Source: Psilocybe cubensis (taxonomy: Eukaryota). From it: DNA of 64,000 nt. The stretch is taken from positions 3,410,001-3,474,000 of the forward strand of contig CM038999.1 in NCBI GenBank assembly GCA_017499595.2, written 5' to 3'. The position numbers were made by a program, and so were the translations under genes. This document shows positions 1 to 64,000 of the stretch, piece after piece. Within the stretch, counting starts at the first letter, position 1. Each line of letters opens with the position of its first letter. The notes below the pieces were generated by a model. The model made no database searches. It was given only the letters and a program-made list of their open reading frames with translations, and had not been told where the DNA came from.

Positions 1-431
1 TGTTCAAGTGGTTTAATCGCTCTAATGATCAAAATTGTCTTCACTGGTGCGGTGACCTGCAACGCAGCAACCCTCAGTTAAATGAAATCCTCAGTCTAAA
101 TGGTTAGACTCCTTGCAGTTCGTCCCTATAAATTGTATCACATCGCCTCCTACGTACTTGGATTTGTATCTAAAGTTGGCCTTGTGGTTGTTCGCTTGTT
201 GACACTTGCACACCAATTGAATCTTCTTTTTCAAAAGTAACGTTGTTTGGGCATGCCAGTGCGAAGAACAGGCTGCGCAATATCTTGAAGAAGCCGTTCT
301 CCGTTTTGTCATTATGATTTATGAAGAGACGTTTTGGATATAAAGGTGCACACTTTGATTTCTAGTTCAATATTCCTCGACCACACCTGATCGGTGTCCC
401 TTGTTTTTTGTTGGCATTTTTTGTGATTTTG

Positions 432-714
432 ATGGCCAATTTTCCTGTACCAGTGGGAGGCATAGTATACCCATCGGACTTTGTGCCTTCGCTTGTTTTC
501 ATTGCACTTTATGCCTTTTTGCTCCCTCTTATGTTATACCGAATGCTTAACAGGAGGTCTCGGACAATACTGCTGATAGCAGCGTCTTTCAGCTGCGTGG
601 AGCGGTAGGAGATGTCTTGACCTAACAGCTAGAAAATAACTGACACTCTGTAATGATCCAGAATGGCCGTATTCGTCATACGGGCAATACAGTCGCGCAA
701 TGAGGCGCAACGTT
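432..714 (+). pseudogene. 5' part of a multi-pass membrane protein gene (possibly RTA1-like) interrupted by the transposon
   Basis: ATG at 432, hydrophobic exon 1 (432-604), GT-AG intron 605-661, then exon 2 (MAVFVIRAIQSRNEAQR) cut at 714. The frame resumes at 16080 (FRVGLVRYTQVTLSMGY). Confidence 0.8.
708..714. other. Left target-site duplication CAACGTT (GCAACGTT if 8 bp)
   Basis: The same sequence follows the right TIR at 16073-16079 (16072-16079 if 8 bp). Removing the element and one copy restores the host reading frame. Confidence 0.9.
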
Positions 715-1018
715 CACATAAGACAGTTTATTTATAACGTACATTACCTAAGATTTAATAATAAGGATATTACGTGAGACACGGTGGATTTACTCCCGCT
801 ACCTAATTAGGAGATTAGCGTGATGTACGTGTGATTTATCCTGGCAAATCATAGCGTACATGACGTGCCATTTAGCACTAAATGGAGCCGCCGGGTGGCA
901 TGCGGGATCCGCGTGTCGGGCTGCACGGGAAAAACACGGGCCGCAAATGAACCGGACGGGTCCATCTACATCCCGTGTATTGCAAGCAGACGGATCCGTT
1001 TTGACCCGTGTTGTGCTG
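715..1018 (+). repeat. Left terminal inverted repeat (304 bp)
   Basis: CACATAAGACAG...TTGTGCTG is the reverse complement of 15769-16072. One mismatch was seen (895 vs 15892). Confidence 0.95.
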
Positions 1019-1159
1019 AGACGGGTCCATTCATCCACCCGCTTCTGTATTCCGACAAATATCCGCCTTGAAGAATCATACATCGGATGACCGTTAATAT
1101 ATGTAATAAGGTGTATAGATTATACTGGCAGCACATTCCTTTCCACATACCCTGATAGC

Positions 1160-2439
1160 ATGGATTATGCCTTTGAGCTAACCCAATCCCTCTCAAACTA
1201 CATGAAGGCACAAATAGCTAGTCGTCTTTGGCATGCAGAACTGCCTAATCAAATCCGGGAAAACTTCAGTGCTGAGACCATGTTTGAGTGCAATCTAGCT
1301 GTGGAGGTGATTTTGCAGGCATTTGAAAATCAAGGTATGCAATCAATAAGCTTTGAAAATTGAGATTAAATAATGTGTGAATGGCAGAATATACGACGTG
1401 GGATGCAGAAGAATATTTGACTCATCTCAGTGCACGTTGCACGGGTCAGAATTTTACCGTTGAGGCTCGCCTGAAAGACAAGTTTTCTCCAGTGCATTCC
1501 GCGTTACAGTACCAAACCCTGCCCGGAACTGTGGTCGATAGTGCAGGCAACATATTGGTGTAGTACCTGCCAGGTATTTTGTCAGAGACAAGGGTGGTGA
1601 GTTTTAGAAACAGACCAATTAATTCATATATTATGCTTTCTAAAGAGTAACAGGAGAGTGTGTGGAATTCATTACGGGATATTGAAACAATGATTCACAA
1701 GGCGGTACCTTTGGCCACAAGCTGGAGGGTCAATGACAGTTACTTTCAACATGAGCCAGGTTGGGTTCAACCTGGAAATATTAACTTCTCCCCGGCATGG
1801 TTTCAGCAAGGCCATGAGGTGAGAAACTTGTATGCTAATTATTATACTGCCTCATATTTTCCTCAGACGTCCAACCCGCTTGAGGTCTCCTTGGACTTGT
1901 GTAATCCAATTGGACAGGAGTTTATACGAGACACGACGACATCTTCGGCTTTGCTGGGAGCCATCTTGAGCATTATACATCCCGAGCAGTACCGGGCGGG
2001 AATGAAATTTCTTCAACGGCTTGCTGCGGAACCGGAGCTTGTCCATAAGGCTGAAATATTGAAGCAAATTCTCACAATTTGGAGTTCGCCCTTTGGAGTC
2101 ATGACCGTGATCAGCAACCGAGATACACCATACCATCGGGATAATGGGTCGTGCTACTCATGGTACGATTTTTTGATGCCACTTGGGAAGGGTAAACACG
2201 GACGGCTTGAGCTTCCGGGCCTTGGACTTCGGTACAAGTATGATCCCATGACCCTTGTTGCAATTACCGGCAGGTTGCTTCAACACGGCGCGGTGTGCGA
2301 TGGAGACAGGGCAGTCATAGTCTATTACATGCGTAGGACTGTATTTGAAGAGCTGGGAGTCCAAGAGGCGGGATGGTCTACTACGTACGATCTTTTTGCA
2401 AATTTACCGGCCACCAACGCTTTTGATTTTGAAATATGA
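1160..2439 (+). pseudogene. TET/JBP-family 2-oxoglutarate/Fe(II) dioxygenase with an in-frame stop
   Basis: Predicted exons 1160-1334, 1388-1596, 1654-1818 and 1867-2439. HxD motif TPYHRD (2134-2142), distal His in LLQHG, and Arg in DRAVIVYY. TAG at 1561-1563 in GNILV*YLPGIL. Linkage to a KDZ transposase matches known fungal TET/JBP genes. Confidence 0.85.
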
Positions 2440-2533
2440 TCAGTTTTTGACTTGGAAGTTGGGTTTGGGGAAGATTTTTTTATATTTCCAAACCAAAACA
2501 GTACGAAAGCTACAGCACAACCAGAATTCTCTG

Positions 2534-2802
2534 TCCCAGGGTGTTTCCGACGCGTCCGCGCTGAGCTCTTCCAAGGTTACCGGAATCATCGGACTCCGCC
2601 GTCGTATTACCGGCGGAAAAGGCATCATCCGCCTCCTCTTCGATGTCCTGTGCGAGAGGTGGGCAACTAAGATTCCTCATCCCAGGGTGTTTCCGACACG
2701 TCCTCGCTAAGCTCTTCCGAGTTACCGGAAGCATCTGACTCCTCCGTCGTATCACCGGCGGAAGACTCCTCATCCGCCTCCTCTTCAAAGTCCTGTGCGA
2801 GA
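2534..2802. repeat. Imperfect direct duplication (~123 bp x2) of the 3' end of the 4291-2667 gene
   Basis: 2534-2657 and 2680-2802 both read TCCCAGGGTGTTTCCGAC...GTCCTGTGCGAGA, with scattered substitutions and an indel. Confidence 0.85.
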
Positions 2803-4291
2803 TGCTCTAAAAACGTAGCTGGTGTAGAGGATTCAGTGGTATCGGACGTACTATCAATATCATCCTCTTCTCCCGGGAAAACAGGTCTTGACCTTGCGTT
2901 AAAAAGGAAGGCATTGCTGGTGTGTGCATTTGACGGAGGGCTGACGGAACCGGGCGTAGGCAGAGTATCTGTTGGGAGATGAATATTTGCAGTGTTGGAG
3001 GACGGCGAATGATACCAGAGTGGATGAAAAGGTAGTTCCTTGACGGCAATAAAAGAATAAAAAATGTCGTTGATGTAAAATGAAGCGACTTTGAGCTTTG
3101 AGACCTCGAAGGACCGGGCTTGAGCCGTTATAGCGCCCCAACTGTCAGGAGAAGGGTGAACGGGATGCTGAAATTTGTATTTGGCTGAAAGCCCCTTGCC
3201 GTTAGAGAACGGGAGCTCCTTAGAGTCAATCCACATCTTCTCCAATACAGAATATCTGCCCAAGGCAGCCGAAGAAGTAGTCACTGCTTTATGGGCATTC
3301 TTCATTTTGTCCGCCACATTCCGGCGCAGGTGAGCCAACTCCCTCATTACGCCCGTTAGGATAGGCTGACCGCAGCGGGGACAGTAGGGCGGTCTGTGGT
3401 CAGAAATTGCAATTGGGGATGTTTCATCCCGCGTGTTTGCAACACGGGTCGGCGGATTGGGTTTCCCCGTGGGCGGTGAAAACGCGGAGCCGTGCTTTCC
3501 CGTCAACGCGGATCCGTGCTTCCCCGAGGTGGGGACGGATGTCCGTTCAGCCGCCTTTCCCTTGCCCTTGGGATTGTTTTCTTGATTTCTTGGAGGCCCA
3601 GAGGTGGATGAACTTGCGCCCTCCTTAGCTTCTTTCCTCTGATTATTTAGCCGGAGTACCTCTTGTTGGTATTCAGGCAGAACCACCTGGTGGGAAGGAC
3701 GCAAATCAGATATAATCCACAGCAATAAAAAAACATACCTTGTTCCAAAATTCTCTTGCTTGCGATTCAACGGTAACAAAGGCAACTTGCCACTCATCGC
3801 CTTCAGCAAATCCGTCCCTCCACCAATATCCCCAGCTCTTGGTCTGATTTAAAATTTCATCATCTTCCCATGCTGACCAGCTTTGATTTAGAGATTCAAA
3901 TAGAACAGCTCGATGGTGGAGAGTTCGGTTCAAAACGGCATGTACGCTCTGATTGAGAATTTCTGATATAAAAAATGGAATATCGACTTGGAATCCATTG
4001 ACATAGCAGTATCCGAGTACTCTCAGCAGTATAGCCTATCGAGCAGTTCTCAATGCAAGATATAATAGTTCAAAATTACTGTCTTACCACCTCTAGGTCA
4101 AGCAAATACATCCATTTTTGGCGACGCACGGAGGAAACAGAGTCTCCGTTTGCAATGAACAAACGGTATCCGGCACGGATCCGTGCACCACAAATATGGA
4201 CATGAACTTTGGCCAGAGCACGTCGCTCATCATAGGTAAGGAGATGATGTTTGTCCTCGACAGGAGGTTTAAAAAGCCGCGGTAAGTGCAT
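2667..4291 (-). CDS. Transposon cargo protein of unknown function (Trp-rich helical N-terminus, CPRC motif, acidic tail)
   Basis: Three-exon model, approximately 4291-4088, 4035-3739 and 3686-2667, with GT-AG introns and no stop seen. The start codon is uncertain. Confidence 0.65.
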
Positions 4292-4335
4292 GAATTCAAC
4301 AAGATGAGATACAACAAGAATGTTCAAAGAACTGG

Positions 4336-7300
4336 TTAATCTGTAATTATAAATCTCCACACGGACGGATACTCCGGGTTAATTTGACGGAAGACCTTAT
4401 CCGCGGCCCGCCCCAGATCATTCCACATGGCAATCTGCTTTTGAGCATTTGCCCTGTGACCAACTAACCTGTCAGGAACAAAATCATGCCGTGCACGCCA
4501 TGTCTTTGCCATATACACATAAAATCTGACAGTCCATTCCATTTCCTTTTTTGTCAAAGCCAGCTCCTCTTGCCATCTATTTCTCTGAGCTCGCGCGCGG
4601 AGCCAGTTTAGCCTGAAGACTAAGAAACCTTTGAGAAAAAAATTAGAAATACAAATGGCAGTACTCACACTCATTAACGTATAATTGATTATCATTGTCC
4701 AGGCCCTGACGGGATCTCCAAATCCAACTTAGACGGTCCGAGCTTCCTCCGCAAATGTTCGGATCCGACACGGCATTACTATGCTTGCAATCATGGACTT
4801 GCAGAATGGGATATTGTTTCCGAATATTATCCTCGTCTCGCACGCCAGCAGATAAATAGATCATCTTCTGACGGTTTGTGTTGTAGAGTCGCCGGTGCAA
4901 TTTCCAGGAAGCATTCAAAAGCTTGACGCCATCCCAAGCACGAGTCCCCATATAGACGGAGTCGGCGGTCCGAACCTGATATTTATACTGCCAAGAAAGC
5001 TGGATCAAGGCTGACCGGACCGCTTCCAGACAGTCCTCTGCGTGGCCATGTCTTATTTGAAGTTCAAGTTTGCGAAGCCCTTTTAAAATGAGGTTTGTTC
5101 CCGCGTCAAGGCCGTCAAAGAAATCTTGTTTGACGGTGGAGGGAAACGGAAGCGGCTGTCGTTCCGGATCCGCGCGGGTAATGTTGACATTTCCAAGATC
5201 AGGATCGTCGTTGTCACTGACTTCATAGTCAAGTATGGGAGCGATGTCCCCTTGAATATCCTCCAAGACATCTTCGCCCATGAAGGTCATAGCGGATCGA
5301 CAGAAGGCTTCAACGCGGGTCCGCATGGAGCGACGTTTATTGACCAAGTCAAGTTTCTGCGCGGTGGAAGGATGCTTTCCGAGCTTTCTGACATGGTCCC
5401 TGAGCTCCAATCTAAAAACATGTTAAATTCTGTAGGATGCAATTGAAATAATCGTACTGCGCTTGCTCCAGTTTTAAGCCGGATGATATCCATGCTGCCT
5501 TTCCAGTAGCACCATTAGATGTAAGTTCCATATTTGAAAGATGCAATTCAATTTCTTGGCGTCCAGCAGCCGTTTTCACTTTGCTTGCCATTACCTTGCC
5601 AACAGCGTCGGCCACACCTTGTTCTCGGTCCGCTTCTGCTTTTGAAATTTCATCTTCCCAAGTGTTGATGAGCCCGGAATCTTGTTGATCCGTGATACCC
5701 CTATAAAATTGGTCTGTGATTCCAGACTGTTCCCGTGCCCGTTTGAACTTTGCAGCAATTGTTGCAGCCATATTAATGGTCTTCTTCCAGTTGGAATCCC
5801 CCATGTGGTCGTCCAAAACCTCTGCTCGATGGGCAGTGGTAGCGGAACGTGTACTCCGGGATGTGTCATTTAACACGGACCACAACGGCTCCAGGATTTC
5901 TCCGTCAATGATTCCCACACCCGGGACATAGGTGGATGCATAATTGTAAAGACATTCCGTCTTGTGCCCGTGGACGTGAAATAAACCAATTGCAAAAATC
6001 ATTTTAACAGAAGGTGGCCAATGCATTTTTGTGGACTCTGAGAGACGCCTTGCCAAGTTAACGCAATATTGACAGTTTATATCGTAGATTTCCAAATGTT
6101 TTGTGATTCCCTGTGTGTTGGTAGTTTCCCTGGCCTGAGTCAAAGACCAATCCATGTGCATCTGCTTTTCACCTTTGTCAAAATCAACAACGCTGGATGG
6201 ACAGAAGCATCCGTGCCTAGCGCAAGCGTGTGCCCCAATTCCACGTACTCTCTTACCCGGGCTGACTCTGTTTTCAGCTTTCTGGGCGTGGTAGTTATGA
6301 CATGTTTGTTCCTGATATTTTTTGACACGGAAAGTAAGCATCCGCCGTAGAAGATTTTGACACGGAGCGTAAGCATCCGCCGTGAAAGATAAATCATGGT
6401 AGATAACGCACCCGTTTATAACGTGGAGCAAGAGAAATTGCTTCCTTAATGTGCTCCTTGTAAGGGCCCGGAGCAGTCATGTATCCTTCTCCAACGCTCA
6501 ACCAAACATTGTCTCCCTCGTTTTTCTGATTGAGGTGATCTGCTTTGAAATTACCATCTGCAACATAACTACATATGTACAGATTGCTACTTGCTGTTAA
6601 TTGCAGTCACCCTTGAAGAATAACTAAAACTTGCCTATCAGCATCATCAATCCAGGTATCAGGTAGGTTTATTCCAGGCTGTGGACAGGCGGGGCAGAAT
6701 AAGGCCAACTTCCCTCTCCTATCTTCAACTTCGGGATGATCCTCGGTCCGCGTCATTTGTGGTACAGGCGGACCATCTAATCCGCCGTGTCCCAGAGACG
6801 GGTCCGTTGACATTCCGACTTCTTGAGACGGACTATCAGATCCGCCGTCAATTGGATTAGATACATTAATACCCATCCTCTCTGGTGATGAATCATGGCA
6901 ATGACGATAGTAAGGGACCACCACTTCTCTTGTATGCCCTTCTCCGTATTGTCGTCTCAGGACAAGGTCCCTGTATTCTCTACTAAGCCTTCTCAATTCA
7001 CGATAGCGGTTCAGCACCTTTTTTGGAAACGCTGGCGAAGTCAGTCTTCGCAACTTTTGGTAATACTGATAAGCCGACGTTTTGCACTCGAGGTTGTCCA
7101 TCCGAAAGTCCTCAAGGACCTCAACTGTGAACACAGTTTGAACGTTTTCAAAGCTGGCTGCAAATAATCCCATCTCCAGATACTGTAAATCGATAGACGG
7201 AAGGCGGACGGACCGGCATGTGCATGTTCGCACGGGCAGATAATGGACTCTGGAGGTGTGCACAATTGCCTTGAAAGGAATTCCATTGTTGTCTGCTGCC

Positions 7301-8219
7301 TTTGGACGAGGTTGGTCCAGATAGGTTGTATCGACTTCCTCGAATAGATCATCGTCTTCATCGTCTCCATCGTCCAGCTCAACCAAATGGGGTACCTCCG
7401 GGTCCGCCAGAAGCTGAGCCGTAAAGGATTCTTGGTCATTGCTCGCAGGAAGCGGATCCAGGTCCAATCCGTGTTCATCTTCAAAGACGGGCGAATTGTT
7501 TCCGCCGTGCCCATGACTCCCGGATGAATTGTTTCCGCCGTCCCATCCTAGGTGGCTCGGATCCGTGGGATAAGGACAACGTTTCCCATTATGACCCAAA
7601 TACAACTTGACACCCACTTCCCACAGAGCTCCCGGACGGAAATATAGACCCGTCCACTTCTCAACGCGGTGGAAAGGTGTAAATTGATGGTTTCTTCGCA
7701 GGCATTCAGAACACAAAATTCTAGAGCCAAAGCATTGGCAACATCTCCACACTCCAGACATTCCTTGACATTGCTGACACTGTCCATTCAGATCCGGATC
7801 CGGGGCTTCTCCTCCAATCATTGTTCCAAGATACACCTCTCGTTTCGGGAGCCATTCCCTCAGGTAATCATTTTGAGACTGGATAGGTAAAGTCATCCTG
7901 ATCATTCTACTGAAAACATGTTAAAACATACCTTTCCTCCCGTTCTGTCGTCATCTAGCTGTCTCAGGTTATCAAGTACCTGCTGATCAGTTAGATCTCC
8001 CGGATAATGAGGTATTTCTTCTTCCAGAATGTTGTGTTCATGGTTTTGGAAAGAGTAAGTCGTTGTTTGAGGGAGGTTTGTTGATGATGATTCTGCAGGA
8101 AGTTTGTGGATCCTCGGCCGCCCTCTCTTTCGTTTCTTGGCCCCACTAGACCAGGAGGCCTCCCGAACATTGGGAAACTCCTCATCCGATCCCCTATCAG
8201 GTACTTTCTTGAAGCCCAT
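4336..8219 (-). CDS. KDZ-family transposase with an N-terminal Cys cluster and CxC2 domain
   Basis: Six-exon model. Motifs: KRGRPR (AT-hook-like), CQQC/CCQC/CSEC..H, HRVEKWTG, CTC, CPACPQPGINLP, DGNFK, CARHGCF, GEKQ, YDINCQY, HVHGH and DGEILEPLW. One intron needs a GC donor (~6634). No stop or frameshift was seen. Confidence 0.9.
6320..6389. repeat. 35-bp tandem duplication within a transposase intron
   Basis: TTTTGACACGGAAAGTAAGCATCCGCCGTAGAAGA followed by TTTTGACACGGAGCGTAAGCATCCGCCGTGAAAGA, inside intron 6312-6411. Confidence 0.9.
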
Positions 8220-9099
8220 GGATGTTGGAAACAAAGAGTCTGACAGCCTGTGAGTGCAGATCTAAATGTAGTATAACATGTTCATTTCTGTAGATAAATT
8301 TCCCTCAATTATGCCGTTTTAAAGAGGAGAAAAATAGCTTTCATATGACTTATCTTGCAGCATATTTGGATGAGTGAGTGAAATGTTATGAACAAAACTT
8401 AATCCAGAGATGCACAAAATGGACGTGATCCCATCATAAATGTACAATATGATGCAGAACGACCCTTTCAGAACCACACTTTGGAGTGTTTTTGAAATAT
8501 CTTTTCACTGGCTGGCCCCTCATTCCTCCGGCATATATCATATGAAAGATATTTTTAATAGCTACCGAATGACATTTTTTGTAGAATGTGAATCCTTGTA
8601 TTTAAGGAGATATTCTCAATATACTAGAAAATGTGTCAAAATGAGCTCACTGGGATCATTATATTTTTTGAAAAAAAATTATGCATTTGAATACCTCTCA
8701 TGGTCTCTGAGATAACTGCCGTTTTGGGTTTCACAAGTTTTGGGTGAGAAGACGTGAATTTGCATTTTGTGTTTCTGTATCTTTACAGCCATCTGACAAG
8801 AATTTAAAACCTTGTAAAATTATCTTTATATAAAGCGCTAAATGTTTACAAAATTCCATGTTTATTGATTGAATGCAGAGGGAACTATTGCAAAATCATG
8901 AGGTCAATGTATGTGACAGCGACCAGCATGCTTTGATCATCGTGGCCGACGATGAAGCGGGATTACCTGATTGGGAAAAATATGACATCACATCATTTAT
9001 TTAGTATGATCGGAAGCTTATTTTATCTCCGTATGACGTGAGATTTGACCAGATCACACAGATACTCATCGATAAGCTACTTGTTACATCACTGCAATT

Positions 9100-11410
9100 A
9101 TGCCCACCAATGCATCCCCCGACGCGGATCCGCTTCCTTCTACCGCAAATGCCACAACCCACAACGGACCCAGAAACGGACAGACGGCGGAGGGTGACTT
9201 TCCGCCGGAAGAATCAAATATTTGGACAACAAAGGAAATGCGCGTGTTGAAAAAGCATGTACAGCCCTACAAAGATACATCAAAGTCATCCAAAGCAGAC
9301 TACATACAGAACACTGTCATACCTGAGCTGCAAGCTACATGGGATCACAGATACTCTAGACGTGCTAGGAAGGAAGATAAGCAACTACACAAAGAATGGA
9401 AGGTGAAGAAGCATGTGAGCTCGTTGTTTCTTTGAAAATTTTGTTACACACATAAACCATCACAATAGCGAATATTTAATTGGTTTAGAAACCATGCGTC
9501 AAATCGAATTGGTGTAAAATTGGAAGGATTGAACTCCCGTATAACCTTTCAGACGGTATTCCGTGAGGAGAAGTTGGCAGAGATTGACTCCGAGGTTGCG
9601 CTTCTATCAGGGAATGCTGCTCGTGGAAGTAAAGATTGGATGAAGTTTTATCAACAAGGACGTAAGCAGGTTGAGGCCAGATTGACTCAGGAGGAGCGGG
9701 ACAGGTTCATGGAGATCCTCGAGGAATGGAATAAGAAAGGTGTTTCAAAATCAATGAAGGCAAAGTGAGTCGGTGGAACTTGTTTCCGCCGTCAATCTGA
9801 CATCTGCAGGACTGCTGCCAGGCAAGGCAGAAAAATACTTTGACAAATGGAGAAACTTAAGTGGCAGAGAATGGGTATGAGGTCCATTACCTTTGAGGGG
9901 CATTATGATATTGAGGGTAAAATCGAATACTCAATGTAAGTGTTAAACACGGCATGAACAAGTTCCGCCGTGAATGCTTACGGCGGAAACTTTATCCGCC
10001 GTAAACACCCTACGGCGGATAAAGTTTCCGCCGTAAGCATTCGCGGCGGAATAATTTGGCCCGTATTAATGTTGACTGATGGGCATTGAAGGACCCAGAC
10101 AAGCGATCTAGCACTCGACGATGTCAGAATTCCTTCCTTTGGGCAACTCTTTCCATCCGAGTTGGCCGCTTTTCGCAGAGCGTTTGTTCAATACCTCGTC
10201 CACATTTCAGAAATAGAGAAGGGTGTGGCCAATCCAGCACTGCCAGATGCATCGTTTCATGAAAAATCCCTCAAGTTTAGCAGCAATGGATTTCCAATAG
10301 TACCTAGTCCTATCTATGGCTCAACTGGGAAAGAAGTCGCTTATGCACAAAAGTCAATTATTAGAATTTACATGAACAAGGTTTATGGTGTGTAATTTGT
10401 CTATGTCCTCAACAAACTTGCTAACTATGTATACAGCTTTAGCCAAGGACAGGCCTGGTTCAAGTGTTCCTTGGGATGCTCTTGAAAGGCGTTCTGCAGA
10501 AATGATTGATCCAGAGTATTGGCCAAGTTCAATCCCCGTGACGGATCCAAGCCGGCTCCGCCTGGAGTCAACCTCTGCAATTCTCAAGCTATGGAGGGAC
10601 CGTCAAGCCCAAGGAGACATCCCCTTTAAATTTTCAAAGGTTTTTGGAAATGGCTATGATATTATGGAACCTCTCTATCCGTCCAACTTGTTTGACGGCC
10701 TAGAAGCCCACCCGATACCTCCACCTCCTGCAGCAATAACCAAACGTTGCCTGAGGCAAAAAGCTATACGACTTCAAACCCAATCTTCAAGCAACTCTGA
10801 ATCATCCAATCTGTCAGAGTTTGATAATGGACGGGGCAGTCCGGCATCCGCGATGCCACGCACTACTGCCAGATTTGAAGTCACACCAGAGACGGATGAG
10901 ACTCCTACCGACGCACCTTCAAGATCTAGCGAGCCACCCTCTCTACCAAGTAGATCCAGCCCAACAATTGTCAATCCATCATCCAGCCCAACTCCAGAGG
11001 TTGAGGAGGCGCCTCCCAAGCCAGCTAGAAAGATTATGCCAAGAAAAAGAACAAAGCCATATGTCGGAACGGCGGAAATGGACGGACCCGATGAAGAGAG
11101 TTCTGTACCGGCCCCAGTTAAGCCAAAACCAACTAGAAGGATTCAACCTAGGAAAAAAACAAAGCCCTACTCAGATCCACTTGACACAGTGGAAGAAAGT
11201 GGAGTTCAGACAGGAACAACCCAAGACACGGATAATACACGGGCCGGCAGGGACGTGACTTGTGATGCCTTTGTGGAGACAGTAACAAGTCCAGATACGG
11301 ATGAAACACGGGCCCGCAGGAATGTGACTTCGGATGCCTTAGCACTTCAGGAAGCAAGTCTGCTTGTTGTAGCAGGTAAAAGACAAAGAAAAAAAACTTT
11401 GAAAGCCTAG
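9100..11410 (+). pseudogene. Transposon cargo gene, probable nuclear helical/DNA-binding protein, with an in-frame stop
   Basis: Predicted exons 9100-9414, 9469-9764, 9810-9935, 10092-10387 and 10437-11410. Contains RIFNWFRNH and a basic C-terminus (KRQRKK). TGA at 9841-9843 in RKIL*QMEK. Confidence 0.7.
9963..10051. repeat. Nested inverted repeat: 41-bp arms with a 7-nt loop, inside an intron
   Basis: 9963-10003 and 10011-10051 are reverse complements with one mismatch. They lie in intron 9936-10091. Confidence 0.95.
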
Positions 11411-11674
11411 CTGCTGAAGTAGATTCATAATACCTATTGAATGTGATGCTTTTCATTCTTATCTTGATGTTTCTCAAACATGTTTTCACACAAAATCAAA
11501 ACAGAAAGCGGGTTCATTAAAAATCATCAAGTGCTACTTTTTGGGAGAGATATAAAACAGATGAGCACATGAGAGTAAAAACTATATACAGTCCAAATAT
11601 TAAAAATTGTACAATGCAATCTATGAGACAAGGCAAAAAAGGAGACCAAAAAAAGTTACAAGATTTGAAATACA

Positions 11675-14193
11675 CTACTTTTTTTGGGCCTTGGGTTTTT
11701 TGGGTGAGCGCGATGCTTCAGCCAGAGTCGTTTCCGCCTTTCGCTTCCGTCCAGCCCTTGTCTTTGTGGCTATGTTCGACGCGGGCAGCGTGGACGCCAC
11801 AATCTCAACATCCTCCTCCACAATTTCAACCTCGTCGCTGTCCGAGGGATCAGACAACTCCGATGAGTGTCCATTCCCGGATGGCCCAGCCTTGGAGGAT
11901 GGCTTAGCCTTTGACAATGGCTTAGCCTTTGAGGATGGGCCGGCCTTTGACGATGACGATGGCGCGGCCTTTGACGATGGTGCACCCTTTGACAACGGTG
12001 CGGCCTTTGACGTCGAACTTCGAGGACGTGGAGCTGGGAGAGGGGGTGGTGGAGACAGGGAAAGGACGGGTGGTACCGGTGGGAGCGAGGGTCGGCCAGC
12101 TGGGGGGGGCGAAGGCGCTTCTGGAGTCGAACCGGGCAAGAATAGCGCTGTTGGTGGCGCAGACACGGCAGGGAAGACGGGTGCGGGTGGAGGTGGGGGT
12201 GGGGAAGGGAGGACAGGTGCTGGCGGTGGTGGAGGAGGGGAAGGGAGAATGGGTGCTGCTGGAGGTGGAGGTAGGGAAGGGAGGGGTGCTGGCGGTGGTG
12301 GTGGGCTGGGGGATTGTGGCGCAGAGGTGGGTTCACGGGTCCGCGACGGACCCGATTCTTGTTCGACCTCCGTCTTGGAGGGTTCTGCTGCCTGTTTGGG
12401 GGCGGGATTCCTTTGTTCATCCTGCTCCAGCAAAACCCCGACCACGTACTGAACGTCCTGGATCGCCTGCTTGATGTTGTTGAACATCGTGACGGAAAGC
12501 GAAGTGTTTCCTGCCACTTGTTCTATTGCCGTGGTCCACTCGGCCTTCAGCTCTTGGAAGCTGTCCTCGACGGTCTTCATCCTCTTCTCCACCGCCAAGT
12601 TTGTCTCGGCGAACGTTGCAATCCGTGCGTTTATCGCCGTCATGGACGCGGAAAGGCCATCCATCCGTTCCATCAGTCGGCCTTGTCGCTCAAACAGCTG
12701 CACAAGCAGCTCTCCCACATCCTCGGGGAACGACCCTTCCCCGGCCTTCCCCTTCGCCGGAACATCCTCTCCCTCCTCCAACTTCAACACCTCCCCGTAA
12801 CTTCCCAGCGGCGTCGAGAGGTTGAATTGCCCGGCGACAGTGTTGCGTCCCGGGTAGAAACGTCCCGGGTAGAAACTGCAGTGAATCTTGCGAGACTTGC
12901 AAGACTCGCAAGATTGGTGCTTTACGGGGACGAGAGGCTCAGTGCCTGTCTCTCCCTTGACATGGCACGGCACCTTGAATTTGGTGCATCCTGTGCACCT
13001 TTCCACCATATCCACCATCCCCTCCGGCACCTGGCGCGCTTTCTCGGATCTCGACCGCGCCTTCCTGATGGGGGAGATATTGTCCTGGTTGGCGTCCTTC
13101 TTTGCAGACCGGGTGAGCATCTTCCGGGTGGGGGTGGTAGGCGGGGCCTCTTGGTCATCGCCTTCGTCGTCCTCGTCGACGTCGGCGTCCGCGTCTTCGT
13201 CCGTGTGGCTTCCTATGATTGCTTTGCTCCTGAACTTCCCCTGCTTGGACTTCGCCAATCTTTCCAGCTTCTCCCTGTACGCTGGGTGACCAGGCATGTT
13301 GGAGGCGGTGATGTGGGGAATGATTTCCCCCTTCTTTGTCCGTGGGCCCCTGTAGTCCGCTGGAGCTAACTGAATGGTGGGCGTCTGTCACGGGTCCGTC
13401 TTCTACCGGGGGTTCGACTGCCTTGCCCTTGCCCTTCTCGGCCCGTCTCTTCTCCGTCTCCTCCTTGTTCCTCTCCTCGTCTGTCTCCTGCTCCTGCTCC
13501 TGCTCCCTCTTCCTCCTCTCCTCCGCCTTCTGCCTCTCCTGCTCCCTGGTCTTCCTCTCCTGCTCCCTCTTCCTCCTCTCCTCCTTCCTCCTCTCCTCCA
13601 CCTTCTGCTTCTCTTCCTCCCTCTTCCTCCTCTCCTCCTCCCTCTGCCTCTCCTCCTCCTCCTCCCTCTGCCTCTCCTCTTCCTCCTCCCTCTTCTTCTT
13701 CTCCTCCCTCTTCCTCCTCTCCTCCACCCTCTGCCTCTCCTCCTCCTCTTGCTCCTCCTTCTCCCTCCTCTTCTCTTGCTCTTCCTCCTCCCTCCTCTTC
13801 CTCTGTGCCTCCTGGCCTTGCTGGTATGCCTTGAAATTTGCGACTTGATGATGCAAATTTGCCCAGTCGACCTCGAACCTTCCTACCTGCTTGCCGTCCT
13901 TGCCCTGGCTGGTCTTGTATGAATACACGACAGGGCTTGCGACATAATCCACGAGGCGGAAGTTGGCCGCGTCCCTGACGTGTTCTTGACACAGTGGAAC
14001 CTATTTGGATGAATTTTTTTTGTTCAGTAAGTCTTATGCTCAAGGGATATCGATTACTCACCAAGTCCCTGTAGAGCTGCTCCAACTGAGCGTTGAACGC
14101 GCTTTCGCCATTGCGGTAGCACTCTGTAAAGGTTTTTTCCCAGTCAGCAAGGCGTTGGGCGAAGGTGGCGGTGGTGGAAGATGAAGAGGCCAT
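11675..14193 (-). CDS. Transposon cargo protein with an E/R/K-rich helix, Zn2Cys6-type cluster, coiled coil, Pro-rich region and NLS-like tail
   Basis: C-x2-C-x6-C-x18-C-x2-C-x6-C at 12997-12878. Intron ~14061-14001. The junction at ~13406-13370 needs a short 37-nt intron or else is a frameshift. Ends PKKPKAQKK. Confidence 0.75.
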
Positions 14194-14676
14194 TGGGAAA
14201 GCGTTTTTTTTGGGGGGGAAGACGCGTTAATGGGTGAGGCACGGTAGAACGTGGGGTGGTGATCGTGGTTGGAGTTAGTCTAAAAAAAGTCTAAAAAAAA
14301 GCGGTCCCGCAAAACAAAACCATACACAAACATGTACAATCTGAGTCATGTGATTTCTTCACCAGATCCAGTTTGTGCAAAAGTTGCTAAGTTCGATACA
14401 CGGGTGAATCTATTTCCGTGTCATGGAGAATCCTCGGATAGTATTGTATTCCGTGAGATATATAAACAAGCCCACCCAGTTGCACTTTCTGGACTGTATG
14501 TCCTCCTACAACTTTATTCCCACCTCTAGCAAAAATTCCCCCATTGACTACACCAGTCTCAACAATCTTACCAGGCTTCTCAAAAAACTGAAGGAACCTC
14601 CTCCCGTAAAACCTATAAAATGTAAGACTAATTGCATTAATTCAAGTAAATTTAAATTGATTTCTGAGCATCAGCA

Positions 14677-15675
14677 ATGTCTTCAAATATTAGCAACTCT
14701 AAGGAAAGCAAACGCACAGCAAGGACGGATGACCTGGCTCCGCCGCCAATGCCAGTCATTCCAGATAACCTGGCTCCACCCCCTATGCCTGTTATTCCAG
14801 CTAACCTGGCTCCTCCCCCTATGCCAGTCATTTCATCTAACCTGGCTCCGCCCCCTATGCCAGTCATCCGGAAAGACCTGGCTCCGCCGCCAATGCCAGT
14901 AATTCCAGCTAACCTGGCTCCACCCCCTATGCCTGTTATTCCAGCTAACCTGGCTCCGCCCCCTATGCCAGTCATCCGGAAAGACCTGGCTCCGCCGCCA
15001 ATGCCAGTAATTCCAGCTAGCCTGGCTCCACCCCCTATGCCAGTCATTCCACCTACCCTGGATCCTCCCCCTATGCCTGTTATTCCAGATACCCTGGATC
15101 CTCCACCTATGCCTGTCATCCGGGATGATGCGGCTCCGCCGTTGATGGCAGCACATGTTTCATACACGTCTGTCGTCGACAAAATCATTATGGACTCTCG
15201 TCCAGCTATTTCCTCTGAGAGGAAGCAAGGTCGCTATTCTCCACCCCCTGAAGCATGCCACCTGCTCCTTCAAAACCCTTATTTTTGAACCTACGGCAGG
15301 TTTGATCCCATGGGCGGCTACCCCGGTTCGCCTCCCACCCAGTCTGACATTGAGTTCGAGAATGTAACAGATCAGACGGCGTATTTTAACCCTCCTTTTC
15401 TATATGTATATACTCAGATATTACCAAGCACTAGATACTGACAACTATTTTAGAATTATACCGAGCAGCAGCTACGGGCAACATACGACCAAATAATTGA
15501 CAGTTCCGTCGGCGACAGTAGTTATGACGGAAAGGTTACAACGTTCAAGAACCTCCGGCTGCATCAGCTGCAGTCAGAGATTCTGACTTATAATGCGCTG
15601 GAGGAAATTGACGCTGGGCTGGCAGGGATTGAATCGAGTTTGGAAAAGCATTTGTATACCGGTAGAGATGAATAA
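14677..15675 (+). pseudogene. Transposon cargo gene for a proline-repeat protein, with an in-frame stop
   Basis: TGA at 15286-15288 (NPYF*TYGRFDP). The frame stays open beyond it, through an intron ~15406-15452, to TAA at 15673-15675. Confidence 0.65.
14731..15126 (+). repeat. Coding minisatellite, 11 x 36 bp (xLAPPPMPVIxx)
   Basis: Eleven 12-aa units counted in ORF 14677..15288. Confidence 0.95.
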
Positions 15676-15768
15676 ATTATTTTTGGAGCCCTTGTGCTCA
15701 TTGACTTGCAATACACCATAAATAACCCTCCCTCTCTGGAAAGACACGGGTCAAATGGGTCTGTCTGA

Positions 15769-16072
15769 CAGCACAACACGGGTCAAAACGGATCCGTCTG
15801 CTTGCAATACACGGGATGTAGATGGACCCGTCCGGTTCATTTGCGGCCCGTGTTTTTCCCGTGCAGCCCGACACGCGGATCCCGCATGCCATCCGGCGGC
15901 TCCATTTAGTGCTAAATGGCACGTCATGTACGCTATGATTTGCCAGGATAAATCACACGTACATCACGCTAATCTCCTAATTAGGTAGCGGGAGTAAATC
16001 CACCGTGTCTCACGTAATATCCTTATTATTAAATCTTAGGTAATGTACGTTATAAATAAACTGTCTTATGTG
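15769..16072 (-). repeat. Right terminal inverted repeat (304 bp)
   Basis: Reverse complement of 715-1018. Ends CTGTCTTATGTG and is followed by CAACGTT. Confidence 0.95.
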
Positions 16073-16079
16073 CAACGTT

Positions 16080-17056
16080 TCCGTGTTGGCCTTGTGAGAT
16101 ACACACAGGTCACATTATCCATGGGATACCTCGGCCTTCTGCATGACGTGATCGCCATCCTTCGATGTGTGCTGGTGAACCCGACATATGGCTCGATCAT
16201 GTACTACCAATCGCCTGCCGCGCAAAACAAGGAAGGCTTCTACGGCGCACCAGCCGCCGATGTACCCGACAGAAAACGATTACGATCTCAGTGTCGGAAG
16301 ATGATGGGCGCTTTGCAAATGCAGTTATTTATAGGCGGAATTGTGTTAGCAGCATACGGCAACTCACTGTATAGTCAAGACTTCGATGATCAGCACAAAG
16401 CAGATGTCACAGCAGTCCTTAGGCAGGTCTTCTAGTACCACACTCAAGTCACGATCTGAATGAATGTTTTGCTAATTGCAATTCATTTAATTGCAGAACC
16501 GTCAGCTCAGCGATTGCGCTGGCAGTGTCCGTGTCTGTTCTCTTGATCACTTGATGGAGTGTATCCACGTTCCGTACCAACACCAAAAGTTCTGCTGGAA
16601 TCATAGCTGCTATAGCCTGTTTGCTAGTAAGCATGTTGAAATTTACGCAAGAAATTATACGGTGCTCACCAGTTATCATAGTTGGTGGTTGCTGTTTATT
16701 GTCTGAGCGTAATGGGACACAAGACTACATCTCTTGAAGCACACATGGCGGTAAACGAAGGCAAAGAAAAGGCGACATTTTACATCTTTCACATTCTTCC
16801 AGAGTGGCTCTGCACACTCATATTTTTTACGGTTGATATTAGAAAAAAATTCGGTACTGGACCTATGGGTGATACGCGGCTGACAGACATGACGCCAGAA
16901 CAGCATAAAAAATGGGTTACCAAGCAGACCAAAAAGGAACAGAGGCGCAGGGCAAAGTTAGGGCAGTTTGTAAGCGATGGTATGGAGTCGGAGATACCAC
17001 TGCAGCAAAATTTTGGAGGTACTGGAGATGGACATTCATACCAGGTGCTACAGTGA
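16080..17056 (+). pseudogene. 3' part of the interrupted membrane-protein gene
   Basis: Predicted exons 16080-16422, 16497-16626 and 16682-17056, with hydrophobic segments and KATFYIFHILPEWL. Under a GC-AG intron model there is a TGA at 16552-16554. Confidence 0.75.
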
Positions 17057-17326
17057 TGCAAGATAGCGACTATCGATGATTGATGTGGCTCCAACTTAAT
17101 TATGCCCAGCTAGTTTCAGAGTTGCATAATTGCCATCTACTGAATAGACCCCTGATGACAATGCGAGGAACATCAGCCGAGGTGCTCGATCAAGTCTCTG
17201 ACTCACTGCGTACTCAAACGTGCATGACTTTTCATCTCATTAAAATTTATAGACGCTGGTGCACGGTATTATTCCAACCATGATGGATTGACGCTCAATA
17301 TTCGTCATAAACCACAATTTACATAC

Positions 17327-18298
17327 CTACACCTTTGTCACCTCCTCCGTATGTTCCCAAAGTTTCTGCCGCAGCTCATCATTGCCATAATATCCCGTCT
17401 TCCCAATATCCTCGCCTTTTTTACCTATCCTTGAGGTACCATTGAGAAGGCCAGACCATAGGTATTCTGCACATTGATTTTGGGTCACAGTGAACGGTTT
17501 TGCGATGAGGTTGGCCACAGGTGCAACAGCTCGTAGCCATGGCATATGTGCTGAGCTCATGATATTGGTGAGCACAGCACCAGGGAATGAATGGGAGAAA
17601 ATGATCCCAGGATTTTGCTGTTGGAAGGACTGAAAAAAGAGGCAGGTTAATTTGGGCATTTTTTAACAGGCACTGTAGGGGTTCACCTCCACCATCAAAT
17701 CGTTGTACGTTGTTGCCGCTTCGGTAGCAGTGCGGAAAGAATAACCTTTCTTCAACCCAAGATTATTAGATTCAATCTTGCCGCCGCGACCAGCAGCCAA
17801 CACGGACATAACCCTTGCATCTTCTCCCTCCTCATTTGCCTTCTTCAAAGCATAAAGTAACTCGTCAATAAATTTCCATCGAGCATAGTAATGCACTGCG
17901 AGCGTCTTGTCAATTCCCTCCAATGTCTCATCCCGTCCTGAAGTAGAGAAAAAGCCAGGACTCAGAATGAGAAAATTGATCTTGGGGTATTTCTCCAAAA
18001 TTGTCTGAGACGCTATGTGAACATTCTTCATGAGAGTCACATCGCAGTGGACAAATTTGTGGCTCCATGTCTCAGAGCCGGTGGCTTTGGGGAAATGAGA
18101 TATGATATCCTTTGCTGCGGCTTCATTGCGTCCAACAATAACGATATGAGCCTTGCCATCTCTCCACCGTGCAAATGTTTCGGCCATTCCCTGCCCAATT
18201 CCAGAGGTTCCACCAATGAACACTGCGACTGGAGTCCCAAAGAGTTTTTCCACGATGGCTGCATTGTTGTTATCCAAGGCGGCAAGTACAGGAGCCAT
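17327..18298 (-). CDS. Short-chain dehydrogenase/reductase-like NAD(P)-binding protein (copy 1)
   Basis: AVFIGGTSGIG Rossmann motif, ETLEGIDKTLAVHYYARW. Exons 18298-17687 and 17629-17327. Confidence 0.9.
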
Positions 18299-20042
18299 GT
18301 TTCTGAAAACAGCAGCCGTCGCAAAGATTTTTGGGAACCTGTTTAACCAGAGGAAAGACATGACCTTTTATCTTTACTGTATTGGCTTGGTATTTGAACT
18401 CATACTTGCCAGTGTTAACGCTGGCGCTGAAGTGCCGAGAGTGTGACGCAAGCGTCTGGTGCAACGGCCGTCGATTAAGAGCGGTACCATTGCGCTGTTC
18501 GTTTGATTGCAAAAACACAGTTAGTGCGGTTGTGAACCTTCACATTTTTTGAGAGATATTTGAGATAGGTAAAAAAGAGTCTGTGTGTTGTCCTGTATTC
18601 TGAAAGGAAGTCTGAGAGGGTCAAGTTAGGAAAGGTTAGGAATTTCCGGAGCTTACCGAGAAAACAACCTCTCCCTTGAGGTCAAGGGAGTGGCTGTGTT
18701 GCCGAGGAAGCAATCACCATAACGTGATGGCGGTGTGACCTAGTGAAAGAGGTATATAACAAAGACATTAGGACTACTTATTGAGGATCCTTAATAAATG
18801 CTACATAGTTTAGTATCCAGAATATATCAAGCTGTGTTAGATATGTCTACACTAGGTCCTTCCTCTCTTTTGAGATGTCTCCCCACAGATCAGTAATGGT
18901 GACATTAGTGTGACCATCAGTGTTTGCCGCCCCGGCAACGCAGCCACTGCCTTGGCCGTTGTTTTTCTCGGTAAGCGCCGGTGGGGGTTTACCGATCATA
19001 GGTATCTGCCCGGCAGAACCCGAGCTTGCCCTTTTCAAAATTTTCACCATAAAACCTTGGATGGATTTGACTTCAAATTATATATTCAAGCATGTAGAAA
19101 GCGTATATACACATCAGTGCCTTTAAATTTTGAGTAAGTGCAATCAATTTAGTAGAATTCGTCTGGATGTTATCTGCCACGCTCAATGTTATCCGCCAGC
19201 CGAGGTGCCGTAACACAGCCACATTTGCGCACTTGCGCATTCAATTCACGCTCGACGGGCATTCTGGTTTGGTTTTTTGAGGCTGAGGCTCTTCGGGTGA
19301 TATTATGAATTATATGTACATTACATGATACCCAGGCAAAAATTATTATAGAAACTCAGAGTACAGACAAACATATTTATGTAGACTACTTCTTGGACGC
19401 GCGTCAGCGCGAAATTTTTGAAAATTAGCCTCTCGTTTCACACGGTATTTAACAAAATTTGTATTTGTGACAATCCGTACATATTGTCAAGCACTTTCAA
19501 CTCATTTCTCTTCAAAATTTTGACAGAAATAAAGCATTGCGAGTCTCTCTCTTTTTGTCTCCATTTTTTGGTCATTTCCCGTTTGGGACACCCACTCCTA
19601 TGAACGGAAAACCCCGGTGGGTGCCCCCTGACCGTGATATATCATGTTTCTAGTAAGCCGAACGTAAGCGCCAGTGAGTGCTTCAAAGTGAAGGCTACGT
19701 TGAACAAGTTTTCGAAATGGGTTATATATCTGCTCACCATAGCGGCATGAATGCTTATAAGTATCTGGAACTTTCGTGAATTTTTATAACGAAATACCCT
19801 CTAACCGCCAACAGGATGATTGGAAAGTTAATCCTCTGTTTTGGGTCCGACAAACTGTTCCCACCTACCGTGCACTTTGCTTACAATTGTTTTATTGTTA
19901 TACAGAGTAAAAATCGACCAGATTTATTCAATAAGTAAGGTAGGTGTACAAGATAGATGAAAGACCTGGAATCCATAGAATTTGTCGATATAAAAGTAGA
20001 AATAACTCAGAGCTATGAGAAGTCCCAGCCACCATGATGCTT

Positions 20043-20834
20043 TCATTGTCGGCCGACTTCAATGAATGATACTCTTTTGGTTTCGCATTCCTCTTTGGGA
20101 AGGCGAGCAATGAGATCTTCTTTCTTCGACTGGTTTTCACCAACATTGATCACCAAGTCAGGATGAATGCCAAAGGTTTGGTTTTGAAAGATGTCGACAC
20201 TAGTCTCAAACGCAGAGTTATTGTGCATGCAGTCCAAACTGCGCATACGGGAAATTCGGCCCCTCTTTGAGTTTTTAGCTGCATGGAGGCTCCGTTTGCG
20301 AGTGCGAATGACACTGCGGGTTCGTATATCGGTAGCATCATACTGCCACTCTTCGGTGAGGCGAACTTGATTCGAGGTCACATAGGCACTATATTCCGGG
20401 CCACAGGAATTGTGCACAGAGCTCTCCGTGAGTGTATCGACATTCGCATGGGTTGATACAGATGCTAAGGATTTGGGAACTTTGACCACGTCGCTGTTGG
20501 TGTCGTCAAACAAAGTCGCTGCGGTTCTTCGCCTGCAGTCTAGAGAACGTAGAAGTTTTCGTGCACCAATGTGTCTGATGCTGTCCATTTTACCGCCTTT
20601 TTCCTGTATTTTTTCACATATAACTTGAGAGCCGTCGATATGAGCAACAGAGTTGCTGTCAACAGACGGTATCGGACAACCCTCACTGACGACCTCGCCG
20701 TTGACGATAGCAGCGCTGAGAATGTCTTTGGTCAGTAGATTGTTGGGTTGAAATGTTTTGGCTGTGGCTACTGACTGCGCTTCTTGAACACCCTTAACCA
20801 CCATATCATCCTTTTTCTGCGGGTGAGTTAGCAT
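20043..20834 (-). CDS. Hypothetical protein or exon (263-aa ORF)
   Basis: Long ATG-initiated ORF only, with no recognisable domain. Confidence 0.35.
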   Translation of the reverse strand: MLTHPQKKDDMVVKGVQEAQSVATAKTFQPNNLLTKDILSAAIVNGEVVSEGCPIPSVDSNSVAHIDGSQVICEKIQEKGGKMDSIRHIGARKLLRSLDCRRRTAATLFDDTNSDVVKVPKSLASVSTHANVDTLTESSVHNSCGPEYSAYVTSNQVRLTEEWQYDATDIRTRSVIRTRKRSLHAAKNSKRGRISRMRSLDCMHNNSAFETSVDIFQNQTFGIHPDLVINVGENQSKKEDLIARLPKEECETKRVSFIEVGRQ

Positions 20835-22875
20835 TATATTAACAGATGAATCTGGATGTGGCTTACGGAACTGTGGTAATCTGGATCATAGCGTTGGGTG
20901 TCAAGAGGATAAGTACGAGTTGGCGCCATGTTTACAGATAAACAGAAAATTGATATAAAGGAAGGATTGTTTGACTAGAAGTTCAAAATAGGCTGTAGCT
21001 GTGATCGATGCGCAAACTTGTATCGTTGGGCGAGGATAGAGTGTTTGGGTATGGGGCCGTTCATACAGAAGTGAAGTCTTCTTATATCTCGCTGTCGGGT
21101 AAATTAATGTGGGCACTTGAATTATTGTAGAGTGGCCTGTCATTGTTCAAGATTAGTGAGTGTGGCCCGACGCCAAGCAAATTCGTCGTGGTAAATTGTG
21201 GGCCTATACACTGTTGGCCCAACCAGGCTTGCTAGCCACAGAAACAATGCCCGGGCCACTAACAGCTTACACCCCGCAAAAAAGCATGCCTACCGTCACG
21301 GAAAGCATTGAGGCAGGGGGACGATTGCGTGCGTGCCATCACATGTGCCTCGTGGTTTTACACTTGCTTTGTGCATATCGGAGGGTATAAGTACCCAGAA
21401 GATGTCCAATTCCATAACATACACTCCAGCAAAGAACAACGATGTCGTCAAGTAGATCCCGAGCGAGAGCCCTCCAGCCATTGAAAGAAATCGAAGTTAC
21501 GCACCACGCTCCTGGGCTAAGAAAGGTAAGGTACCATTTTAAGAAAGCGATAGCCCTCTCAGGCTCATATTATCGCGTACAGAGCCGTTCGTCGCCTCGG
21601 ATGATCGGAACAGAGGGCCAACCAGTGGAATTCCCAAGGGAGTTGCAAGATAAAGGGACCCTTATGCTTTCGCAGCATAGTCCTGAGAGATGGCTGGGCG
21701 TGGTCATTAGACGCCAAAAGCTGGTTTTTGCCGTTGGCCAACTGATTCATGTCCACGGGGTAAGTAAATTCCGACCTCTATAAAGCATTACGACGACTCA
21801 CCGTGCTATCATAATACAGAGAACGGACACGGGAACAACTTCATGAGGAATGCCCATTTGGACAACTGACTTTGGATTCGTTTTGTTTGCTTCGTGTTTC
21901 GTTACTTGTGCTTGACTATTTTTATTACATCTATTTCAATCATCTTCATGGTGTATCCTCAAATCCGTGAACGTTCATAAGAATTAATGATTACATTCAG
22001 AACTTCTGCGAAATGTATGGATTTGATTTTGCTTGCTTGAAAGATAGGAAAAGGAGCCATGCGACTGCGGGGATCCAGATTGAATATTCAGGATGCTGAT
22101 AAAGGTCGGAAGAATACAAACAGTGGAAGAGCTCCCCGAAGTTCGTATTATTCGTTGCTTTGATCGTTCGTTTCAAGTTTTTCTTTCTACGGGTAAATGA
22201 GAAAAATTAATCCAGATGGGAGGTTAAAACTTACTTGCGATCCCCGAATGCGCACCATATTTTCAATCTGCATGATACAGTATGGGAAGGGACCACTCTC
22301 AAATTCAACTCCGTAACGACGGCTGTGCTCATTTTCAGTAGGCAGGTTTAATTTGGCCATGTAATGGACACACCGATGACAGTTTGCATCATGATCATGT
22401 TCTTTCCCCAAGCCAAAGATAGGTCTATATTGCTCTATAATGAGAATCAATTAAAATCCATCTGAGAAAACTTTTGGCTGTGGTGCCTCAAGCTGTGACC
22501 TTCTATCTTTTCTGACGGAAACAAACCTGCCTGAGTTTATCTACACATGTTCCCAATACATAGGGTAGATGTAACTTCGATGTATCAACCCAATCATTTG
22601 GCGATGTCGAGGATTAACATTGGTTAGGGGCTCAAGATTCTGTGATAGTTTCTCTGTATGATTGAGCATGATCCAAAGTTTGCTTGTTTGGAATGAAGGT
22701 GTGAAGATTGTTCAGTCGGGAGACGTCTTATGTTGCTGGGGGCGGCGGTCAAGTTCATCAAGGTCAAGTCGATGTTGTAGAAAATATTCTCTCCGGTTGT
22801 TAGTTTACAGGAGGCGTGGGAATTTATGAGGTCCCAGTTGCGGCGTCGGGTTCCAATTTCGTTCCAATAATCGTC

Positions 22876-23504
22876 ATGGACAAACAACCTCGACTGCCCC
22901 CAACCTTCCGCAGCTTGTATCGTCTATTTCTGCGCACAGCATCCGCTACCGTGCTTCACCACAGACAAGCTAGGAGAAATCTTCGACAACGTTGGCGACC
23001 TGTTTTCGACGCAGGGGCGAAAGTGAGTCGAGAGCTTCAAAATGCACCAACAGACGCGTCAGAGTCATGGATAAAGGGACGCGAGGACTGGCTTAGGGTT
23101 TGGAACAAGCGCAGTGAGTTTTTGAATTCCCCTTTGGACATGGATTTAATCGAGTTCCTCGGAAAACAGTGGATAATACACTTTCCTTTTTATATACGGC
23201 GTCTCAGTCCCGCGGTCAACCCCACAAAGTGACCCGCAATCTTGCTTTCATGGTTGGCAACGAAAGGGAGCGTTTGATATCAAAGTACGCGCGCATGCAC
23301 AAGTGGGACCCAGTATCACCCAAGGTCGTAAAGCCAAAGCTAATTGAAGAGTCAAAAAAGGCCGAGCAGTTCCAGAATAACGCAAAACTGGCTTTCGACG
23401 AGGTTGTTCGATTTGCTGAGGCTAGTGGCGGTGGAATGACACTAGGAACAACAGAGTTCCCCTTGGTGCGCCTTTTCCGCTCGTACAAACCCAACAATGG
23501 TTGA
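22876..23504 (+). CDS. Hypothetical basic protein with an N-terminal LYR-like motif
   Basis: RSLYRLFLR near the N-terminus. Two exons, 22876-23113 and 23170-23504, joined by a GTGAGT...CAG intron. Confidence 0.7.
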
Positions 23505-24179
23505 GCAGTTTCTGCACAATTATCCTCCCAATTCATTCACTGGATAAGCGATAACCCTTGATTCCCCAGGTCGTTGCTACGTCGGGTGGCGGACGATAAT
23601 TCCCATTTCCAGTTTTGACTGTTGATACACCGACAAGCCCATCGGATGCCCGTTTACTCTTCGGCTTTGCAAGTGGTTATTCGTTATCTGAAGAATCTGA
23701 ATCTGGTATCGATTGAGTACCTCCAATTTTTCCGGCATCTATCTGCGCCCACCCACCCGACCGAAGACCCCATCCATCAACTCTATTTCACGTATAATTT
23801 ATCTTCCAGAACCCTCCAGCGTTGAAAACGTATACCCCACCATCAACCCATGATGATGATAAGATGGCTGGCCGTGATGAAACGTCTATTCATAGCTTCC
23901 AATAATTGGTGCCAAAATATCAACATATCAGGTCAAAGCCTCGCAACACCGCTCTTTCGGCATCGGTGTCATTTCGATCGTAGCTATGAACTTGATGGTG
24001 TGGCTCTATTTCTGCACAATATATATAACAAGCAATTCCCAAAATGTTGGTCATAAGGTTCTCTGGAGGGTGTATAAAGTGTTTCATCATTCGCCAACCT
24101 GGTTGTGCCTCTTTCCAGCTTGTGTTTTATAGCGCCATCCACTCAACAGGCCACACTCACTCCCTCTACTAACCCCTCG

Positions 24180-25036
24180 ATGATGTCTGCATCTCAATCA
24201 GCTGTTTCAACTTCATCGGGTGTAGGACGACATGAATTGCCATCCTTGGAGAACTTGCCAGAAATTACGACGAGGATGACAACTGTATGCCTTGTGTCGA
24301 GCCCATCCAGTATCTACAGCTCGGATGAAATGGAAGAACTCGAGAATGTGAGTCGTACAATAGGTGTTGTGTCAACCATCTCATTGATTCAAACGGATAA
24401 ATCCAGGATCAATCCAGCGGCGTATCAGGGGCGAGCAGTATGCCTGGCACACCTGGTCTTACATGGGACTCAGCACCTAGTACCAGTGAACTTCCTGCAG
24501 AGGGGCTTAAATCCGTTTTTGAAGACTGGGACGACCCTGAGATACCCAGCTCCGCTGTATACGTGGACGAAGACGGCAGCCAAGTCCTGCTACTTACTCC
24601 ACAAAGCACATTCTTTCAACCACCACCCACGCCTCCACCTTTCGGGCATGCACCTTTCTCGAATGGAATATTCCCTGATAACGATATAGCAATGGCAGAA
24701 CAAGTGATAACTCTGTCCGCCCTGTCTGATAGCGATGTTCCCCGTACCCCGGATACGTTTGAAAACGCAGAAGATGGTGCAATGTCAGGAAACGGGCGTA
24801 TTCTGTTCGTGGATACGACTTATACCTCTTACAACACTGAATGGTCGGCCTCCGTATTTTTCCCTCCAAAGTTAGCAGAAGAGGCTGCATCATGGACACC
24901 ACATGATTTTGTGGGCGGTCCAGATGTACCGTTGGACTGCATTCACTCAGCTGGAGATATCAGCCCGGTTGAGCGATGGGATGAGGTATGTGTTGTTTCC
25001 AAGGATATGATACCTGGAACTGGAGAGCTGATATAG
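24180..25036 (+). CDS. Hypothetical acidic Ser/Pro-rich protein
   Basis: Exons 24180-24347 and 24407-25036 join two overlapping ORFs across a GT-AG intron. Confidence 0.55.
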
Positions 25037-26047
25037 CCGATGGTATCTGCGTTTGCGTTTTACTCTATTTCAGAAAATATGGTCACCGGTCTTCCGCAGA
25101 GGGCTTCGCACTGCGCCTTGTCTTTGACCTTTTGCGGAACCATCGAGCGCCCATAGCTATTCATACACGGCACTGTGTCTCTATAAAGAGAAAAATGTTG
25201 GTGTATTCTGGTTCACGGATTTTTTCTTTGTATTATGGATGAAACCATTCCTGTCTTCTTTACCCCTGATGCTTATTCCAGGACGACACGCTCTTTTATC
25301 TTATAGGATTATTTATTCTTCGGCGACACCCTCATAAGTATCCCCCAACTTTCAATCTTTGGCAACCTGTCTTAAACAGGTGCACTACATAATATTCTGC
25401 CTCTCAGAATTGTAATCATTTTGATTGTAACATAGTACTGCTTCGCGAGAGATTTTTCTGATTTTCACCTTAATGAGTGGTACTCACTGAGAACTATCAT
25501 CATGATCTGATAACACAAAGTATCACTTCCAATTTTCCATGACGCATAGAGGACCCCAGTAACCTAAGACTGGAGAAATTCAGTTTCGGAGCAAAAGTGC
25601 CGAATGATGGGAAATTTGTCCGCATTGTGCGGCCTCGAGGCCCGCAAGCGCCGCTGTAAAGTCATGTTCATGTTGACTTTCACAGCGGCGTCCTGACTCT
25701 GCTCAGTCGGCCTTGCTCGTTCTGCTCCCTCAATGCCTTTCATCATAGATCACTGACAAATTTTGAATATCCGTGAAGGATTCATTACTTCAAGGTCCGT
25801 TGTTTGTGCATCGTGGTTGTGCCAACAGGCAGGCTGATATCATCGTGCCCTTTGACCCAAGTTCCGCGAGTCTGTGACGCATGAAGATGTCAAGTTCAAC
25901 CCCATCGCCAGTATCTGATGAGTCAAGTTCTGAAGGGTACGCATACTGTAAAAGAGAGCATTGCACGCAGGAGGCTCATCGTCGATTTGTAGGGAGATTC
26001 TGAGAGAGTTTGTGAATGACCTCACAGCTAAAGATCGCCAGGAATCG

Positions 26048-29000
26048 ATGTCACCACGATCAGCTTTACTCTCACATACATCTTTACGAACTGGTCCCGT
26101 GTCAAGTCATCAGAACATTGACCCTAACAATGCCATTGTCGATACCAGAGGGAAGCGTAGGAAGTCGCGGACGAAGGGCAGTCGTCGCGAGCTGGCACTG
26201 GAAGTCGGACGACCGAGTGCTCTCTCTCAGTTGGTGGATGTAGATATCTCCCGCAAGGACCCCCGGGACGAAGTAATGCGGCTTCGTGAGATCTTGAAGA
26301 CGGTGGAGAAGCATGCTATCATGGAGGCAAAGCGTGCCACTGAACTTCAGCGGGCCAATCTTGAAGCGCAGCATCGCGCTCGGATCCTTCATGAAAACAA
26401 ACTTGCCGCAGAGCAAGCAGCGGATAAAGCAAACCAGGAAAAGCGGCTGTATCAGTTTCAGCTTGATACTGCACAGAAAGAGATCGAAAGAAGTCAAGAG
26501 GCGGTTAGGAGGATTGAGAAACAGAGGGATGAGGCGGAGGCGGAAGCCGCCCGTGCTCGGGATAAGGCTAGGAAATTGCGTGAAGAGAAATTGATGCTTG
26601 CTGCTCGGGAAGAAGGGCGGAGGATGGGTTTTGAAGCTGGCTTCGAGCATGCTAGGGCAGAACGCCAGATGCATGCAGCAAGGACAAAGAAACCACCGAT
26701 CGATCCAAAACCTACTCATAAACGTCGCTCTTCAATGGAACCGGCTCCCAGCGTTCGCGTCGATAAAGGCAAAGGCAAAGAACGTGCATATAGTCAGCAA
26801 GATAATGACAGCCCACCGCACGACCCTCCTCCAAATAATACCCGGCGCCAAAACCCTCCAGTAAGAGAATCGATTCGAGGACGGGATGATGATATTATAT
26901 CTAGTCCAGACAGTCCTGTGATGTCTGTATCACAACTCCCACTCAGAAATCTTCCTCCGACATCCCGCTTATCGCAGGCAGGTCCTTCACAGTCGAGTCC
27001 ACTCAGGCCGTTTAAGCCACCTACCGAAACACATTCCGAACCTTCTGAACCCAGCGAACCTCCAGTTAACCACCACCGTTCGCCGACACCGCAGAAGTTG
27101 CAGCAACAATTCCAAGAACAACAGCAAGCGCCACGCCCTCCCAGCGTTCGAAGCACAGATATAGTAACATGGTCGGTAACGGTGCCAACTCCGAACGAGA
27201 TCGTCAGTAATGCCAACGAAAGCCCTCACCATAACGTCGCAACAGTTCCGCGAGACCAATGGGTGACTGCGCAGAAACGTCTTGACATGCCTACACCAGA
27301 AAACATGCCTCCGCAATTGACGCTCCCACCTCGTGACCCTCCGCCTAATAACCAGGCGAAGACGATGCAGAAAGTTGTTAGGCTCCCCCTTATACAACGT
27401 GCATCTTTCAAACAGGCCGCATCTTGGTATCGTTCTCTAAGTTTGCGCAAGAAGGCCAAACCAGTCACCGACCCAGTTAATGAAAAGCCCCCTTCCAAAA
27501 CTGTTCCTACTCCCACAACAACACCGATGTCTGCGCCGCTGTATAACGAATCCCAACCGCACGCTGCAGTGGACGAACCCATTGCTTCCGCAGAAATGTA
27601 TGGCCAACCTCCCCAACCGCCAATATCATGGTATCAAGCAAACCGACCCATTGCTCCTCCTGCGGCGTCGTCTGTGCGCAGCCAGGACTTTGCATATGGT
27701 AGACGCAGACGTGGTTCAGATGCGATGTCCATGTCGACCAGGGTATCGGAATTTGACCTTTTATCCACACCATATATTCCAGCGCAGAGCGTTAAAAGTG
27801 GAAAGGAAGGCGTCAAGCGTGTTAAAGAGCCCAAAGATAATTATCTTGGTGTTATCAAGGAAGACCCGTCTAGTAGAGGCAATACCCCCAGTACCGATAG
27901 GTATAATCACGGTGCATACCCCCCGGTAGAACAAATGCAAACTATACCCCAGCCTAACTTTGGACAGCCTTCGTTACATCAGCAGCCTTCCTATGGCACA
28001 CTGGCAAGCTCGGTGAGTTAGGCATCGCCATAATTTTGTTAATTTCCAAGTTTTCTGACCTCCGGGTTCGATATCAATATATAGGTGCAGGGTAAACGTC
28101 ACTCCCGACGCCCACCTCCACCTACTATCACTGTACCTGACCCAGACGAAGAATTGGAACCCTTCGGTGTCGCCTATGCACGTCATAATCGAAGCCAAAG
28201 CATGCCGAGCGGCTATACCGGAGGAGCAGATATAGGGCGGCGGCCATCGCGCATCTCTGAAAAGACAACACCCGACACGTCTATCGTTATTGATGTCGTT
28301 CCTCCTGTAAGTATTTTATGAGCTAAGGACTCAAGACTTTATCTGACTTCACCCTTTAATTTTTTCTATGTTCACTGAACTCAAGTCCGGCATGGCACCT
28401 GACATTGTTCAATCACCACCTCATACTGGCGTCAATCATCTCAGTCCATACCATGTCTATCGTCCTCCATCTCAGGCTAGTCAACGAATGGCTGCTATGA
28501 AATCAGTGACATCTCTGCACACTCAAGGCGGTAGTCGCCTTGAACCTCCCTCTGCTTCAACCCCGGCTGAACATCCAATGTCTGTGGCTGATCCTCGGTC
28601 CAAGTCGAGTCAAAGTTATACCAACTATGATCAACATCAGCCCCAAGTCCCACTTCGTCAGCCACCTACATCATCTCCCGCCCCGTCTCGAGCTGCTGGT
28701 AATCAGTATGCACAAGACAATAGTTCAAATTACACACTACAGCAACAACACGAATACCTGCCGCAACAAACACAAGTGCAGTCGTCTCGTGCACACTCAC
28801 GGGCAAGTGGGCAGTACTACCGCGACCAAACACCTTCGCAGACGCCTTATCAGCAACAACAATTTCTTCCTCCATCTTCACAAGCATTACCACCGCAACC
28901 TCGCCCAGAAAGCGTACGCTCTTATGCTTCCAGAAGACCAAATGAAAGTCTTCGACCTAAGAAAAGCCAGTCTAGCTTTGTGTTGCACAACCCTGACCCC

Positions 29001-29279
29001 GATATGAGCGCATCGCCGTCCCAGTTGCCTAATAACGCTTCAGGCCTACATCTCGAACATCCAAAGATGATGCAGCGTCAGAAATCGTCGACATCCCTGC
29101 GTTCAGTGGGTTCTTATTCAAAGTATGATCCAACAGAATATGTTGACCCTGCGTTTTGGTCTGCAAATGGGCCTGGCGAGTTGATACAACCGCATGGTGC
29201 GGGTACGTCGATTTACAACGGGCAAGAACGGGTGCATACTCGGCCTATTTCTGTCAATTCTGGACTTTCCTATGTTTGA
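26048..29279 (+). CDS. Hypothetical protein with an N-terminal coiled coil and a long Pro/Ser/Gln-rich disordered region
   Basis: ORFs of 686, 78 and 303 aa joined by introns (~28014-28085 and ~28308-28385). The start is uncertain. Confidence 0.75.
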
Positions 29280-30302
29280 GTGACCGAGTATTTGTCACTC
29301 GTCTTCTTTGTTACCAAACTCCCTTTTATCTGTACCAGAATCAATTGTACTATGTATCCCTTCTTCGTTCATCGATGTCACGATTTTTCTTTTTCACTTA
29401 TGACTACGAGTATGGAGATTTCCACAGCTTGATGGTACTTCACATTTTACTAGTTTAGTTTTTTTGTACGGAATTTCATGTAGTAGATACGAACATTTAT
29501 GAATACACAATGTATTGATCAATTTTAATATGTACGTAGAGATCGAAATATTCGTCCAGTCTCAGAACTTGAGATTTCACGTTAGCGGCTGGACAACAAA
29601 ACACAATATACTGTAATCATTCGTCGTTACATCCTTTAAAACGTTTGGATGGGCCTTGATGAGGAGAGAAAACTCATCCTCTCGAAACTCGTCTTTGATT
29701 TGGGATGATTGTGCCAGGTGCGACGGGGGCACTTGCACCCGTACCAGTGGAGTTCTCAACCTTTATTCCACCACAGCGTCCAAGTATGATTTAGAGCTTC
29801 GATATGTATTAACCTTGGAGTCTTGTCCATGAGCCGTTTACGCATCCTTTACTGTATCCCGGTCGAGGTCGGAGTTCAAATTGATGATTGCCGTGAGCAG
29901 TGACCACCCGTGAAAACTTCCACTTTCAGATGCGGCTTTTCGGCATGCTCAATATAGGTCCACGGAGTTTGCTAATTGCGCGAATGAGTATTCGTTGACA
30001 TCGTTATTCATTCGCTCAAACCTGCAGCATCAACATGTGTATCACTGCAATGCCTACGTTATCAAATTCCTCGAATGAATAAGGGCAATTACAGTGTACG
30101 CTCAAGACCTGCTTCAACGGCCGGGGTGCCAGGCACATGCGTCACTGCATCGGCTCCTGACAGTGTGTTGATAAAAATGAGCTTTCCACTTGCTTTTGTT
30201 CAACGCTCATCCTTCTATCCTTTCACTAGCTTTCCGAAACTCACAGCTAATTCCCTTGCATTACTCGTTGCATTCACTTCCGTGTACCTTCGCGGCCAAT
30301 CA

Positions 30303-31281
30303 ATGGTTCCTCATCTTTCTGCTATTGCTCAAAGCAATGCTGCTCTTGTTGGAGGTCTTAAAGGCGCTCCAGTGGCTGTTTTTCTTGGAGGAACATCTGG
30401 CATTGGTCAAGGGCTTGCGGAAACTTTCGCACGGTGGCGCAACGGCAATGCGCACATTATCATTCTTGGACGGAACGAGGCCGCTGCACGAGATATCATT
30501 GCCCATTTCCCCAAGCCCACCGCTTCTGGGGCTTCATGGAGCCACGAATTCATCCAATGCGACGCGACCCTTATGAAGAACGTTCGCGCTGCTGCTGAGA
30601 AAATACTCTCTAAACATCCCAAAGTCAATTACCTCGTCATGACCCCGGGATATTTCTCGACATCTGGAAGAGATGAGACGTCAGAAGGGATCGACAAGAA
30701 GCTTGCAGTGCATTACTACTCTAGGTGGAGGCTTACATATGATCTCCTACCTGCATTGAAGAAGGCCAAAGAGGAGGGAGAACACGTGAGAGTGCTTTCA
30801 GTGTATTCCACAGGCTATGGAGGGCCAATCAATGAGGATGATTTTGGGCTGAAGAAAACATTCTCGATGAAAAATGCCTTGGAGTCAGCTGCAACATACA
30901 ATGACTTAATGGTGGAGGTACGAACTATTTCCTCTTATTTCTCCCCCTTTTTTTAATGAACGTTCCTAGGCATTCCATGAACGAAACCCTGGCATCGTCT
31001 TCTCTCATGCATTTCCTGGCGGCGTCTCCACCAATCTCATGAGCTCAGCACGTACCCCTTGGATGCGGGCTGTTGCGCCTGTTGTGAACACTCTCACCAA
31101 ACCGTTCCTCGTTACCCAAGATCAATGTGCTGAGTATCTATGGTCAGGCCTTCTCAATACGAATATTGGTGCGTATAGAATGGGGAGAAGGGGAGAAAAT
31201 CTTGGGAAGCAAGGATATCACGGGAACGAAAAATTGAGGCAGAAGCTTTGGGAGCATTCAAAGGATGCCACTGATGTATGA
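30303..31281 (+). CDS. SDR-like NAD(P)-binding protein (copy 2)
   Basis: AVFLGGTSGIG. Paralogous to 17327-18298, with the same intron position after YNDLMVE. Confidence 0.9.
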
Positions 31282-31703
31282 TAATACGTACCAGTATTCG
31301 TTATCCTTGAAGTCGATAATACCAGGATTCTCCATGAGAGCCACCAAGCGGCCCTTTGACAAATTTAGGAAAACATACTATACCTCATAAGTAGGACTTG
31401 CTTCGTCTTATCTTCCCTTTCGTCTTTGGTTTCACATCTCTCGTAGGGTGCGCTATGGGCTCGCACGTATGGCTTGAATGAATGAAGGTCGTTATCCTGT
31501 TCATGTTTGATGTATCATTGTCTCATGAAATGCCGGATGCACTCGTGCGTCAAAGCAGTTCCTTCGAGCTACAGACGATATAAGGGAATTGTGAAGGACA
31601 TCTTGAGCCCATTCGTTTCAAATCTTACGATTGATGCCGGCAGTGATTCCAAGTCGTGATGAAAATAGTAGAGTCCGGACTACTATTAGTATCCAATTTA
31701 GCA

Positions 31704-31917
31704 GGGGCTTTTTCACACGCCTTGCCATTGTCTTCACAGAAATCAAGTGCAATGCCCGAACCCATTTCTGGCCTATCTCCATGCGCTTTTGTCTTCCATA
31801 TCGCCCATTACAAGCCTTCAATGGAAATGATGGGCCATACGCGTATGTCCTGACTATATATTTCTTAGAAATCCTTTCCTGATTCGTCTTGGAATTCTCA
31901 ACCACTTTTTCAAGTTC
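31704..31917 (+). repeat. Dispersed non-coding repeat, with an inverted copy at 59930-60094
   Basis: Shares ...TTTTGTCTTCCATATCGCCCATTA...GTCCTGACTATATATTTCTT...TTTTTCAAGTTC with the reverse complement of the second copy. Confidence 0.85.
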
Positions 31918-32618
31918 GACAAACTGGGCATCGTCGAAGCAACAATAATACTTGTTTGTTTTGAGTAGACGGCAGGAGAGAAATTAGAACTAAAAATTTT
32001 AAAGCAAGGATATATTAACCAGCTATGTAGCCGCCACTACATGACGGGAACCTGCAGAATTTCAGATTATTTTTAAGATATTGGGGCACTGTCAGCGGGC
32101 CATGTGCGTACACCGGCCTCGTTAAGGAAACAGGGCCTCCAGAGCGCTAAGTGCCGTAGTCCTAGATAGGGCTACAGTGTATCAATAACTTCCCTCGGTA
32201 AATTAGGGCCAAATTTGCTCGTAAAAAGACAATGGAAAGAAGGCCCCAATTCAAATAACACATGCTATGTCTAAGTACGCCAACTAGTTTCCAAATGTGC
32301 ACGTCCTAAAACCACTCATATCCATATATAGATGGCCATTGTAGTCCAGAAATGTCAGGCCGGAACTTTTTAATTGCCAAAGGGTTGAAAGCAATAAAAG
32401 GGACAGAGTGGTCGCTGCTCTTCAGACCTCTATCTTCCACCTCAACCCCAGTAAACACTATCCAACAATCGTCTTTCCGACTATTGTCAAGGTAACTCTA
32501 CTCTAAGTAGCGTTTTGCTGTATTCTAACTTTCCTCCTTCCACGCTGCCTATCGAAATCAAACTTGTTGGTTCAAGTGTTGGCCCCGCTCAGCAATATAT
32601 ATTATTTTAGTTTCTAAA

Positions 32619-33265
32619 ATGGCACATATGAATCAAGGTAAGGGTTTGTTTGACATGCTGCAGATGCTTTCTTCATGAGCAAAAAATTTGATAGAAACCT
32701 TGAATTCAATTCGCAAGCTTGTTAACAACAGCAAGGTTAGTCAAGCTTTCATCCAGCCGAGAATGCCAGCCATTGATTCGTACCCATAACTCTGGCAATC
32801 GAAATGTAGATCACTCTCACTCAACTTATGAGTTCCCTTTGTGAAATAGATTGCATCAATCTGTTTCGGAAATCCCAAAATGCACTCGAAGACAAGTCTA
32901 CCATTTCTATAGAAGAAGCGAACAGGGAGCTGGCCCTTGTACTCGCCGACCTCGTCGTCAACCACACCATCCTTGGCACCTCTCTGTCCAGCTTTCCGGC
33001 ATGCGCTGACGTCCAGTCCGCAGTCGACTTTCTAGAGAGGTCTTTTCCAGGATTCCGCGATTTGGAAATTAATAAACGTTATGATGAAATGCCTCAAATC
33101 GGTGGCACCTTGGAAAGCACCGAAACGGAAGCAGGAACCAAAGTCAAAGCCTTCGAGACTGTAACTGCTGGGGAGTTCATGAGGGCTGAGGCCCACGTCG
33201 TAACTGCTAGTCGCAATGGAGGGGCCCACCAGTTGGTTGAAATTGATATTTTGGAAGTTGACTAG
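32619..33265 (+). CDS. Small multi-exon hypothetical protein
   Basis: ATG at 32619, short exons with GT donors, and a terminal ORF ending at 33265. The exon structure was not resolved. Confidence 0.45.
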
Positions 33266-33727
33266 TTCTGGATTAGATGCAGTTCCTTGTTTCTATTTTT
33301 TTGACCTCTTACTCGACTGGGGCGTCACTGCGTCGGCTATAAATTATGCTCTCTGTGTATATTTTCAAAGCAATTGAATATGTTGCTTATACCTTTGATT
33401 TACAACTCTAGCCCAGGCCTCGCCGATCTAGAATGGGTGAAGAATGGATTTAACAAACATAGTTATTTCCTGTGTTCATTAGCGCGGTACATCCTTCCTG
33501 ACGTTGAGCTATCGATATGATATTGGCTTTTGTTAAGTCATGGTCCTTTAATCTGCCGAATACTTTGCGGGAGTCATCGTTGTACAGGAAGCGTTACCAT
33601 AAGCGATATTATTATTTGTATTTTCAAGGAGAACTGACTATTGCACAATCCTTCACAACAAACGTTAGAGTTAAATTAGCATGACGTGTAGAGTACAGAT
33701 GCTCACCGTCAAACAATACGTTGGATA

Positions 33728-34333
33728 TCATACTGAGATGGCTTTTGGCGACGGTGTCCGTGATAGGGGGATCTCCAGGAGGGGCTCCACGCGAGGTTTG
33801 CTCCTGTAGCATGTAATGAGGATTGTTGCAAGGAGTAGGACTTCAAATGCTGAAAGCAAGGCCGAGGTAACAAATGTAGCTGCCGTTCTGGTATAGTTGT
33901 GCTGATCACAGGACACAACCATCTGTCTTTCAGAATCCCAACACAGCCTCTTCTCCATCAGCTGCCGCGAGCCAATACTCGATGCGATGAAGGAGGTTAA
34001 CCAGACGCATATAAGAAACGTAATGTGGAATATATTTTTCCAGGTGGTGGGACTGAAAGGAAGTTGCATGTCAATTTGGCGTTTATGTTGCCAGATGATG
34101 AGCAGAGCGCCGACATGGAAAGGTGTGGTGAGGACGTATGCTATGATTGTAGGTATTGTGTAAAGTCGAGTTGTTAACACATTGACGAGAGCAAAGGAGA
34201 ATGGGAAGATGGTGAAAAAAAGAGAAGAGTAGGTAAGACCTGCGAAGAAACGAGGCATCTTCTCCGGGCTTTTCGTGACAAGAGTCGTGATTGACGCGGT
34301 ATCGGAGCCATCCACAGAGTCAGTGACGATCAT
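33728..34333 (-). CDS. Hypothetical membrane protein with about four transmembrane segments
   Basis: Four hydrophobic stretches in the 264-aa ORF. First ATG consistent with the model is at 34333. Confidence 0.6.
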   Translation of the reverse strand: MIVTDSVDGSDTASITTLVTKSPEKMPRFFAGLTYSSLFFTIFPFSFALVNVLTTRLYTIPTIIAYVLTTPFHVGALLIIWQHKRQIDMQLPFSPTTWKNIFHITFLICVWLTSFIASSIGSRQLMEKRLCWDSERQMVVSCDQHNYTRTAATFVTSALLSAFEVLLLATILITCYRSKPRVEPLLEIPLSRTPSPKAISV

Positions 34334-34990
34334 GCTAGTCCTGCTTGGGAGGAAAGAGGTTGGGAAATGTGTAATTCGTCCCCTGGCAAACGTTACTTGT
34401 AATATGCCATTAATAAGATGCAAATACGTCGGTCCGCAGCGCAAAGAGAACAGTTTCGTATTCCCCACGGAGTGCAGCCGAAGATCACACGGTGATATAA
34501 TGAGTAGCAAAACAAGGCTCACCTATCGATATTTACGCAAATCAGTGGTGGACGAAGCAAACGATGCTCGTTGCACACAAACCTCAGTATCTCGTTTACT
34601 GTTCTCTTCAATTATCTTGAAACAACATGAAACGGAGACCAGGACTGTTGTTTAATTGTATATAAGGCTGTGCACGCTTATCGCGAAGAGTCATCCGCAG
34701 GCCCTGAAAGTATGGAACAATGGCGATGTTGAAAGCACATCAGCTGAGGTTCCCGCAGTAGAATTTTCACAAGGGCTGATTTATTACACCGCCGAGTTGT
34801 ACTTCTTCGCTCAGCCCGGTTGGACGGTGAGAGCTTGGCAAAAATATGAAGAGCACACTCCAAGTCGATTTATGAGGCAATAGGCCAACAAATGCATCAT
34901 TCAAATGATCTTAAATGGACACATATACGATACACGAATCCTGCTATACAATGGGGCTTATAATCCCCGGACAAATATGAATTACATGGC

Positions 34991-37820
34991 TCAAAGTCCA
35001 TTCCATTTGGAGCGCTTTGTTAGGTGATTCCCAAGATAAAGTAAGTCAAAATCGCCATCTGGGTGCCCGCGTTTGACCCTAGTTGGTCCCTCAAATCGAG
35101 TACCACCCTCTTGACTTGGCTGAACCGGTGTTGCAGCTGGTGAGATGGAACATTCTTGCTGCATGTGAGTTTCAATGGCAGTGCCCATAAATGGCGGCAC
35201 TGTTGTCTCGGTTTCTACAGTTAACAGAGAATTTTGAGGTTCCTCTTCACGGTAAGATCGTCTGGAATAAGAGGAATTTCACGCCAGTCGGATGTTGAAA
35301 TGAGCTGGATGCCCATGAAGAATAGTCGAAACAATCGATGAAACTTCACGTAGGCCGCTGGAGCAAAATGTCGACGAAGGCTGACACGGTCAAAGTAGGC
35401 AGTGTGCATTATAAGCCTTACTTTTTCCATAGGTTTCGCAAATTCGGATATGTCTTTGTGAAATGAGACCGATATGGCTTGATTGATTGGGTAACAGAAA
35501 CAATGGGCTCGTTCCTCGGTGAGGTCTTCAACGTTTTGAAAGATTGGCCTTGCCCATGCATGGGACGATTTGCAATCAATTCGGCAGGCCATTGTCCACA
35601 GAAGTAGCCACCAAATCGATTCTAGGTCATGCTGGAAGTTGTGGGCAACAACTTCCCTATTTACACCAACTATCATCTCTGACACTGGTGCAAAAGGATT
35701 TGTTGATTCATCCGATGTCACTGATCTTGCTTCAGTCGCAACTGGTTGGAATATATAACTCCTCCCAAGGACTTCATGTGCCATAAAGTAAGGTGTACCC
35801 TGTTGATTCATATCTCAATAATGGCGACAAAATCAAGCCAAGAAATATACCGTTTTAGGGTCACTGGCGCCTTTATAGCCGTCTGGAGGCGGAAATTTCT
35901 TTGCATATTCAAGGTCTGAAAGTTTTGCCTGCCAGTTCAACATGGTGCCATCGGAGACGGCTTCAGTACTCTTATAGGCTAAAATATTCCCAGAGCTTAT
36001 ATCACGGTGGACCCAACCGGCACATAACATGAGTTGTAGCGCTACATAATGACCATAATTGAGAGCATTTCGCAAATAACTCAGTGGAAAAACTTACGGA
36101 TTAGGACTTGCTGAAGTACGTCAACGACTTCACCCAGCTTGCCTAGATTTCCTACGGGGGTACATATTTCTCGGAATACCACGCGGTACCGCTTCTTTGG
36201 CATGTACCTACGTGGTGCAACAGGCTTTGAGTTTGCAAGTTGTCCTCTGGCCTTGGTCATTGGACGTGTCGTGCCAGCAGATCTTAGGGAGCTTCTTGGA
36301 GTAGGGCTTTTGCGAGCAGAATCGGGTACCGGACCAGAATTGGAAAATGCAGGGGGTAGGGGGGTGGCAGGAGCAGGAGCAGTAAGCAAACCCCTTACAG
36401 GGACGGCCTTAGGAGCTACGTCATGCAAAGCTGGACTGGCATAATCGGTTTCAATACTAAGGAAAAAGTCTTTGTACCGTTTACTTTTGACTAGATCGGA
36501 ATGAAGAGACCTAAAAAAGTTAATGTCGTCCTCGTCGCCAGGTACCGTCGGTGTGGCTGGTTCCTCTTTCCAAAATGCCTCGATATCGTCAAAAAGTGCT
36601 TGTTGAATTTGGCCTTCAGTCTGTTCTGTAGAATCAATCCAAACGTCCTTCAAAACACACCGCTTGGGAGGATTAGTACTAAGGTCTTCGGCGAGATAAA
36701 TTCGAGTCATTCTTCCAGTGCTGTTATTGGAATTGTAGACGCTAATAGGGCTGATCGTTCGGAAGAAGCGACTCGGGGCATTTACTTGAGGTATTTCGAA
36801 CGTGTAATTTGAGTCTGCCTCCCGTGTAATTAGGGGGTCATAGCCAAGACCCTCCTCGGTTGCAAATAAGATGGACAAGAAGACCTTGATAAGCTTCTTT
36901 GGTTTCTGCAATTGATTTAGAATAGGTAGTTGACAACGGAAATAGAAGAAAACCCACATAGACAAAACTAAATGATTTCGATATGGCAGAATGAGACCGC
37001 GAATGAAACCAAAGAGTAACTTCGTCTCGTTCAATGGTTATCTATGAGCAGGTATATGAGAATACTTCTTCGACATAGAGAGCCACCTACCCCAAAAGTA
37101 AACATACGACGAACATCATCGTTCATAATACGCACATTGGCTGAAACTACTTTGGTGTTGCTCTAAATGATTGAAGTGTTAGAATAGATTTAACATTCAT
37201 GAAAATGGGCATACATCGTATCTCTGAGCAGGGTCAACCTTATGCTCCATTGGAACTGCCATCGCATAGGTGTTCAATATCTTCGATTCGGACGAAAAGG
37301 TGTCCGCAGTGAAGCATGCGTCAATTTTATGAGTAGACTTGGCGATAGAGGCGTACGGAGTGTGCTTATAGTGAAACCTGTTTCGAGTTCTACCGGGATA
37401 CTCAAATTTAGCGATGGATGCACTAATTTTTTCCAAATTTCTGTACGTCTTCATCTCTGATTGTGAGCCGTCCGGTGGAGAGAGATAGAGCATGAAGCGG
37501 GTCGTGTCACCAGTCCCAACCACCATGCTATCTGGCCGAAGGCACTGAGATATGCAGCTGGAAACATCTGCTTCTGACGGCACAAAAGGCAGGTATGAGC
37601 TCATGAATTGATCGAGGTCGCAAACTATAAATTCGCGCTCCATTTCGTGGGCGATTTGGGGGCGTACTGTAGGGATGTTGATGATACCCGCGTCAGATCT
37701 TGGGAAGCGAGCCGTGTCTGAGTGGCTTTGCGAACAATGGGTCAGAAAAACGGACAGAATTCAAAGGGGGAGTTCGATGGGGCACATGCATTCGGGGCTT
37801 GGTCTGGCTGCAATGGACAT
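34991..37820 (-). CDS. Fungal-specific FunK1-type protein kinase (copy 1)
   Basis: VLKDVW, WVHRDISSGN, LSDLEYAK, GTPYFM and QHDLESIWW. Multi-exon, with approximate start and end. Confidence 0.88.
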
Positions 37821-38139
37821 AAAGTTGAAAGCAAGTCGAAACAATTTAGCTAGACCGTGACGTTAAGGGATTGTGTTGAAATGTGAGTTCTTTACCTAGA
37901 ATATACTTTGTCTGTCTTCGGAATAAGTGACTTTGATAAAAAGTTATTACTAAACTGAATGTACCTTCACAGTAGCGCGATTTACAGGTTTAGAGACAAG
38001 TTCGTAATTTCCAATCCGAGTCGCAACCGCGTTAGTGAACCTACATGTGATGGTGCCATCATTTCCCACGAGCTAACCATTGTCTTCACGCTTGTACTTA
38101 TTTCTCGCAATCAAGGCCATCCCTATGATAGAACAGGGT

Positions 38140-38225
38140 GACAGTACAATGTTCCTTGAAAACGACACGGTATTGCTGTTTCTGTGTTTTTGTAAATAAT
38201 TGCGGGGAGGCGGATCTGGAATTGG
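38140..38225 (-). pseudogene. Short FunK1 kinase relic
   Basis: QKQQYRVVFKEHCT resembles KKRYRVVFREICT (copy 1) and QKKQYRVVFKEVCK (copy 2). Confidence 0.55.
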
Positions 38226-38562
38226 CAGGGCATTGGAAGAAGATTCCAGATGAGCGGTATCGGTTGTCCCACTTGGTGGTGGTGGTGGTTATTATATCAA
38301 TCAACTGGACGTGAGGGTGTAATCAAAGTTCCCAAAAACCTGACTTTTCGCCTATTCCACCGAGACTTGGTAAATATGAAAGTAGCTGTAAGTCAACGTG
38401 GAGCTAATCGCAGTGCACTTAATTCTAATATAGACGACGTGTAATGACTCTAAAATATGTATTACAGAAGTTATGCTACAATGTCAAATCGGTGGCATAC
38501 GCGAAAGTCTCACATAATCATAGGTGACTACGGGAGGAAGCTTGGAATATGATATTGAATCA

Positions 38563-40123
<1,561 letters not shown>

Positions 40124-41038
40124 TCATTTCCTCCAATAATAGAACGATGCTGTAAAAATATTGCGGCCTACAAGTAAGCATCCTGTGATGTCGAGCCAGA
40201 AGTGAGGCCTTGAGGCTGGCTGTGGATTCAGAGGAACTGTTGATGTAAGCCTAACTAATTATAACCTTTGGAGCATGGGCAGTGCAATGTCGGTGGGAAA
40301 AACTGCGGATGGAAGGCTCGCGGCGGTGACGTCGCTCCACGGGAGCGCCTAGACGCCGCACTGATCGATATCATGAAAATCTTCAAAGGGAAAATGAAAG
40401 GACGACGATCACCACAAAATGAGGGTCATGAAGATCTTGGAGGAGAAACTTGCACATAAAATTAGCACTCCTCTGTTTGAGTAACTATATACCTGTGACC
40501 GTCATACCTGCTTTGATTATCCAATGGATCTTGTCGATCAGTGTATAAGATGAGCCTACTGAGTACTCAATGCTATGTACTATGATCTGTAATAATACAA
40601 AGTCCAAATTTGCCGCTAATACAGTAAACATCATCACTCAGAAAACATCGTTGAAACAGATAGATAACGTACCTCATAAGCCTACGGATGTAGAAATTTC
40701 AGAGGCAGAAAACTGAAATACCAATCCAAGTTCAATTTTCTGGTTTGGAGTCGATATACTGCTGAGAGTCATAAACTCGCCAGCCATGATTAGCGAAATA
40801 GCATAAGTCGTAATGTTACCTTTTGGTCATTCAATGATCTTGACAAGAGACTAAACCACAGCCAAGGAGAGCATACAGGTGGACAGGATCCAGGAAAACC
40901 TGTGATAAATCTTTTATACAGCAATAGACAGAGTCTACAAAAGATGTGGATATAGTACTTAGCGTAAAGATTAACCCCTGCAAAACGGTGGAGAACGCGA
41001 CATAGAGAAAACAAACAGACGAACAGTATGAAAATGTA

Positions 41039-41772
41039 TTAAGCGCCTCTGCCGCGCCCTCTTCCTCCTCGCATAGGTCCACCACGTCCACCACGACCTA
41101 TACGACATTACAGTATTAGCATCAAGAAATAATTTTGATACGGGATGATGAGACGACGGACCACCTCTTGGAGCACCACGACCTGAACGATGGAAACTGG
41201 AATCTCAGAAGATATATCAATATTACATATATACCCGCAACTCACCTCCGCCCATGTGTCCTCCCCTAGCTGATCGATTCATATCACGAGCTCTGTTCTG
41301 CTCTTCCTTGACAACATCTAAAAGCGTGTCCGGTACCCGTAGGTACTTGATCTAGATGATATCAAAGTCAAAGGCTATTCAATGCTGGTTCTATGGATTT
41401 TGAGGCGAATCATCAAAGGCCATGCCCAATCCAAGAAAATAATGGCGCGTTTTGTGATTTGTACGTACTGTGCTCCCTCGAATATAACATTCCTTCAACT
41501 TCCAGAATCTATCTCCATCTGGATTTGTCTGATAGACCTCTCGTAGTGTAATGTTCATGAAGTTATCACAGTTGACCAGATGACCGTTGAGAGTTTCGCC
41601 GTTCTTGAGCTCGACAAGCTTTAGGAAGTGACACGGAGGTGAGTGTCTTGCCCACATTAAAAGGTTTCAAAGTCGTACCATAGGCTTGTTTTGAGCAGCG
41701 GTTAACAGCGATAGGGGTAGCTATGTAACACATTTAATAGCAGCGAGTACTCGGGGAGGAATGGCATACCAT
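41039..41772 (-). CDS. LSM4: U6 snRNA-associated Sm-like protein LSm4
   Basis: [40 protein letters not shown]...[15 protein letters not shown], with an RG-rich tail. Confidence 0.95.
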
Positions 41773-43959
41773 GGTAAGAGGAAGTGGTAGGGAAGCAAAC
41801 CTATGATGATTCTCATCAACGGACGCGTTTTCCAGCCATCAAAAAACGTGACCACAACATGGACCAATCAGATACCGTGTCTATTCATCTCTGTCTCGCT
41901 AGGTCTCGCTTCAGTGTTACTTCACTCTCCACCCGTCCTCGTCAATACGCTGCGCGATAGATAAACATCCAGAACAAGCCATCTTTCTGTGAACTATACT
42001 CATACTAAAATATCTAATAGATAGAATGGAGGCGACGCCCCGAACCGGTAGATTTTTTTTTACACAAGTAGGCGAACGAGCCCAAAGGTTCAGATCTGAG
42101 TTCAACTCTGAAGAGTTCTGAGGTGAAGCAAAAATTGTCGTTAATTATTCCTCGGTGAGGGTAATGCATCGTTACAAAATGGTATTGTACAATCGTGGTT
42201 CGTCTTCTTGGAGTCTTCTTGGAGCCATAAGTTCAATTAACATAAGTTATCACCGACTTCCTCGCTCTCTGCCCATCCCTTCATTATTTGATGAAGTCCA
42301 TTATTTGTATCCGTTGGGTCGAGATTGAAGTTGGTCTGCAAACACTACCCGCCAGCCAAACGCCTCGCCGAAAGGCTGACGCCACTCGTAACTGCAACAA
42401 CCGCGCCAACTAGCTCAGTGCTAGTGCTCGTTCGGCTTCACTACAAAATTATAATCTGTTAATTCACAGTTCCCTACGCATGAACAGAAGATGACGTACG
42501 TTTCAAGATGTTCCTCCCTGACGCCTTCATAAAGGATCCCAGTTATACTCCGAATAGAAAATGTAGGCGAAATCTAGCACAAGGGTTAATAGACGCTATA
42601 AAACAGTACTCGATGGATACATACCACCGAAAATGTTTGTGCAATGACGGTCCATGGGTGGTGTGAACCAGTGAGTGTCCCAAACGTGTTCAACAGGTGT
42701 TCAACACCTCTCGGTGTCAAGTATACCCGTGAGTTGAGCTAATGGTTTCTCCTATTTAGCCAAGACTATAGTGGTACTCGAGCAACAAACTCACCTCAAA
42801 TCGGTGACCCATCAATATTTACCACAGGGAACGGAGAGGCTATATGGACGCCTAGGGGTGTTGAATGCAATGGAGGAGATGACGGAACGAGGGCAAGCAA
42901 GCCAAAGTTCCCGAGGAAGGGTAAATGGGAGCTTTTCGAAAACGAAAAAAAAAAAAATTCCGCAAAAACGAAAAGGGAGTCGACGCGCCAGCTGCGGTAG
43001 GCCGGTAATTTAACCCACAGCCGCCATTATATACATCCGTGCCCGCTCACCCGCCGTGTAAATGAGGCAAAAATGTACTGTACATTCCGGCTTGTTATTT
43101 AATTGCACGAGCTTGAACAGGAGAGAAAGTGCGTGTTCTACAGGCACCGACGTTGCAACGCGCCATTCCCGTTTATCCCTGGCAGGCAGACGCACTACCT
43201 ACCCTGGCACCTCGCGTTCCTATCAATTAAGTTGGCCACTCAGCGCCCCTCCAACCAACCCCTTTCTCATTACCGAAACAGGAGAACACGAGGATAACTC
43301 ACAGTGGAAGCCACCATTCATGTAGTTACACCTTACAGCACCATCGAATCACATAATTTCATTATTTGAACCCAAGGCAGCCCCTGAGCGGGATCACGAT
43401 GGTGTGCACTTGGTACTCATTAAAACCACTCTTACCAAAATAGGTCTAATTACAACGCTGCGTTTGGCGCGGACGCGTCTGGGCGCGTTTCCGAATGTTG
43501 CGTTTGTTTGCAAGGGAGGGGTAGGGAGGGGTTCTCCAGATGCATATGATAATTGTGGCGCATGATATGATAGTCGACCCATTGAAATAGTGGCTTAGCT
43601 AGCCGAAGGTCGTTACGACTCCTCGCCTCGAGAATTCCTGGAATTCCTCGACGTCGCATTTGCACCTCGGGAAAAATAATCACACGCAGAGGCAACGCCG
43701 AGGGGCGTCGCATTCAAACAGATCCCCATGCATAGCATAGTATAGTGGCTTCAACGCCACACGCCGCACTAGTCAAATCTGCCACGCACACAACACAAAT
43801 ATAAGTAACTAAGATGGTCGACAAATACTTCAAAACTACAACTCATATAACACAGTGACGTCAATTGATAGAAAAGAGGAATTTTATTTGCTTTGTTTGG
43901 AATCACGGCTACTACTAGTAGATACTGAATAAATCCACCGGTCATCGACTACCAATAGG

Positions 43960-46900
43960 GCGTCGACGGAAGACTAAAAGAAAAAAAAGAAAAGAAAAAA
44001 GACGGAACCAGACTAGACGAGACAGATTTAAAAAGAGACTATATCTACTTTGAAAAAAAAAAGAAACTGAAAGAGAGATAATCAAGGGAGGAAAAAAAGA
44101 CCTAAATCATCACCCACTGTTTGACATTTTGCTTCATATTCAAAAGTCCAGGATAGAAAAAAAAGTAAAAGGAAAGACGAAAAAAAAAGGAATATAAAGG
44201 ACTTATGAAGACGGTCGGTAAAGTATAGAGAGAGACAGTGGGGGGGGGGTAGGGAGAAGATCGAGAAGCGACTCCTGCATCTGCAGCATATAATATAAAG
44301 AATTTTTTACACCAAGTAAACCAAAAGAGACCGAAACACAAATTGAAAGGGGGAAAAAAATATAAGAGACAAAGCGACAAGGTTTCGAAAAGAATCGACA
44401 GAGTGAGAGAGAGAGAGATACAAAAAAAAAAGGAAACTGTATATGGGCGATGAGAGATACCGATTCTTCTTTCGACATTTTTGTTTTGTAAAAAAAAAAT
44501 GTTGGTTGTCATCCTAGTAGGAGGACAGTCTAGCTGGCGGGAGGGGAGGAGGGGCTGGGGATTGGTTGCATGGGTAACTGGAGATATGGGGTAAAATGCT
44601 TGGGTAGAGGGATATAATGCGATGTGGTATAGCCTCTCAGGCCGCTGCCATACATATGACAGCAGCAGCCGTCAGGAGGTACAGATAGCGGATATCATGA
44701 TCAGACGTGCAAATGCAGCATCGTCCGAAAGAGGAAGAGAGAGGAATCGGAGTAGGAGAGTAGGAGGCCAGTATGCCAGATAGTCGGAGGTAGTAGTAGT
44801 AACAGTCGGATAAAATCGACCCAAGAGTCGTTTTGTTCGGCGAGGAGTAGAGGTAGAGATAGAGAGCGAGGGATATACGCATATCACGCATGCAGCTGAA
44901 GAAAAAAAGAATCGTCCGTCTAACCCAAAAAGGAATGTTCTCTTTTTTTTTAAAAAAAAAAATCGAAAACCCGAAGCAATGAGAGGATAAAAAAAATAGT
45001 GATGTACAATGTTTACTTTGTCGTTCTTGTTCAACTTTTTTTTTTGAGTTTGGTTGAACTTTTCTCGTTCAACCAATTCATCATGTAGCTGTTGGTGTCG
45101 GAAGCGGCACAGGCGTCCATCCCTTCCACACCACCCCTCCATCCGGAATAGGCAAAAATGGCGTCCTATTCCAATCAGCAGCTACAAAAACCCACACATC
45201 ATCATCAACAACCAGTAACAAACAAAATAAAAATCGAAAACACGCACTCTCTGTATACACCGTATTGCCCCACCAATTCAACACAATCTTGCCCCCCTTG
45301 GGGAACTGCAGCGTGAAGAAAATAAGCATCACACTAATCACAGTGCCGCTATCCAGCGCCGAGCTCAGCACATAGTTAAACTTGCTCCACCACGCAAAGT
45401 TCTTCTTGCGGATCAAATACTGGAACACGAACCCGACCGCGAACCAAGACGAGTAGTTGATGCCCGTCGCAGGAGGGATGTATGATACCCCGTTCAGCAC
45501 GACGGGCGTGCTCACGTAGCGCACCCACGATTTTGGATAGCGCCGCTGCCAGAAGAAGAATGGGAGTGGGAGGAACGCGCCGACGATGATCGCGTACAAG
45601 TGCGGGTGATAAATGGACCCTGTCCCGAATTGGCGCGTAGGTCCAATAAGACCCCTATAAAAACAACACCCCCCAATCAACATCAACACCACAGAAAAAT
45701 AACCCGTTGCGGAACGTACCAAACTGCAGACGCGGTGTAGAACACCTGGTTATGCGGGCATGTCAACTGCGACGGCTGGTCCTTCTGGCAAATATCCGGC
45801 ACATTCGAGAACATCCACTCCTTCACGCCAACCTGCACAAACGCCGCTAGCGTCGTCGCCACCATTTGCACTAAAAGTTCATAAAACAAACATCAGTTAT
45901 CCGAACAACCGACGAAAGAAAAAACACGCTAAAACACCAACAACACCACGCAGAAAATACAAGATAAAAAAAAGAGAGAGAGACCAACACGCACCCATGA
46001 ACGTCGCACGCGGCGGCACCTTGACATAATGTCCCAACTTGAGATCCTGCACGAACGACGTGCCCGCCGAGAGCGTCTGGACCGCATACGACTTGAACAC
46101 CATATTCGCAAGCGGTTTACCAGGTAACAACGTCCCCGGAATAATTTGCGCTAGCAAATTAAGTGTGATCTAAAAAAAAAACAAAACAAACAAACCAACA
46201 AACAAAAACCGTTAGCTGAAACCGCAAAAACAAGCATGAAAAGAGAAAGAAAGAGAAGTACTAACACCCTGGCCCGTCATCGCATAAATGAACCCACTAG
46301 GCAATATATATATCACCGGAAGCAAAATACTCAACAACAGCGCCCAGACCGGCACATCCGTCGACCACACCTCAACCGTGACAACCCCCAACGAGAAAAA
46401 CACACCAACCGCAATCAAAAACCACCAATCAGGTACTTCCGGGTAATTCCTCATGAGCTTCGCATGGATATCATCCTTTTCGACTCTGATCTTCTTGAAC
46501 CCGTTGAGCAGCGTGCGGCCGTGGTACAGCGCCGTGTGCACGATGACGCAGGTGGATAGGGCGAATGCGAGTAGGTATGTGATGGTGTATGTTGCGGGCA
46601 GGTAGAGCGGGGAGTAGTCGTTGTATGCGGCTTCGTCAAAGGTGTCGTTGGACCGCAGGACGCGGGTGACGTTGTATGTGTTCCCGAAGCGGTCGTATGG
46701 CTCGTTGGCGGAGATGGGGAAGTAGGCCAGGTTCCATGACTAGGTTATCTATCAGCACCGAAAGCGTATGTGGAAAAGACACGCAAAAGACGCACGTTGG
46801 TGTAATACAGCACTGGCGTGAGGATCCAGTAGAACAACACGAATCCAACAAAGATATGCACCTCTGCCCACCAAGGAACTGTAAAACAGAATCGGCGTCA

Positions 46901-49900
46901 ACAACTCAACTCTACCCGAAACAAAGTAAAAAACCCTACCCATCAACGGACTCCCAATCCAACTAATCTGTGTCCAATCAAACGTGAGCACACTCATACC
47001 CAATCCCGAATGCACCCCAAACAGCTGATTAACCGGCACATTATTCGGCGCCGCCCAACAAATAAACGAGAACACCGAGAGCGCCTCAAACAAGTACCCA
47101 GGCAGCACAAAGAACACGAACCCCGCCAGCGTCGTGATCACAAAGAACCTATATCGCGACATACCCTTGGCGCCCGGTCCGCCGCCGACGTAGCCTACGA
47201 TCCCGATCCCGTCGTCCTCGTCCTCCGCATGGAGCGTGTTGAGCAGTGTGCACGCCACGAGATTCTGCGGCCACACCATGCTCGCTGGCCAGACGAGGAA
47301 CCGCCTGCACAGCCCCGCGAGCCCGAACCCGACGAGCTGCGTCGCGAGCACGAGCGTCAGTCCGAACCAGTATCCAAGCTTGATGTGGTAAAACACCTCC
47401 GCGACGACGATCGCGTTGAGCGCGTACGGGCTCGTCGTGGACACGTTCGCCATGATGTACACAGACGCGTGTTCCTTGATATTCCATGGTCCAGGGTTGA
47501 GCGAGAACTCGAGCGTGCGCGGGTACGTCAGCGGCAGGAGAAGGTTCGTGATAAGACGGAAGGGCGCAAAGGACGGCTGATGCAACGGGAGCATGCGCCG
47601 TGGGAGGTGCGGCAGCGGCACGCGGTATGTGTTGATGGGCAACGTGAACGCGAGGAACTTGCCAAAGGGGTACGACACGAGGAGCAGCGCAAGCGGCACG
47701 ATCGTCGGCGCCGGCGAGCGGAAGTTGAAGAACACGTTCAGCGCACTGTGCCGTCAGAGTATAAGAAGCAAATAAATTTTAAAAAAATGGAGGGGATATA
47801 CACACCTGCTGACCATGCAGAGCAGCAGCCCGACGAACCACATCCTGATCGTCATAGCAGGCATATCCGGGTCGTCAATATTCGACACGGACGCGCGAAC
47901 CTCGGGGAACGGACTGTCCTCCTCCTCAATTGCGTCAAAGTCGAATTCCATCCTAGATAACGAAGGAGACGCAGATCGCATTAGCTCCAGATCCAGTTCC
48001 ATAGTAGAAAAAAAATGGTAGCAATAAGGCAGTAGCAGTAGCAGTAGCAGTAGCAAGAAACAGCAAGCGGTGGGATTTGTGGAGGCAATCAAAAGAGGAT
48101 CAAAAAAGCCAAAAGGAAAACAGAGAAAAGAAACGCAAAAGGGCGTAACGGCGAAAAAAAAATAGGGCCAAGTTAAGTGGAACGTAAACAAAACCACAAC
48201 GTCGGGCATCGTGCATGCGCACGCGCACTGGCGCATTGCAAAAGGACGAAAGAAGGATAGGAAGCGGAGAAGACATCGAAGAGCCATAAAGGAACGCAAA
48301 AAGGTCGTCACCTCTCGCCTGACACCCTTCCTCGCGGGTCGCGGATGTAAAACAACAAGCAGGACAGGACAGATAATAAAAAAAAATATTTTAAAAAAAG
48401 CAAAAAGGAAGACAGCCCATCCACGCGCAACGAAGCACTACCCGCGAATCCAGCAACAAAGAACAGCAAAAACAGGACATCCCAGAAACGAATTCACAAC
48501 GCAAATCCAACCGCGAACGCGCGAAGTAAGGTAATCCAGCGATCGAGTGGACACTGCGGGCGAAGCGCTAGAAGGGAAATTGACCAACCAACCCACTAAA
48601 GCGAGCCGAACCGCCACATCGAAGAAAAAAATCAACCCGACTCGACTCGACACAAGCCGAACCAGGTTGCCATCAACCCCCTTTGCTCCCCCAGGTTTCA
48701 TCCCAAGGCCCATCCTCCAAGCCAAAAAAGAAATTCACCCAGTTCATACCATCCAATCCCATACCCATCCCAATCCCACACCTCGCCGCACCGCCTTACA
48801 CGCAACGAAAAATAAACCCCAAAAAAGGTAACCAACTCGCACAAAACCGCAAAAAATAGCAACAAAAAAAACACCACCCAAAAAAAACACACCAAAGGGC
48901 AAAGGCAAACGTAAAATGACCACCAGCGCTTTTCCACCCACGCATCACATCACATCAAATCACAAAAAAAACAGCACCGCAAATCCACCAACGGGAAACG
49001 GTAACACACCAACCCCGGATACCCAACACACCGGAACTGAGAAAATCAGGACATAACGAGGCCGTCTTCCATCCAGCTCCAGCATCGATCCAGAAATAGC
49101 CCCGCGAAAAAAAAAAGATGAAGATGAAGGAGACGAACATTTCAAATGTTCGAGTGAAAAAAGCGACAGAAAAGACAGAATGGAAAGCAAAAAAGACAGC
49201 AGAGCAGCAGCAGCAGCAAAGAGAGAGAGAGATAAAGGATAAAGATAGGCATGCCATGCCATGCAACACCGCGCTATCAATATCTCAATCCCAGGAAACG
49301 GGGTGACAGTGCTGCGGTACGCCAGCGTGGGCGTGGGCGTGGGTGTAGGCGAGTAAGAGTGTCCCAGTGCACATAGCACGAATACGAGAGCACGAGCACA
49401 AGTATGAATGAGCATGAGTATATGCGCGGGGCGGCGTGGCACCACTCGCCACTCGACAGCACCATCCCACCCATCTCACAACTCGAAAAAAAAAAAAAGA
49501 AACACACTCCAAATAAAGAAACCCACCCACACGCGCACGGACAATCCCAGAGGCCTGACGACCAAACCAGAGACATCACGAGCCGATGAGGAACCTAGAG
49601 CAGGGGCAGAGCAAAGAGGGCAGAGCAACCATCCATCTCGTCCATCTCGTCCATCCATCCATCCGGGACACCATCGATCTGCCTGTCAAACCCAGTGCCA
49701 GTGCCAGTGCCAGAGAACCACGTCGGAATGGCAAGGTTGCAAGTTACAAGTGGCAGTTTTGTCGCGTCCGCACATCGCCCGTATCCATATCCATATCCGT
49801 ATGAGCATGAGCATCCGCGTCCGTCGTCGACGTCAGGAATGATGACGATGATTCTCGCACGATGCACGCACGGCGCACGGCGCACGAGCCAGCGAGTGAT

Positions 49901-52900
49901 AAGAATAAACCAGAGCGAACAGACGAAAAATGAAAGATGAAAAATGAAAAATGAAAAAAGTGAAGAAAAATGCAAACGAAATGAATCACAAGTGAAAGAA
50001 AAGAAAATGAAGAAAAAAAAATGAAAAGAAAGAAAACCAAGAAAGAAAGAGAAGAATCTCCAAAAAACGACAGAAAGACAAAAACACTCACTTAATACTC
50101 CCCTCCCTACTCTCCCCATCCCCCTCTTCATCCTCCTCATCGCCCTCCTCATCCCCATCCTCATCCTCCTCCGTCCCCCTCCTCCGACTCCCATACTCGC
50201 TCCATCCACCCTCACTCGCGCTCCCCGTCCCCGTCCCCGTCCCTCTCTCCAAATCCCCCGTCCCCGTCCCCGCATCGGAACTACTCTGCCTCCTCGACTT
50301 GGACTTGGACTTTGCTTTGCCCCCTCTCCTCCTCCTCCTCCTCCTCCTCCCACCATCATCGTCACGATAATAATCCCCCACCCGACTATGCACGCTCATA
50401 CTCAGCGAATCCACAAATGAGCTTTCGTCCCCCGTCCCACTCCGCGCGAGCGCAGAAGGGTCTTTCACGATCGAATCTCTATCTCTATCTGCACCTCCAC
50501 TCGCATCCCGTTCCCTTTCAACAATGTATCCAGGCGTCCCGCCTCTCGAACGCCTCCTCAAATCAATATCCCCCGCGCCCGCACCAGACACAGGTCTCCC
50601 TGCCCCTCCACCCGCACCTCCAGGTGTACCCCCCGGCGTCCCCGCACCAACCCCCGTACTAACCCCCACACCCACACCGGTACCAGAAGAAGGCCGATGC
50701 CCATACGCATGCGCAAGCGCCGCATACGCATAATAAGGCTGCGCGTTCGGATTGCGCGGGCGGCGCTCGTGCTGCTGCTGCTGGGGGTACGGGTAACCGT
50801 GTCCTTGCCCTTGCCCTTGCCCGTGTCCGTAGCCATATGCATGGGTGTACGGGTACGGGTACGGATGGGACGGTGTGAGTGGAGTCGAAGGTGTACCGGG
50901 CATAGGCGAGGGTGTCGCTGACGCATCTGCGTCTCCATCTCTGTCTGCGTCTGTGTCCGCCGAGGCTGATGCACCAGGCGCAGAAGGAGAGGAAGGAGAG
51001 GACGCGTCCACCGAGACGCGCTTCGAAGTCCTCTTCTTCTTCTTGTCTTTCTCCTTTTCCTTTTCCTTCTTAGCATCCTTCGTATCCTTCGCATCCTTTT
51101 TGTTCTGCTCAACACCCTCCTCCTCTTCACCCCTCCGTTTACTCAAACTCACACTCTTCCTCTTCACACCCCCCTCCAAACTCTTCCTCCCCTGCCCCTG
51201 GCCCTGCCCCTGTCCGGGTAAAGGCAAAGGCAACCGCACCCGCACCTCCTTCCTCCTCCCACCCGCCCTACCCTCCCTGTCATCATCCTCCTCATCTTCA
51301 TCTTCATCTTCACCTTCATCTCGCACAGCAACATGCTCTTCTTCTTCTTCTTCCTCCTCCTCCTCTTCTTCCTCGCGGAGACCCGATACCCGCTTCTGCT
51401 GCTGCTGCTGCTGCTGGGCACCACTAGTGCTAATACTACCACCCGCACCCGCACCAACACCCGCACCCACACCCGCACTATTACCAGCACTAGCACCCAT
51501 CCGCTTCAACTTGAACACATCCCCCCCACCCATCCCACCCCCACCCATCCCCATCCCACTTATCCCCCCCGACAAAGACGCAGACACCCCCGTGCTAGGA
51601 TGCGAATCCGTGCTTGGCGACGGCGGCGACATCGGTGGTGGGTACGGGTACGAGTACGAGTACGGGTATGAGTAGCCATGCTGCGTCTGCGTCTGCGATT
51701 GGGTTTGCGTTTGCGGTTGCGGTTGGGTTTGTGGGTATGCGAACGTCGAAGAGGACGTGTACGCTGGGATGGGCGCAGCCGATGTAGAAGTCGAAGTCGA
51801 AGCGGCGGCGGAAATGGAGGCGGAGAGAGAAGAAGGCGACGCGGAGGGATAGCTGATCCCGCCCTTTCCCTTCACCGGCGTCGACGTCGAGGCGCCGGTG
51901 CCGGTGCTGGAACCGGAGACGAGGAAGGTCGCGCTCGTAGGCGACGCTGCGTATTCGTATTCCTCTCCTTGTCCTTGTCCGTGTGCTACGTAGCTCGCAT
52001 ACGGGTTGTTCGAGTTTGCGTTTGCGTTGGTGAGGCTGATCGTGGATGTAGGTCTCTCAGATGACGAAGCAACAGCGGGAGAAGAAGAAGCACCGGGACC
52101 GGAGCGGCGGCCCCAGGCGTCGAACGTCGGGTCGGGGTGTGTGGGGAGTGGAGGTACCGCGGAGCTAGAGGCGTTGGCGGTGTTGGCGTTGGCGTTGGTG
52201 GTGTTGGAGTTGGAGTTGGAGAGAGAAGCTGCGTTCGTATGGGTATTCGTAGTCGTATTGGATGTCGTCGTAGTAGAAGTATGAGCATGAGCGTGAATAT
52301 TCGTAGCCGTCGTCGTCGTCGTCGCCAGCTCAGACGCCGCCGCGGACACACCCGCACTCGTCCCGGGCGGGGACACCGGCGCGTACGCGAACGGCGGCGG
52401 GTGCTGCTGGCGGAGCAGCATCTGCGCATGCTGCTGCTGTACGAGGAGGAGTTGCTGCTGCTGGAGGTGTTGTTGCTGGAGATAATACGCCGCTGTGCCC
52501 GCGCCGCCGAGGGCATACGGCGAGTTCAAGCTCGCCTGGTACTGCGCCATCTGCGTCTGCATCTGCGAATGCGAGTTCAACTGCGCCTGAGCCTGAGCCT
52601 GCTGAGCCTGCTCCTGCTCCGCGGTAGTAGGCGGCAAAAACGCAAAAACATCCTCATCGTCGCTCTCCTCTTCCTCTTCATACTCCTCCTCTATCTCATA
52701 GTGCGGGGATGGATGGTGTGGGTGTGCGAGGGAGGGCTGGGCGAATTGGGCGTGGAGGTATGAGGAGGGGAAGCGGCCTGCGGCGGTGGTGGGGCGGGCG
52801 GAGGCGGATGTGGTTGGGCGGGCGGAGGACGGGGGGCGGCCGCGCGGCATTTAGTGTGTAAAGTGTTGGTGGTAGAGGTTGGTGTTGGTGGTGGGACGGG

Positions 52901-55900
52901 GCGTGGGTGCGCAGGCGGTGTGATAGGAATTGCAAGGGAGATGTTGTCAATGACGGATAGGATGGAGATTAGGAATTGAGATGGCGACTAGGCTGTGGGG
53001 TGTCAGCCAGCGGGGTAAGCAGGAGGTGGAGGATGACGGGGAGAATGGGACTCACAGTGCACAATACTCTCTCTCTCTCGTTTCTCGGGGTGATGACACT
53101 GGCGATGTGGGTGATGTGTCCCGCCTGCTCTGCTCTGCTCTGTGCGTTGCGGCGGGCGATGCGGAGGGCCGACAGCGAGCGAATGGAGGGAGGGAGGGAG
53201 GAGGGGGCAGCGGAAGAAGTGGGCGGGGTAGAGAAGAATGGGAGATTCGTCTTGTACGATTTTTTAACACAGGGCCAAGTGCTTTCCCCGATAACGCTCG
53301 CTCGCAGCACAAGCCTCCTCTGCTCTCGTCGTCAATCCGTCGGTGGGGAGAAGAAGCAGTGGAAAGAAGAAAACAAAAGTATCCTACTTAGCTCGCAGCC
53401 CTGCGAAAAGGGAATCTGGGATGGTACGTATCTATCCTGCCAGCCAGCGTTCGTTCACAGGACTAGGCACCCCATCAATCCATCATCCACATCCCACCAA
53501 CCAAACCGGTCTTGACTAAATATACCTCCGACCGTGCCTGGCTATCCATTAACTCCCTTCCCTCAGCCCTGACTTTCCCCCCTCCCTCCCTTTTCTGCAA
53601 ATACCCCGTTACATTTCTGCCACCTAGCTATGCGTGTGTATACGCGCGTGATATGTGCGATGTGTGATATTGATAACAAAGACAGCCAGGAAGATGTGTT
53701 ATGCCACCGCACGTTACGTACGTACGTACGCACCATACCCCCCAAAAAACAAACCGTAGTACGACTGCTTCCTCGGCTTGGCGTCTTGGCTCGCAAGCCG
53801 TGAGAATGCGCGCGTGCGACCCGCGACCCGTCCGTCCCGTCTGCAAAAAAAAAAAAAAAAATTGAATCCCATTCTATTCTCGCACCGAGCTCGAGGAGTC
53901 GGAAACCCACTCAACGCCCTCACTGGCATCGGATTTGCCATCTCGGAATTGGCGGCCACAGTCTAGTGACTCACGACGCCCGCGGCCGTCTTACATCCCT
54001 CCAGAGTCCACCCGAGTGAGCTCTTCCTCCGCCTCTCTAGTCCTAGACAACCCACGAACACGAACCACGTCCACACCCGTCCACATGCCACTGCCACCCC
54101 CCATCCGCACAAAAGTCAACGCAGACAAGGACAGGCATCCTTCTTCCACTCCCAATGCCAATTGCCAATGCATGCCGCACTCGGCACACCGGCATCTCCT
54201 TCCCATGCCGCATGCCTGCCGTCAGTCAAGTAGGTAGGCATACATGTATGTACGTACGGCAGCCCATTTTTGTCGTGCATACATATATCTATCTATCTAT
54301 CTATGTTAATGGTAATGGTAATGTTATATTTACCCTCCTGTCCAATCTACCCACGTCCACCGAGTTCGAGTTCACGTTCAAGTTCAAGTTCACGTTCGAG
54401 TTCGAATTCGAGGCATCGAGCGAACCGACTCATTGATATTCACTCCAACACCAACACCAATTCCAACTCGACTTATAAGTTATAGATATAATTCTAATTC
54501 TAATTCTAATTGCAAGCAAGATATCTCTCACAACATACCCCTCCTCTCGTAGTTGTGTCATGTCATATCATATCCATAAACATATTCATATTCATATTCA
54601 TATACGCGTACGCGTGCTTTCTTACGTCCGTCCGTCCGTCTAAACCTACACCTGCCTACACCAGCACAGACAATCACATCACACCACGAGTCGAACACCC
54701 CTCCAATCCTAATCCCATTTCATTACAATCTTCACCGAATCTCCGTCCAGGTCCTAGGTCTTCATAATACTAAGTAATAATACTAATAGTTAATGTGCCC
54801 TGAATCAATAATGAACACCCCTTAATAACATATAATATAATATAACATACCAGTCGTAAATTAAGTCAACGTGCGCTACGCTACGTACGCGCAGCAGCAC
54901 CCCCATTCCATCCATCCTCGCTGCCGTCTTACAATTACCATTCCTTACTTTCTATTATCATAGTAAGTATCACTATATATATAACTATCAGAAAAATCAC
55001 TCCGATCAATGATCTATAGTATCACTATCCAAATCAAACGCCGATCTTTACTAAGTAAGTACACACTAGTAATACTTCCTATAGCTAGTAGTAGTACCAC
55101 CACCCTCGTACACGGTACCATAACCCTCATGCAGAGCAATCATCTAAATTCTTCTTCGGGTTGATTCCAGTTGATTCCAGTTGATGATCATGTTCACAAG
55201 TAAGACGGTCGTCATACTCACACTACTCACACTACTCGCATTGCAAGTACTATAATAACCATTACCATTACCATCATCATCATCATGAATCTAATATGAT
55301 CCTCGTACTCGTACCCGCCCCCGCCCACGCGCAGCAGCACCAGCACCAGTACATTTATTCTATTTATTCTTTCGTCCCATCCCATCGCCGCACATCCCAT
55401 CCCATCCCATCCCATCACCTCGCCGCACATCACATCACATCAAATCATCTCTATGAAAACAATTATATCACCACGTTTTAAACTTGAACCACGTTTTACA
55501 ATGTTCTTGACTACCCACGTTTACAGTTTTTAATTATCATCACTAGTAGTAGTAGTAGTAGTAGGCATACTTATCATACTTATCACCTCTGTACGATCGG
55601 ATCCCAAGCGCAAATCACCACACCACTCACCACACCACTCACCACTCAACAATCAAAAAACAGTATCCAATCGACAATAAGCAGTCGACAGTCGATAGAA
55701 TTTCGAAAACCAATAATTTAATAATAAATGTAAGGCTCTCTACAATTTACAAACCACTGCCAAACGAAAACAAAACAAAACAAAAAAGCACTTCTATGGC
55801 ACAAACCTACGTACGCACGTACGCCTGCCTACATATACCTCTACTTAAACTTGAATCTACAACTACGTGTGCCCGAAGCATCCGAGACTCGAGTAAAATA

Positions 55901-58350
55901 CCAAACCACCATGATCAATCATCAGTTCCATATGCTCTCCACGACGACGACGGCGAGGGGGAGGAGGGGGAGGGACACAGCTTTCAAAATTTATGCCCAC
56001 CATCACCATCACCATTCAATATTCAATAACAGACAATTACTCAACTCAACATCCAACACCGTACCTCTCCACCGTAACTCAACACACCAACACCGACACA
56101 CACACCTACTTACAGACACATGTACATAAATCTCCAGGGGCACGGACTGGCACGGACGGACAATTCACGAGTCGGAGAAATCCAAATCCAGGGGTAAAAA
56201 TTAAATTAAATTAAATGAAGGGCAGGAACAAGGCACGCCGGAAGAACTTTGACTTCGCCTTGTCAATGGACTTGGACTTGGGAATGGACTTGGGAAAGGT
56301 AAAACTCTACGTATATATTACAACTCGTAATGTATGTCGTGATTCTGCTCTACATATATTATTTATGTTATGTTATGCTTATGCTTATGGTATGCGTATG
56401 TTGCCTCTGAACCGTGAATCCGTGACCCGTGAATCCGTTTCTGTACCTCAGGCTTACAGGTTAAACTATTCAATACATACATTCAATGCACGTTCATTAC
56501 AACGGCTTGATCGAGATACTTGTCTTTTATTATTATCAAGTTTAAATCACCAAGTAGTAATTATACTTACGCCTTGAAGCCGGGTAAACGGCCCATACAC
56601 ATCGTTACCCTCGGAGCGCCGTACCTTTCTTTCCCTCGCCTTCAATTTTACTTTATTTTATTTTATTTCCTAGTCAAGCAATAAGCGCCCATCCTCCTCT
56701 CAGTCTTTTCATTCTTCTCTTCACAGTCAATCAATAAATCAACAGTACACGAATTCTACAACAAATCGCAGTTCCATGTCCGCACGTACACTCCGAGCTC
56801 CCTGCTATAATCTGAAATCACCGCACCCGCACTGGTTTAACGTTACACTTACAGTAACACGTACTTGCACTAGTACGGCATCGTTCATGTTCTCCTGGGA
56901 CCTGAACCTGACTCCTGAGTTTGACCCAAGCCTGACCTGGACAGTGTCGTAGATAAAACATAAACTTAAACATAAACATAAACTCGAAAAACAAACAAAC
57001 AACCAGACCAAAACCTGACCAAAACCTGACGTGAAAGGTTAGGAACATGGAGGGTTGAAACTGACCTGCTGACGACCTGCCAGTGCCAGTAGCAGGCACT
57101 GAGCAAATATACGAGGCTTTTTCTTTTTCTTTCAGAGTCAGGACTCGGAGTCAGAATGTCAGAATGTAATGCGGTGCCTGGTTGGTAGATGGTATACGGG
57201 AAGTACACCTTTACTTTTACTAAGTGTATATACGTAACGGGGACCAAAAAAATGAGGAGGAGGAGGAGGAGGAAGATGTATTGAACTAAAATCTCATAAA
57301 TTCCAGGTCACCTGCTATACTATGTACCTAGTACAAGAAGCGATAGAAAACCCCACCGCATTATTCGGAAATTGTACCTGACTTCCACGTCCACATCCAT
57401 ATCCATATCCACGATCTAAATTCTCGTCGAGTCCTCCAATAAACGAAATAATCTCCGGATATCGGTACGGGTAAGGGGTACGTCCTACGCATCTACTAAC
57501 ACTTAATCCATCGTGATTTTCCGCAGACTAGCCAATAACTGACTGAGCTGACTGACTGGCTGGCTGGCTCACGGAACATCAAACCAATCATCGGATTCCG
57601 GGGTACACCTAAGTATATCTGATTATTCTGATATATCTGGTGAGTCCTGGACCAAATAACATAATTAACATCAGGCGTGTTCAACTTGACACCACACCAC
57701 CACGACTCGGACTCGATCAATATTCAATATTCAATTGGCACTCCCGTCCTCGCTTTCACTTTCATTTTCACTTTCACTCTCGCACTTGCAAGCATCCTCG
57801 AGACCCGGTACCTCAATTTTCATTGAATTTAAAATTATATTAAAACAATATCTGCATTGACACTGTGTCACTGACAGCCGTGCGGCGGTCCCAGTGGAAT
57901 GTGAACGAACTGATGTGAAAGCGGGTTTGCCAGGTTGCTGCGGTAATTGGTGGATATGGTGGGTGTGGGTGTGGGTGTGGGTGTGGGTGGTGGGGTTGTA
58001 AATTGTACTGTCAGGAACCGCTCATTGGCAGTGTTAAGTGTTAAATCCAATCCCGGCGTTTTCCCCTCCTGAAATGGTGCGTCTCCGTGTTTACAGGTCC
58101 TCAAGGAATCGAGAATCGAGAATCGAGATCTTTCGAGGGAGAAAGAAATGTTCAACTGAACAAGGTTTGAAGGAGCCTTACGGGGCTAATCGACTCGGAA
58201 ACGATGTCTAGCGCTTGTATGGTATCCGACCGGAGTCGATTTGGACGTCGAGGACAATGTCGATGCCCACTCGGTTAACAGTTACAGTGAGTGAGAACAC
58301 CATCTACTATTTACTATTCAATATTCAATATTCAATATTCAATATTCAAT
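43960..58350. repeat. Domain rich in microsatellites and homopolymers
   Basis: Dense poly(A) runs, (CAG)n, (CCT)n, (AGT)n, (GTGGGT)n, (TATTCAA)n and many 5-6-mer stutters in coding, intronic and intergenic DNA. Boundaries are approximate. Confidence 0.8.
45081..52850 (-). CDS. OPT-family oligopeptide transporter with a greatly expanded low-complexity N-terminus
   Basis: EEDSPFPEVRASVSNIDD, NPGPWNIKEH, VWPASMVWPQNL, YPEVPDWW, DLKLGHYVKVPPR and WWSKFNYVLSSALDSG. Exon 1 (52850-50092) joins 47952 in frame (GSIK-MEFDFD). Confidence 0.9.
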
Positions 58351-59929
58351 GTTCAGGGAAGAACATTAATTAAATTCATCCTGCCACTTTTTCTTTTTTC
58401 GACTCTGGTCGTATCTGACCGTGACCTTCAAAATGTCTCTCCCGAGCTCCGAGCTCTCAACGCACTTTCACAAAATTGGCCTTCCCAACTCGCTTTACTT
58501 ACTCGCGAGTTAATAAATTAAATTAATTCGACACCCGACAGTGTAGGTATAATCCACAAAAGTCAACTGACATTGACACTGACACTTTCTGCGTGTTTCT
58601 TTTTGTTTCTATTCACCTTTTTTTCCGTGATGTCAGTCTGCACGACACATACCTGCCAGGAATATCCATTATCAATCCTGACAGACACGGTTCAACTGAC
58701 AACCCACCAGACAGCCTGGGTAGCCGCTCTCATTGTCTCTGCTTTGCTTTACCCTCTGCCCTTTGAAGTGGTGATGTAGCCAATGGGGTCGAGGTCTAGA
58801 GGGGGTTATTCGAACTTGTCACGCCTCATGTCCGTTATCACGAACCAGTCGTAGGCCTTATATGATATGAACATGACATTTTCATTTCTGGCGTTGTCGA
58901 GATAGCCGTGAACGCACATAGATAAATTAACGGGAACGTCAGTGCGATAAGTCGCGAATGCAGCGAGGCTGATTAGGGTCAGTGGTCATATGCACTAATA
59001 TGGACCACCCGAATAGCTCGTTATCATATCTGTTGACAACGAAAATGCGAATATCCGTCGGACAAGCACACCGCCGCCGAGTCCCAAATATCAAAGGAAA
59101 TTGAAAACACACTTCAACTATAACACAAGCTCTATAGTATACCACCCCAACAACAACTTCATCAAACTCGAACGACCCCACCAAAAATTAATCAACAGTG
59201 TATTTGTAGTACTTGCGCGGAGCAAGTGATCAAAGCATTTACTCACTATTACGAGATCCCACCTCAACACCAGACGGGGATGACGCTACCCTGACCGCAT
59301 ACAGTGCCATACACACAGTCGCACGGGCCACATCTGGCATCCTGTACAAGCAAAACCGCGCTAGAAGCACGTACCATAAGTAGCTCCACTCTGCCGCCCG
59401 CGCCAGAGAGAGAAACATACACCAAAAAAGGTAAATTCGCGAATCACAGCTGCCTCGGACCCCATTGGCAGACGCCCTAAAGGGTTCACGCGTTGAGTGT
59501 ACTAAACTAAGCACTGGAGTCTGGAGCAGAAGTTAGCATTGCCAATGGCTTGTTGGGGTCGATGGATGCTGATGCGGCGGTGCTTTGAGAGACTAGAAAG
59601 TGAAGTACGGTAAGATGAGTTGGAGGGTGGGGACATCGCGAACGGAATAAGGATGAGCAGGATAGGTTTCGAAGTTGGAGAAAGACTCGGACAGTCACCA
59701 AGTTCTTATGGGGGGGACTTGTGCCGGAGAAGGCGTCCGGTGCTGCACATCCAGTGGTCTTGTTGAAGGCTGTTAAATGTCGTTAGCAATGTACCTTTCC
59801 TTTTCCTCCGTATACGACCTTGGATTGATCATGGTGCAAAATATGGCGAGCCGAAGTCGCGGGTTCCAGATATACCAAAGCTGTTCCTGGTGAACTAATT
59901 TCACCAGTGGTAAGACATGTAGAATCACT

Positions 59930-60094
59930 GAACTTGAAAAAGTGTTTGAGAATTCCAAGACGAATCAAGAAGGGATTTCAAAGAAATATATAGTCAGGAC
60001 ATAAGCGTATGGCCCACCATTTCCATTGAAGGCTTGTACTTAATGGGCGATATGGAAGACAAAAGCGCAATGGCAAGCCGTGTGAAAAACCCCC
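59930..60094 (-). repeat. Inverted copy of the repeat at 31704-31917
   Basis: Reverse-complement match that lacks an ~50-nt internal segment present in the left copy. Confidence 0.85.
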
Positions 60095-60352
60095 GAATTG
60101 ATGACGCCCTCACGTGCTGTTGAATGGGCCGCGGTCGCGATCGGAAATAATGGTGGTTTGTGCACAGACACCTTCACTTCCGTATACTTCATAAGAATGA
60201 CTGACAAACAATCAACTAGGTAGATCATTTGTCATTTTGCTTGTTCTAATTTCTTACTTTATCATCATTTTGCTCAGTGAACCGCAAACCCTTCAGGCCG
60301 TGTACGTCACGCTGGCAGAGGTGCCGACTGCCGCTTTTGTGTGTATTGATAC

Positions 60353-63300
60353 TTGAATTGTCGTATTAACATGGTTCTTGCAGAGTATCTGTTACTCCAC
60401 ATTGGCGATCATCCCTTTCCCTCTGTCAGACCTCAGATCGCACACGAGATGGAGCGTGAATTCGTGCGTTGCGAATTCGACGCATTTATGAAAGCGTATC
60501 TCCCTTTCGTGCCGGATGACGCAGATGTTAAGGAATGCATCGACAAGAAGCTCAGACCTCGGCAGCTTATGGGGGGCACCGACGCGTCCAAACTTTGCTT
60601 TAATCATTATCGGGCACCCCCGACCACCGCAAGCTCGGAAATGGAGACTTACAAATCGATACAAGACATCGCTCACGCTGTTGGCCTATACGCACACCCT
60701 ACCCGGAAGCGTAATCAGTTCCACTATCGGGATACCCCCTATAGCCATATCACTTCCGAAACTTTTGGCTCTACTCACAAAGTAGACGCTTGCTTCACGT
60801 CCGACCCTACCCCTTCTCGTTCAAATAATAAAGCCATGAAATTAAACACAACTTCGATGGCTGTGCCACTTGGGTTCAAGTTGTCTTCGTCCAAGAGACA
60901 CGAGGTCATTCACTTTCATTTGCCTGAAATTTTCTACGTTCTAACGAGATCCCGGTTTCAGAACAACAAAAAAATCGTGTCGGCGAACGTCCAGATCATG
61001 AACGGTGACGTTCGTCGCATGTTTACATTTGGAGTGCGCTTGTTTCTCTTCACAAGTTCTGGTCTTGATCTAACTTTGAAATTTAAGATCACAATTGAAT
61101 GTGATCAAGTCACTTTATGGTTTCATTGTCGATCGCATTCTGCGATTTCCGTGCCATTTAGTTTTGTAACGGTATGGATAATTAGACATGTAACAGGGAA
61201 TCTATATTCATACAACTTTTCTTACCAGGAACCTAAGAAATTGATCAAGGTGTTCATGTCTATCCTGTTTGCAACGGATGAAGCTCGGTTACGACCCGTT
61301 GGTAACGTTAGATCAACATCACAACTACGTTTTCAACATGACGAAGGATGGCGGGCCAGTTCGACATTTTCAAGTGATCCGGCCAATATCGATATACCGT
61401 TCCAATAACATTACGGGTCGCATGTCACGGATATTCAAAGTCACGGAAGTCAATTCTAATCCCCCATCTACTTTTGTTCTGAAAGATGTTTGGATTGAAG
61501 AATCTGCGAACACAGAGGGACAGATTCAGGAAGCCATTTTCGCCGACATTGAGAAATTTTGGCAAGAAACCACCCTCCCCGAAGAAAAAGAAGGTCTCGC
61601 CAATCTCAAAAGGAAGCATGCAGCGCTTGTTGCCAGTAAAGGGTACAAGGATTATTTTCTTTCCATTGAAACCGACCTAGAAGGCTCCTTGTCTAAGGAC
61701 ATTGTTCCTGCATATTCTCTCCAGAGAGGACTGTTCAACCCTCCCCTACGTGCAAAGCAACGTTCAGTTTTCTCCGGCCAAGGTTCCCGTCATTCTGCTG
61801 GAACACCGCGTCCAATCTCAAATGCAGAGAAGCCTCAGACCTTGCATAGGGACTACCTGCAGAAGAAGCAATATCGTGTCGTTTTTAAGGAGGTGTGCAA
61901 GTCGATTGGGGAGTTGGTCTACGTCGGAGAAGTGATTGATGTGCTACGTCAAGTTCTCACCCGTAAGTCTGGTGTGTTGTTACACGTTCGTGGCCATTAA
62001 TCACGATCGCTCCTTGTCTAGCTTTGCAGCTCATGTTCTGCGCTGGCTGGGTTCACCGTGATATCAGCTGTGGCAATATCTTAGCTCATATGCATGATGC
62101 TAAATGGCAGGTCAAGCTGTCTGATCTAGAATATGCAAAGCAGTTTCCCCCGCCACAAGATTACAAACCTGCTACTGACCCTAAAACTGTATGTTTATTT
62201 CCTCAACTACGCTTGCCTGATACTTATTTTCCTTTAGGGGACACCTTATTTTATGCCACATGAAATTCTCGACCGGCGGTACCTCTACATAGCTTCAGAT
62301 GCTGCACCTGACAAATTCGCCAGTTATGCGCAGCTCCGCAAACAGAAGGACCAGAAGGATGCCGACACTCAGCAACCTGCCACTCCCGATGTCACTGTTT
62401 CTCAAGGGGAACAAGTCCAAGACTCCGTGCCTCAGATAGAAACGACTGTGCAAAAGGACAGCACAGTGTTTAATGCACAGAAAGAGCTCCCTGCTGAGGC
62501 TATCAGCGACTCCTCCAATACCGAGCAAGTTGACCATCCCAAGCTCGATCAATTGCCACCACTCAACCGTAGGAATCAAGGCAACGGTGATCAGTCTGAC
62601 GGCGACGTATTCGGTCCCTTTGAGCATGAAGAAACAAACCCTTTTTTAGAGGGGAGCGTAGTCATTAACGATGGACCGGAGGACTCTGACGCAAGCTACG
62701 AGGACGAGGACGATGACGATGACGATGACGATGCAGAGACAAAACCCAACCGGATAGTCGTCCACAATTTCCAACACGACTTGGAATCCCTCTGGTGGGT
62801 GCTACTATGGAACATTACCGCCCGTAGTAATCGAAAGATCTCCAACGAGTGGGCGAGAGATGTCTTTCACAACTCCCTCAATCTAACTTGGGCCCGACGA
62901 GCCTGTATCATCGACGAGGTTTTGACCGACATGAAGCGTATTCTGGCAAAGCCTCTGAAGTGTTTTGCACCCCATATTGAGGACCTTAGGCATTTCTTGA
63001 AACGAGAATACGTCACCCGTGAAGAGCTCGGCGACCTTGATTCTTTCGAATCATACGTTCCGATCCACAATGCGTTCGAAACCGTCTTTAATTCCCTTCT
63101 TTCCGAGCTTCCTTCTACCTGGCGCAAAGTAAAGCTTGTAGTCAATGGTCCAGAGGACGGTAGCGGGGAGGAAATTCTTCACACGACTCTATCCCCAGGC
63201 TCAGGTGCACAACGTGAAGATAATGTTGCCGGGACAGAGGCCAATGGTCCCACCGCGGCTGCTAGCGGCGTCGCGCAGTTGGAAAAGCCTGCCCGAATCA

Positions 63301-63383
63301 AACGGGAGCTGTCAGAGGATGAATTGACGCCTGCTCGACGTGCAGGCCCGTCCAAACGCTCAAAACGAGGCAATGCTGATTGA
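60353..63383 (+). pseudogene. FunK1-type protein kinase (copy 2) with a frameshift
   Basis: WVHRDISCGN, LSDLEYAK and QHDLESLWW. The frame changes at ~61283 between ILFATDE and LGYDPLV (copy 1 reads ILFATEEGLGYDPL). The start is uncertain. Confidence 0.82.
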
Positions 63384-63578
63384 TGTACCCTGTTATCTAC
63401 TTACTATGATGTTGATGTCTTCAGTTTTTCAATGTGGCATTCAAGGGAGATAGGGAAATGCTAGGATAATTGAATCGAAGTAAATAAGGCCTGCAGGCAC
63501 GGCATACACGCAGTATCATAGTGTCTCAATTAAAGCTATACAAAAATCATATCGATATACATTAATTTCTACGTACAA

Positions 63579-64000
63579 TCATACATCAGTGGCATCCTTT
63601 GAATGTTCCCAAAGCTTTTGCGTCAGTTCTTTGTTTCCGTAATACCCTTTCTTGCCTAGATCTTCTCCCTTTCTTCCCATTCTATAAGCACCAATGGTTG
63701 TATTGAGAAGACCTGACCACAAATACTCCGCGCATTGGTCTTGAGTAACAAGAAATGGTTTAGCGAGAGCATTCGCAACGGGTGCGACAGCACGCATCCA
63801 CGGTGTACGCGCGGAGTTCATAAGATTGGTGGAAACACCACCAGGGAACACATGTGAGAAAACGATTCCGGGGTTTCGTTCATGGAATGCCTAGGAAAAT
63901 ATATCAAAAATGAGAGGGAAATGAAATGATACGAATCATACCTCGATCATCAAGTCGTTATAGGTGGCGGCAGATTCTGCCGCATTTTTTACAGAGAATG
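63579..64000 (-). CDS. SDR-like protein (copy 3), 3' part truncated by the window edge
   Basis: AATYNDLMIE, an intron, then AFHERNPGIVFSH...KLWEHSKDATDV, very similar to copy 2. Confidence 0.9.

Follow-up and report, generated by a model that had tools for sequence, protein, structure and literature searches.

Among the described members of the KDZ superfamily, the closest relatives of the element reported here are the Kyakuja transposons, delimited only recently (Kojima 2025, PMC12730594). As set out in the available portions of that paper, Kyakuja transposons produce 7-bp duplications, have 5'-CA..TG-3' tips and span consensus lengths of 9.3-31 kb, with 7 of the 21 consensus sequences examined beginning CACATA...CAG. 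The same portions give 8-bp duplications for Zisupton and Dileera, Zisupton consensus starts of CAGATATG or CGGATATG, and two Laccaria Kyakuja families having no terminal inverted repeats. The KDZ1 element of Cryptococcus neoformans, a member of the Dileera clade with a CxC1 domain, is described in the available passages of PMC11588098 as a large element of 10,944 bp that is bounded by long inverted repeats of 236 bp, makes an 8-bp duplication and carries extra genes of unknown function, and for which mobility has been shown; these passages carry no mention of TET. Psilocybe occurs 0 times in the main text of Kojima 2025 (PMC12730594), and the literature searches returned no paper joining Psilocybe and KDZ.

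The window analyzed here, the whole 64-kb stretch of Psilocybe cubensis contig CM038999.1, very probably holds a member of a multicopy family of KDZ DNA transposons in the Kyakuja clade, with the carried genes and proposed mechanism described below. The names of the nearest proteins likewise point to P. cubensis or a very close relative as host. The element is of a kind already known and is a complete, well-delimited example of it, occupying positions 715-16072 (15,358 bp) with the tips CACATAAG...CTTATGTG. The left terminal inverted repeat (715..1018, + strand, 304 nt) begins with CACATAAGACAGT, which resembles published Kyakuja 5' ends, and the right repeat (15769..16072, - strand, 304 nt) ends ...ACTGTCTTATGTG. 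The arms pair at 303 of 304 positions, the sole mismatch lying at 895 (G versus A), and their similarity stops at the inner edges of the repeat. Copies of CAACGTT abut both tips (708..714 and 16073..16079), a match with a chance of about 6e-5 given that the ends are set by the inverted repeat, and the empty allele holds a single copy; the delimitation by 304-bp repeats and a target site duplication in the original prediction is thus upheld. A search for the tip across the window recovers the two element ends and otherwise one chance-level match with 2 mismatches at 43844, and an exact scan of metagenome contigs with the 34-nt tip gave 0 matches. Towards its inner edge the left repeat contains a cluster of four CACGGG/CCCGTG motifs (924..1010), and the right end has a mirror cluster of five (15745-15863). 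These are the densest two 130-bp windows for a motif that occurs 36 times in the 64 kb, where 0.07 would be expected in 130 bp, and the clusters have a putative role in transposase binding.

Four public runs (X1, X7, X8 and X13) aligned to window positions 1-20000 show the site in both states. A joint from 706 to 16072, skipping 15,365 bases, is present in three of the four (X7, X8 and X13), which come from three different studies, and is carried by one contig in X7 (depth 52.8, side 37), by one contig in X8 (depth 37.3, side 149) and in X13 by 5+7 raw reads (10 starts, side 64). As 15,365 is the combined length of the element and a single duplication copy, the joined sequence is GAGGCGCAACGTTTCCGTGTT, the pre-insertion site that had been rebuilt from the window and suggested as something to look for in other strains, now found as a real empty allele. 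The occupied state is seen in X1 only, which is possibly the source data of the window itself. In this run the empty joint is absent, and both junctions are reached by single-copy contigs (1-741 and 16044-18700, 0 differences), which extend no more than 27 and 29 letters into the element where the bridging rule needs 31. Since the other runs carry the empty allele, all 15.4 kb are either there or missing as a single block, in keeping with the earlier claim that the unit moved together, and the locus provides an exact before-and-after pair with both ends, the duplication and an untouched empty allele in other strains. The insertion is recent enough to differ between sequenced strains, which rests on its presence and absence and on the perfect duplication. 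The argument for recency first drawn from the single inverted-repeat mismatch falls away because a jump does not regenerate the repeats, which are copied along with the rest of the element. In the rebuilt empty site a 137-codon open frame spans the insertion point, and the right part of this frame matches no Pfam family.

The KDZ transposase gene with a CxC2 domain (4336..8219, - strand) is modeled, as are the other genes, from homology and GT-AG rules and has six exons (8219-7932, 7878-6611, 6568-6412, 6311-5458, 5411-4669 and 4619-4339, followed by the stop). All introns are GT-AG, and the product of 1,197 aa is free of internal stops, matching P0001 at 1,176 of 1,183 aligned residues. The Pfam assignments are KDZ (PF18758, E 1.2e-37; score 130 bits, cut-off 26.6) and an N-terminal CxC2 (PF18803, E 2.1e-20; score 73 bits, cut-off 27), confirming the identification as a KDZ transposon. 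The protein carries the conserved motifs DGNF, YDINCQY and GEILE, and in an alignment of 18 proteins (A1) D523 and E709/E712 show no variation and D648 almost none, all being present in the element; acidic residues of this D523, D648 and E709/E712 type presumably form the KDZ catalytic triad. Some transposase relatives show weak CxC1 matches beside CxC2. Adjacent to the transposase, gene 2 (2667..4291, - strand) encodes a protein with an acidic C terminus and maps to P0098 (492 aa) with exons 96-99% identical. Public annotations differ in this area, P0001 fusing the transposase and gene 2 into 1,691 aa and P0098 keeping gene 2 apart. Gene 2 matches no Pfam family, and its homologue search, within the length range covered, returned only 1 P. 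cubensis cluster.

The catalytic-domain frame of the TET/JBP dioxygenase gene lies at 1651..2439 (+ strand, 262 codons plus stop), with putative upstream exons at about 1160-1650, and matches Pfam Tet_JBP with an E of 2e-18 (score 66.6 bits, cut-off 34.9). The nearest solved relative is CcTet of Coprinopsis cinerea (PDB codes 7vpn and 8jkk; E 5e-27 to 7vpn), with which the HRD form of the HxD motif and the distal histidine align. A three-exon model reaching into the N-terminal part of the element gene (1160-1334, 1388-1596 and 1654-2439) was dropped for an internal stop. Judged by eye, the catalytic stretch also resembles the AG-type TET domain of Kyakuja-1_LB from Laccaria bicolor as printed in the available part of PMC12730594.

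Gene A (9100..11410, + strand; exons mapped with P0100) has 100 distant relatives and contains a putative GTF2I-like domain at about 10406-10700. The GTF2I repeat is familiar from the animal TFII-I proteins. The domain in the window itself matches 0 Pfam families, whereas 20 of 99 aligned relatives match GTF2I (PF02946) at E <=0.1, the best at 3.3e-6. The predicted model (pLDDT 86) places GTF2I domains as the best two of 48,161 chains, with Z 6.7 (rmsd 2.8, 78 aligned) and Z 4.9 and the next chain at Z 2.1; a Foldseek comparison against the PDB gave none at E <=0.001 and hits at E 2.5-3.5 only. A palindrome (9963..10051), its 41-nt arms separated by a 7-nt spacer, lies within an intron of gene A, and other copies of the element have a 63-nt deletion there (joints 9962>10026 and 9980>10044). 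Gene B (11675..14193, - strand) combines a glutamate/arginine/lysine-rich stretch with a long predicted helix, a proline-rich tail and six conserved cysteines in the arrangement CX2CX6C-X18-CX2CX6C, all 6 being invariant in the family alignment A5. The spacing is like that of Zn(2)-Cys(6) proteins (CX2CX6C...CX2CX6C) but with a middle gap of 13-18 residues, and the match to Zn_clus (PF00172) lies below the cut-off (E 0.16, 12.6 bits against 21). The window copy of gene B is frameshifted at 13377/13378, where most family reads hold 41 extra letters, identifying a 41-nt deletion; when P0095 is mapped onto the gene, 13 residues are unmatched and the frame changes. Within the length range searched, gene B homologues form only 3 P. 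cubensis clusters, and the predicted model (mean pLDDT 64.8, pTM 0.25) is too weak for a fold search. Best matches in the ESM Atlas are 0.83 for gene A and 0.86 for gene B, below the 0.9 lead level and with no family.

The arrangement of these genes around the transposase recurs elsewhere. A KDZ N terminus lies upstream of gene A on the opposite strand in 10 of the 11 gene A loci having at least 2,300 nt upstream, the exception being L020, which has enough upstream DNA and is without a KDZ beside gene A. In 10 loci a relative of gene B follows downstream on the minus strand, and 8 of these 10 have the six-cysteine motif. The 33 gene A loci fall into 11 clusters, four of which contain all three genes in the order of the window. 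No TET or gene 2 relative turned up in the 33 loci, whose contigs extend too little on that side for the absence to carry weight. Genes A and B thus sit beside KDZ transposases in four other lineages, with order and orientation conserved, and by this comparison they are read as genes of the element, probably DNA-binding helpers, not captured host genes. A broader reading, put forward tentatively, is that Kyakuja are conserved multi-gene units and not a transposase with captured cargo, in which a divergent GTF2I-like gene and a convergent six-cysteine coiled-coil gene would both encode DNA-binding partners supplied by the element itself and required to recognize its ends or to escape silencing. 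If correct, this would place the GTF2I repeat in fungal transposon proteins. The two conserved companion genes are candidate participants in transposition or in the anti-silencing proposed for TET. Literature searches returned no paper joining GTF2I and KDZ, nor GTF2I, transposon and Basidiomycota; Iyer 2014, outside their coverage, may describe the neighbors.

Read depth inside the element is about 10-30x that of the flanks, and the raw reads of X13 give about 25-32 in the flank and about 320-650 in the interior at >=90% likeness, which makes the element one of many copies in its family. Clustered at 90% identity, the nearest transposase groups 39 member sequences. An open transposase frame together with many near-identical copies is about as near to evidence of current activity as sequence alone can come, and the element is probably still mobile.

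The multicopy nature of the family raises the prospect that the junctions arose in assembly, through misplacement of a repeat into a single-copy locus, and the short reach of the X1 contigs (27 and 29 letters) and the possible identity of X1 with the data behind the window both lean that way. This is extremely improbable, as X1 lacks the empty joint and has single-copy flanks with 0 differences up to both junctions, and a misjoin would not create the matching 7-bp duplication found at each. If the junctions are real, the difference between strains could instead reflect loss from the strains now empty, by precise excision or by recombination between short direct repeats. Cut-and-paste elements do excise. 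The empty allele, however, retains precisely one copy of the duplication and shows no footprint, as sites that were never occupied usually do, it occurs in runs of three different studies and the duplication is perfect (7/7); loss is therefore unlikely, and a new insertion is the preferred account.

A different question is the length of the duplication, left at 7 or 8 bp originally. The 8-mer GCAACGTT is, as had been pointed out, also repeated (707-714 and 16072-16079), and the empty site from the window copy alone fits both lengths equally, the skip of 15,365 being 15,357+8 as well as 15,358+7. The element could then be Zisupton- or Dileera-like, with one unpaired terminal base and limits of 715-16071, and 8-bp duplications are what Zisupton, Dileera and Cryptococcus KDZ1 make according to the available text of PMC12730594 and PMC11588098. 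In that case the tips would become CA...GT and the inverted repeat would lose its last pair, whereas the CA..TG tips of Kyakuja go with 7 bp in the accessible part of PMC12730594. The metagenome copies L019 and L020 (94.6-98.4% alike) keep ...TATGTG to the final G and diverge directly after ...ACTGTCATATGTG, so that the terminal G belongs to the element. Pfam shows CxC2 and neither the CxC4 and SWIM of Zisupton nor the CxC1 of the Cryptococcus Dileera elements (available passages of PMC11588098), and the tips differ from the CAGATATG and CGGATATG starts of the Zisupton consensus sequences (PMC12730594, as available). An 8-bp duplication is accordingly very unlikely, and placement in the Kyakuja clade with a 7-bp duplication is favored by the ends of the element, by its type of CxC domain (CxC2) and by its type of TET gene. 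The tip CACATAAGACAGT differs from the Kyakuja consensus CACATATGACAGT at 1 of 13 positions, the 13-nt 5' tip agreeing with that of Kyakuja-1_LB at 12 of 13, and was also set by eye against the Kyakuja tips CACATAATGCAGT and CACATAATTCAGT of Table S1 (PMC12730594, seen in part). The palindromic AACGTT core of the duplication, also highlighted at the outset, is present here and is not common to two other insertion flanks (GGATAGT and CTGAAGC). Compatible with the Kyakuja assignment is a further reading, possible but with less than an even chance, that this copy is defective and is moved by proteins from other copies. Gene B lacks the 41 nt found in most family reads and is frameshifted, the TET 5' exons resist modeling, and for these two reasons the copy may depend on others, of which some 10-30 could supply proteins. 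The transposase frame, on the other hand, is complete, with 99% identity to the annotated homologue, gene B may or may not be needed for movement, and its deletion could postdate the insertion.

In comparison with the known systems, the P. cubensis element shares with the TET-positive Agaricomycete Kyakuja the 7-bp duplication, the CA..TG tips and the size range of 9.3-31 kb (available portions of PMC12730594), and its CxC2-bearing transposase is like relatives from the same genera, its nearest relatives coming from genera with Kyakuja described in that paper. It differs from the Laccaria Kyakuja described there, which have no inverted repeats, in having near-perfect ones of 304 nt, indicating that Kyakuja can have long inverted ends. 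With Cryptococcus KDZ1 it shares its large size, long inverted repeats and extra genes, and differs from it in duplication length, CxC domain and clade. With Zisupton (Bohne 2012, as cited in the two papers) it shares the KDZ superfamily and inverted repeats, the 8-bp duplications, CxC4 plus SWIM and CAGATATG tips of the latter being absent (PMC12730594 and PMC11588098, as available).

In the proposed mechanism the transposase, with its N-terminal CxC2 zinc-binding domain and KDZ catalytic domain, would recognize the 304-bp inverted ends with their CACGGG/CCCGTG clusters and cut at the CAC...GTG tips. The whole 15,358-bp unit would then be inserted at cuts staggered by 7 bp, the repair of which would give the CAACGTT duplication. 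This putative cut-and-paste chemistry would carry with it the TET/JBP dioxygenase, gene A with the putative GTF2I-like domain and gene B with the six cysteines and long helix. By published proposal a CcTet-like (AG-type) dioxygenase oxidizes methylated bases and counters methylation-based silencing, a role the element's predicted enzyme may share.

The number of genes, given as six in the original prediction, is more accurately 5-6, with gene 2 fused or separate according to the annotation, gene B frameshifted and one further frame, in a 36-nt tandem repeat, unproven. This repeat (14655..15285, about 10.8 units) is open on both strands, and its copy number differs among family members, as seen in joints that go back 72 and go back 270.

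The 15,358-bp KDZ transposon at 715-16072 is real, and the original prediction interpreted it essentially correctly. It is bounded by a 304-nt inverted repeat (715-1018 against 15769-16072), the only long one in the window's first 20 kb, with arms that differ at a single position (895) and a pairing that breaks off sharply at the inner edges, the inner parts carrying a dense CACGGG/CCCGTG cluster. The tips are CACATAAG...CTTATGTG, and immediately outside both lies the target site duplication CAACGTT (708-714 and 16073-16079). The 8-mer GCAACGTT is likewise present at both ends because a G precedes the left CAACGTT and a G ends the element. Repeat detection and base-by-base comparison reproduce exactly the repeat, tips and 7-mer/8-mer duplication described originally.

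Parts of 11080-21079 are present in 12 public sequencing runs from four studies, and four of these (X1, X7, X8 and X13) were aligned on 1-20000. A joint from 706 to 16072, skipping 15,365 bases, occurs in three of the four, as one contig in X7 (depth 52.8), one contig in X8 (depth 37.3, the shorter side spanning 149 letters) and, in X13, 12 raw reads that begin at 10 different points. As 15,365 equals 15,358 + 7, the joined sequence is the pre-insertion site previously rebuilt from the flanks, with one CAACGTT and no footprint, and the predicted empty allele thus exists in public data. The joint is absent from X1 in the same alignment. The X1 single-copy contigs cover 1-741 and 16044-18700 without differences from the window, so that both junctions are crossed, reaching just 27 and 29 letters into the element (the bridging threshold being 31 letters); the window itself may derive from X1. 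The rebuilt empty site (657-714 joined to 16080-16432) contains an open frame of 137 codons that spans the insertion point and has its ATG at 663, and the element may have interrupted a host gene near its start; the right part of this frame matches no Pfam family.

Recent insertion had been proposed from the single mismatch between the arms. The inverted ends are duplicated along with the transposon, however, so their near-identity gives no insertion date; the case for a recent event comes from the difference between strains, from an empty allele free of any footprint and from the perfect duplication. Depth in the element interior greatly exceeds that of the flanks in all four runs (about 320-650 against 25-32 in the X13 raw reads), which makes the element one among roughly 10-30 similar copies. 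Across the TET region (1078-2516), at least 37 positions among the best-supported differences listed separate the window copy from about two thirds of family reads, and other regions may differ equally; the family may comprise two sub-types in this region. Intron 3 of the transposase (6318-6390) contains a 35-nt tandem repeat and is 39 letters longer in most other copies, a difference that, being intronic, leaves the transposase frame unaffected.

Pfam places Tet_JBP in the plus-strand frame 1651-2436 and KDZ and CxC2 in the minus-strand frames 5415-6476 and 6610-7920. The closest proteins are Psilocybe cubensis annotations. For the transposase, mapping of the 1,691-aa protein P0001 locates six exons with GT-AG introns and an open 1,197-aa frame with its stop at 4336-4338, with 1,176 identities over 1,183 aligned residues. 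Also present are the motifs DGNF, YDINCQY and GEILE, whose acidic residues are invariant or nearly so in an 18-protein alignment. P0001 runs on into frames from 4291 down to 2670 (gene 2), a stretch that forms a separate 492-aa protein in the record P0098. The TET frame matches the Coprinopsis cinerea dioxygenase CcTet (PDB code 7vpn; E 5e-27) with the HRD and distal His conserved, its 5' exons lying outside the gene model. Gene A (9100-11410, plus strand) consists of open frames mapped to the database protein P0100 and shows collinearity with a protein of Agrocybe pediades. When P0095 is mapped onto gene B (minus strand, 14193-11675), 13 residues are absent and the frame switches at 13377/13378; an additional 41 letters stand at exactly this position in most reads and contigs of the family, so gene B is frameshifted in the window copy. 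Both strands are open across a 36-nt tandem repeat (14655-15285), for which no evidence of coding was found. The earlier count of six genes is reasonable but not firm, as gene 2 is fused or separate in different records and coding by the repeat frame is unsupported.

For the conserved gene-A domain, 100 distant relatives were detected at an E-value of 0.001 or lower. The Pfam GTF2I-like repeat is matched by 20 of 99 aligned family members (best 3.3e-6), the window's own domain giving no Pfam GTF2I match. The two best fold matches of the domain model, a confident one (pLDDT 86), among 48,161 chains are GTF2I domains (Z 6.7 and 4.9, the next being 2.1); Foldseek alone returned no significant match. 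Scanning metagenome contigs with the gene-A alignment identified 33 loci, many of which overlap and which therefore form 11 clusters. Upstream DNA of 2,300 nt or more is available for 11 loci, and in 10 of them a KDZ transposase N terminus is found there on the other strand, which is also the arrangement in the window; contig L020 is the exception. In a profile search, 10 gene-A loci have a relative of gene B downstream, on the minus strand; eight of these show the motif CX2CX6C-X13-18-CX2CX6C, and the family alignment has six invariant cysteines and further common blocks. All three genes occur in the window's order in four of the 11 clusters. Given this conserved neighborhood, genes A and B are read as element genes; the suggestion that their proteins bind DNA is a guess based on domain types. 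The gene-B structure model is weak, and gene B does not qualify as a member of Pfam Zn_clus (E 0.16).

The original prediction allowed a duplication of 7 or 8 bp. In the parts of Kojima 2025 (PMC12730594) drawn on here, 7-bp duplications with 5'-CA..TG-3' tips characterize Kyakuja families and 8-bp duplications Zisupton and Dileera. The same parts give 9.3-31 kb for TET-positive Kyakuja consensus sequences and a CACATA...CAG start in seven of 21 Kyakuja consensus sequences examined (Table S1 parts 8-10). The element starts with CACATAAGACAGT, compared with CACATATGACAGT in Kyakuja-1_LB and CAGATATG or CGGATATG in Zisupton consensus sequences. It carries CxC2, whereas the portions of PMC11588098 consulted tie CxC4 and SWIM to Zisupton and CxC1 to Cryptococcus Dileera elements. 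Unlike the Laccaria Kyakuja families, which have no inverted repeats according to the Kojima 2025 sections used, the element has 304-nt ones. Two copies of a related element on the metagenome contigs L019 and L020 are 94.6-98.4% alike, and their similarity ends directly after ...ACTGTCATATGTG, followed by the unrelated flanks GGATAGT... and CTGAAGC.... The terminal G is therefore part of the element, which favors 7 bp over 8 bp. The palindromic AACGTT core pointed out originally is present here but not in the other two flanks, and with no motif common to the three it is probably due to chance (n = 3). Relative to L020, L019 has a 512-nt insertion (1228-1739) close to the end of its gene-A match. 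The element, probably a Kyakuja, is a new family member of a recently described kind of transposon, not a new kind; it is of value for its clean insertion polymorphism, for its long inverted ends and as a lead on conserved companion genes.

The right flank enters another repeat at 18646-20000, where contig-run depth climbs from about 50 to 450-1000, loose ends are numerous at 18646, 19284 and 19613, and some joints link opposite strands. Two mutually inverted short-chain dehydrogenase (adh_short) frames (17441-18367 and 29988-31158, E about 1e-10) sit within inverted repeats 71-76% alike and look like an old inverted gene duplication. More inverted repeats at 30950-31917 and 59930-63910 (341 nt at 82%, 109 nt at 94%), together with fungal protein kinase (Pkinase_fungal) frames at 35224-37037 (minus strand) and 61245-61997 (plus strand), suggest a larger inverted segmental duplication. 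A 920-codon open frame at 50091-52850 (minus strand), matching no Pfam family, is located in DNA of 59% G+C, far higher than the window's usual 44-49%.

Follow-up and report, generated by a model that had tools for sequence, protein, structure and literature searches.

DNA transposons of the KDZ type that carry TET genes in the Agaricomycotina are said to have been reported by Iyer et al. in 2014, and TET-carrying Kyakuja elements as such have already been published, with 7-bp TSDs and 5'-CA..TG-3' ends (Kojima 2025, PMC12730594). As presented there, the TETs of Agaricomycotina are speculated to act without target specificity, although each TET is argued to serve its own family, a view that leaves open how a family benefits selectively. 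The element analyzed here is a concrete and testable candidate for this missing layer of specificity, as it brings together a TET, a zinc-cluster-like protein, and words built of CGG, so that the idea of self-recognition and self-protection by a fungal transposon becomes testable.

The window, a 64-kb stretch of Psilocybe cubensis DNA, contains at positions 715 to 16072 a complete Kyakuja (KDZ) DNA transposon that is young, multicopy, and of the cut-and-paste type and that carries a TET gene. Its five genes encode the TET, a protein of unknown nature (P0003), the transposase, an accessory protein whose gene (acc2) is conserved, and a Cys6/coiled-coil protein restricted to this lineage (Table 1). 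An earlier note on this DNA had described it as bounded by TIRs, which is borne out by two arms of 304 nt that are 100% complementary; the termini read CAC..GTG and are flanked on both sides by the 7-bp TSD that is typical of Kyakuja. Raw reads from run X13 break exactly at 714/715 and at 16072 into many different flanks, with heterogeneous loose ends in 191 reads at 715 and in 172 reads behind 16072. Mean depth in the same run was about 525 over 26 element bins versus about 30 over three flank bins, a ratio of about 17.6, giving a family of roughly 18 copy-equivalents in P. cubensis, and these copies are 97 to 99% alike.

TABLE 1 Features of the Kyakuja element and its borders, in window positions
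Feature	Position	Strand	Remarks
Left TSD	708-714		CAACGTT; 7-bp direct repeat
Left TIR	715-1018	+	304 bp; begins CAC; GGATCCG x3, CACGGG x4, TCCGCCG x0
TET/JBP dioxygenase gene	1160-2439	+	Four exons, intact; from Pfam, CcTet alignment, and tblastn
P0003	2667-3848	-	ORF of 393 codons; acidic tail
Kyakuja/KDZ transposase gene	4076-8219	-	Several exons; limits and introns approximate, by reading; start ATG read at 8219
Transposase ORF, conserved C-terminal part	4643-5422	-	
Transposase ORF, KDZ	5412-6476	-	
Transposase ORF, CxC2	6607-7920	-	
Probable transposase intron	6311-6422	-	About 112 nt; two motif units in tandem, at 6341 and 6376; splice sites by reading
acc2 (accessory gene 2)	9100-11410	+	Exons 9100-9414, 9469-9764, 10092-10387, 10437-11410
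acc2 intron 2	9765-10091	+	327 nt, versus 49-58 nt in three other modelled introns; 7 of 24 TCCGCCG cores
Cys6/coiled-coil gene	11678-14193	-	Exon 1 14193-14059, intron, coding from 14000 to stop; family model of 838 aa
Long predicted helix	12410-12718	-	About 100 residues, downstream of module; possible coiled-coil dimerization region
Cys6 module CX2CX6C-X18-CX2CX6C	12878-12997	-	Permuted Zn2Cys6-like; within ORF 11675-13387(-)
Site of 41-nt deletion	13377-13378	-	Private to window copy; frameshift upstream of Cys6 module
36-bp tandem array	14731-15141		About 11 units, between Cys6 gene start and right TIR; 4 TCCGCCG cores
Right TIR	15769-16072	-	100% complementary to left arm
Right TSD	16073-16079		CAACGTT; same 7 bases as left side

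The assignment of a TET/JBP dioxygenase, also made in the earlier note, holds. The Pfam family Tet_JBP matched the ORF at 1651-2439 at 2e-18, and the alignment of this ORF to residues 200-419 of CcTet (7vpn), at 5e-27, agrees, with the HRD and the later HG aligned; an oxygenase domain with HxD and distal His thus lies between the element ends. Compared by tblastn with a 373-aa protein (P0020), the gene differs at 4 of 373 residues and contains no frameshift. On the minus strand, Pfam recognized the KDZ domain at 1.2e-37 (130 bits, cut-off 26.6) and CxC2 at 2.1e-20, and all three transposase ORFs have relatives that adjoin TET in metagenome loci. P0003 matched no Pfam family at E values up to 10, and tblastn against 49 related loci gave no match for it. 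The exon model of acc2 comprises 626 open codons with a single terminal stop and GT..AG introns; acc2 matched no Pfam family, and Myb-like look-alikes of its first exon, at only 0.85, are a lead only.

The word TCCGCCGT, whose enrichment had been claimed from the letters, occurs 16 times in the 64-kb window and every time within the element, versus 1.37 occurrences expected, and none of 100 shuffles reached 16. The sites form nine clusters more than 100 bp apart, whereas 300 shuffles averaged 0.25 and never exceeded 2. A stricter control, the best two-CpG octamer chosen post hoc in each of three 15.4-kb chunks of the window, gave 4, 5, and 6 clusters, so the excess is real, although against a fair control it amounts to about 2-fold rather than 60-fold. 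One-mismatch variants of the word occur at most four times each, versus 16 exact sites. The motifs are CGG doublets that often form inverted pairs 14 to 18 bp apart, with seven adjacent inverted pairs in all. The core TCCGCCG is present 24 times, including two cores in the probable transposase intron. It is missing from both TIRs, where GGATCCG and CACGGG are present, making it unlikely that TCCGCCGT is the site at which the transposase recognizes the element ends. A second word, CGGATCCG, was seen nine times, always within the element, at internal sites as well as in the TIRs.

It is possible, though unlikely, that these words have no sequence-specific function and owe their enrichment to history, having been spread by local tandem and palindromic duplication and by coding constraint on D/H-G-G. 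Three local duplications (6341/6376, 7501/7534, and 9964-10027) hold 7 of the 16 sites, and unit numbers vary among copies. The probable transposase intron contains a 35-bp tandem repeat with a third unit in most other element copies, and 133 reads carry 25 extra letters, including TCCGCCGT, at 6331. Within acc2 intron 2 there is a palindromic array (9963-10051) with 41-nt arms that are 98% alike, 63 bp of which are missing from some copies in the X13 reads. Read joints show that the number of units in the 36-bp array also differs among copies. A single reading frame, moreover, is common to 4 of the 16 sites, which encode D/H-G-G in transposase linkers, and copies as alike as these leave little time for selection to show. 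Against this reading, nine clusters are left after sites within 100 bp are collapsed, the sites lie on both strands and are spread over introns, the exons of three genes, and noncoding DNA, and analogous but different words occur in other lineages.

The words might instead be sites for Zn2Cys6 or other transcription factors of the host, exploited by the element as promoters or enhancers. The large Zn2Cys6 family of fungi usually targets CGG pairs (PMC6265462), and the arrays occupy introns of the element genes and regions upstream of them. This explanation is nevertheless improbable, as none of the exact sites falls in the host part of the window (48.6 kb) and the element has a candidate CGG reader of its own.

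That candidate is the Cys6 protein, which the earlier note had called a Zn2Cys6-type protein. The window copy of its gene, identified as JR316_0002619 (P0012) by tblastn of P0004 and a 15-row alignment, is frameshifted: P0012 lacks 21 residues at the deletion, the annotated model spans the frameshift by a 22-nt "intron," and an extra 40 letters are present at 13377 in 182 reads. At least 10 near-identical Cys6 proteins are found in P. cubensis, under 10 separate protein records. The family is very rare, with five matches in 1.84 billion representatives. The distant homologue from Flammula alnicola (P0010), at 27% identity, keeps the cysteine spacing, including the X18 linker, and is alike in overall architecture; JR316_0012492 is a further homologue.

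Zn2Cys6 domains have the consensus spacing CX2CX6CX5-12CX2CX6-8C. The canonical pattern, searched as CX2CX6CX5-12CX2CX6-9C, is absent from all six frames of the window, and Pfam Zn_clus (PF00172) gave 11.5 to 12.6 bits for all three P. cubensis proteins scanned, versus a cut-off of 21, with the window ORF at 12.6 bits matching 14 of 39 profile positions. P0009 scored 16.4 bits and the Flammula homologue 21.7 bits, just above the cut-off, the latter in two stretches that each match only profile positions 1 to 15. All 13 matches in a PDB profile search with the Cys6 domain were Zn2Cys6 proteins, at borderline E values from 0.016 (best) to 9.4. In the three printed alignments (LAC9, Leu3, and Ppr1), the halves are not colinear: the second triad aligns with the canonical first and the first with the canonical second, and the module therefore looks circularly permuted. 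The protein is thus conserved and does resemble Zn2Cys6 domains, but its spacing and order are noncanonical, its Pfam score in P. cubensis is below the cut-off, and its gene in the window is frameshifted. AlphaFold modelled the module poorly (pLDDT 55), and a fold comparison of the module found no significant matches.

The pattern C..C...K..C is invariant in all seven aligned rows, and its lysine lies at what we take, from the pattern and the Gal4 numbering, to be the position of Gal4 Lys18. In Gal4, Lys18 is the sole side chain contacting the bases of CGG, and dimers form through a downstream coiled coil (PMC6265462). The Cys6 protein has both a basic residue at the CGG-contacting position, equivalent by pattern, and a predicted downstream helix, which AlphaFold2 placed at residues 125-227 of a 246-aa piece, with block pLDDT values of 86 to 92 at residues 131-220 and of 76 to 77 at the helix ends. 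An arginine-to-cysteine change lies beside the invariant lysine in 3 of the 10 near-identical copies.

From these sequence features, it is plausible, at a probability of roughly 0.35, that the Cys6 protein is a reader of the CGG-doublet words. The dispersed words (TCCGCCGT, often as inverted pairs) would act as cis-elements through which a DNA-binding protein encoded by the transposon recognizes copies of its own family, and they are concentrated in a pair of unusually long introns and in stretches that encode linkers. In the Psilocybe family, the leading candidate for the reader is the Cys6 protein, with its putative circularly permuted Zn2Cys6-like module and CGG-contacting lysine. The long helix could dimerize the protein, as happens in factors of the Gal4 type, and transcription could be activated by the acidic stretches that flank the module. 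Most likely, the protein would be supplied in trans by intact copies and act as a sequence-specific activator or antisilencer of the family, while the coexpressed TET would oxidize 5mC.

The full model of the earlier note went a step further, with the Cys6 protein binding the motif and physically bringing TET to family copies for sequence-addressed self-demethylation. This model shares all of the support for a Cys6 reader; in addition, the TET and Cys6 genes travel together (JR316_0010379 and JR316_0010382 lie on one contig, three gene numbers apart), methylation is possible at either CpG of the motif, and every TET has been argued to work for the family that carries it (Kojima 2025, PMC12730594). 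Oxidized mC in Coprinopsis and Laccaria, however, also covers retrotransposons, which accords with the nonspecific action speculated in that article, and the Cys6 gene is apparently missing from most TET-carrying Kyakuja lineages. CpG decay also persists in the element, with a CpG o/e of 0.79 inside versus 0.95 outside and 15 of 30 private transitions at CpG sites. We regard the model as very unlikely; the step in which the reader would recruit TET directly is speculative and the least supported of all.

Comparison with related loci bears on whether another protein might read the words. Three other TET-carrying Kyakuja lineages, represented by metagenome contigs (L031/L033, L034/L036, and L037/L038), have dense two-CpG octamers of their own, with CGGCCGAG present 18 times in 6.4 kb of L031 and 30 times in 4.8 kb of L033, and CCCGTCGG 7 times in L034. 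Neither the Cys6 pattern nor a tblastn match to the protein was found in the 49 related loci, which total 194 kb and are mostly short contigs. CpG-rich words in lineages with no detectable Cys6 gene make a reader common to all Kyakuja, such as the transposase or acc2, more parsimonious in general.

The arrays may accordingly be sites for the transposition machinery, that is, for the KDZ transposase with its CxC2 or for acc2 in a role like that of the second ORF in Harbinger or En/Spm elements, with the Cys6 protein having another role or being a recent passenger. We consider this a tentative possibility. Family-specific CpG-rich octamers are dense in TET-carrying Kyakuja loci that show only transposase and TET, and CGGATCCG is shared by the TIRs and the interior of the element. 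The acc2 gene is syntenic with the transposase in other Kyakuja lineages and conserved by tblastn in L030 and L038, in the same order and strand as here, and its first exon gave the Myb-like lead. In the Nuwa families of Harbinger, the transposase has a Myb/SANT DNA-binding protein as its partner (Kojima 2025, PMC12730594). Opposed to this are the TIRs devoid of TCCGCCG, the lack of a Pfam match for acc2, and the finding that arrays are not universal, as no word rose above the control level in six of the long related loci (L030, L027, L045, L032, L025, and L023).

Taken as a whole, the proposal that TET-carrying Kyakuja elements address themselves through CGG/CCG-pair words specific to each family, and that those of Psilocybe are read by an element-encoded, permuted Zn2Cys6-like dimer that would activate the copies and focus TET on them, is distinctly unlikely. 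The parts it would need are well defined: a domain of about 40 residues with a helix, an 8-bp word in defined arrangements, and about 18 copies in nature with differing numbers of units. If the proposal were true, the element would be a fungal counterpart of VANC and TnpA with an eraser enzyme on board, and its reader would be the first permuted binuclear zinc cluster. A Zn2Cys6-like module with swapped halves would be of structural interest; the parts of the literature covered by our search held no description of a circularly permuted Zn2Cys6 module, and the search found no report of a transposon-encoded Zn2Cys6 protein in Agaricomycetes. Should binding fail, the locus would amount to no more than a well-preserved element from a group of transposons already published.

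Like published TET-carrying Kyakuja elements, the P. cubensis family has a KDZ transposase with CxC2, an AG-type TET near CcTet, many copies, and a presumed role against silencing by 5mC (Kojima 2025, PMC12730594). It differs in its perfect 304-bp TIRs, whereas Kyakuja-1_LB and Kyakuja-2_LB are stated in the same article to have no TIRs, and in its additional P0003, acc2, and Cys6 genes and dispersed CGG-doublet arrays. None of these four is mentioned in the main text of that article, whose Table S1 and Data S1 may list a Psilocybe family.

The Cys6 protein resembles Gal4, Ppr1, Leu3, Put3, Hap1, and LAC9 in its two CX2CX6C triads with basic residues, the lysine at the base-contacting position, the downstream helix, the acidic stretches, and the CGG pairs as candidate targets. 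Unlike these factors, it has swapped triads, an 18-residue linker between the triads (versus 5 to 12), a sub-cut-off Pfam score in P. cubensis, and a linker of about 50 residues to the helix; it is encoded by a transposon, and its binding of zinc and DNA is putative.

TnpA of Spm/En promotes demethylation. Like the proposed reader, it is an element-encoded regulator that binds short sites repeated in cognate copies and switches these copies on (bioRxiv 10.64898/2026.08.24.746577), but TnpA is derived from a transposase, whereas the Cys6 protein has no similarity to transposases. The VANC proteins of Arabidopsis VANDAL elements are likewise accessory proteins encoded by an element that contains short motif arrays in its own DNA, and a family-specific loss of silencing is proposed (PMC5735166, PMC10398659). 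No homology is expected between the two systems, and the function of the Psilocybe arrays, which are partly intronic or coding, is inferred. VANDALs have no demethylase, whereas the Psilocybe element carries its own eraser in the form of TET.

The element at positions 715 to 16072 of the window is delimited by a perfect inverted repeat of 304 nt, has CAC..GTG termini, and is flanked on both sides by the 7-bp direct repeat CAACGTT (708 to 714 and 16073 to 16079). Within these limits lie the Tet_JBP, KDZ, and CxC2 domains. Protein hits for the window carry names that point to Psilocybe cubensis. The TET open reading frame aligned with the solved Coprinopsis CcTet over residues 200 to 419 and retains the HRD and HG motifs, and the TET gene (1160 to 2439) comprises four exons without a frameshift, differing from the annotated protein P0020 at 4 of 373 residues. 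A homologue search restricted to longer lengths found no longer homologous proteins of TET. Kojima 2025 (PMC12730594) describes TET-carrying Kyakuja transposons in its main text as having 7-bp target site duplications, CA..TG termini, and an AG-type TET; the anatomy of the element matches this description, and the core of the finding has therefore already been published. The identity of the transposon is solid, and both the TIR-bounded element with a TET/JBP gene and the TET-KDZ association claimed in the earlier note are borne out by the repeat, the domains, and the CcTet alignment.

Features of the window and of related metagenome loci (L030, L038), with positions, strands, and evidence
Feature	Position	Strand	Evidence or remarks
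Tet_JBP domain	adjoins left TIR	+	Pfam 2e-18
KDZ domain	inside element	-	Pfam 1.2e-37
CxC2 domain	inside element	-	Pfam 2.1e-20
acc2	9100-11410	+	four-exon model, 626 codons, open
Cys6 family gene	14193 to 11678	-	P0004, 838 codons, one intron
Short-chain dehydrogenase, ordinary host gene	29988-30956	+	adh_short 1.8e-10
Fungal protein kinase family member, ordinary host gene	36081-37037	-	Pkinase_fungal 4.7e-13
acc2 counterparts	L030 16243-18687; L038 about 10326-10562		adjoin transposase in diverged TET-carrying Kyakuja loci

Elsewhere in the window, the interval from 44000 to 54000 is of odd composition, with GC up to 0.59 and AT skew up to 0.51; it contains an open reading frame of 920 codons (50088 to 52850, minus strand) with no Pfam family, and long frames overlap on both of its strands.

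Raw DNA reads of run X13, aligned to positions 1 to 17500 at a likeness of at least 85%, gave a depth of approximately 525 across 26 element bins versus approximately 30 in three flank bins, a ratio near 17.6. Approximately 190 reads per end turned into heterogeneous sequence precisely at 714/715 and at 16072, which indicates many insertion sites. Near-identical versions of the Cys6 protein, the "Zn2Cys6" protein of the earlier note, number ten, in ten different P. cubensis protein records. Three runs with other organism labels (X10 to X12) yielded pieces that were mostly approximately 96 to 100% identical, with two near 90%, and no diverged family for a test of motif/Cys6 co-variation was found in them. 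The joining of 1056 to 2054 in 27 X13 reads, with 997 bp skipped, means that at least one copy has lost the greater portion of the TET gene's 5' end region; this TET-less deletion derivative could serve as a natural control.

The family bears the mark of CpG methylation, as judged from transitions at CpG sites and from a CpG observed/expected ratio of 0.79 in the element versus 0.95 elsewhere in the window. Differences between the window and the reads were counted at the 36 best-supported positions, beyond which there were 699 further rows; where nearly all reads differ, the window copy has G>A or C>T at 30 of these 36 positions, 15 of the 30 transitions falling on an ancestral CpG. These private transitions look like the trace that methylation-driven decay would leave, despite the TET carried on board.

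The CGG-doublet word TCCGCCGT/ACGGCGGA has 16 exact sites in the 64 kb (expected, 1.37), every one of them within the element. Merging sites no more than 100 bp apart left 9 clusters; 300 dinucleotide shuffles averaged 0.25 clusters and never gave more than 2. Because the word had been picked after looking, a fairer control was applied, in which the best two-CpG octamer in each of three 15.4-kb segments taken from outside the element formed 4, 5, and 6 clusters. The motif excess is solid, and the element-wide enrichment proposed in the earlier note stands. Sites of the 7-mer core TCCGCCG number 24 in the element and 4 elsewhere in the window. No one-mismatch variant of the word exceeded 4 sites. 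Two other words are private to the element within the window, namely, CGGATCCG (9 sites) and CGGGTCC (10 sites). The TIR contains GGATCCG three times and CACGGG four times and has no TCCGCCG. Seven adjacent core pairs are in inverted orientation, with starts 14 to 18 bp apart. In the exon models, the 327-nt intron of the plus-strand gene acc2 holds 7 cores, including a palindrome at 9963 to 10051, and a transposase intron of approximately 112 nt holds 2; the lengths of three other modelled introns are 49 to 58 nt. Four sites in the linkers of the transposase encode D/H-G-G, all in one frame. Copies vary in unit number: a third unit is present at 6331 in most of them, and in some the palindrome is missing 63 bp.

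The protein that had been described as Zn2Cys6 type has a conserved Cys6 module, and all 13 of the PDB sequences matched by the module profile at E values up to 10 are Zn2Cys6 proteins (best, LAC9; E = 0.016); its spacing, however, is not canonical, and its Pfam Zn_clus score of 12.6 bits falls below the cut-off of 21, with 14 of 39 profile positions covered. A six-frame regular-expression search of the whole window found no canonical Zn2Cys6 spacing; the open reading frame at 11675 to 13387 (minus strand) has the pattern CX2CX6C-X18-CX2CX6C. In the window copy, P0012, the frame is shifted ahead of the module by a 41-nt deletion at 13377, private to this copy, which the annotated model masks with a 22-nt "intron"; 40 missing letters at this position are present in 182 reads. 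Searched exhaustively with HMMER, 1.84 billion representatives yielded five proteins: three close relatives and fragments from P. cubensis, a P. cubensis paralogue of 206 aa with a single triad (P0009), and a Flammula alnicola protein of 756 aa (P0010) with the same spacing and overall layout. P0010 scores 21.7 bits, barely above the Pfam cut-off, through two stretches that each correspond to the first half of the profile. Matches to the Cys6 region in the ESM Atlas were exclusively unnamed Basidiomycota clusters, at 0.83, and a metagenome scan with Cys6 alignment A2 gave 249 pattern matches, none of which was confirmed.

That a conserved, atypical Cys6/helix protein exists is solid; its invariant columns over seven aligned rows comprise C..C...K..C, a TP motif, and ELLV at the start of a helix. 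In all three printed alignments (LAC9, Leu3, and Ppr1), the second triad of the family aligns to the canonical first triad, and its first triad, C-T-x-C-x-K-x-x-V-P-C, pairs with the canonical second one. From these borderline scores, we infer that the module may be a circularly permuted Zn2Cys6 domain. The invariant Lys presumably occupies the position of Gal4 Lys18, going by the pattern. According to the Pho7 paper (PMC6265462), Lys18 is the sole Gal4 side chain touching the CGG bases, and dimers form via a downstream coiled coil. Three of the ten near-identical proteins in alignment A1 (P0011, P0016, and P0019) carry Arg>Cys directly before the invariant Lys, changing CKSRK to CKSCK, and P0018 carries another Arg>Cys near its C terminus; these changes, known from protein sequences alone, would fit C>T at CpG.

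A metagenome scan with a TET alignment recovered 49 loci totaling 194 kb. The order of TET followed by an opposite-strand transposase was found in 13 of the 14 loci with any non-TET tblastn match, the exception being L031, where both are on the same strand, and acc2 comes next in L030 and L038. Neither a Cys6 tblastn match nor a double CX2CX6C pattern was found in the 49 loci, of which only L030 is long enough to inform. At the place and in the orientation of the window Cys6 gene, L030 has a pair of open reading frames (19268 to 20470, minus strand) encoding RCSLRKTKC, followed by a region resembling a coiled coil and by a basic tail; the contig stops short of the 5' part. Their hhalign probabilities against the Cys6 family are 1.6% and 0.8%, and the resemblance is suggestive and nonsignificant, a lead only.

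Dense two-CpG octamers of other sequence were found in three lineages. The most clear-cut additional example of a family-specific word is the palindromic TCGGCCGA(G), which forms 8 clusters in 6.4 kb of L031 and 14 in 4.8 kb of L033 (11 to 18 sites in 6432 bp and 21 to 30 in 4774 bp, respectively), in extremely dense arrays adjoining TET and a KDZ transposase, which share a strand here. L034 and L036 have 6 and 4 clusters of CCCGTCGG, and L037 and L038 have 6 clusters each of CGGACGTC and ACCGGACG. In six long loci (L030, L027, L045, L032, L025, and L023), no word rose above the control. Family-specific CpG-rich words thus recur in TET-carrying Kyakuja elements and are not universal, and no visible Cys6 gene need accompany them.

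No Pfam family was found for acc2, whose first exon has Myb/SANT-like look-alikes at 0.85, a lead only. A homeodomain (WF.N pattern at the exon 1/2 junction) was rejected, as single exons lacked Pfam support, and earlier exon models with a mini-exon at 9810 to 9935 were dropped because of stop codons. Exon 2 (9469 to 9768, plus strand) has a weak match of approximately 60 residues to Puccinia graminis AvrSr35 in the PDB (E = 0.026 to 0.06), which might suggest that part of AvrSr35 has a transposon-related origin, or be due to chance.

That the Cys6 protein reads the TCCGCCGT arrays and regulates the family is our tentative reading, with a probability of about 0.35. It is favored by the retention of a Zn2Cys6-like reading half, by words that are CGG pairs, and by TIRs free of the core; against it, the domain assignment is statistically weak, the gene family is rare, arrays occur without Cys6 in other lineages, and the element encodes two other candidate readers. 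Those lineages point instead to the transposase or acc2 as the reader, which we consider nearly as probable. The fuller model of the earlier note, in which the Cys6 protein reads the motif and TET is physically recruited, is improbable.

No publication on a permuted Zn2Cys6 domain, or on transposon-encoded Zn2Cys6 proteins in Agaricomycetes, came to light in our searches. The main text of Kojima 2025 (PMC12730594) does not describe a motif/reader layer for TET-carrying Kyakuja elements or mention acc2, and VANDAL figures there as an introductory example only; earlier mention of such a layer is possible in Iyer 2014, Chavez 2014, or the Kojima supplements. In that main text, Kyakuja-1_LB and Kyakuja-2_LB are without TIRs, whereas the Psilocybe element has a long, perfect TIR.

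Follow-up and report, generated by a model that had tools for sequence, protein, structure and literature searches.

A private CGG-rich octamer is dispersed through a TET-carrying Kyakuja transposon of Psilocybe cubensis and may mark docking sites for an element-encoded protein

The window analysed here, a stretch of 64,000 bases from Psilocybe cubensis, contains at 715-16072 a TET-carrying Kyakuja (KDZ) DNA transposon that is young and multicopy. TET/JBP genes of fungal DNA transposons are thought to counter methylation-based silencing. The layout of the element, in window coordinates, is as follows.

708..714, no strand: TSD CAACGTT, 7 bp, found again at 16073-16079 (direct reading of the sequence)
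715..16072, no strand: whole element, 15,358 bp, termini CA..TG (TIR pair and Pfam domains)
715..1018, plus strand: left TIR, 304 nt, 100% complementary to 15769-16072
1160..2439 (limits approximate), plus strand: predicted TET/JBP dioxygenase gene (Pfam Tet_JBP at 1651-2439), with no copy of the octamer described below
2667..8219, minus strand: KDZ transposase gene with CxC2 and KDZ domains (Pfam)
9100..11410, plus strand: gene C, encoding a 668-aa protein (P0008, 98% identity; translation)
11675..14193, minus strand: gene D, encoding an 838-aa protein (P0001), with no exact octamer
14677..15675, plus strand: gene E, whose coding sequence includes a 36-bp repeat (APPPMPVI)
15769..16072, minus strand: right TIR, 304 nt

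The sections of Kojima 2025 (PMC12730594) on TET-carrying Kyakuja of Agaricomycotina describe a CxC2 KDZ transposase, a 7-bp TSD and 5'-CA..TG-3' termini. The element here ends in CACATAAG.../...CTTATGTG and has the same termini and TSD length; its transposase matches PF18758 (E 1.2e-37) and PF18803 (E 2.1e-20), and the Tet_JBP match (E 2e-18) lies inside the TIR-bounded region. Its placement in Kyakuja rather than in Zisupton or Dileera is probable, judged by TSD length and termini and by its nearest homologues being agaricomycete KDZ proteins. Like the Kyakuja in those sections of Kojima 2025 (PMC12730594), the element combines CxC2 KDZ and TET/JBP genes in convergent orientation with the TSD, the termini and multiple copies, and unlike two Laccaria families described there, in which TIRs are absent, it has perfect 304-nt TIRs.

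The insertion is polymorphic, as an empty-site joint (706->16072) among the reads leaves out 15,365 bases, the element's 15,358 plus 7. Raw reads (X14) cover the element about 15-20 times as deeply as the flanks, and X1 contigs about 12 times as deeply, which indicates roughly 12-19 copies per genome. The element proteins match Psilocybe cubensis proteins at 98-99% identity, and in several annotated copies the D, C and KDZ genes are consecutive by locus tag. The KDZ exons and the intron at 6312-6411 were set by the annotated homologue P0010 (1691 aa, 99% identity). In the window copy, gene C has a premature TGA (9841-9843), and gene D lacks 40 nt at 13377, which shifts its frame; 156 X14 reads carry an insertion there. 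No Pfam family was found for the gene C protein or for the interrupted host gene at the insertion, and the protein-cluster atlas gave only unnamed Basidiomycota clusters for gene C. A homeodomain-like 'WFxN' resemblance of gene C was dropped as an impression only.

The initial annotation had reported 16 exact copies of the octamer TCCGCCGT/ACGGCGGA within this element. Counting both strands of the window reproduces all of them, with starts at 2595, 6341, 6376, 6781, 6841, 7501, 7534, 9184, 9785, 9964, 9980, 9995, 10012, 10027, 11069 and 15135. The impression that the word is missing elsewhere also holds, with an exact count of zero in the other 48.6 kb, and within the element ACGGCGGA outnumbers every other 8-mer. 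In 100 dinucleotide shuffles of the window the octamer occurs 1.37 times on average and at most five times, and Markov models of orders 0 to 3 predict 0.41, 0.28, 0.64 and 1.43 copies in the 15,358-bp element. One-mismatch variants number 20 inside the element and 35 in the three-fold larger background; the exact copies are thus nearly as many as all one-mismatch variants, so the word is sharply defined.

Some copies had been suspected of local duplication, and 6 of the 16 are indeed plain products of it. We collapsed 6341/6376 (a 35-bp pair), 7501/7534 (a 33-bp pair) and the five copies in 9963-10051, which leaves 10 separated sites, 15135 included. The enrichment outlasts correction for both composition and duplication, with about 10 independent sites against 0.3-0.6 expected. 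Across 100 sequences simulated from a Markov-1 model of the element, the best double-CpG 8-mer topped out at 4 separated sites; in three 15-kb background chunks it had 4, 5 and 7, where the value of 7 comes from the simple repeat CGCCGCCG. In the literature, the octamer letters occur, among the matches listed, in apparently unrelated sequence strings, and nothing relevant was found on transposon methylation in Psilocybe cubensis.

Coding copies lie in three genes (four in KDZ, two in gene C and one in gene E) rather than the four first claimed. The assignment of the others to introns and intergenic DNA stands for eight intronic copies, whereas the one at 2595 lies in a duplicated 3' segment past the KDZ stop codon. 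In the KDZ gene, the intron at 6312-6411 holds 6341 and 6376; in gene C, 9785 lies in the intron 9765-9809 and the cluster 9964-10034 in the intron 9936-10091. No octamer falls in the TIRs (0 of 16) or in the two divergent promoter regions. Repeat structures that carry octamers include:

2534..2802, no strand: 145-bp tandem duplication at the KDZ 3' end, its downstream unit beyond the stop codon
6320..6390, no strand: tandem repeat of 35-bp units in the KDZ intron, each unit with one octamer (TRF)
9963..10051, no strand: nested palindrome with 41-nt arms and a 7-nt loop, holding five octamers and GCGGCGGA

The downstream unit of the 145-bp duplication has octamer 2595 and, 7 nt away, CCGGCGGA; the coding unit has TCCTCCGT instead. 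The 35-bp repeat has two units in the window and, in many other copies of the element, a third unit with a further octamer, as seen in a joint (6331->6318) whose 25-nt insert includes the octamer and which has a depth of 110.9 in X1, 143 reads in X14 and a single contig in each of X10 and X11. The palindrome, which as DNA folds at -55.5 kcal/mol (z -13.1), occurs in many other copies in two forms, each 63 bp shorter (joints 9962->10026 and 9980->10044). Octamers often have partners 7-9 nt away: the one-mismatch CCGGCGGA at 2595 and 9184, and throughout 9963-10051. Octamer 15135 falls in the final unit, a variant one, of the gene E 36-bp repeat and may be a chance variant, because the other units of this coding repeat carry TCCGCCGC or TCCGCCCC.

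The octamer is a DNA-level word and not a peptide effect, because it occurs in both orientations, in introns (eight copies), past a stop codon (one copy) and in two coding frames. The four KDZ coding octamers (6781, 6841, 7501 and 7534) all read xAC-GGC-GGA, encoding D/H-G-G, and the two in gene C (9184 and 11069) both read ACG-GCG-GAx, encoding T-A-E. Four of the seven GG dipeptides use exactly the motif codons, against 0.65 predicted by codon usage, and both TAE tripeptides do so, against 0.08. The coding octamers lie in linkers that are unalignable across paralogues (39-61% identity), and the gene C segments are not conserved in P0009.

A second word, the palindrome CGGATCCG, has nine matches in the element and none outside, with 0.81 expected. 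One copy lies in each TIR (left: 991), and none of the sites is in a tandem repeat; the others are:

3509..9132, no strand: seven internal copies of CGGATCCG, at 3509, 4176, 4760, 5165, 7558, 7795 and 9125 (word count)

For the heptamer CGGATCC the counts are 22 in the element and 2 elsewhere in the window. The TIRs contain CACGGG/ACGGGTC repeats. They had also been credited with the octamer variant ACGGTGGA, but this variant is neither element-specific nor enriched (3 inside the element, 5 outside).

The initial annotation took the retention of a two-CpG motif in the face of C-to-T damage as a sign of selection for a binding site. The binding-site reading is the best available and the enrichment behind it survives correction, but the argument from retained CpGs fails: damage is light, and one octamer of the family has been lost in the window copy.

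5133..5140, plus strand: decayed family octamer, ACGGTGGA in the window and ACGGCGGA in nearly all other copies

At position 5137 the window has T, and 557 of 570 raw reads (290/296 + 267/274) have C. Among the 31 in-element difference rows listed, 26 have T or A in the window and C or G in nearly all reads, 17 of them in CpG context, and none lies inside an octamer. With 370 CpGs left in 715-8597, CpG loss is at least about 4%; 1 of 16 motif CpGs in this region was lost, which equals the rate elsewhere. At so light a rate, most of the 34 motif CpGs would be kept by chance. None of 18 octamer-coded residues varies (15 annotated copies each for the KDZ gene and gene C), where only 4-5% of all columns vary. 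These within-family comparisons, of CpG loss and of residue variation, give no constraint signal, the copies being too alike to discriminate.

With slightly less than even confidence, we propose that the octamer forms a dispersed array of putative docking sites for an element-encoded sequence-specific protein. The sites of fungal Zn2Cys6 proteins are pairs of CGG triplets, as in Gal4 (CGG-N11-CCG), Leu3 (CCG-N4-CGG), Pdr1/Pdr3 (TCCGCGGA) and AlcR (WGCGG). The octamer and CGGATCCG both contain such CGG/CCG triplet pairs: the octamer, A-CGG-CGG-A, would be a direct pair, two adjacent triplets that often recur as inverted octamer pairs 7-9 bp apart, and CGGATCCG, CGG-AT-CCG, an inverted pair. Both words would thus follow the grammar of dimeric Zn2Cys6 proteins, and the gene D protein, whose long helix in the model could dimerise, would be the candidate reader. 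The sites lie where sequence is free to change (introns, the 3' duplicated segment and hypervariable protein linkers), and slippage and hairpin rearrangement within the short repeats around them may both raise their number and keep it in flux. Candidate effects of the putative binding are guiding TET or marking 'self' DNA, transpososome architecture and transcriptional control.

We infer binding to the octamer, and which protein would bind, from the shape of the words and of the gene D protein, which is weakly indicated to be a Zn2Cys6-like reader of CGG triplets by its sequence and model. It contains C-x2-C-x6-C-x18-C-x2-C-x6-C followed by a long helix, a cysteine pattern that is kept in the Flammula alnicola homologue P0007 (30% identity). 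Pfam Zn_clus (PF00172) matches P0007 at E 2.2e-4 and 21.7 bits against a cut-off of 21; the window gene D piece (E 0.0015, 19 bits) and full-length P0001 (E 0.35, 11.5 bits) fall under this cut-off, and each match covers about 15 of 39 profile positions. The half-cluster spacer in the gene D proteins is 18 or 16 residues, and the usual spacer of Zn2Cys6 proteins is 5-12 (CX2CX6C-X(5-12)-CX2CX(6-8)C). With the gene D model (mean pLDDT 66), 19 of the 23 Foldseek matches listed are Zn2Cys6 DNA-binding domains, all at E of at least 0.61. Unlike that of established Zn2Cys6 proteins, the domain assignment of gene D is under the usual thresholds. We know of no transposon-encoded Zn2Cys6 protein, nor of one with sites scattered through gene bodies.

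Plant transposons have repeated sites of a comparable kind, the AAACGG hexamers of Ac/Ds and the 12-bp TnpA motifs of En/Spm, which are concentrated in the subterminal 200-300 bp; TnpA also promotes Spm demethylation. Like these, the octamer is short, contains CpG, is private to its element and recurs many times in both orientations, and Spm provides the parallel of an element-encoded binder tied to loss of its methylation. Unlike the subterminal repeats of Ac and Spm, none of the octamers lies in a TIR, and they extend across 12.5 kb of gene bodies. The docking-array reading is weakened because the TIRs and promoters, where sites of a transposase or an activator are expected, are without the octamer. 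It is also weakened because the CpGs of the element are biased to CGG (the context of 59% of them, and of 40% in the background) and an order-3 model already expects 1.4 copies, because the carrying repeats vary in unit number and mutation alone explains part of the count, and because some relatives are without a significant private word.

The strongest competitor, which we consider unlikely but by no means negligible, is neutral repeat instability, in which slippage, palindrome expansion and short-patch copying would have spread a short hairpin-forming CGG-rich seed without any protein playing a part. Nine of the 16 copies lie in the 35-bp and 33-bp tandem pairs or the nested palindrome, the 145-bp duplication carries another (2595), and the number of units varies among copies, with the third 35-bp unit and the two shorter palindrome forms. 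The 11-mer ACGGCGGAAAC is common to three separate loci (five copies), which could reflect copying rather than convergence, and an element so young that its TIRs are 100% identical has had little time for selection. On the other hand, 10 separated sites remain after collapse against a simulated maximum of 4. The single sites (2595, 6781, 6841, 9184, 9785, 11069 and 15135) match the flanks of other copies at no more than 14 of 30 letters and span two reading frames and non-coding DNA. Instability would also have to account for the unrelated private word CGGATCCG, which shows the same pattern at nine non-tandem sites, and for the different private words of other Kyakuja families.

The latter come from 42 metagenome loci (139.5 kb in total) with KDZ proteins 40-72% identical. 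The octamer itself is not conserved across families, with only two copies in these 139.5 kb, but several TET-carrying Kyakuja loci have dispersed double-CpG words of their own. In locus L033, CGCGGAAA/TTCCGCGGAA reaches 12 separated sites where the null gives at most 4; several of these sites lie within a roughly 205-bp repeat, and the TTCCGCGGAA of L033 contains the everted Pdr1/Pdr3 site. L011 has CCCGTCGG at six sites (null maximum 4), and L020, L018, L005 and L009 have four private-word sites each (null maximum 3); in L029, L008, L032 and L017 the private word is not significant against the null. As a syntenic relative for genes C and D, L032 was rejected (best BLASTP E 0.12 and 0.003 for C, 0.46 for D). 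The median CGG-context share in the related loci is 0.54, a value that has no matched host background and plays no part in the argument.

It is quite improbable, in our judgement, that the words are a passive footprint of methylation and TET activity, accumulating as CpGs in CGG, CGGA and CCGG contexts escape decay or are repaired. Such a footprint agrees with the CGG bias, with the excess of CGGA and CCGG (2.1-fold) and ACGG (1.65-fold) over background, with the scarcity of TCGA, ACGA and GCGC (0.48-0.55 of background), and with the CpG-to-TpG decay in the window copy. Yet the order-3 model, which absorbs these contexts, falls far short of 16; decay only removes words and cannot lift one 8-mer over its neighbours; the exact copies nearly equal all one-mismatch variants in number; and the 17 CpG losses among the rows listed fall in many contexts, CCGG and CGGCGG among them. 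Less probable still is a role in RNA or for host factors, in which small RNAs with a seed-like octamer would be made from the intronic hairpin with its 41-nt arms, or the octamers would be host transcription factor sites: the hairpin folds at z -13 and all 16 copies are in transcribed regions, but the latter is unremarkable where about 84% of the element is transcribed (a sum of approximate gene limits), the copies have both orientations relative to transcripts, an Rfam search of the element gave no match, and the promoter regions have no copies.

Under the docking-array reading, the element offers three handles on how a TET might favour its own transposon: a private CpG word, another word built on the same grammar, and a candidate CGG reader. 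If the words are products of repeat instability only, the case would warn that k-mers can be strongly enriched in a young, multicopy element without being functional. The sections of Kojima 2025 (PMC12730594) on these elements speculate that their TETs act without target specificity, and make no mention of a subterminal or internal repeated word. As a long shot, we suggest that each family could have an 'address code' of CGG-type words, read by an element-encoded Zn-cluster-like protein that brings TET to, or confines it to, the copies of the family. If true, such a code would let each family specifically evade CpG methylation and the decay by mutation that comes with it, and would explain how TET benefits 'its own' transposon, a question left open by the 2025 survey.

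A search of both strands of the window for the octamer TCCGCCGT/ACGGCGGA returned 16 exact matches, all within the element (715-16072), and none in the remainder of the 64 kb. The initial annotation had reported these same sixteen copies and had seen no other, and both statements held. The octamer is the top-ranking 8-mer of the element by count (16 inside vs. 0 outside). For the element alone, Markov models of orders 0 to 3 predicted 0.41, 0.28, 0.64 and 1.43 copies. Dinucleotide shuffles of the window, 100 in all, averaged 1.37 copies and never exceeded 5. As had also been noticed, some copies stem from local duplication: the copies at 6341 and 6376 sit in successive units of a 35-bp tandem repeat, those at 7501 and 7534 belong to a 16-nt unit that recurs after 33 bp, and five octamers (9964-10034) lie within a nested palindrome with 41-nt arms. 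When matches less than 40 nt apart were chained into one site, 10 separated sites were left. When the element was simulated 100 times under a Markov-1 model, the best double-CpG 8-mer reached at most 4 separated sites; element-sized background chunks gave 4, 5 and 7, where the 7 belonged to the simple repeat CGCCGCCG. Thus, the enrichment is genuine and persists after correction for composition and local duplication, which had been named as its possible refutations. Elsewhere, the window holds an OPT oligopeptide transporter gene (45081-47753, minus strand) and a 920-aa open frame with no Pfam family (50088-52850) in a stretch with a GC content of 0.59 and strong strand skews.

With the exon limits of KDZ and gene C taken from annotated homologues, eight octamers are intronic, seven are coding and one lies 3' of a stop codon.

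Placement of the 16 octamers in the element
2595, 3' of the stop codon, in the downstream unit of a 145-bp tandem duplication at the KDZ 3' end
6341 and 6376, KDZ intron 6312-6411
9785, gene C intron 9765-9809
9964, 9980, 9995, 10012 and 10027, the five palindrome copies, gene C intron 9936-10091
6781, 6841, 7501, 7534, 9184, 11069 and 15135, coding sequence (KDZ 4, gene C 2, gene E 1)

The intronic placement proposed in the initial annotation was therefore recovered, while coding copies were found in three genes (KDZ, gene C and gene E) and not in four. The TET gene, gene D, the terminal inverted repeats (TIRs) and both divergent promoter regions are free of the octamer, which occurs in either orientation relative to transcription. 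All four KDZ coding octamers are in the frame xAC-GGC-GGA, encoding (D/H)-G-G, both gene C coding octamers are in the frame ACG-GCG-GAx, encoding T-A-E, and the gene E octamer is the final unit, a variant one, of a coding repeat with a 36-bp period. In the reading frames of the element, the exact motif codons are used in 2 of 2 TAE and 4 of 7 GG, against 0.08 and 0.65 predicted from codon usage. This excess shows that the octamer is a word at the DNA level, not a by-product of the peptide. The KDZ coding octamers fall in linkers that are unalignable among KDZ paralogues of 39-61% identity, and those of gene C in segments without conservation in the homologous protein P0009. Inverted partners lie 7-9 nt off at 2595 and 9184 (CCGGCGGA, one mismatch) and for all of 9963-10051.

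The TIRs (715-1018 and 15769-16072) are 304 nt long, 100% complementary and hold repeats of their own (CACGGG and ACGGGTC). The element has CA..TG termini and is flanked at each end by CAACGTT.

Pfam domains of the element
1651-2439, plus strand, Tet_JBP
5412-6476, minus strand, KDZ transposase domain
6607-7920, minus strand, CxC2

According to Kojima 2025 (PMC12730594), TET-carrying Kyakuja elements of Agaricomycotina have 7-bp target site duplications (TSDs) and CA..TG termini, both of which the element shares, whereas Laccaria Kyakuja families are described there without TIRs. TIRs apart, the element fits this known kind. Its proteins match annotated Psilocybe cubensis proteins at 98-99% identity (KDZ to P0010, 1691 aa; gene C to P0008, 668 aa; gene D to P0001, 838 aa), the 90%-identity clusters contain 39 KDZ, 22 gene C and 10 gene D sequences, and locus tags are consecutive in the order D-C-KDZ in several annotated copies. 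When public reads and contigs were mapped onto window 1-17400, raw-read depth was ~23-35 in the flanks and ~500-640 across most of the element, with lower values in the repetitive 11.6-14 kb stretch; contig word depth (other organism code) was 16.9 in the flanks and ~200-230 on the element. These ratios indicate roughly 12-19 copies of the element. Position 706 is joined directly to 16072 in one contig (other organism code) and in 12 raw reads, a jump of 15,365 bases (15,358 + 7), so the insertion is polymorphic and has a 7-bp TSD. Loose read ends at 714/715 and 16072 agreed poorly (0.37-0.41), as insertion at many different sites would predict. A host-gene open reading frame (366-608, 640-714, resuming at 16073) with no Pfam family is interrupted by the element.

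The window copy is defective. A CGA codon of gene C (Arg in the annotated protein) is a premature TGA at 9841-9843, and 40 nt absent at 13377 cause a frameshift in gene D; most other copies have this segment, in which TCCGCCGC differs from the octamer by one mismatch. A third 35-bp unit, with one extra octamer, is present in many copies, and positions 5133-5140 read ACGGCGGA in nearly all other copies (557 of 570 raw reads) and ACGGTGGA in the window. The near-perfect hairpin in the gene C intron (9963-10051, 41-nt arms) has at least three structural forms among copies: the long form of the window and two forms, found in many copies, that are 63 bp shorter and whose loops are mutually reverse complement (flip/flop-like). 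The octamer-carrying repeats are thus unstable among copies, and by our count the octamers vary from about 13 to 18 per copy.

Retention of the octamer CpGs despite C-to-T damage had initially been taken as a sign of selection. The window copy has many private transitions. Among the in-element difference rows listed for 715-8597, it had T/A where nearly all reads had C/G in 26 of 31, with 17 of the 26 in CpG context, which fits methylated-CpG deamination rather than a dinucleotide-specific RIP pattern. At least 17 CpGs of this region were lost and 370 are left (about 4% decay). Since 1 of its 16 motif CpGs had also decayed, the octamer CpGs are not visibly better kept, and that sign of selection disappears. 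The residues coded by six non-repeat octamers were invariant (0 of 18 columns variable, 15 annotated copies each), as expected by chance when only 4-5% of all columns vary. The instability of the repeats, the youth of the element and the lack of measurable constraint on the octamers all favor a neutral outcome of repeat instability, an explanation that we consider rather unlikely overall. RNA-level or host-factor roles would take whatever likelihood the other readings leave.

A second word, the palindrome CGGATCCG, has 9 matches in the window, all in the element, where 0.81 are expected (991, 3509, 4176, 4760, 5165, 7558, 7795, 9125 and 15789; seven internal and one per TIR). None of the nine is within tandem repeats, and the coding copies are mostly in the frame xCG-GAT-CCG (x-Asp-Pro). 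Compared with the remaining window (16073-64000), CGGA and CCGG are 2.1-fold commoner in the element, TCGA, ACGA and GCGC occur at about half the frequency, and 59% of CpGs vs. 40% are in CCG/CGG context; that the octamers are a passive footprint of this CpG context is improbable.

A metagenome contig scan that took the KDZ exon as query yielded 42 related loci (139.5 kb, 40-72% identity), eight of which have the convergent KDZ and Tet_JBP arrangement (L002, L005, L008, L011, L018, L020, L029 and L033). The octamer matched only twice in all 42 loci, and hence is not a conserved Kyakuja signal.

Dispersed double-CpG words of related loci
L033 (1960-7865), CGCGGAAA, part of palindrome TTCCGCGGAA, 12 separated sites, simulated maximum 4
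L011 (2-5854), CCCGTCGG, 6 separated sites, simulated maximum 4
L011 (2-5854), CCGCGGTC, 5 separated sites, simulated maximum 4
L020, L018, L005 and L009, CCGCGGGC or CCCGTCGG, 4 separated sites, simulated maximum 3

Some L033 sites are within a roughly 205-bp repeat between its two genes. Such words were marginal in L002 and L007, and nothing significant was found in L029, L008, L017 and L032. Because the contigs are short and incomplete, it is a lead rather than a result that several Kyakuja families may own distinct dispersed double-CpG words. Related contigs also contain CpG-rich tandem units of 21 bp and 35 bp (L006:7-121 and L023:452-739) and a GGCACCGA array with 33 matches in 2.5 kb (L014).

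In the gene D protein, a long predicted helix comes after the pattern C-x2-C-x6-C-x18-C-x2-C-x6-C. Only five relatives turned up when 1.84 billion representatives were searched exhaustively with HMMER, and two of the five are distant: P0006 with one half-cluster and P0007 (Flammula alnicola) with the full cysteine pattern. Pfam Zn_clus, with a cut-off of 21 bits, scored 19 for the window piece (E 0.0015), 21.7 for P0007 (E 2.2e-4) and 11.5 for full-length P0001, each match covering about 15 of the 39 profile positions, and phmmer against PDB sequences gave LAC9 at E 0.21. The AlphaFold2 model (7-row alignment) had a mean pLDDT of 66, with 60-78 in the cluster and about 90 in helix residues 125-227. 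Foldseek of this model against PDB returned no match with E <= 0.001 (best Zn2Cys6 E 0.61); 19 of the 23 matches listed are Zn2Cys6 DNA-binding domains (LAC9, Gal4, Pho7, Leu3, Hap1, Put3, AlcR and Ppr1). Zn2Cys6 proteins recognise paired CGG triplets, which may be direct, inverted or everted. Of these arrangements, the octamer has the direct one, CGGATCCG has the inverted one, and the L033 word contains the everted TCCGCGGA. The cysteine pattern and these triplet arrangements are suggestive, short of conclusive, of the gene D protein as a candidate Zn2Cys6-like reader of CGG words; other candidate readers are gene C and the KDZ N-terminal zinc regions.

Tentatively, we favor the octamers as a functional array of putative docking sites for an element-encoded protein, which would best explain how sharply the word is defined, the presence of another private word, the inverted pairs, the location of the sites in tolerant sequence and the family-specific words of the relatives. 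The accessible portion of the Kojima 2025 survey (PMC12730594) makes no mention of dispersed CGG words private to an element, and a prior description in Iyer et al. 2014 or in supplements is possible; the literature matches listed for the octamer letters appeared to be unrelated sequence strings only. It is possible that a protein bound to the octamers could target the TET of the element to its own family. Such targeting would fit the remark in Kojima 2025 (PMC12730594) that every TET ought to serve the family carrying it, and a passage of PMC8889193 in which the 5hmC/5fC-marked Laccaria genes with an identified domain and without GO terms are mostly transposases and 2OGFeDO-superfamily oxygenases.

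Follow-up and report, generated by a model that had tools for sequence, protein, structure and literature searches.

Background

Transposons that encode readers of their own family-specific motifs are an already known kind of system. In the VANDAL21 and VANDAL6 elements of Arabidopsis, short family-specific motifs are dense and accumulate in introns as repeat units come and go, and the element-encoded VANC protein has been demonstrated both to bind them and to bring about demethylation (Hosaka et al. 2017, PMC5735166). Similarly, the Spm transposon encodes an accessory protein, TnpA, which is linked to clustered family-specific motifs and to active demethylation (bioRxiv 10.64898/2026.08.24.746577). 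In fungi, the TET+ Kyakuja transposons of Agaricomycetes combine a CxC2-KDZ transposase with a TET close to CcTET, CA..TG ends and a 7-bp target duplication; the words zinc, hairpin and accessory are absent from the main text of their description, and we found no internal site grammar in the text covered here (Kojima 2025, PMC12730594). TET genes are known on fungal transposons, and within the literature covered here we found no explanation of how such TETs would favor copies of their own element.

Here we analyzed a window of 64,000 nucleotides from Psilocybe cubensis (contig CM038999.1), in which a nested hairpin built of six motif copies had been predicted inside the intron of a cargo gene. 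In our preferred reading, to which we assign a probability of roughly 55%, this hairpin is a by-product of the amplification of CGG...CCG sites, and the sites are putative docks in duplex DNA for a Zn2Cys6-like protein made by the transposon itself. The system would thus be of the known kind, here with a zinc-cluster candidate and dyad sites.

As with VANC, the reader would be encoded by the element, although here it is a candidate only, and motif number shifts by gain and loss of intron repeats (four versus two dyads in the intron at 9936-10091, three versus two units in a transposase intron). However, VANC motifs are single 8-9-mers in one orientation and mainly non-coding, whereas the sites described here are inverted bipartite dyads that occur in exons too. 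VANC also differs in its fold, and our element brings along a dioxygenase of its own (compared with PMC5735166). In Spm, the motifs and the demethylation are found only at the termini, TnpA is a helix-turn-helix protein, and host glycosylases carry out the demethylation (bioRxiv 10.64898/2026.08.24.746577). A Pfam search with the open reading frames of the element and 12 members of the six-cysteine family revealed no homology to VANC or TnpA, and plant transposon families were absent from its matches. If the preferred reading is true, the element would amount to a fungal version of VANC and TnpA that uses the fold of a transcription factor, and would provide a natural zinc cluster whose spacing rule shifts between transposon families. 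With a candidate reader named and its site defined, own-copy targeting becomes a testable question. The hairpin alone is of little weight in this respect; it is a clear case of a palindrome becoming perfect without selection on RNA structure.

A TET-carrying Kyakuja-type transposon

The intron lies within an element, hereafter family A, that is of the TET+ Kyakuja (KDZ) type by its transposase, its TET gene, its CA..TG ends and the 7-bp target duplication that flanks it (708-714 and 16073-16079). Its features in the window are as follows.

715..16072, no strand: TET/JBP-carrying Kyakuja-type KDZ DNA transposon, 15,358 bp, CA..TG ends
715..1018, plus strand: left terminal inverted repeat, 304 nt, 100% complementary to 15769-16072
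1160..2439, plus strand: spliced TET/JBP dioxygenase gene with HxD motif (Pfam Tet_JBP, PF12851, E 2e-18)
2667..4291, minus strand: conserved cargo gene matching no Pfam family
4339..8222, minus strand: spliced CxC2-KDZ transposase gene (PF18758, E 1.2e-37; PF18803, E 2.1e-20; exon model)
9100..11410, plus strand: intron-bearing cargo gene, conserved in relatives, no Pfam family
11675..14193, minus strand: gene for an 838-residue protein, the candidate dyad reader, with an E/K/R-rich coil, a six-cysteine cluster and a predicted coiled coil
14678..15675, plus strand: cargo gene with a 36-nt repeat array, several units of which bear a dyad (repeat and dyad scan)
15769..16072, minus strand: right terminal inverted repeat, complement of 715..1018

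Twelve other copies, namely those for which both ends were found, also have 7-bp duplications of their own, indicating that family A was mobile recently. Its end sequence resembles that of Kyakuja-1_AuPo. Unlike Kyakuja-1_LB and -2_LB of Laccaria, described without terminal inverted repeats (PMC12730594), the element described here has terminal inverted repeats of 304-318 nt. The TET protein matched CcTET (7VPN) with an E value of 4.8e-24, and an HRD together with a downstream H completes its HxD...H triad. Pfam assigned no family to the three cargo genes other than the candidate reader. A sister family, B, is about 67% alike.

The intron palindrome is predicted to fold as one long stem

The intron and its palindrome are organized as follows.

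9936..10091, plus strand: cargo-gene intron; twenty copies have the 156-nt form and four a 93-94-nt form
9963..10003, plus strand: left arm of the palindrome, 41 nt
10004..10010, plus strand: loop, 7 nt, reverse-complemented in 5 of 20 long copies
10011..10051, plus strand: right arm, 41 nt; position 10043 is G in 8 of 20 long copies and A, giving perfect pairing, in 12

The geometry of the original prediction was confirmed. The arms are 98% complementary, and their only mismatch (T9971/G10043) becomes a U-G pair in the RNA fold. The intron as a whole folds at -94.7 kcal/mol (z -13.3), a stability attained by none of 200 shuffles; as DNA, the hairpin folds at -54 kcal/mol. Five exact copies of TCCGCCGT/ACGGCGGA (9964+, 9980-, 9995+, 10012- and 10027+) and a sixth, variant one at 10043 make up the hairpin, as had been described. 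Where 1.37 occurrences of the 8-mer would be expected in the window, there are 16, and all of them lie within 715-16072. The intron itself, predicted from its GT..AG borders and the reading frame that it preserves, is indeed enlarged, its neighbors measuring about 45-50 nt. An intron with GT..AG borders sits at the same position in family B and in all four metagenome loci examined; at these four distant loci it is about 50 nt long (by eye) and free of the hairpin.

The arms had been proposed to fold either as one long stem or as several short ones. The long stem holds: three short hairpins fall short of it by about 37 kcal/mol as RNA (-43.1 versus -80.7 kcal/mol) and by 25 kcal/mol as DNA, and were therefore discarded as the main fold. 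A stem of 41 bp is long enough for a Dicer. However, the suggested precursor of small RNAs matching every motif copy is not supported by comparison with the rest of the element, where the longest exact match is 11 nt and the best match of a 21-mer 16/21, so that small RNAs from the stem could target only this intron. All four Rfam matches remained under the gathering score, and an Rfam family for the hairpin was thus ruled out.

The palindrome is unstable and dispensable

A genome search returned 24 copies of the hairpin region, and all 24 intron matches fall in copies of this element, which led us to reject a free miniature element. Twenty copies are long. The four short ones lack 63 nt between direct repeats, and this in two ways, two of them retaining the left sub-hairpin and two the right one. 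In their flanking haplotypes, the first two of these short copies match long copies, among which they nest, and this marks them as derived by deletion. The second pair is the most diverged of all copies; the direction from long to short is settled for the first pair only.

Among the 20 long copies, the stem is perfect in 11, the loop is flipped in 5, and one has a C-to-T change at 10000. Both arm changes that occur give U-G pairs on the transcribed strand. Compensatory changes, which had been put forward as a check, were absent from these 20 copies, no pair being altered on both sides. Loss and persistence are both seen: the hairpin is missing from 4 of 24 copies and from the equivalent intron of the relatives (family B and four metagenome loci), but it is not decaying freely in the long copies, with one private change against 4.1 expected (P 0.09). 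This amounts to slight conservation at most, and repair of one arm from the other would have the same effect. In DNA run X19, both 63-nt deletions recur, in 139 and 127 reads at a flanking depth of about 500, and the loop is flipped in 16 of 76 reads; library artefacts may inflate these counts.

The equivalent intron of family B contains two dyads in series and no long palindrome, indicating that the dyad array is common to both families and the hairpin is not. Taken by itself, the hairpin is an ordinary structure, an unstable palindrome. It is real yet unstable and dispensable, and it is not a conserved RNA device.

CGG...CCG dyads throughout the element

The 8-mer proved to be the strong half of a bipartite site, as most of the 24 CGGCGGA in the element have a CCG 9-12 bases past the CGGCGG. 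Accordingly, the six motif copies of the hairpin are halves of four CGG...CCG dyads (starts at 9950, 9981, 10013 and 10044), the two outermost half-sites lying beyond the ends of the hairpin.

9950..9970, no strand: dyad 1, CGG-N12/15-CCG, left half-site outside the hairpin, retained in short forms
9981..10001, no strand: dyad 2, CGGCGG-N9-CCGCCG, gone with the 63-nt deletion
10013..10033, no strand: dyad 3, CGGCGG-N9-CCGCCG, gone with the 63-nt deletion
10044..10063, no strand: dyad 4, CGGCGG-N11-CCG, right half-site outside the hairpin, position retained in short forms

The four dyads are spaced by 31, 32 and 31 bp, and a distance of 31-32 bp corresponds to about three helical turns. Two dyads are left in the short form, and the left half of dyad 4 carries a CpG change in three of the four short copies.

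Counts of CGG-Nk-CCG pairs peak at k 11-15, with a second peak at k 1-2; the Gal4 site is CGG-N11-CCG. Leaving out the hairpin, family A has 89 CGG-N11-15-CCG pairs against about 20 expected from local density, and family B has 109 against about 17, while the other 48 kb of the window has 29 against 33. Everted pairs at the same spacing are fewer (38 in family A and 27 in family B). None of 200 triplet-preserving shuffles reached the dyad count of either family; this shuffle over-creates CGG (119 in the background versus 29 observed) and thus serves as a conservative control only. In an unbiased scan of trimer pairs, the dyad ranked first in family B, and third in family A after two overlapping forms of itself. 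The half-sites are flanked differently in the two families, A preceding CGG in 77 of 176 cases in family A and T in 82 of 201 in family B. Likewise, ACGGCGGA occurs 16 times in family A and never in family B, and CGGCGGCA 11 times in family B and never in family A.

Dyad density is 9.7 per kb outside coding sequence and 5.4 per kb within it, and 62 of 99 dyads are coding. They are densest in the terminal repeats and the 9936-10091 intron, with 7, 8 and 6 per 500 nt; seven start within the first 500 nt of the element, the left terminal repeat being rich in them. Units that bear a site are gained and lost by tandem duplication, as seen in a 15-nt exon duplication and in the transposase intron at about 6310-6411, which has two or three tandem units depending on the copy. 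The idea of a multivalent protein-binding platform is thus retained in the form of putative dyad sites in duplex DNA, but the hairpin is unneeded for it and the sites extend over the whole element.

Silent changes at dyads

For this comparison, up to 22 young copies were aligned over about 13.9 kb of the element, in nine segments. Silent CpG losses common to at least two copies affected 4 of 174 dyad bases compared to 37 of 296 other CpG bases (P = 7e-5), and their ratio to private losses also differed between dyads and other sites (P = 0.005); the shared changes are unpolarised and the copies are mosaics. Private silent CpG transitions were as frequent in dyads as elsewhere (6.2 and 7.0 per 1000 cells, P = 0.7), indicating that the sites are not shielded from deamination, and local shielding of dyads was rejected for this reason. 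The shared transitions are those that have already passed through transposition or conversion. Lone CGG triplets were intermediate, with shared silent losses at 8 of 139. They are thus partly conserved too, which speaks against selection as docks, and the dyads compared to placebo plus lone CGG reached a P of 0.07 only. We nevertheless consider it likely that the dyads are selected as putative protein docks in duplex DNA.

An element-encoded candidate reader

The protein encoded at 11675..14193 contains a cluster of six cysteines.

12878..12997, minus strand: Zn2Cys6-like cluster, C-x2-C-x6-C-x18-C-x2-C-x6-C, its two halves apparently in swapped order

Typically, Zn2Cys6 proteins recognize CGG pairs as dimers that are held together by a coiled coil lying downstream (PMC6265462). 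Like Gal4, Leu3, Put3 and Hap1 (PMC6265462), the candidate has two C-x2-C-x6-C halves, a predicted coiled coil downstream of them and CGG pairs nearby. In both halves, and in families A and B alike, a lysine stands at the place equivalent to Lys18 of Gal4 (by eye). A long helix of 74 residues, most at pLDDT 77-90, is predicted after the cluster, and family B encodes the same arrangement of cluster and helix. Unlike the Gal4-type proteins, the candidate has a middle loop of 18-23 residues (about 14 in the soil relatives), halves that are swapped with respect to Leu3, and sites with a spacing range of 11-15.

The six cysteines are invariant in 16 of 16 aligned sequences, a set that was picked by that pattern. 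A profile search gave 16 hits, and all six cysteines are present in the six full-length homologues from other fungi that were aligned. Pfam Zn_clus was matched by 8 of 12 members, the protein of the element itself scoring 15.9 bits (E 0.014), under the cut-off of 21. In turn, the cluster profile found Leu3, Lac9, Pho7, Ppr1, Gal4 and AlcR, which made up 9 of 10 hits, with Leu3 as the best (E 8e-4). The halves align to Leu3 in swapped order, and the canonical order was not found. With a model of pLDDT 61, Zn2Cys6 proteins accounted for 22 of the 23 Foldseek matches listed (E 0.12 at best), and all 7 VIA matches with a Z of at least 2 were of this family too (Z at most 3.8). When the coiled coil was part of the profile, a sequence search matched no Zn2Cys6 structure, and an Atlas search with the cluster region returned unnamed clusters only. 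A homodimer prediction run without an alignment scored 0.09, which speaks neither for nor against a dimer.

The scores from Foldseek, VIA and Zn_clus are each weak, which speaks against a zinc-cluster reader. So does the spacing: Gal4-type dimers have a fixed half-site spacing, and the five-step range of the dyads is looser. Overall, the CGG...CCG sites are probably read by a Zn2Cys6-like protein of the element's own making, with binding being putative, and we lean towards the coiled-coil protein described above, as a dimer, as the candidate. Among titles and abstract openings, we found none that reports a zinc-cluster reader for KDZ elements or for any other transposons of fungi; Iyer et al. 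2014, outside this coverage, may name the domain. That study reportedly gave the first description of these gene neighborhoods. In the available text of PMC8889193, neither "KDZ" nor "CGG" occurs.

Related elements and other KDZ loci

A metagenome scan yielded 17 loci of about five families, several of which have the same neighbor genes. The N11-15 peak is absent from these soil relatives, which carry the six-cysteine gene. Instead, CGG-N3-CCG pairs are in excess at L110 (17 versus 1.5 expected), L113 (9 versus 1.2), L119 (8 versus 1.0), L120 (4 versus 1.2) and L124 (2 versus 0.5), and CCGCGG occurs 7, 5, 8, 10 and 6 times at these loci compared to about 1 expected. Three host flanks contain 0, 1 and 0 of the N3 pairs. 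Under a stricter shuffle, the N3 excess was clear at L110, modest at L113 (4/200) and L119 (9/200), and lost at L120 (150/200).

In the genome of P. cubensis itself, the top dispersed 7-mer contained CGG or CCG at four of five KDZ loci with the six-cysteine gene and at none of five without it; this comparison used hand-picked windows at loci that are not independent of one another, and it may have missed a gene split into parts. CGG-N11-15-CCG was not enriched at 10 other KDZ or TET loci sampled, indicating that this spacing is not general to KDZ elements. One locus with two six-cysteine genes had no CGG word, and one background window was also topped by a CCG-repeat word.

Origin and possible role of the sites

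We are fairly confident that the palindrome arose from a quasi-palindromic row of dyads, local duplication and template switching having made the perfect arms and the flips, and slippage the 63-nt deletions. A unit of two dyads would have been duplicated in tandem inside the intron to give the four-dyad row; a 7-mer near the intron start, at 9944, is seen again at 10002, though the alignment behind this origin is loose. Since such a row is already quasi-palindromic, template switching could then have turned one half into a perfect inverted copy of the other, and the same process would flip the loop. Slippage between direct repeats of 8-9 nt may have produced both kinds of deletion. Template switching has been described to leave just such footprints, namely loops inverted in place while the arms stay perfect (PMC8794818). 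Like the hairpins of that study, ours has perfect arms, an inverted 7-nt loop and no stepwise compensatory changes; those hairpins are RNA genes, while here the substrate is DNA sites lined up in the intron of a transposon, with recurrent deletion.

The strength of the stem (perfect in 11 of 20 long copies, z -13.3), its length and the U-G pairs kept by both arm changes could also fit a hairpin RNA that is diced to small RNAs, or a long stem that tunes splicing of the cargo gene. We find this very improbable: C-to-T decay yields U-G pairs without selection, compensatory change is absent, no Rfam family reaches the gathering score, the element offers no adequate match elsewhere, and the stem is gone from 4 of 24 copies and from the relatives. 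To a functional cruciform or an inserted miniature element we give hardly any credence. Flips and deletions do indicate structure formation in vivo or template switching, and the DNA fold reaches -54 kcal/mol; the suggested cruciform stands as instability at the DNA level, in the form of these flips and deletions, but not as a function. However, the palindrome is dispensable and composed of the element's own sites, no flanking duplication of the insertion type was seen, and the intron is found in copies of this element only. A more serious question is whether local duplication and template switching, acting on an element that is young and recombines, made hairpin and dyads as neutral products that nothing reads. 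Tandem duplication does add and remove site units, private CpG loss is not lowered in dyads, and dyads differ from other CGG with a P of 0.07 only. On the other hand, the excess is specific for orientation and spacing in two families that are only about 67% alike, distant relatives show a different spacing, inherited silent losses are in deficit at dyads, and CGG words co-occur with the six-cysteine gene, which makes neutrality decidedly doubtful.

If the dyads are docks, they might still be read by the CxC2-KDZ transposase or another cargo protein, the zinc-cluster gene being incidental; the role would then be end recognition, assembly of the transposition complex or activation by the transposase. 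The density of dyads in the terminal repeats and the cargo intron is in agreement with this, three further cargo genes are without family assignment, and transposases can be sequence-specific activators (bioRxiv 10.64898/2026.08.24.746577). However, the sites span all 15 kb, exons included, the top 7-mer was not a CGG word at any of the five KDZ loci lacking the six-cysteine gene, and Zn2Cys6 domains are known for targeting CGG pairs. We therefore regard a reader of this other kind, be it the transposase or another cargo protein, as unlikely. In the preferred reading, the zinc-cluster protein would bind the dyads as a dimer in duplex DNA, with no need for a hairpin. By analogy with VANC (PMC5735166) and TnpA (bioRxiv 10.64898/2026.08.24.746577), and given the adjoining TET gene, it is conceivable, at somewhat less than even odds, that binding has a family-specific role in activation or anti-silencing, perhaps through delivery of the element's TET to its own copies. 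The complete scheme, in which a Zn2Cys6-like protein with swapped halves would read family-spaced CGG dyads throughout the element and recruit the element's TET as a reader-eraser pair, is tentative and rather less probable than that; under it, the hairpin would be a snapshot of site arrays doubling and collapsing.

Some minor observations concern the cargo gene at 9100..11410 and the gene products in general. An HMG-like identity of this gene was dropped, its single exons gaining no Pfam support, and an Atlas search with a cargo exon matched unnamed clusters only. Proteins homologous to the products of the element are labeled in the database as Psilocybe cubensis hypothetical proteins. A piece from X17, a run guessed to be RNA, runs across an intron unspliced, and the pieces from X10 and X11 fall short of the hairpin, so that they bear neither on splicing nor on the ancestral form. 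Finally, the window's copy of this cargo gene contains a private stop, with T at position 9841, where 22 of 23 aligned copies have C.

Gain and loss of site units among copies

Copies of the TET/JBP-carrying transposon (family A) differ in their CGG/CCG sites. The window's subfamily carries a 15-nt in-frame duplication at 12846-12875, immediately past the cysteine cluster, from which a new CGG-N11-CCG dyad arises; this duplication is present in 8 copies and absent from 13. The transposase intron at 6310-6411 (-) holds two tandem site units in the window's subfamily and three in most other copies.

In the cargo-gene intron, 27 reads of DNA run X19 continue from window position 9941 into a different intron sequence, which likewise has a CGG...CCG pair. 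These reads point to a third subfamily, absent among the 24 matches to the intron in the genome. A divergent version of the tract at about 8330-8600 is common to copies c017, c019 and s025 and shows recombination or conversion between copies. The cargo gene is interrupted by a C-to-T stop at 9841, private to the window's copy, and the last gene of the element has a second stop at about 15286.

Other site spacings and related loci

There was a second excess, of short-spaced pairs, in the window's element (715-16072), with about 4 expected for each spacing. Family A has 11 CGG-N1-CCG and 23 CGG-N2-CCG pairs, and its sister family B has 9 and 14, respectively. This excess may represent a second binding mode.

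Genes similar to the six-cysteine gene were found at four further KDZ loci of the genome. At three of these loci there are CGG-containing words particular to the locus, namely CCCGAC, CCGACG and CTCGGCA.

Similar six-cysteine genes, by locus and position
L096: 5540
L097: 4023 and 7188
L100: 2818
L107: 6183

Repeats of CGGAATCCG and GCCACGTCA abound in L115:2715-8815, a stretch that adjoins the metagenome element and is possibly another motif-coded element. In the remainder of the window, several long inverted and direct matches of 70-94% (30535-31917, 35840-38184 and 59930-63910; 17441-18069) point to an older repeat family.
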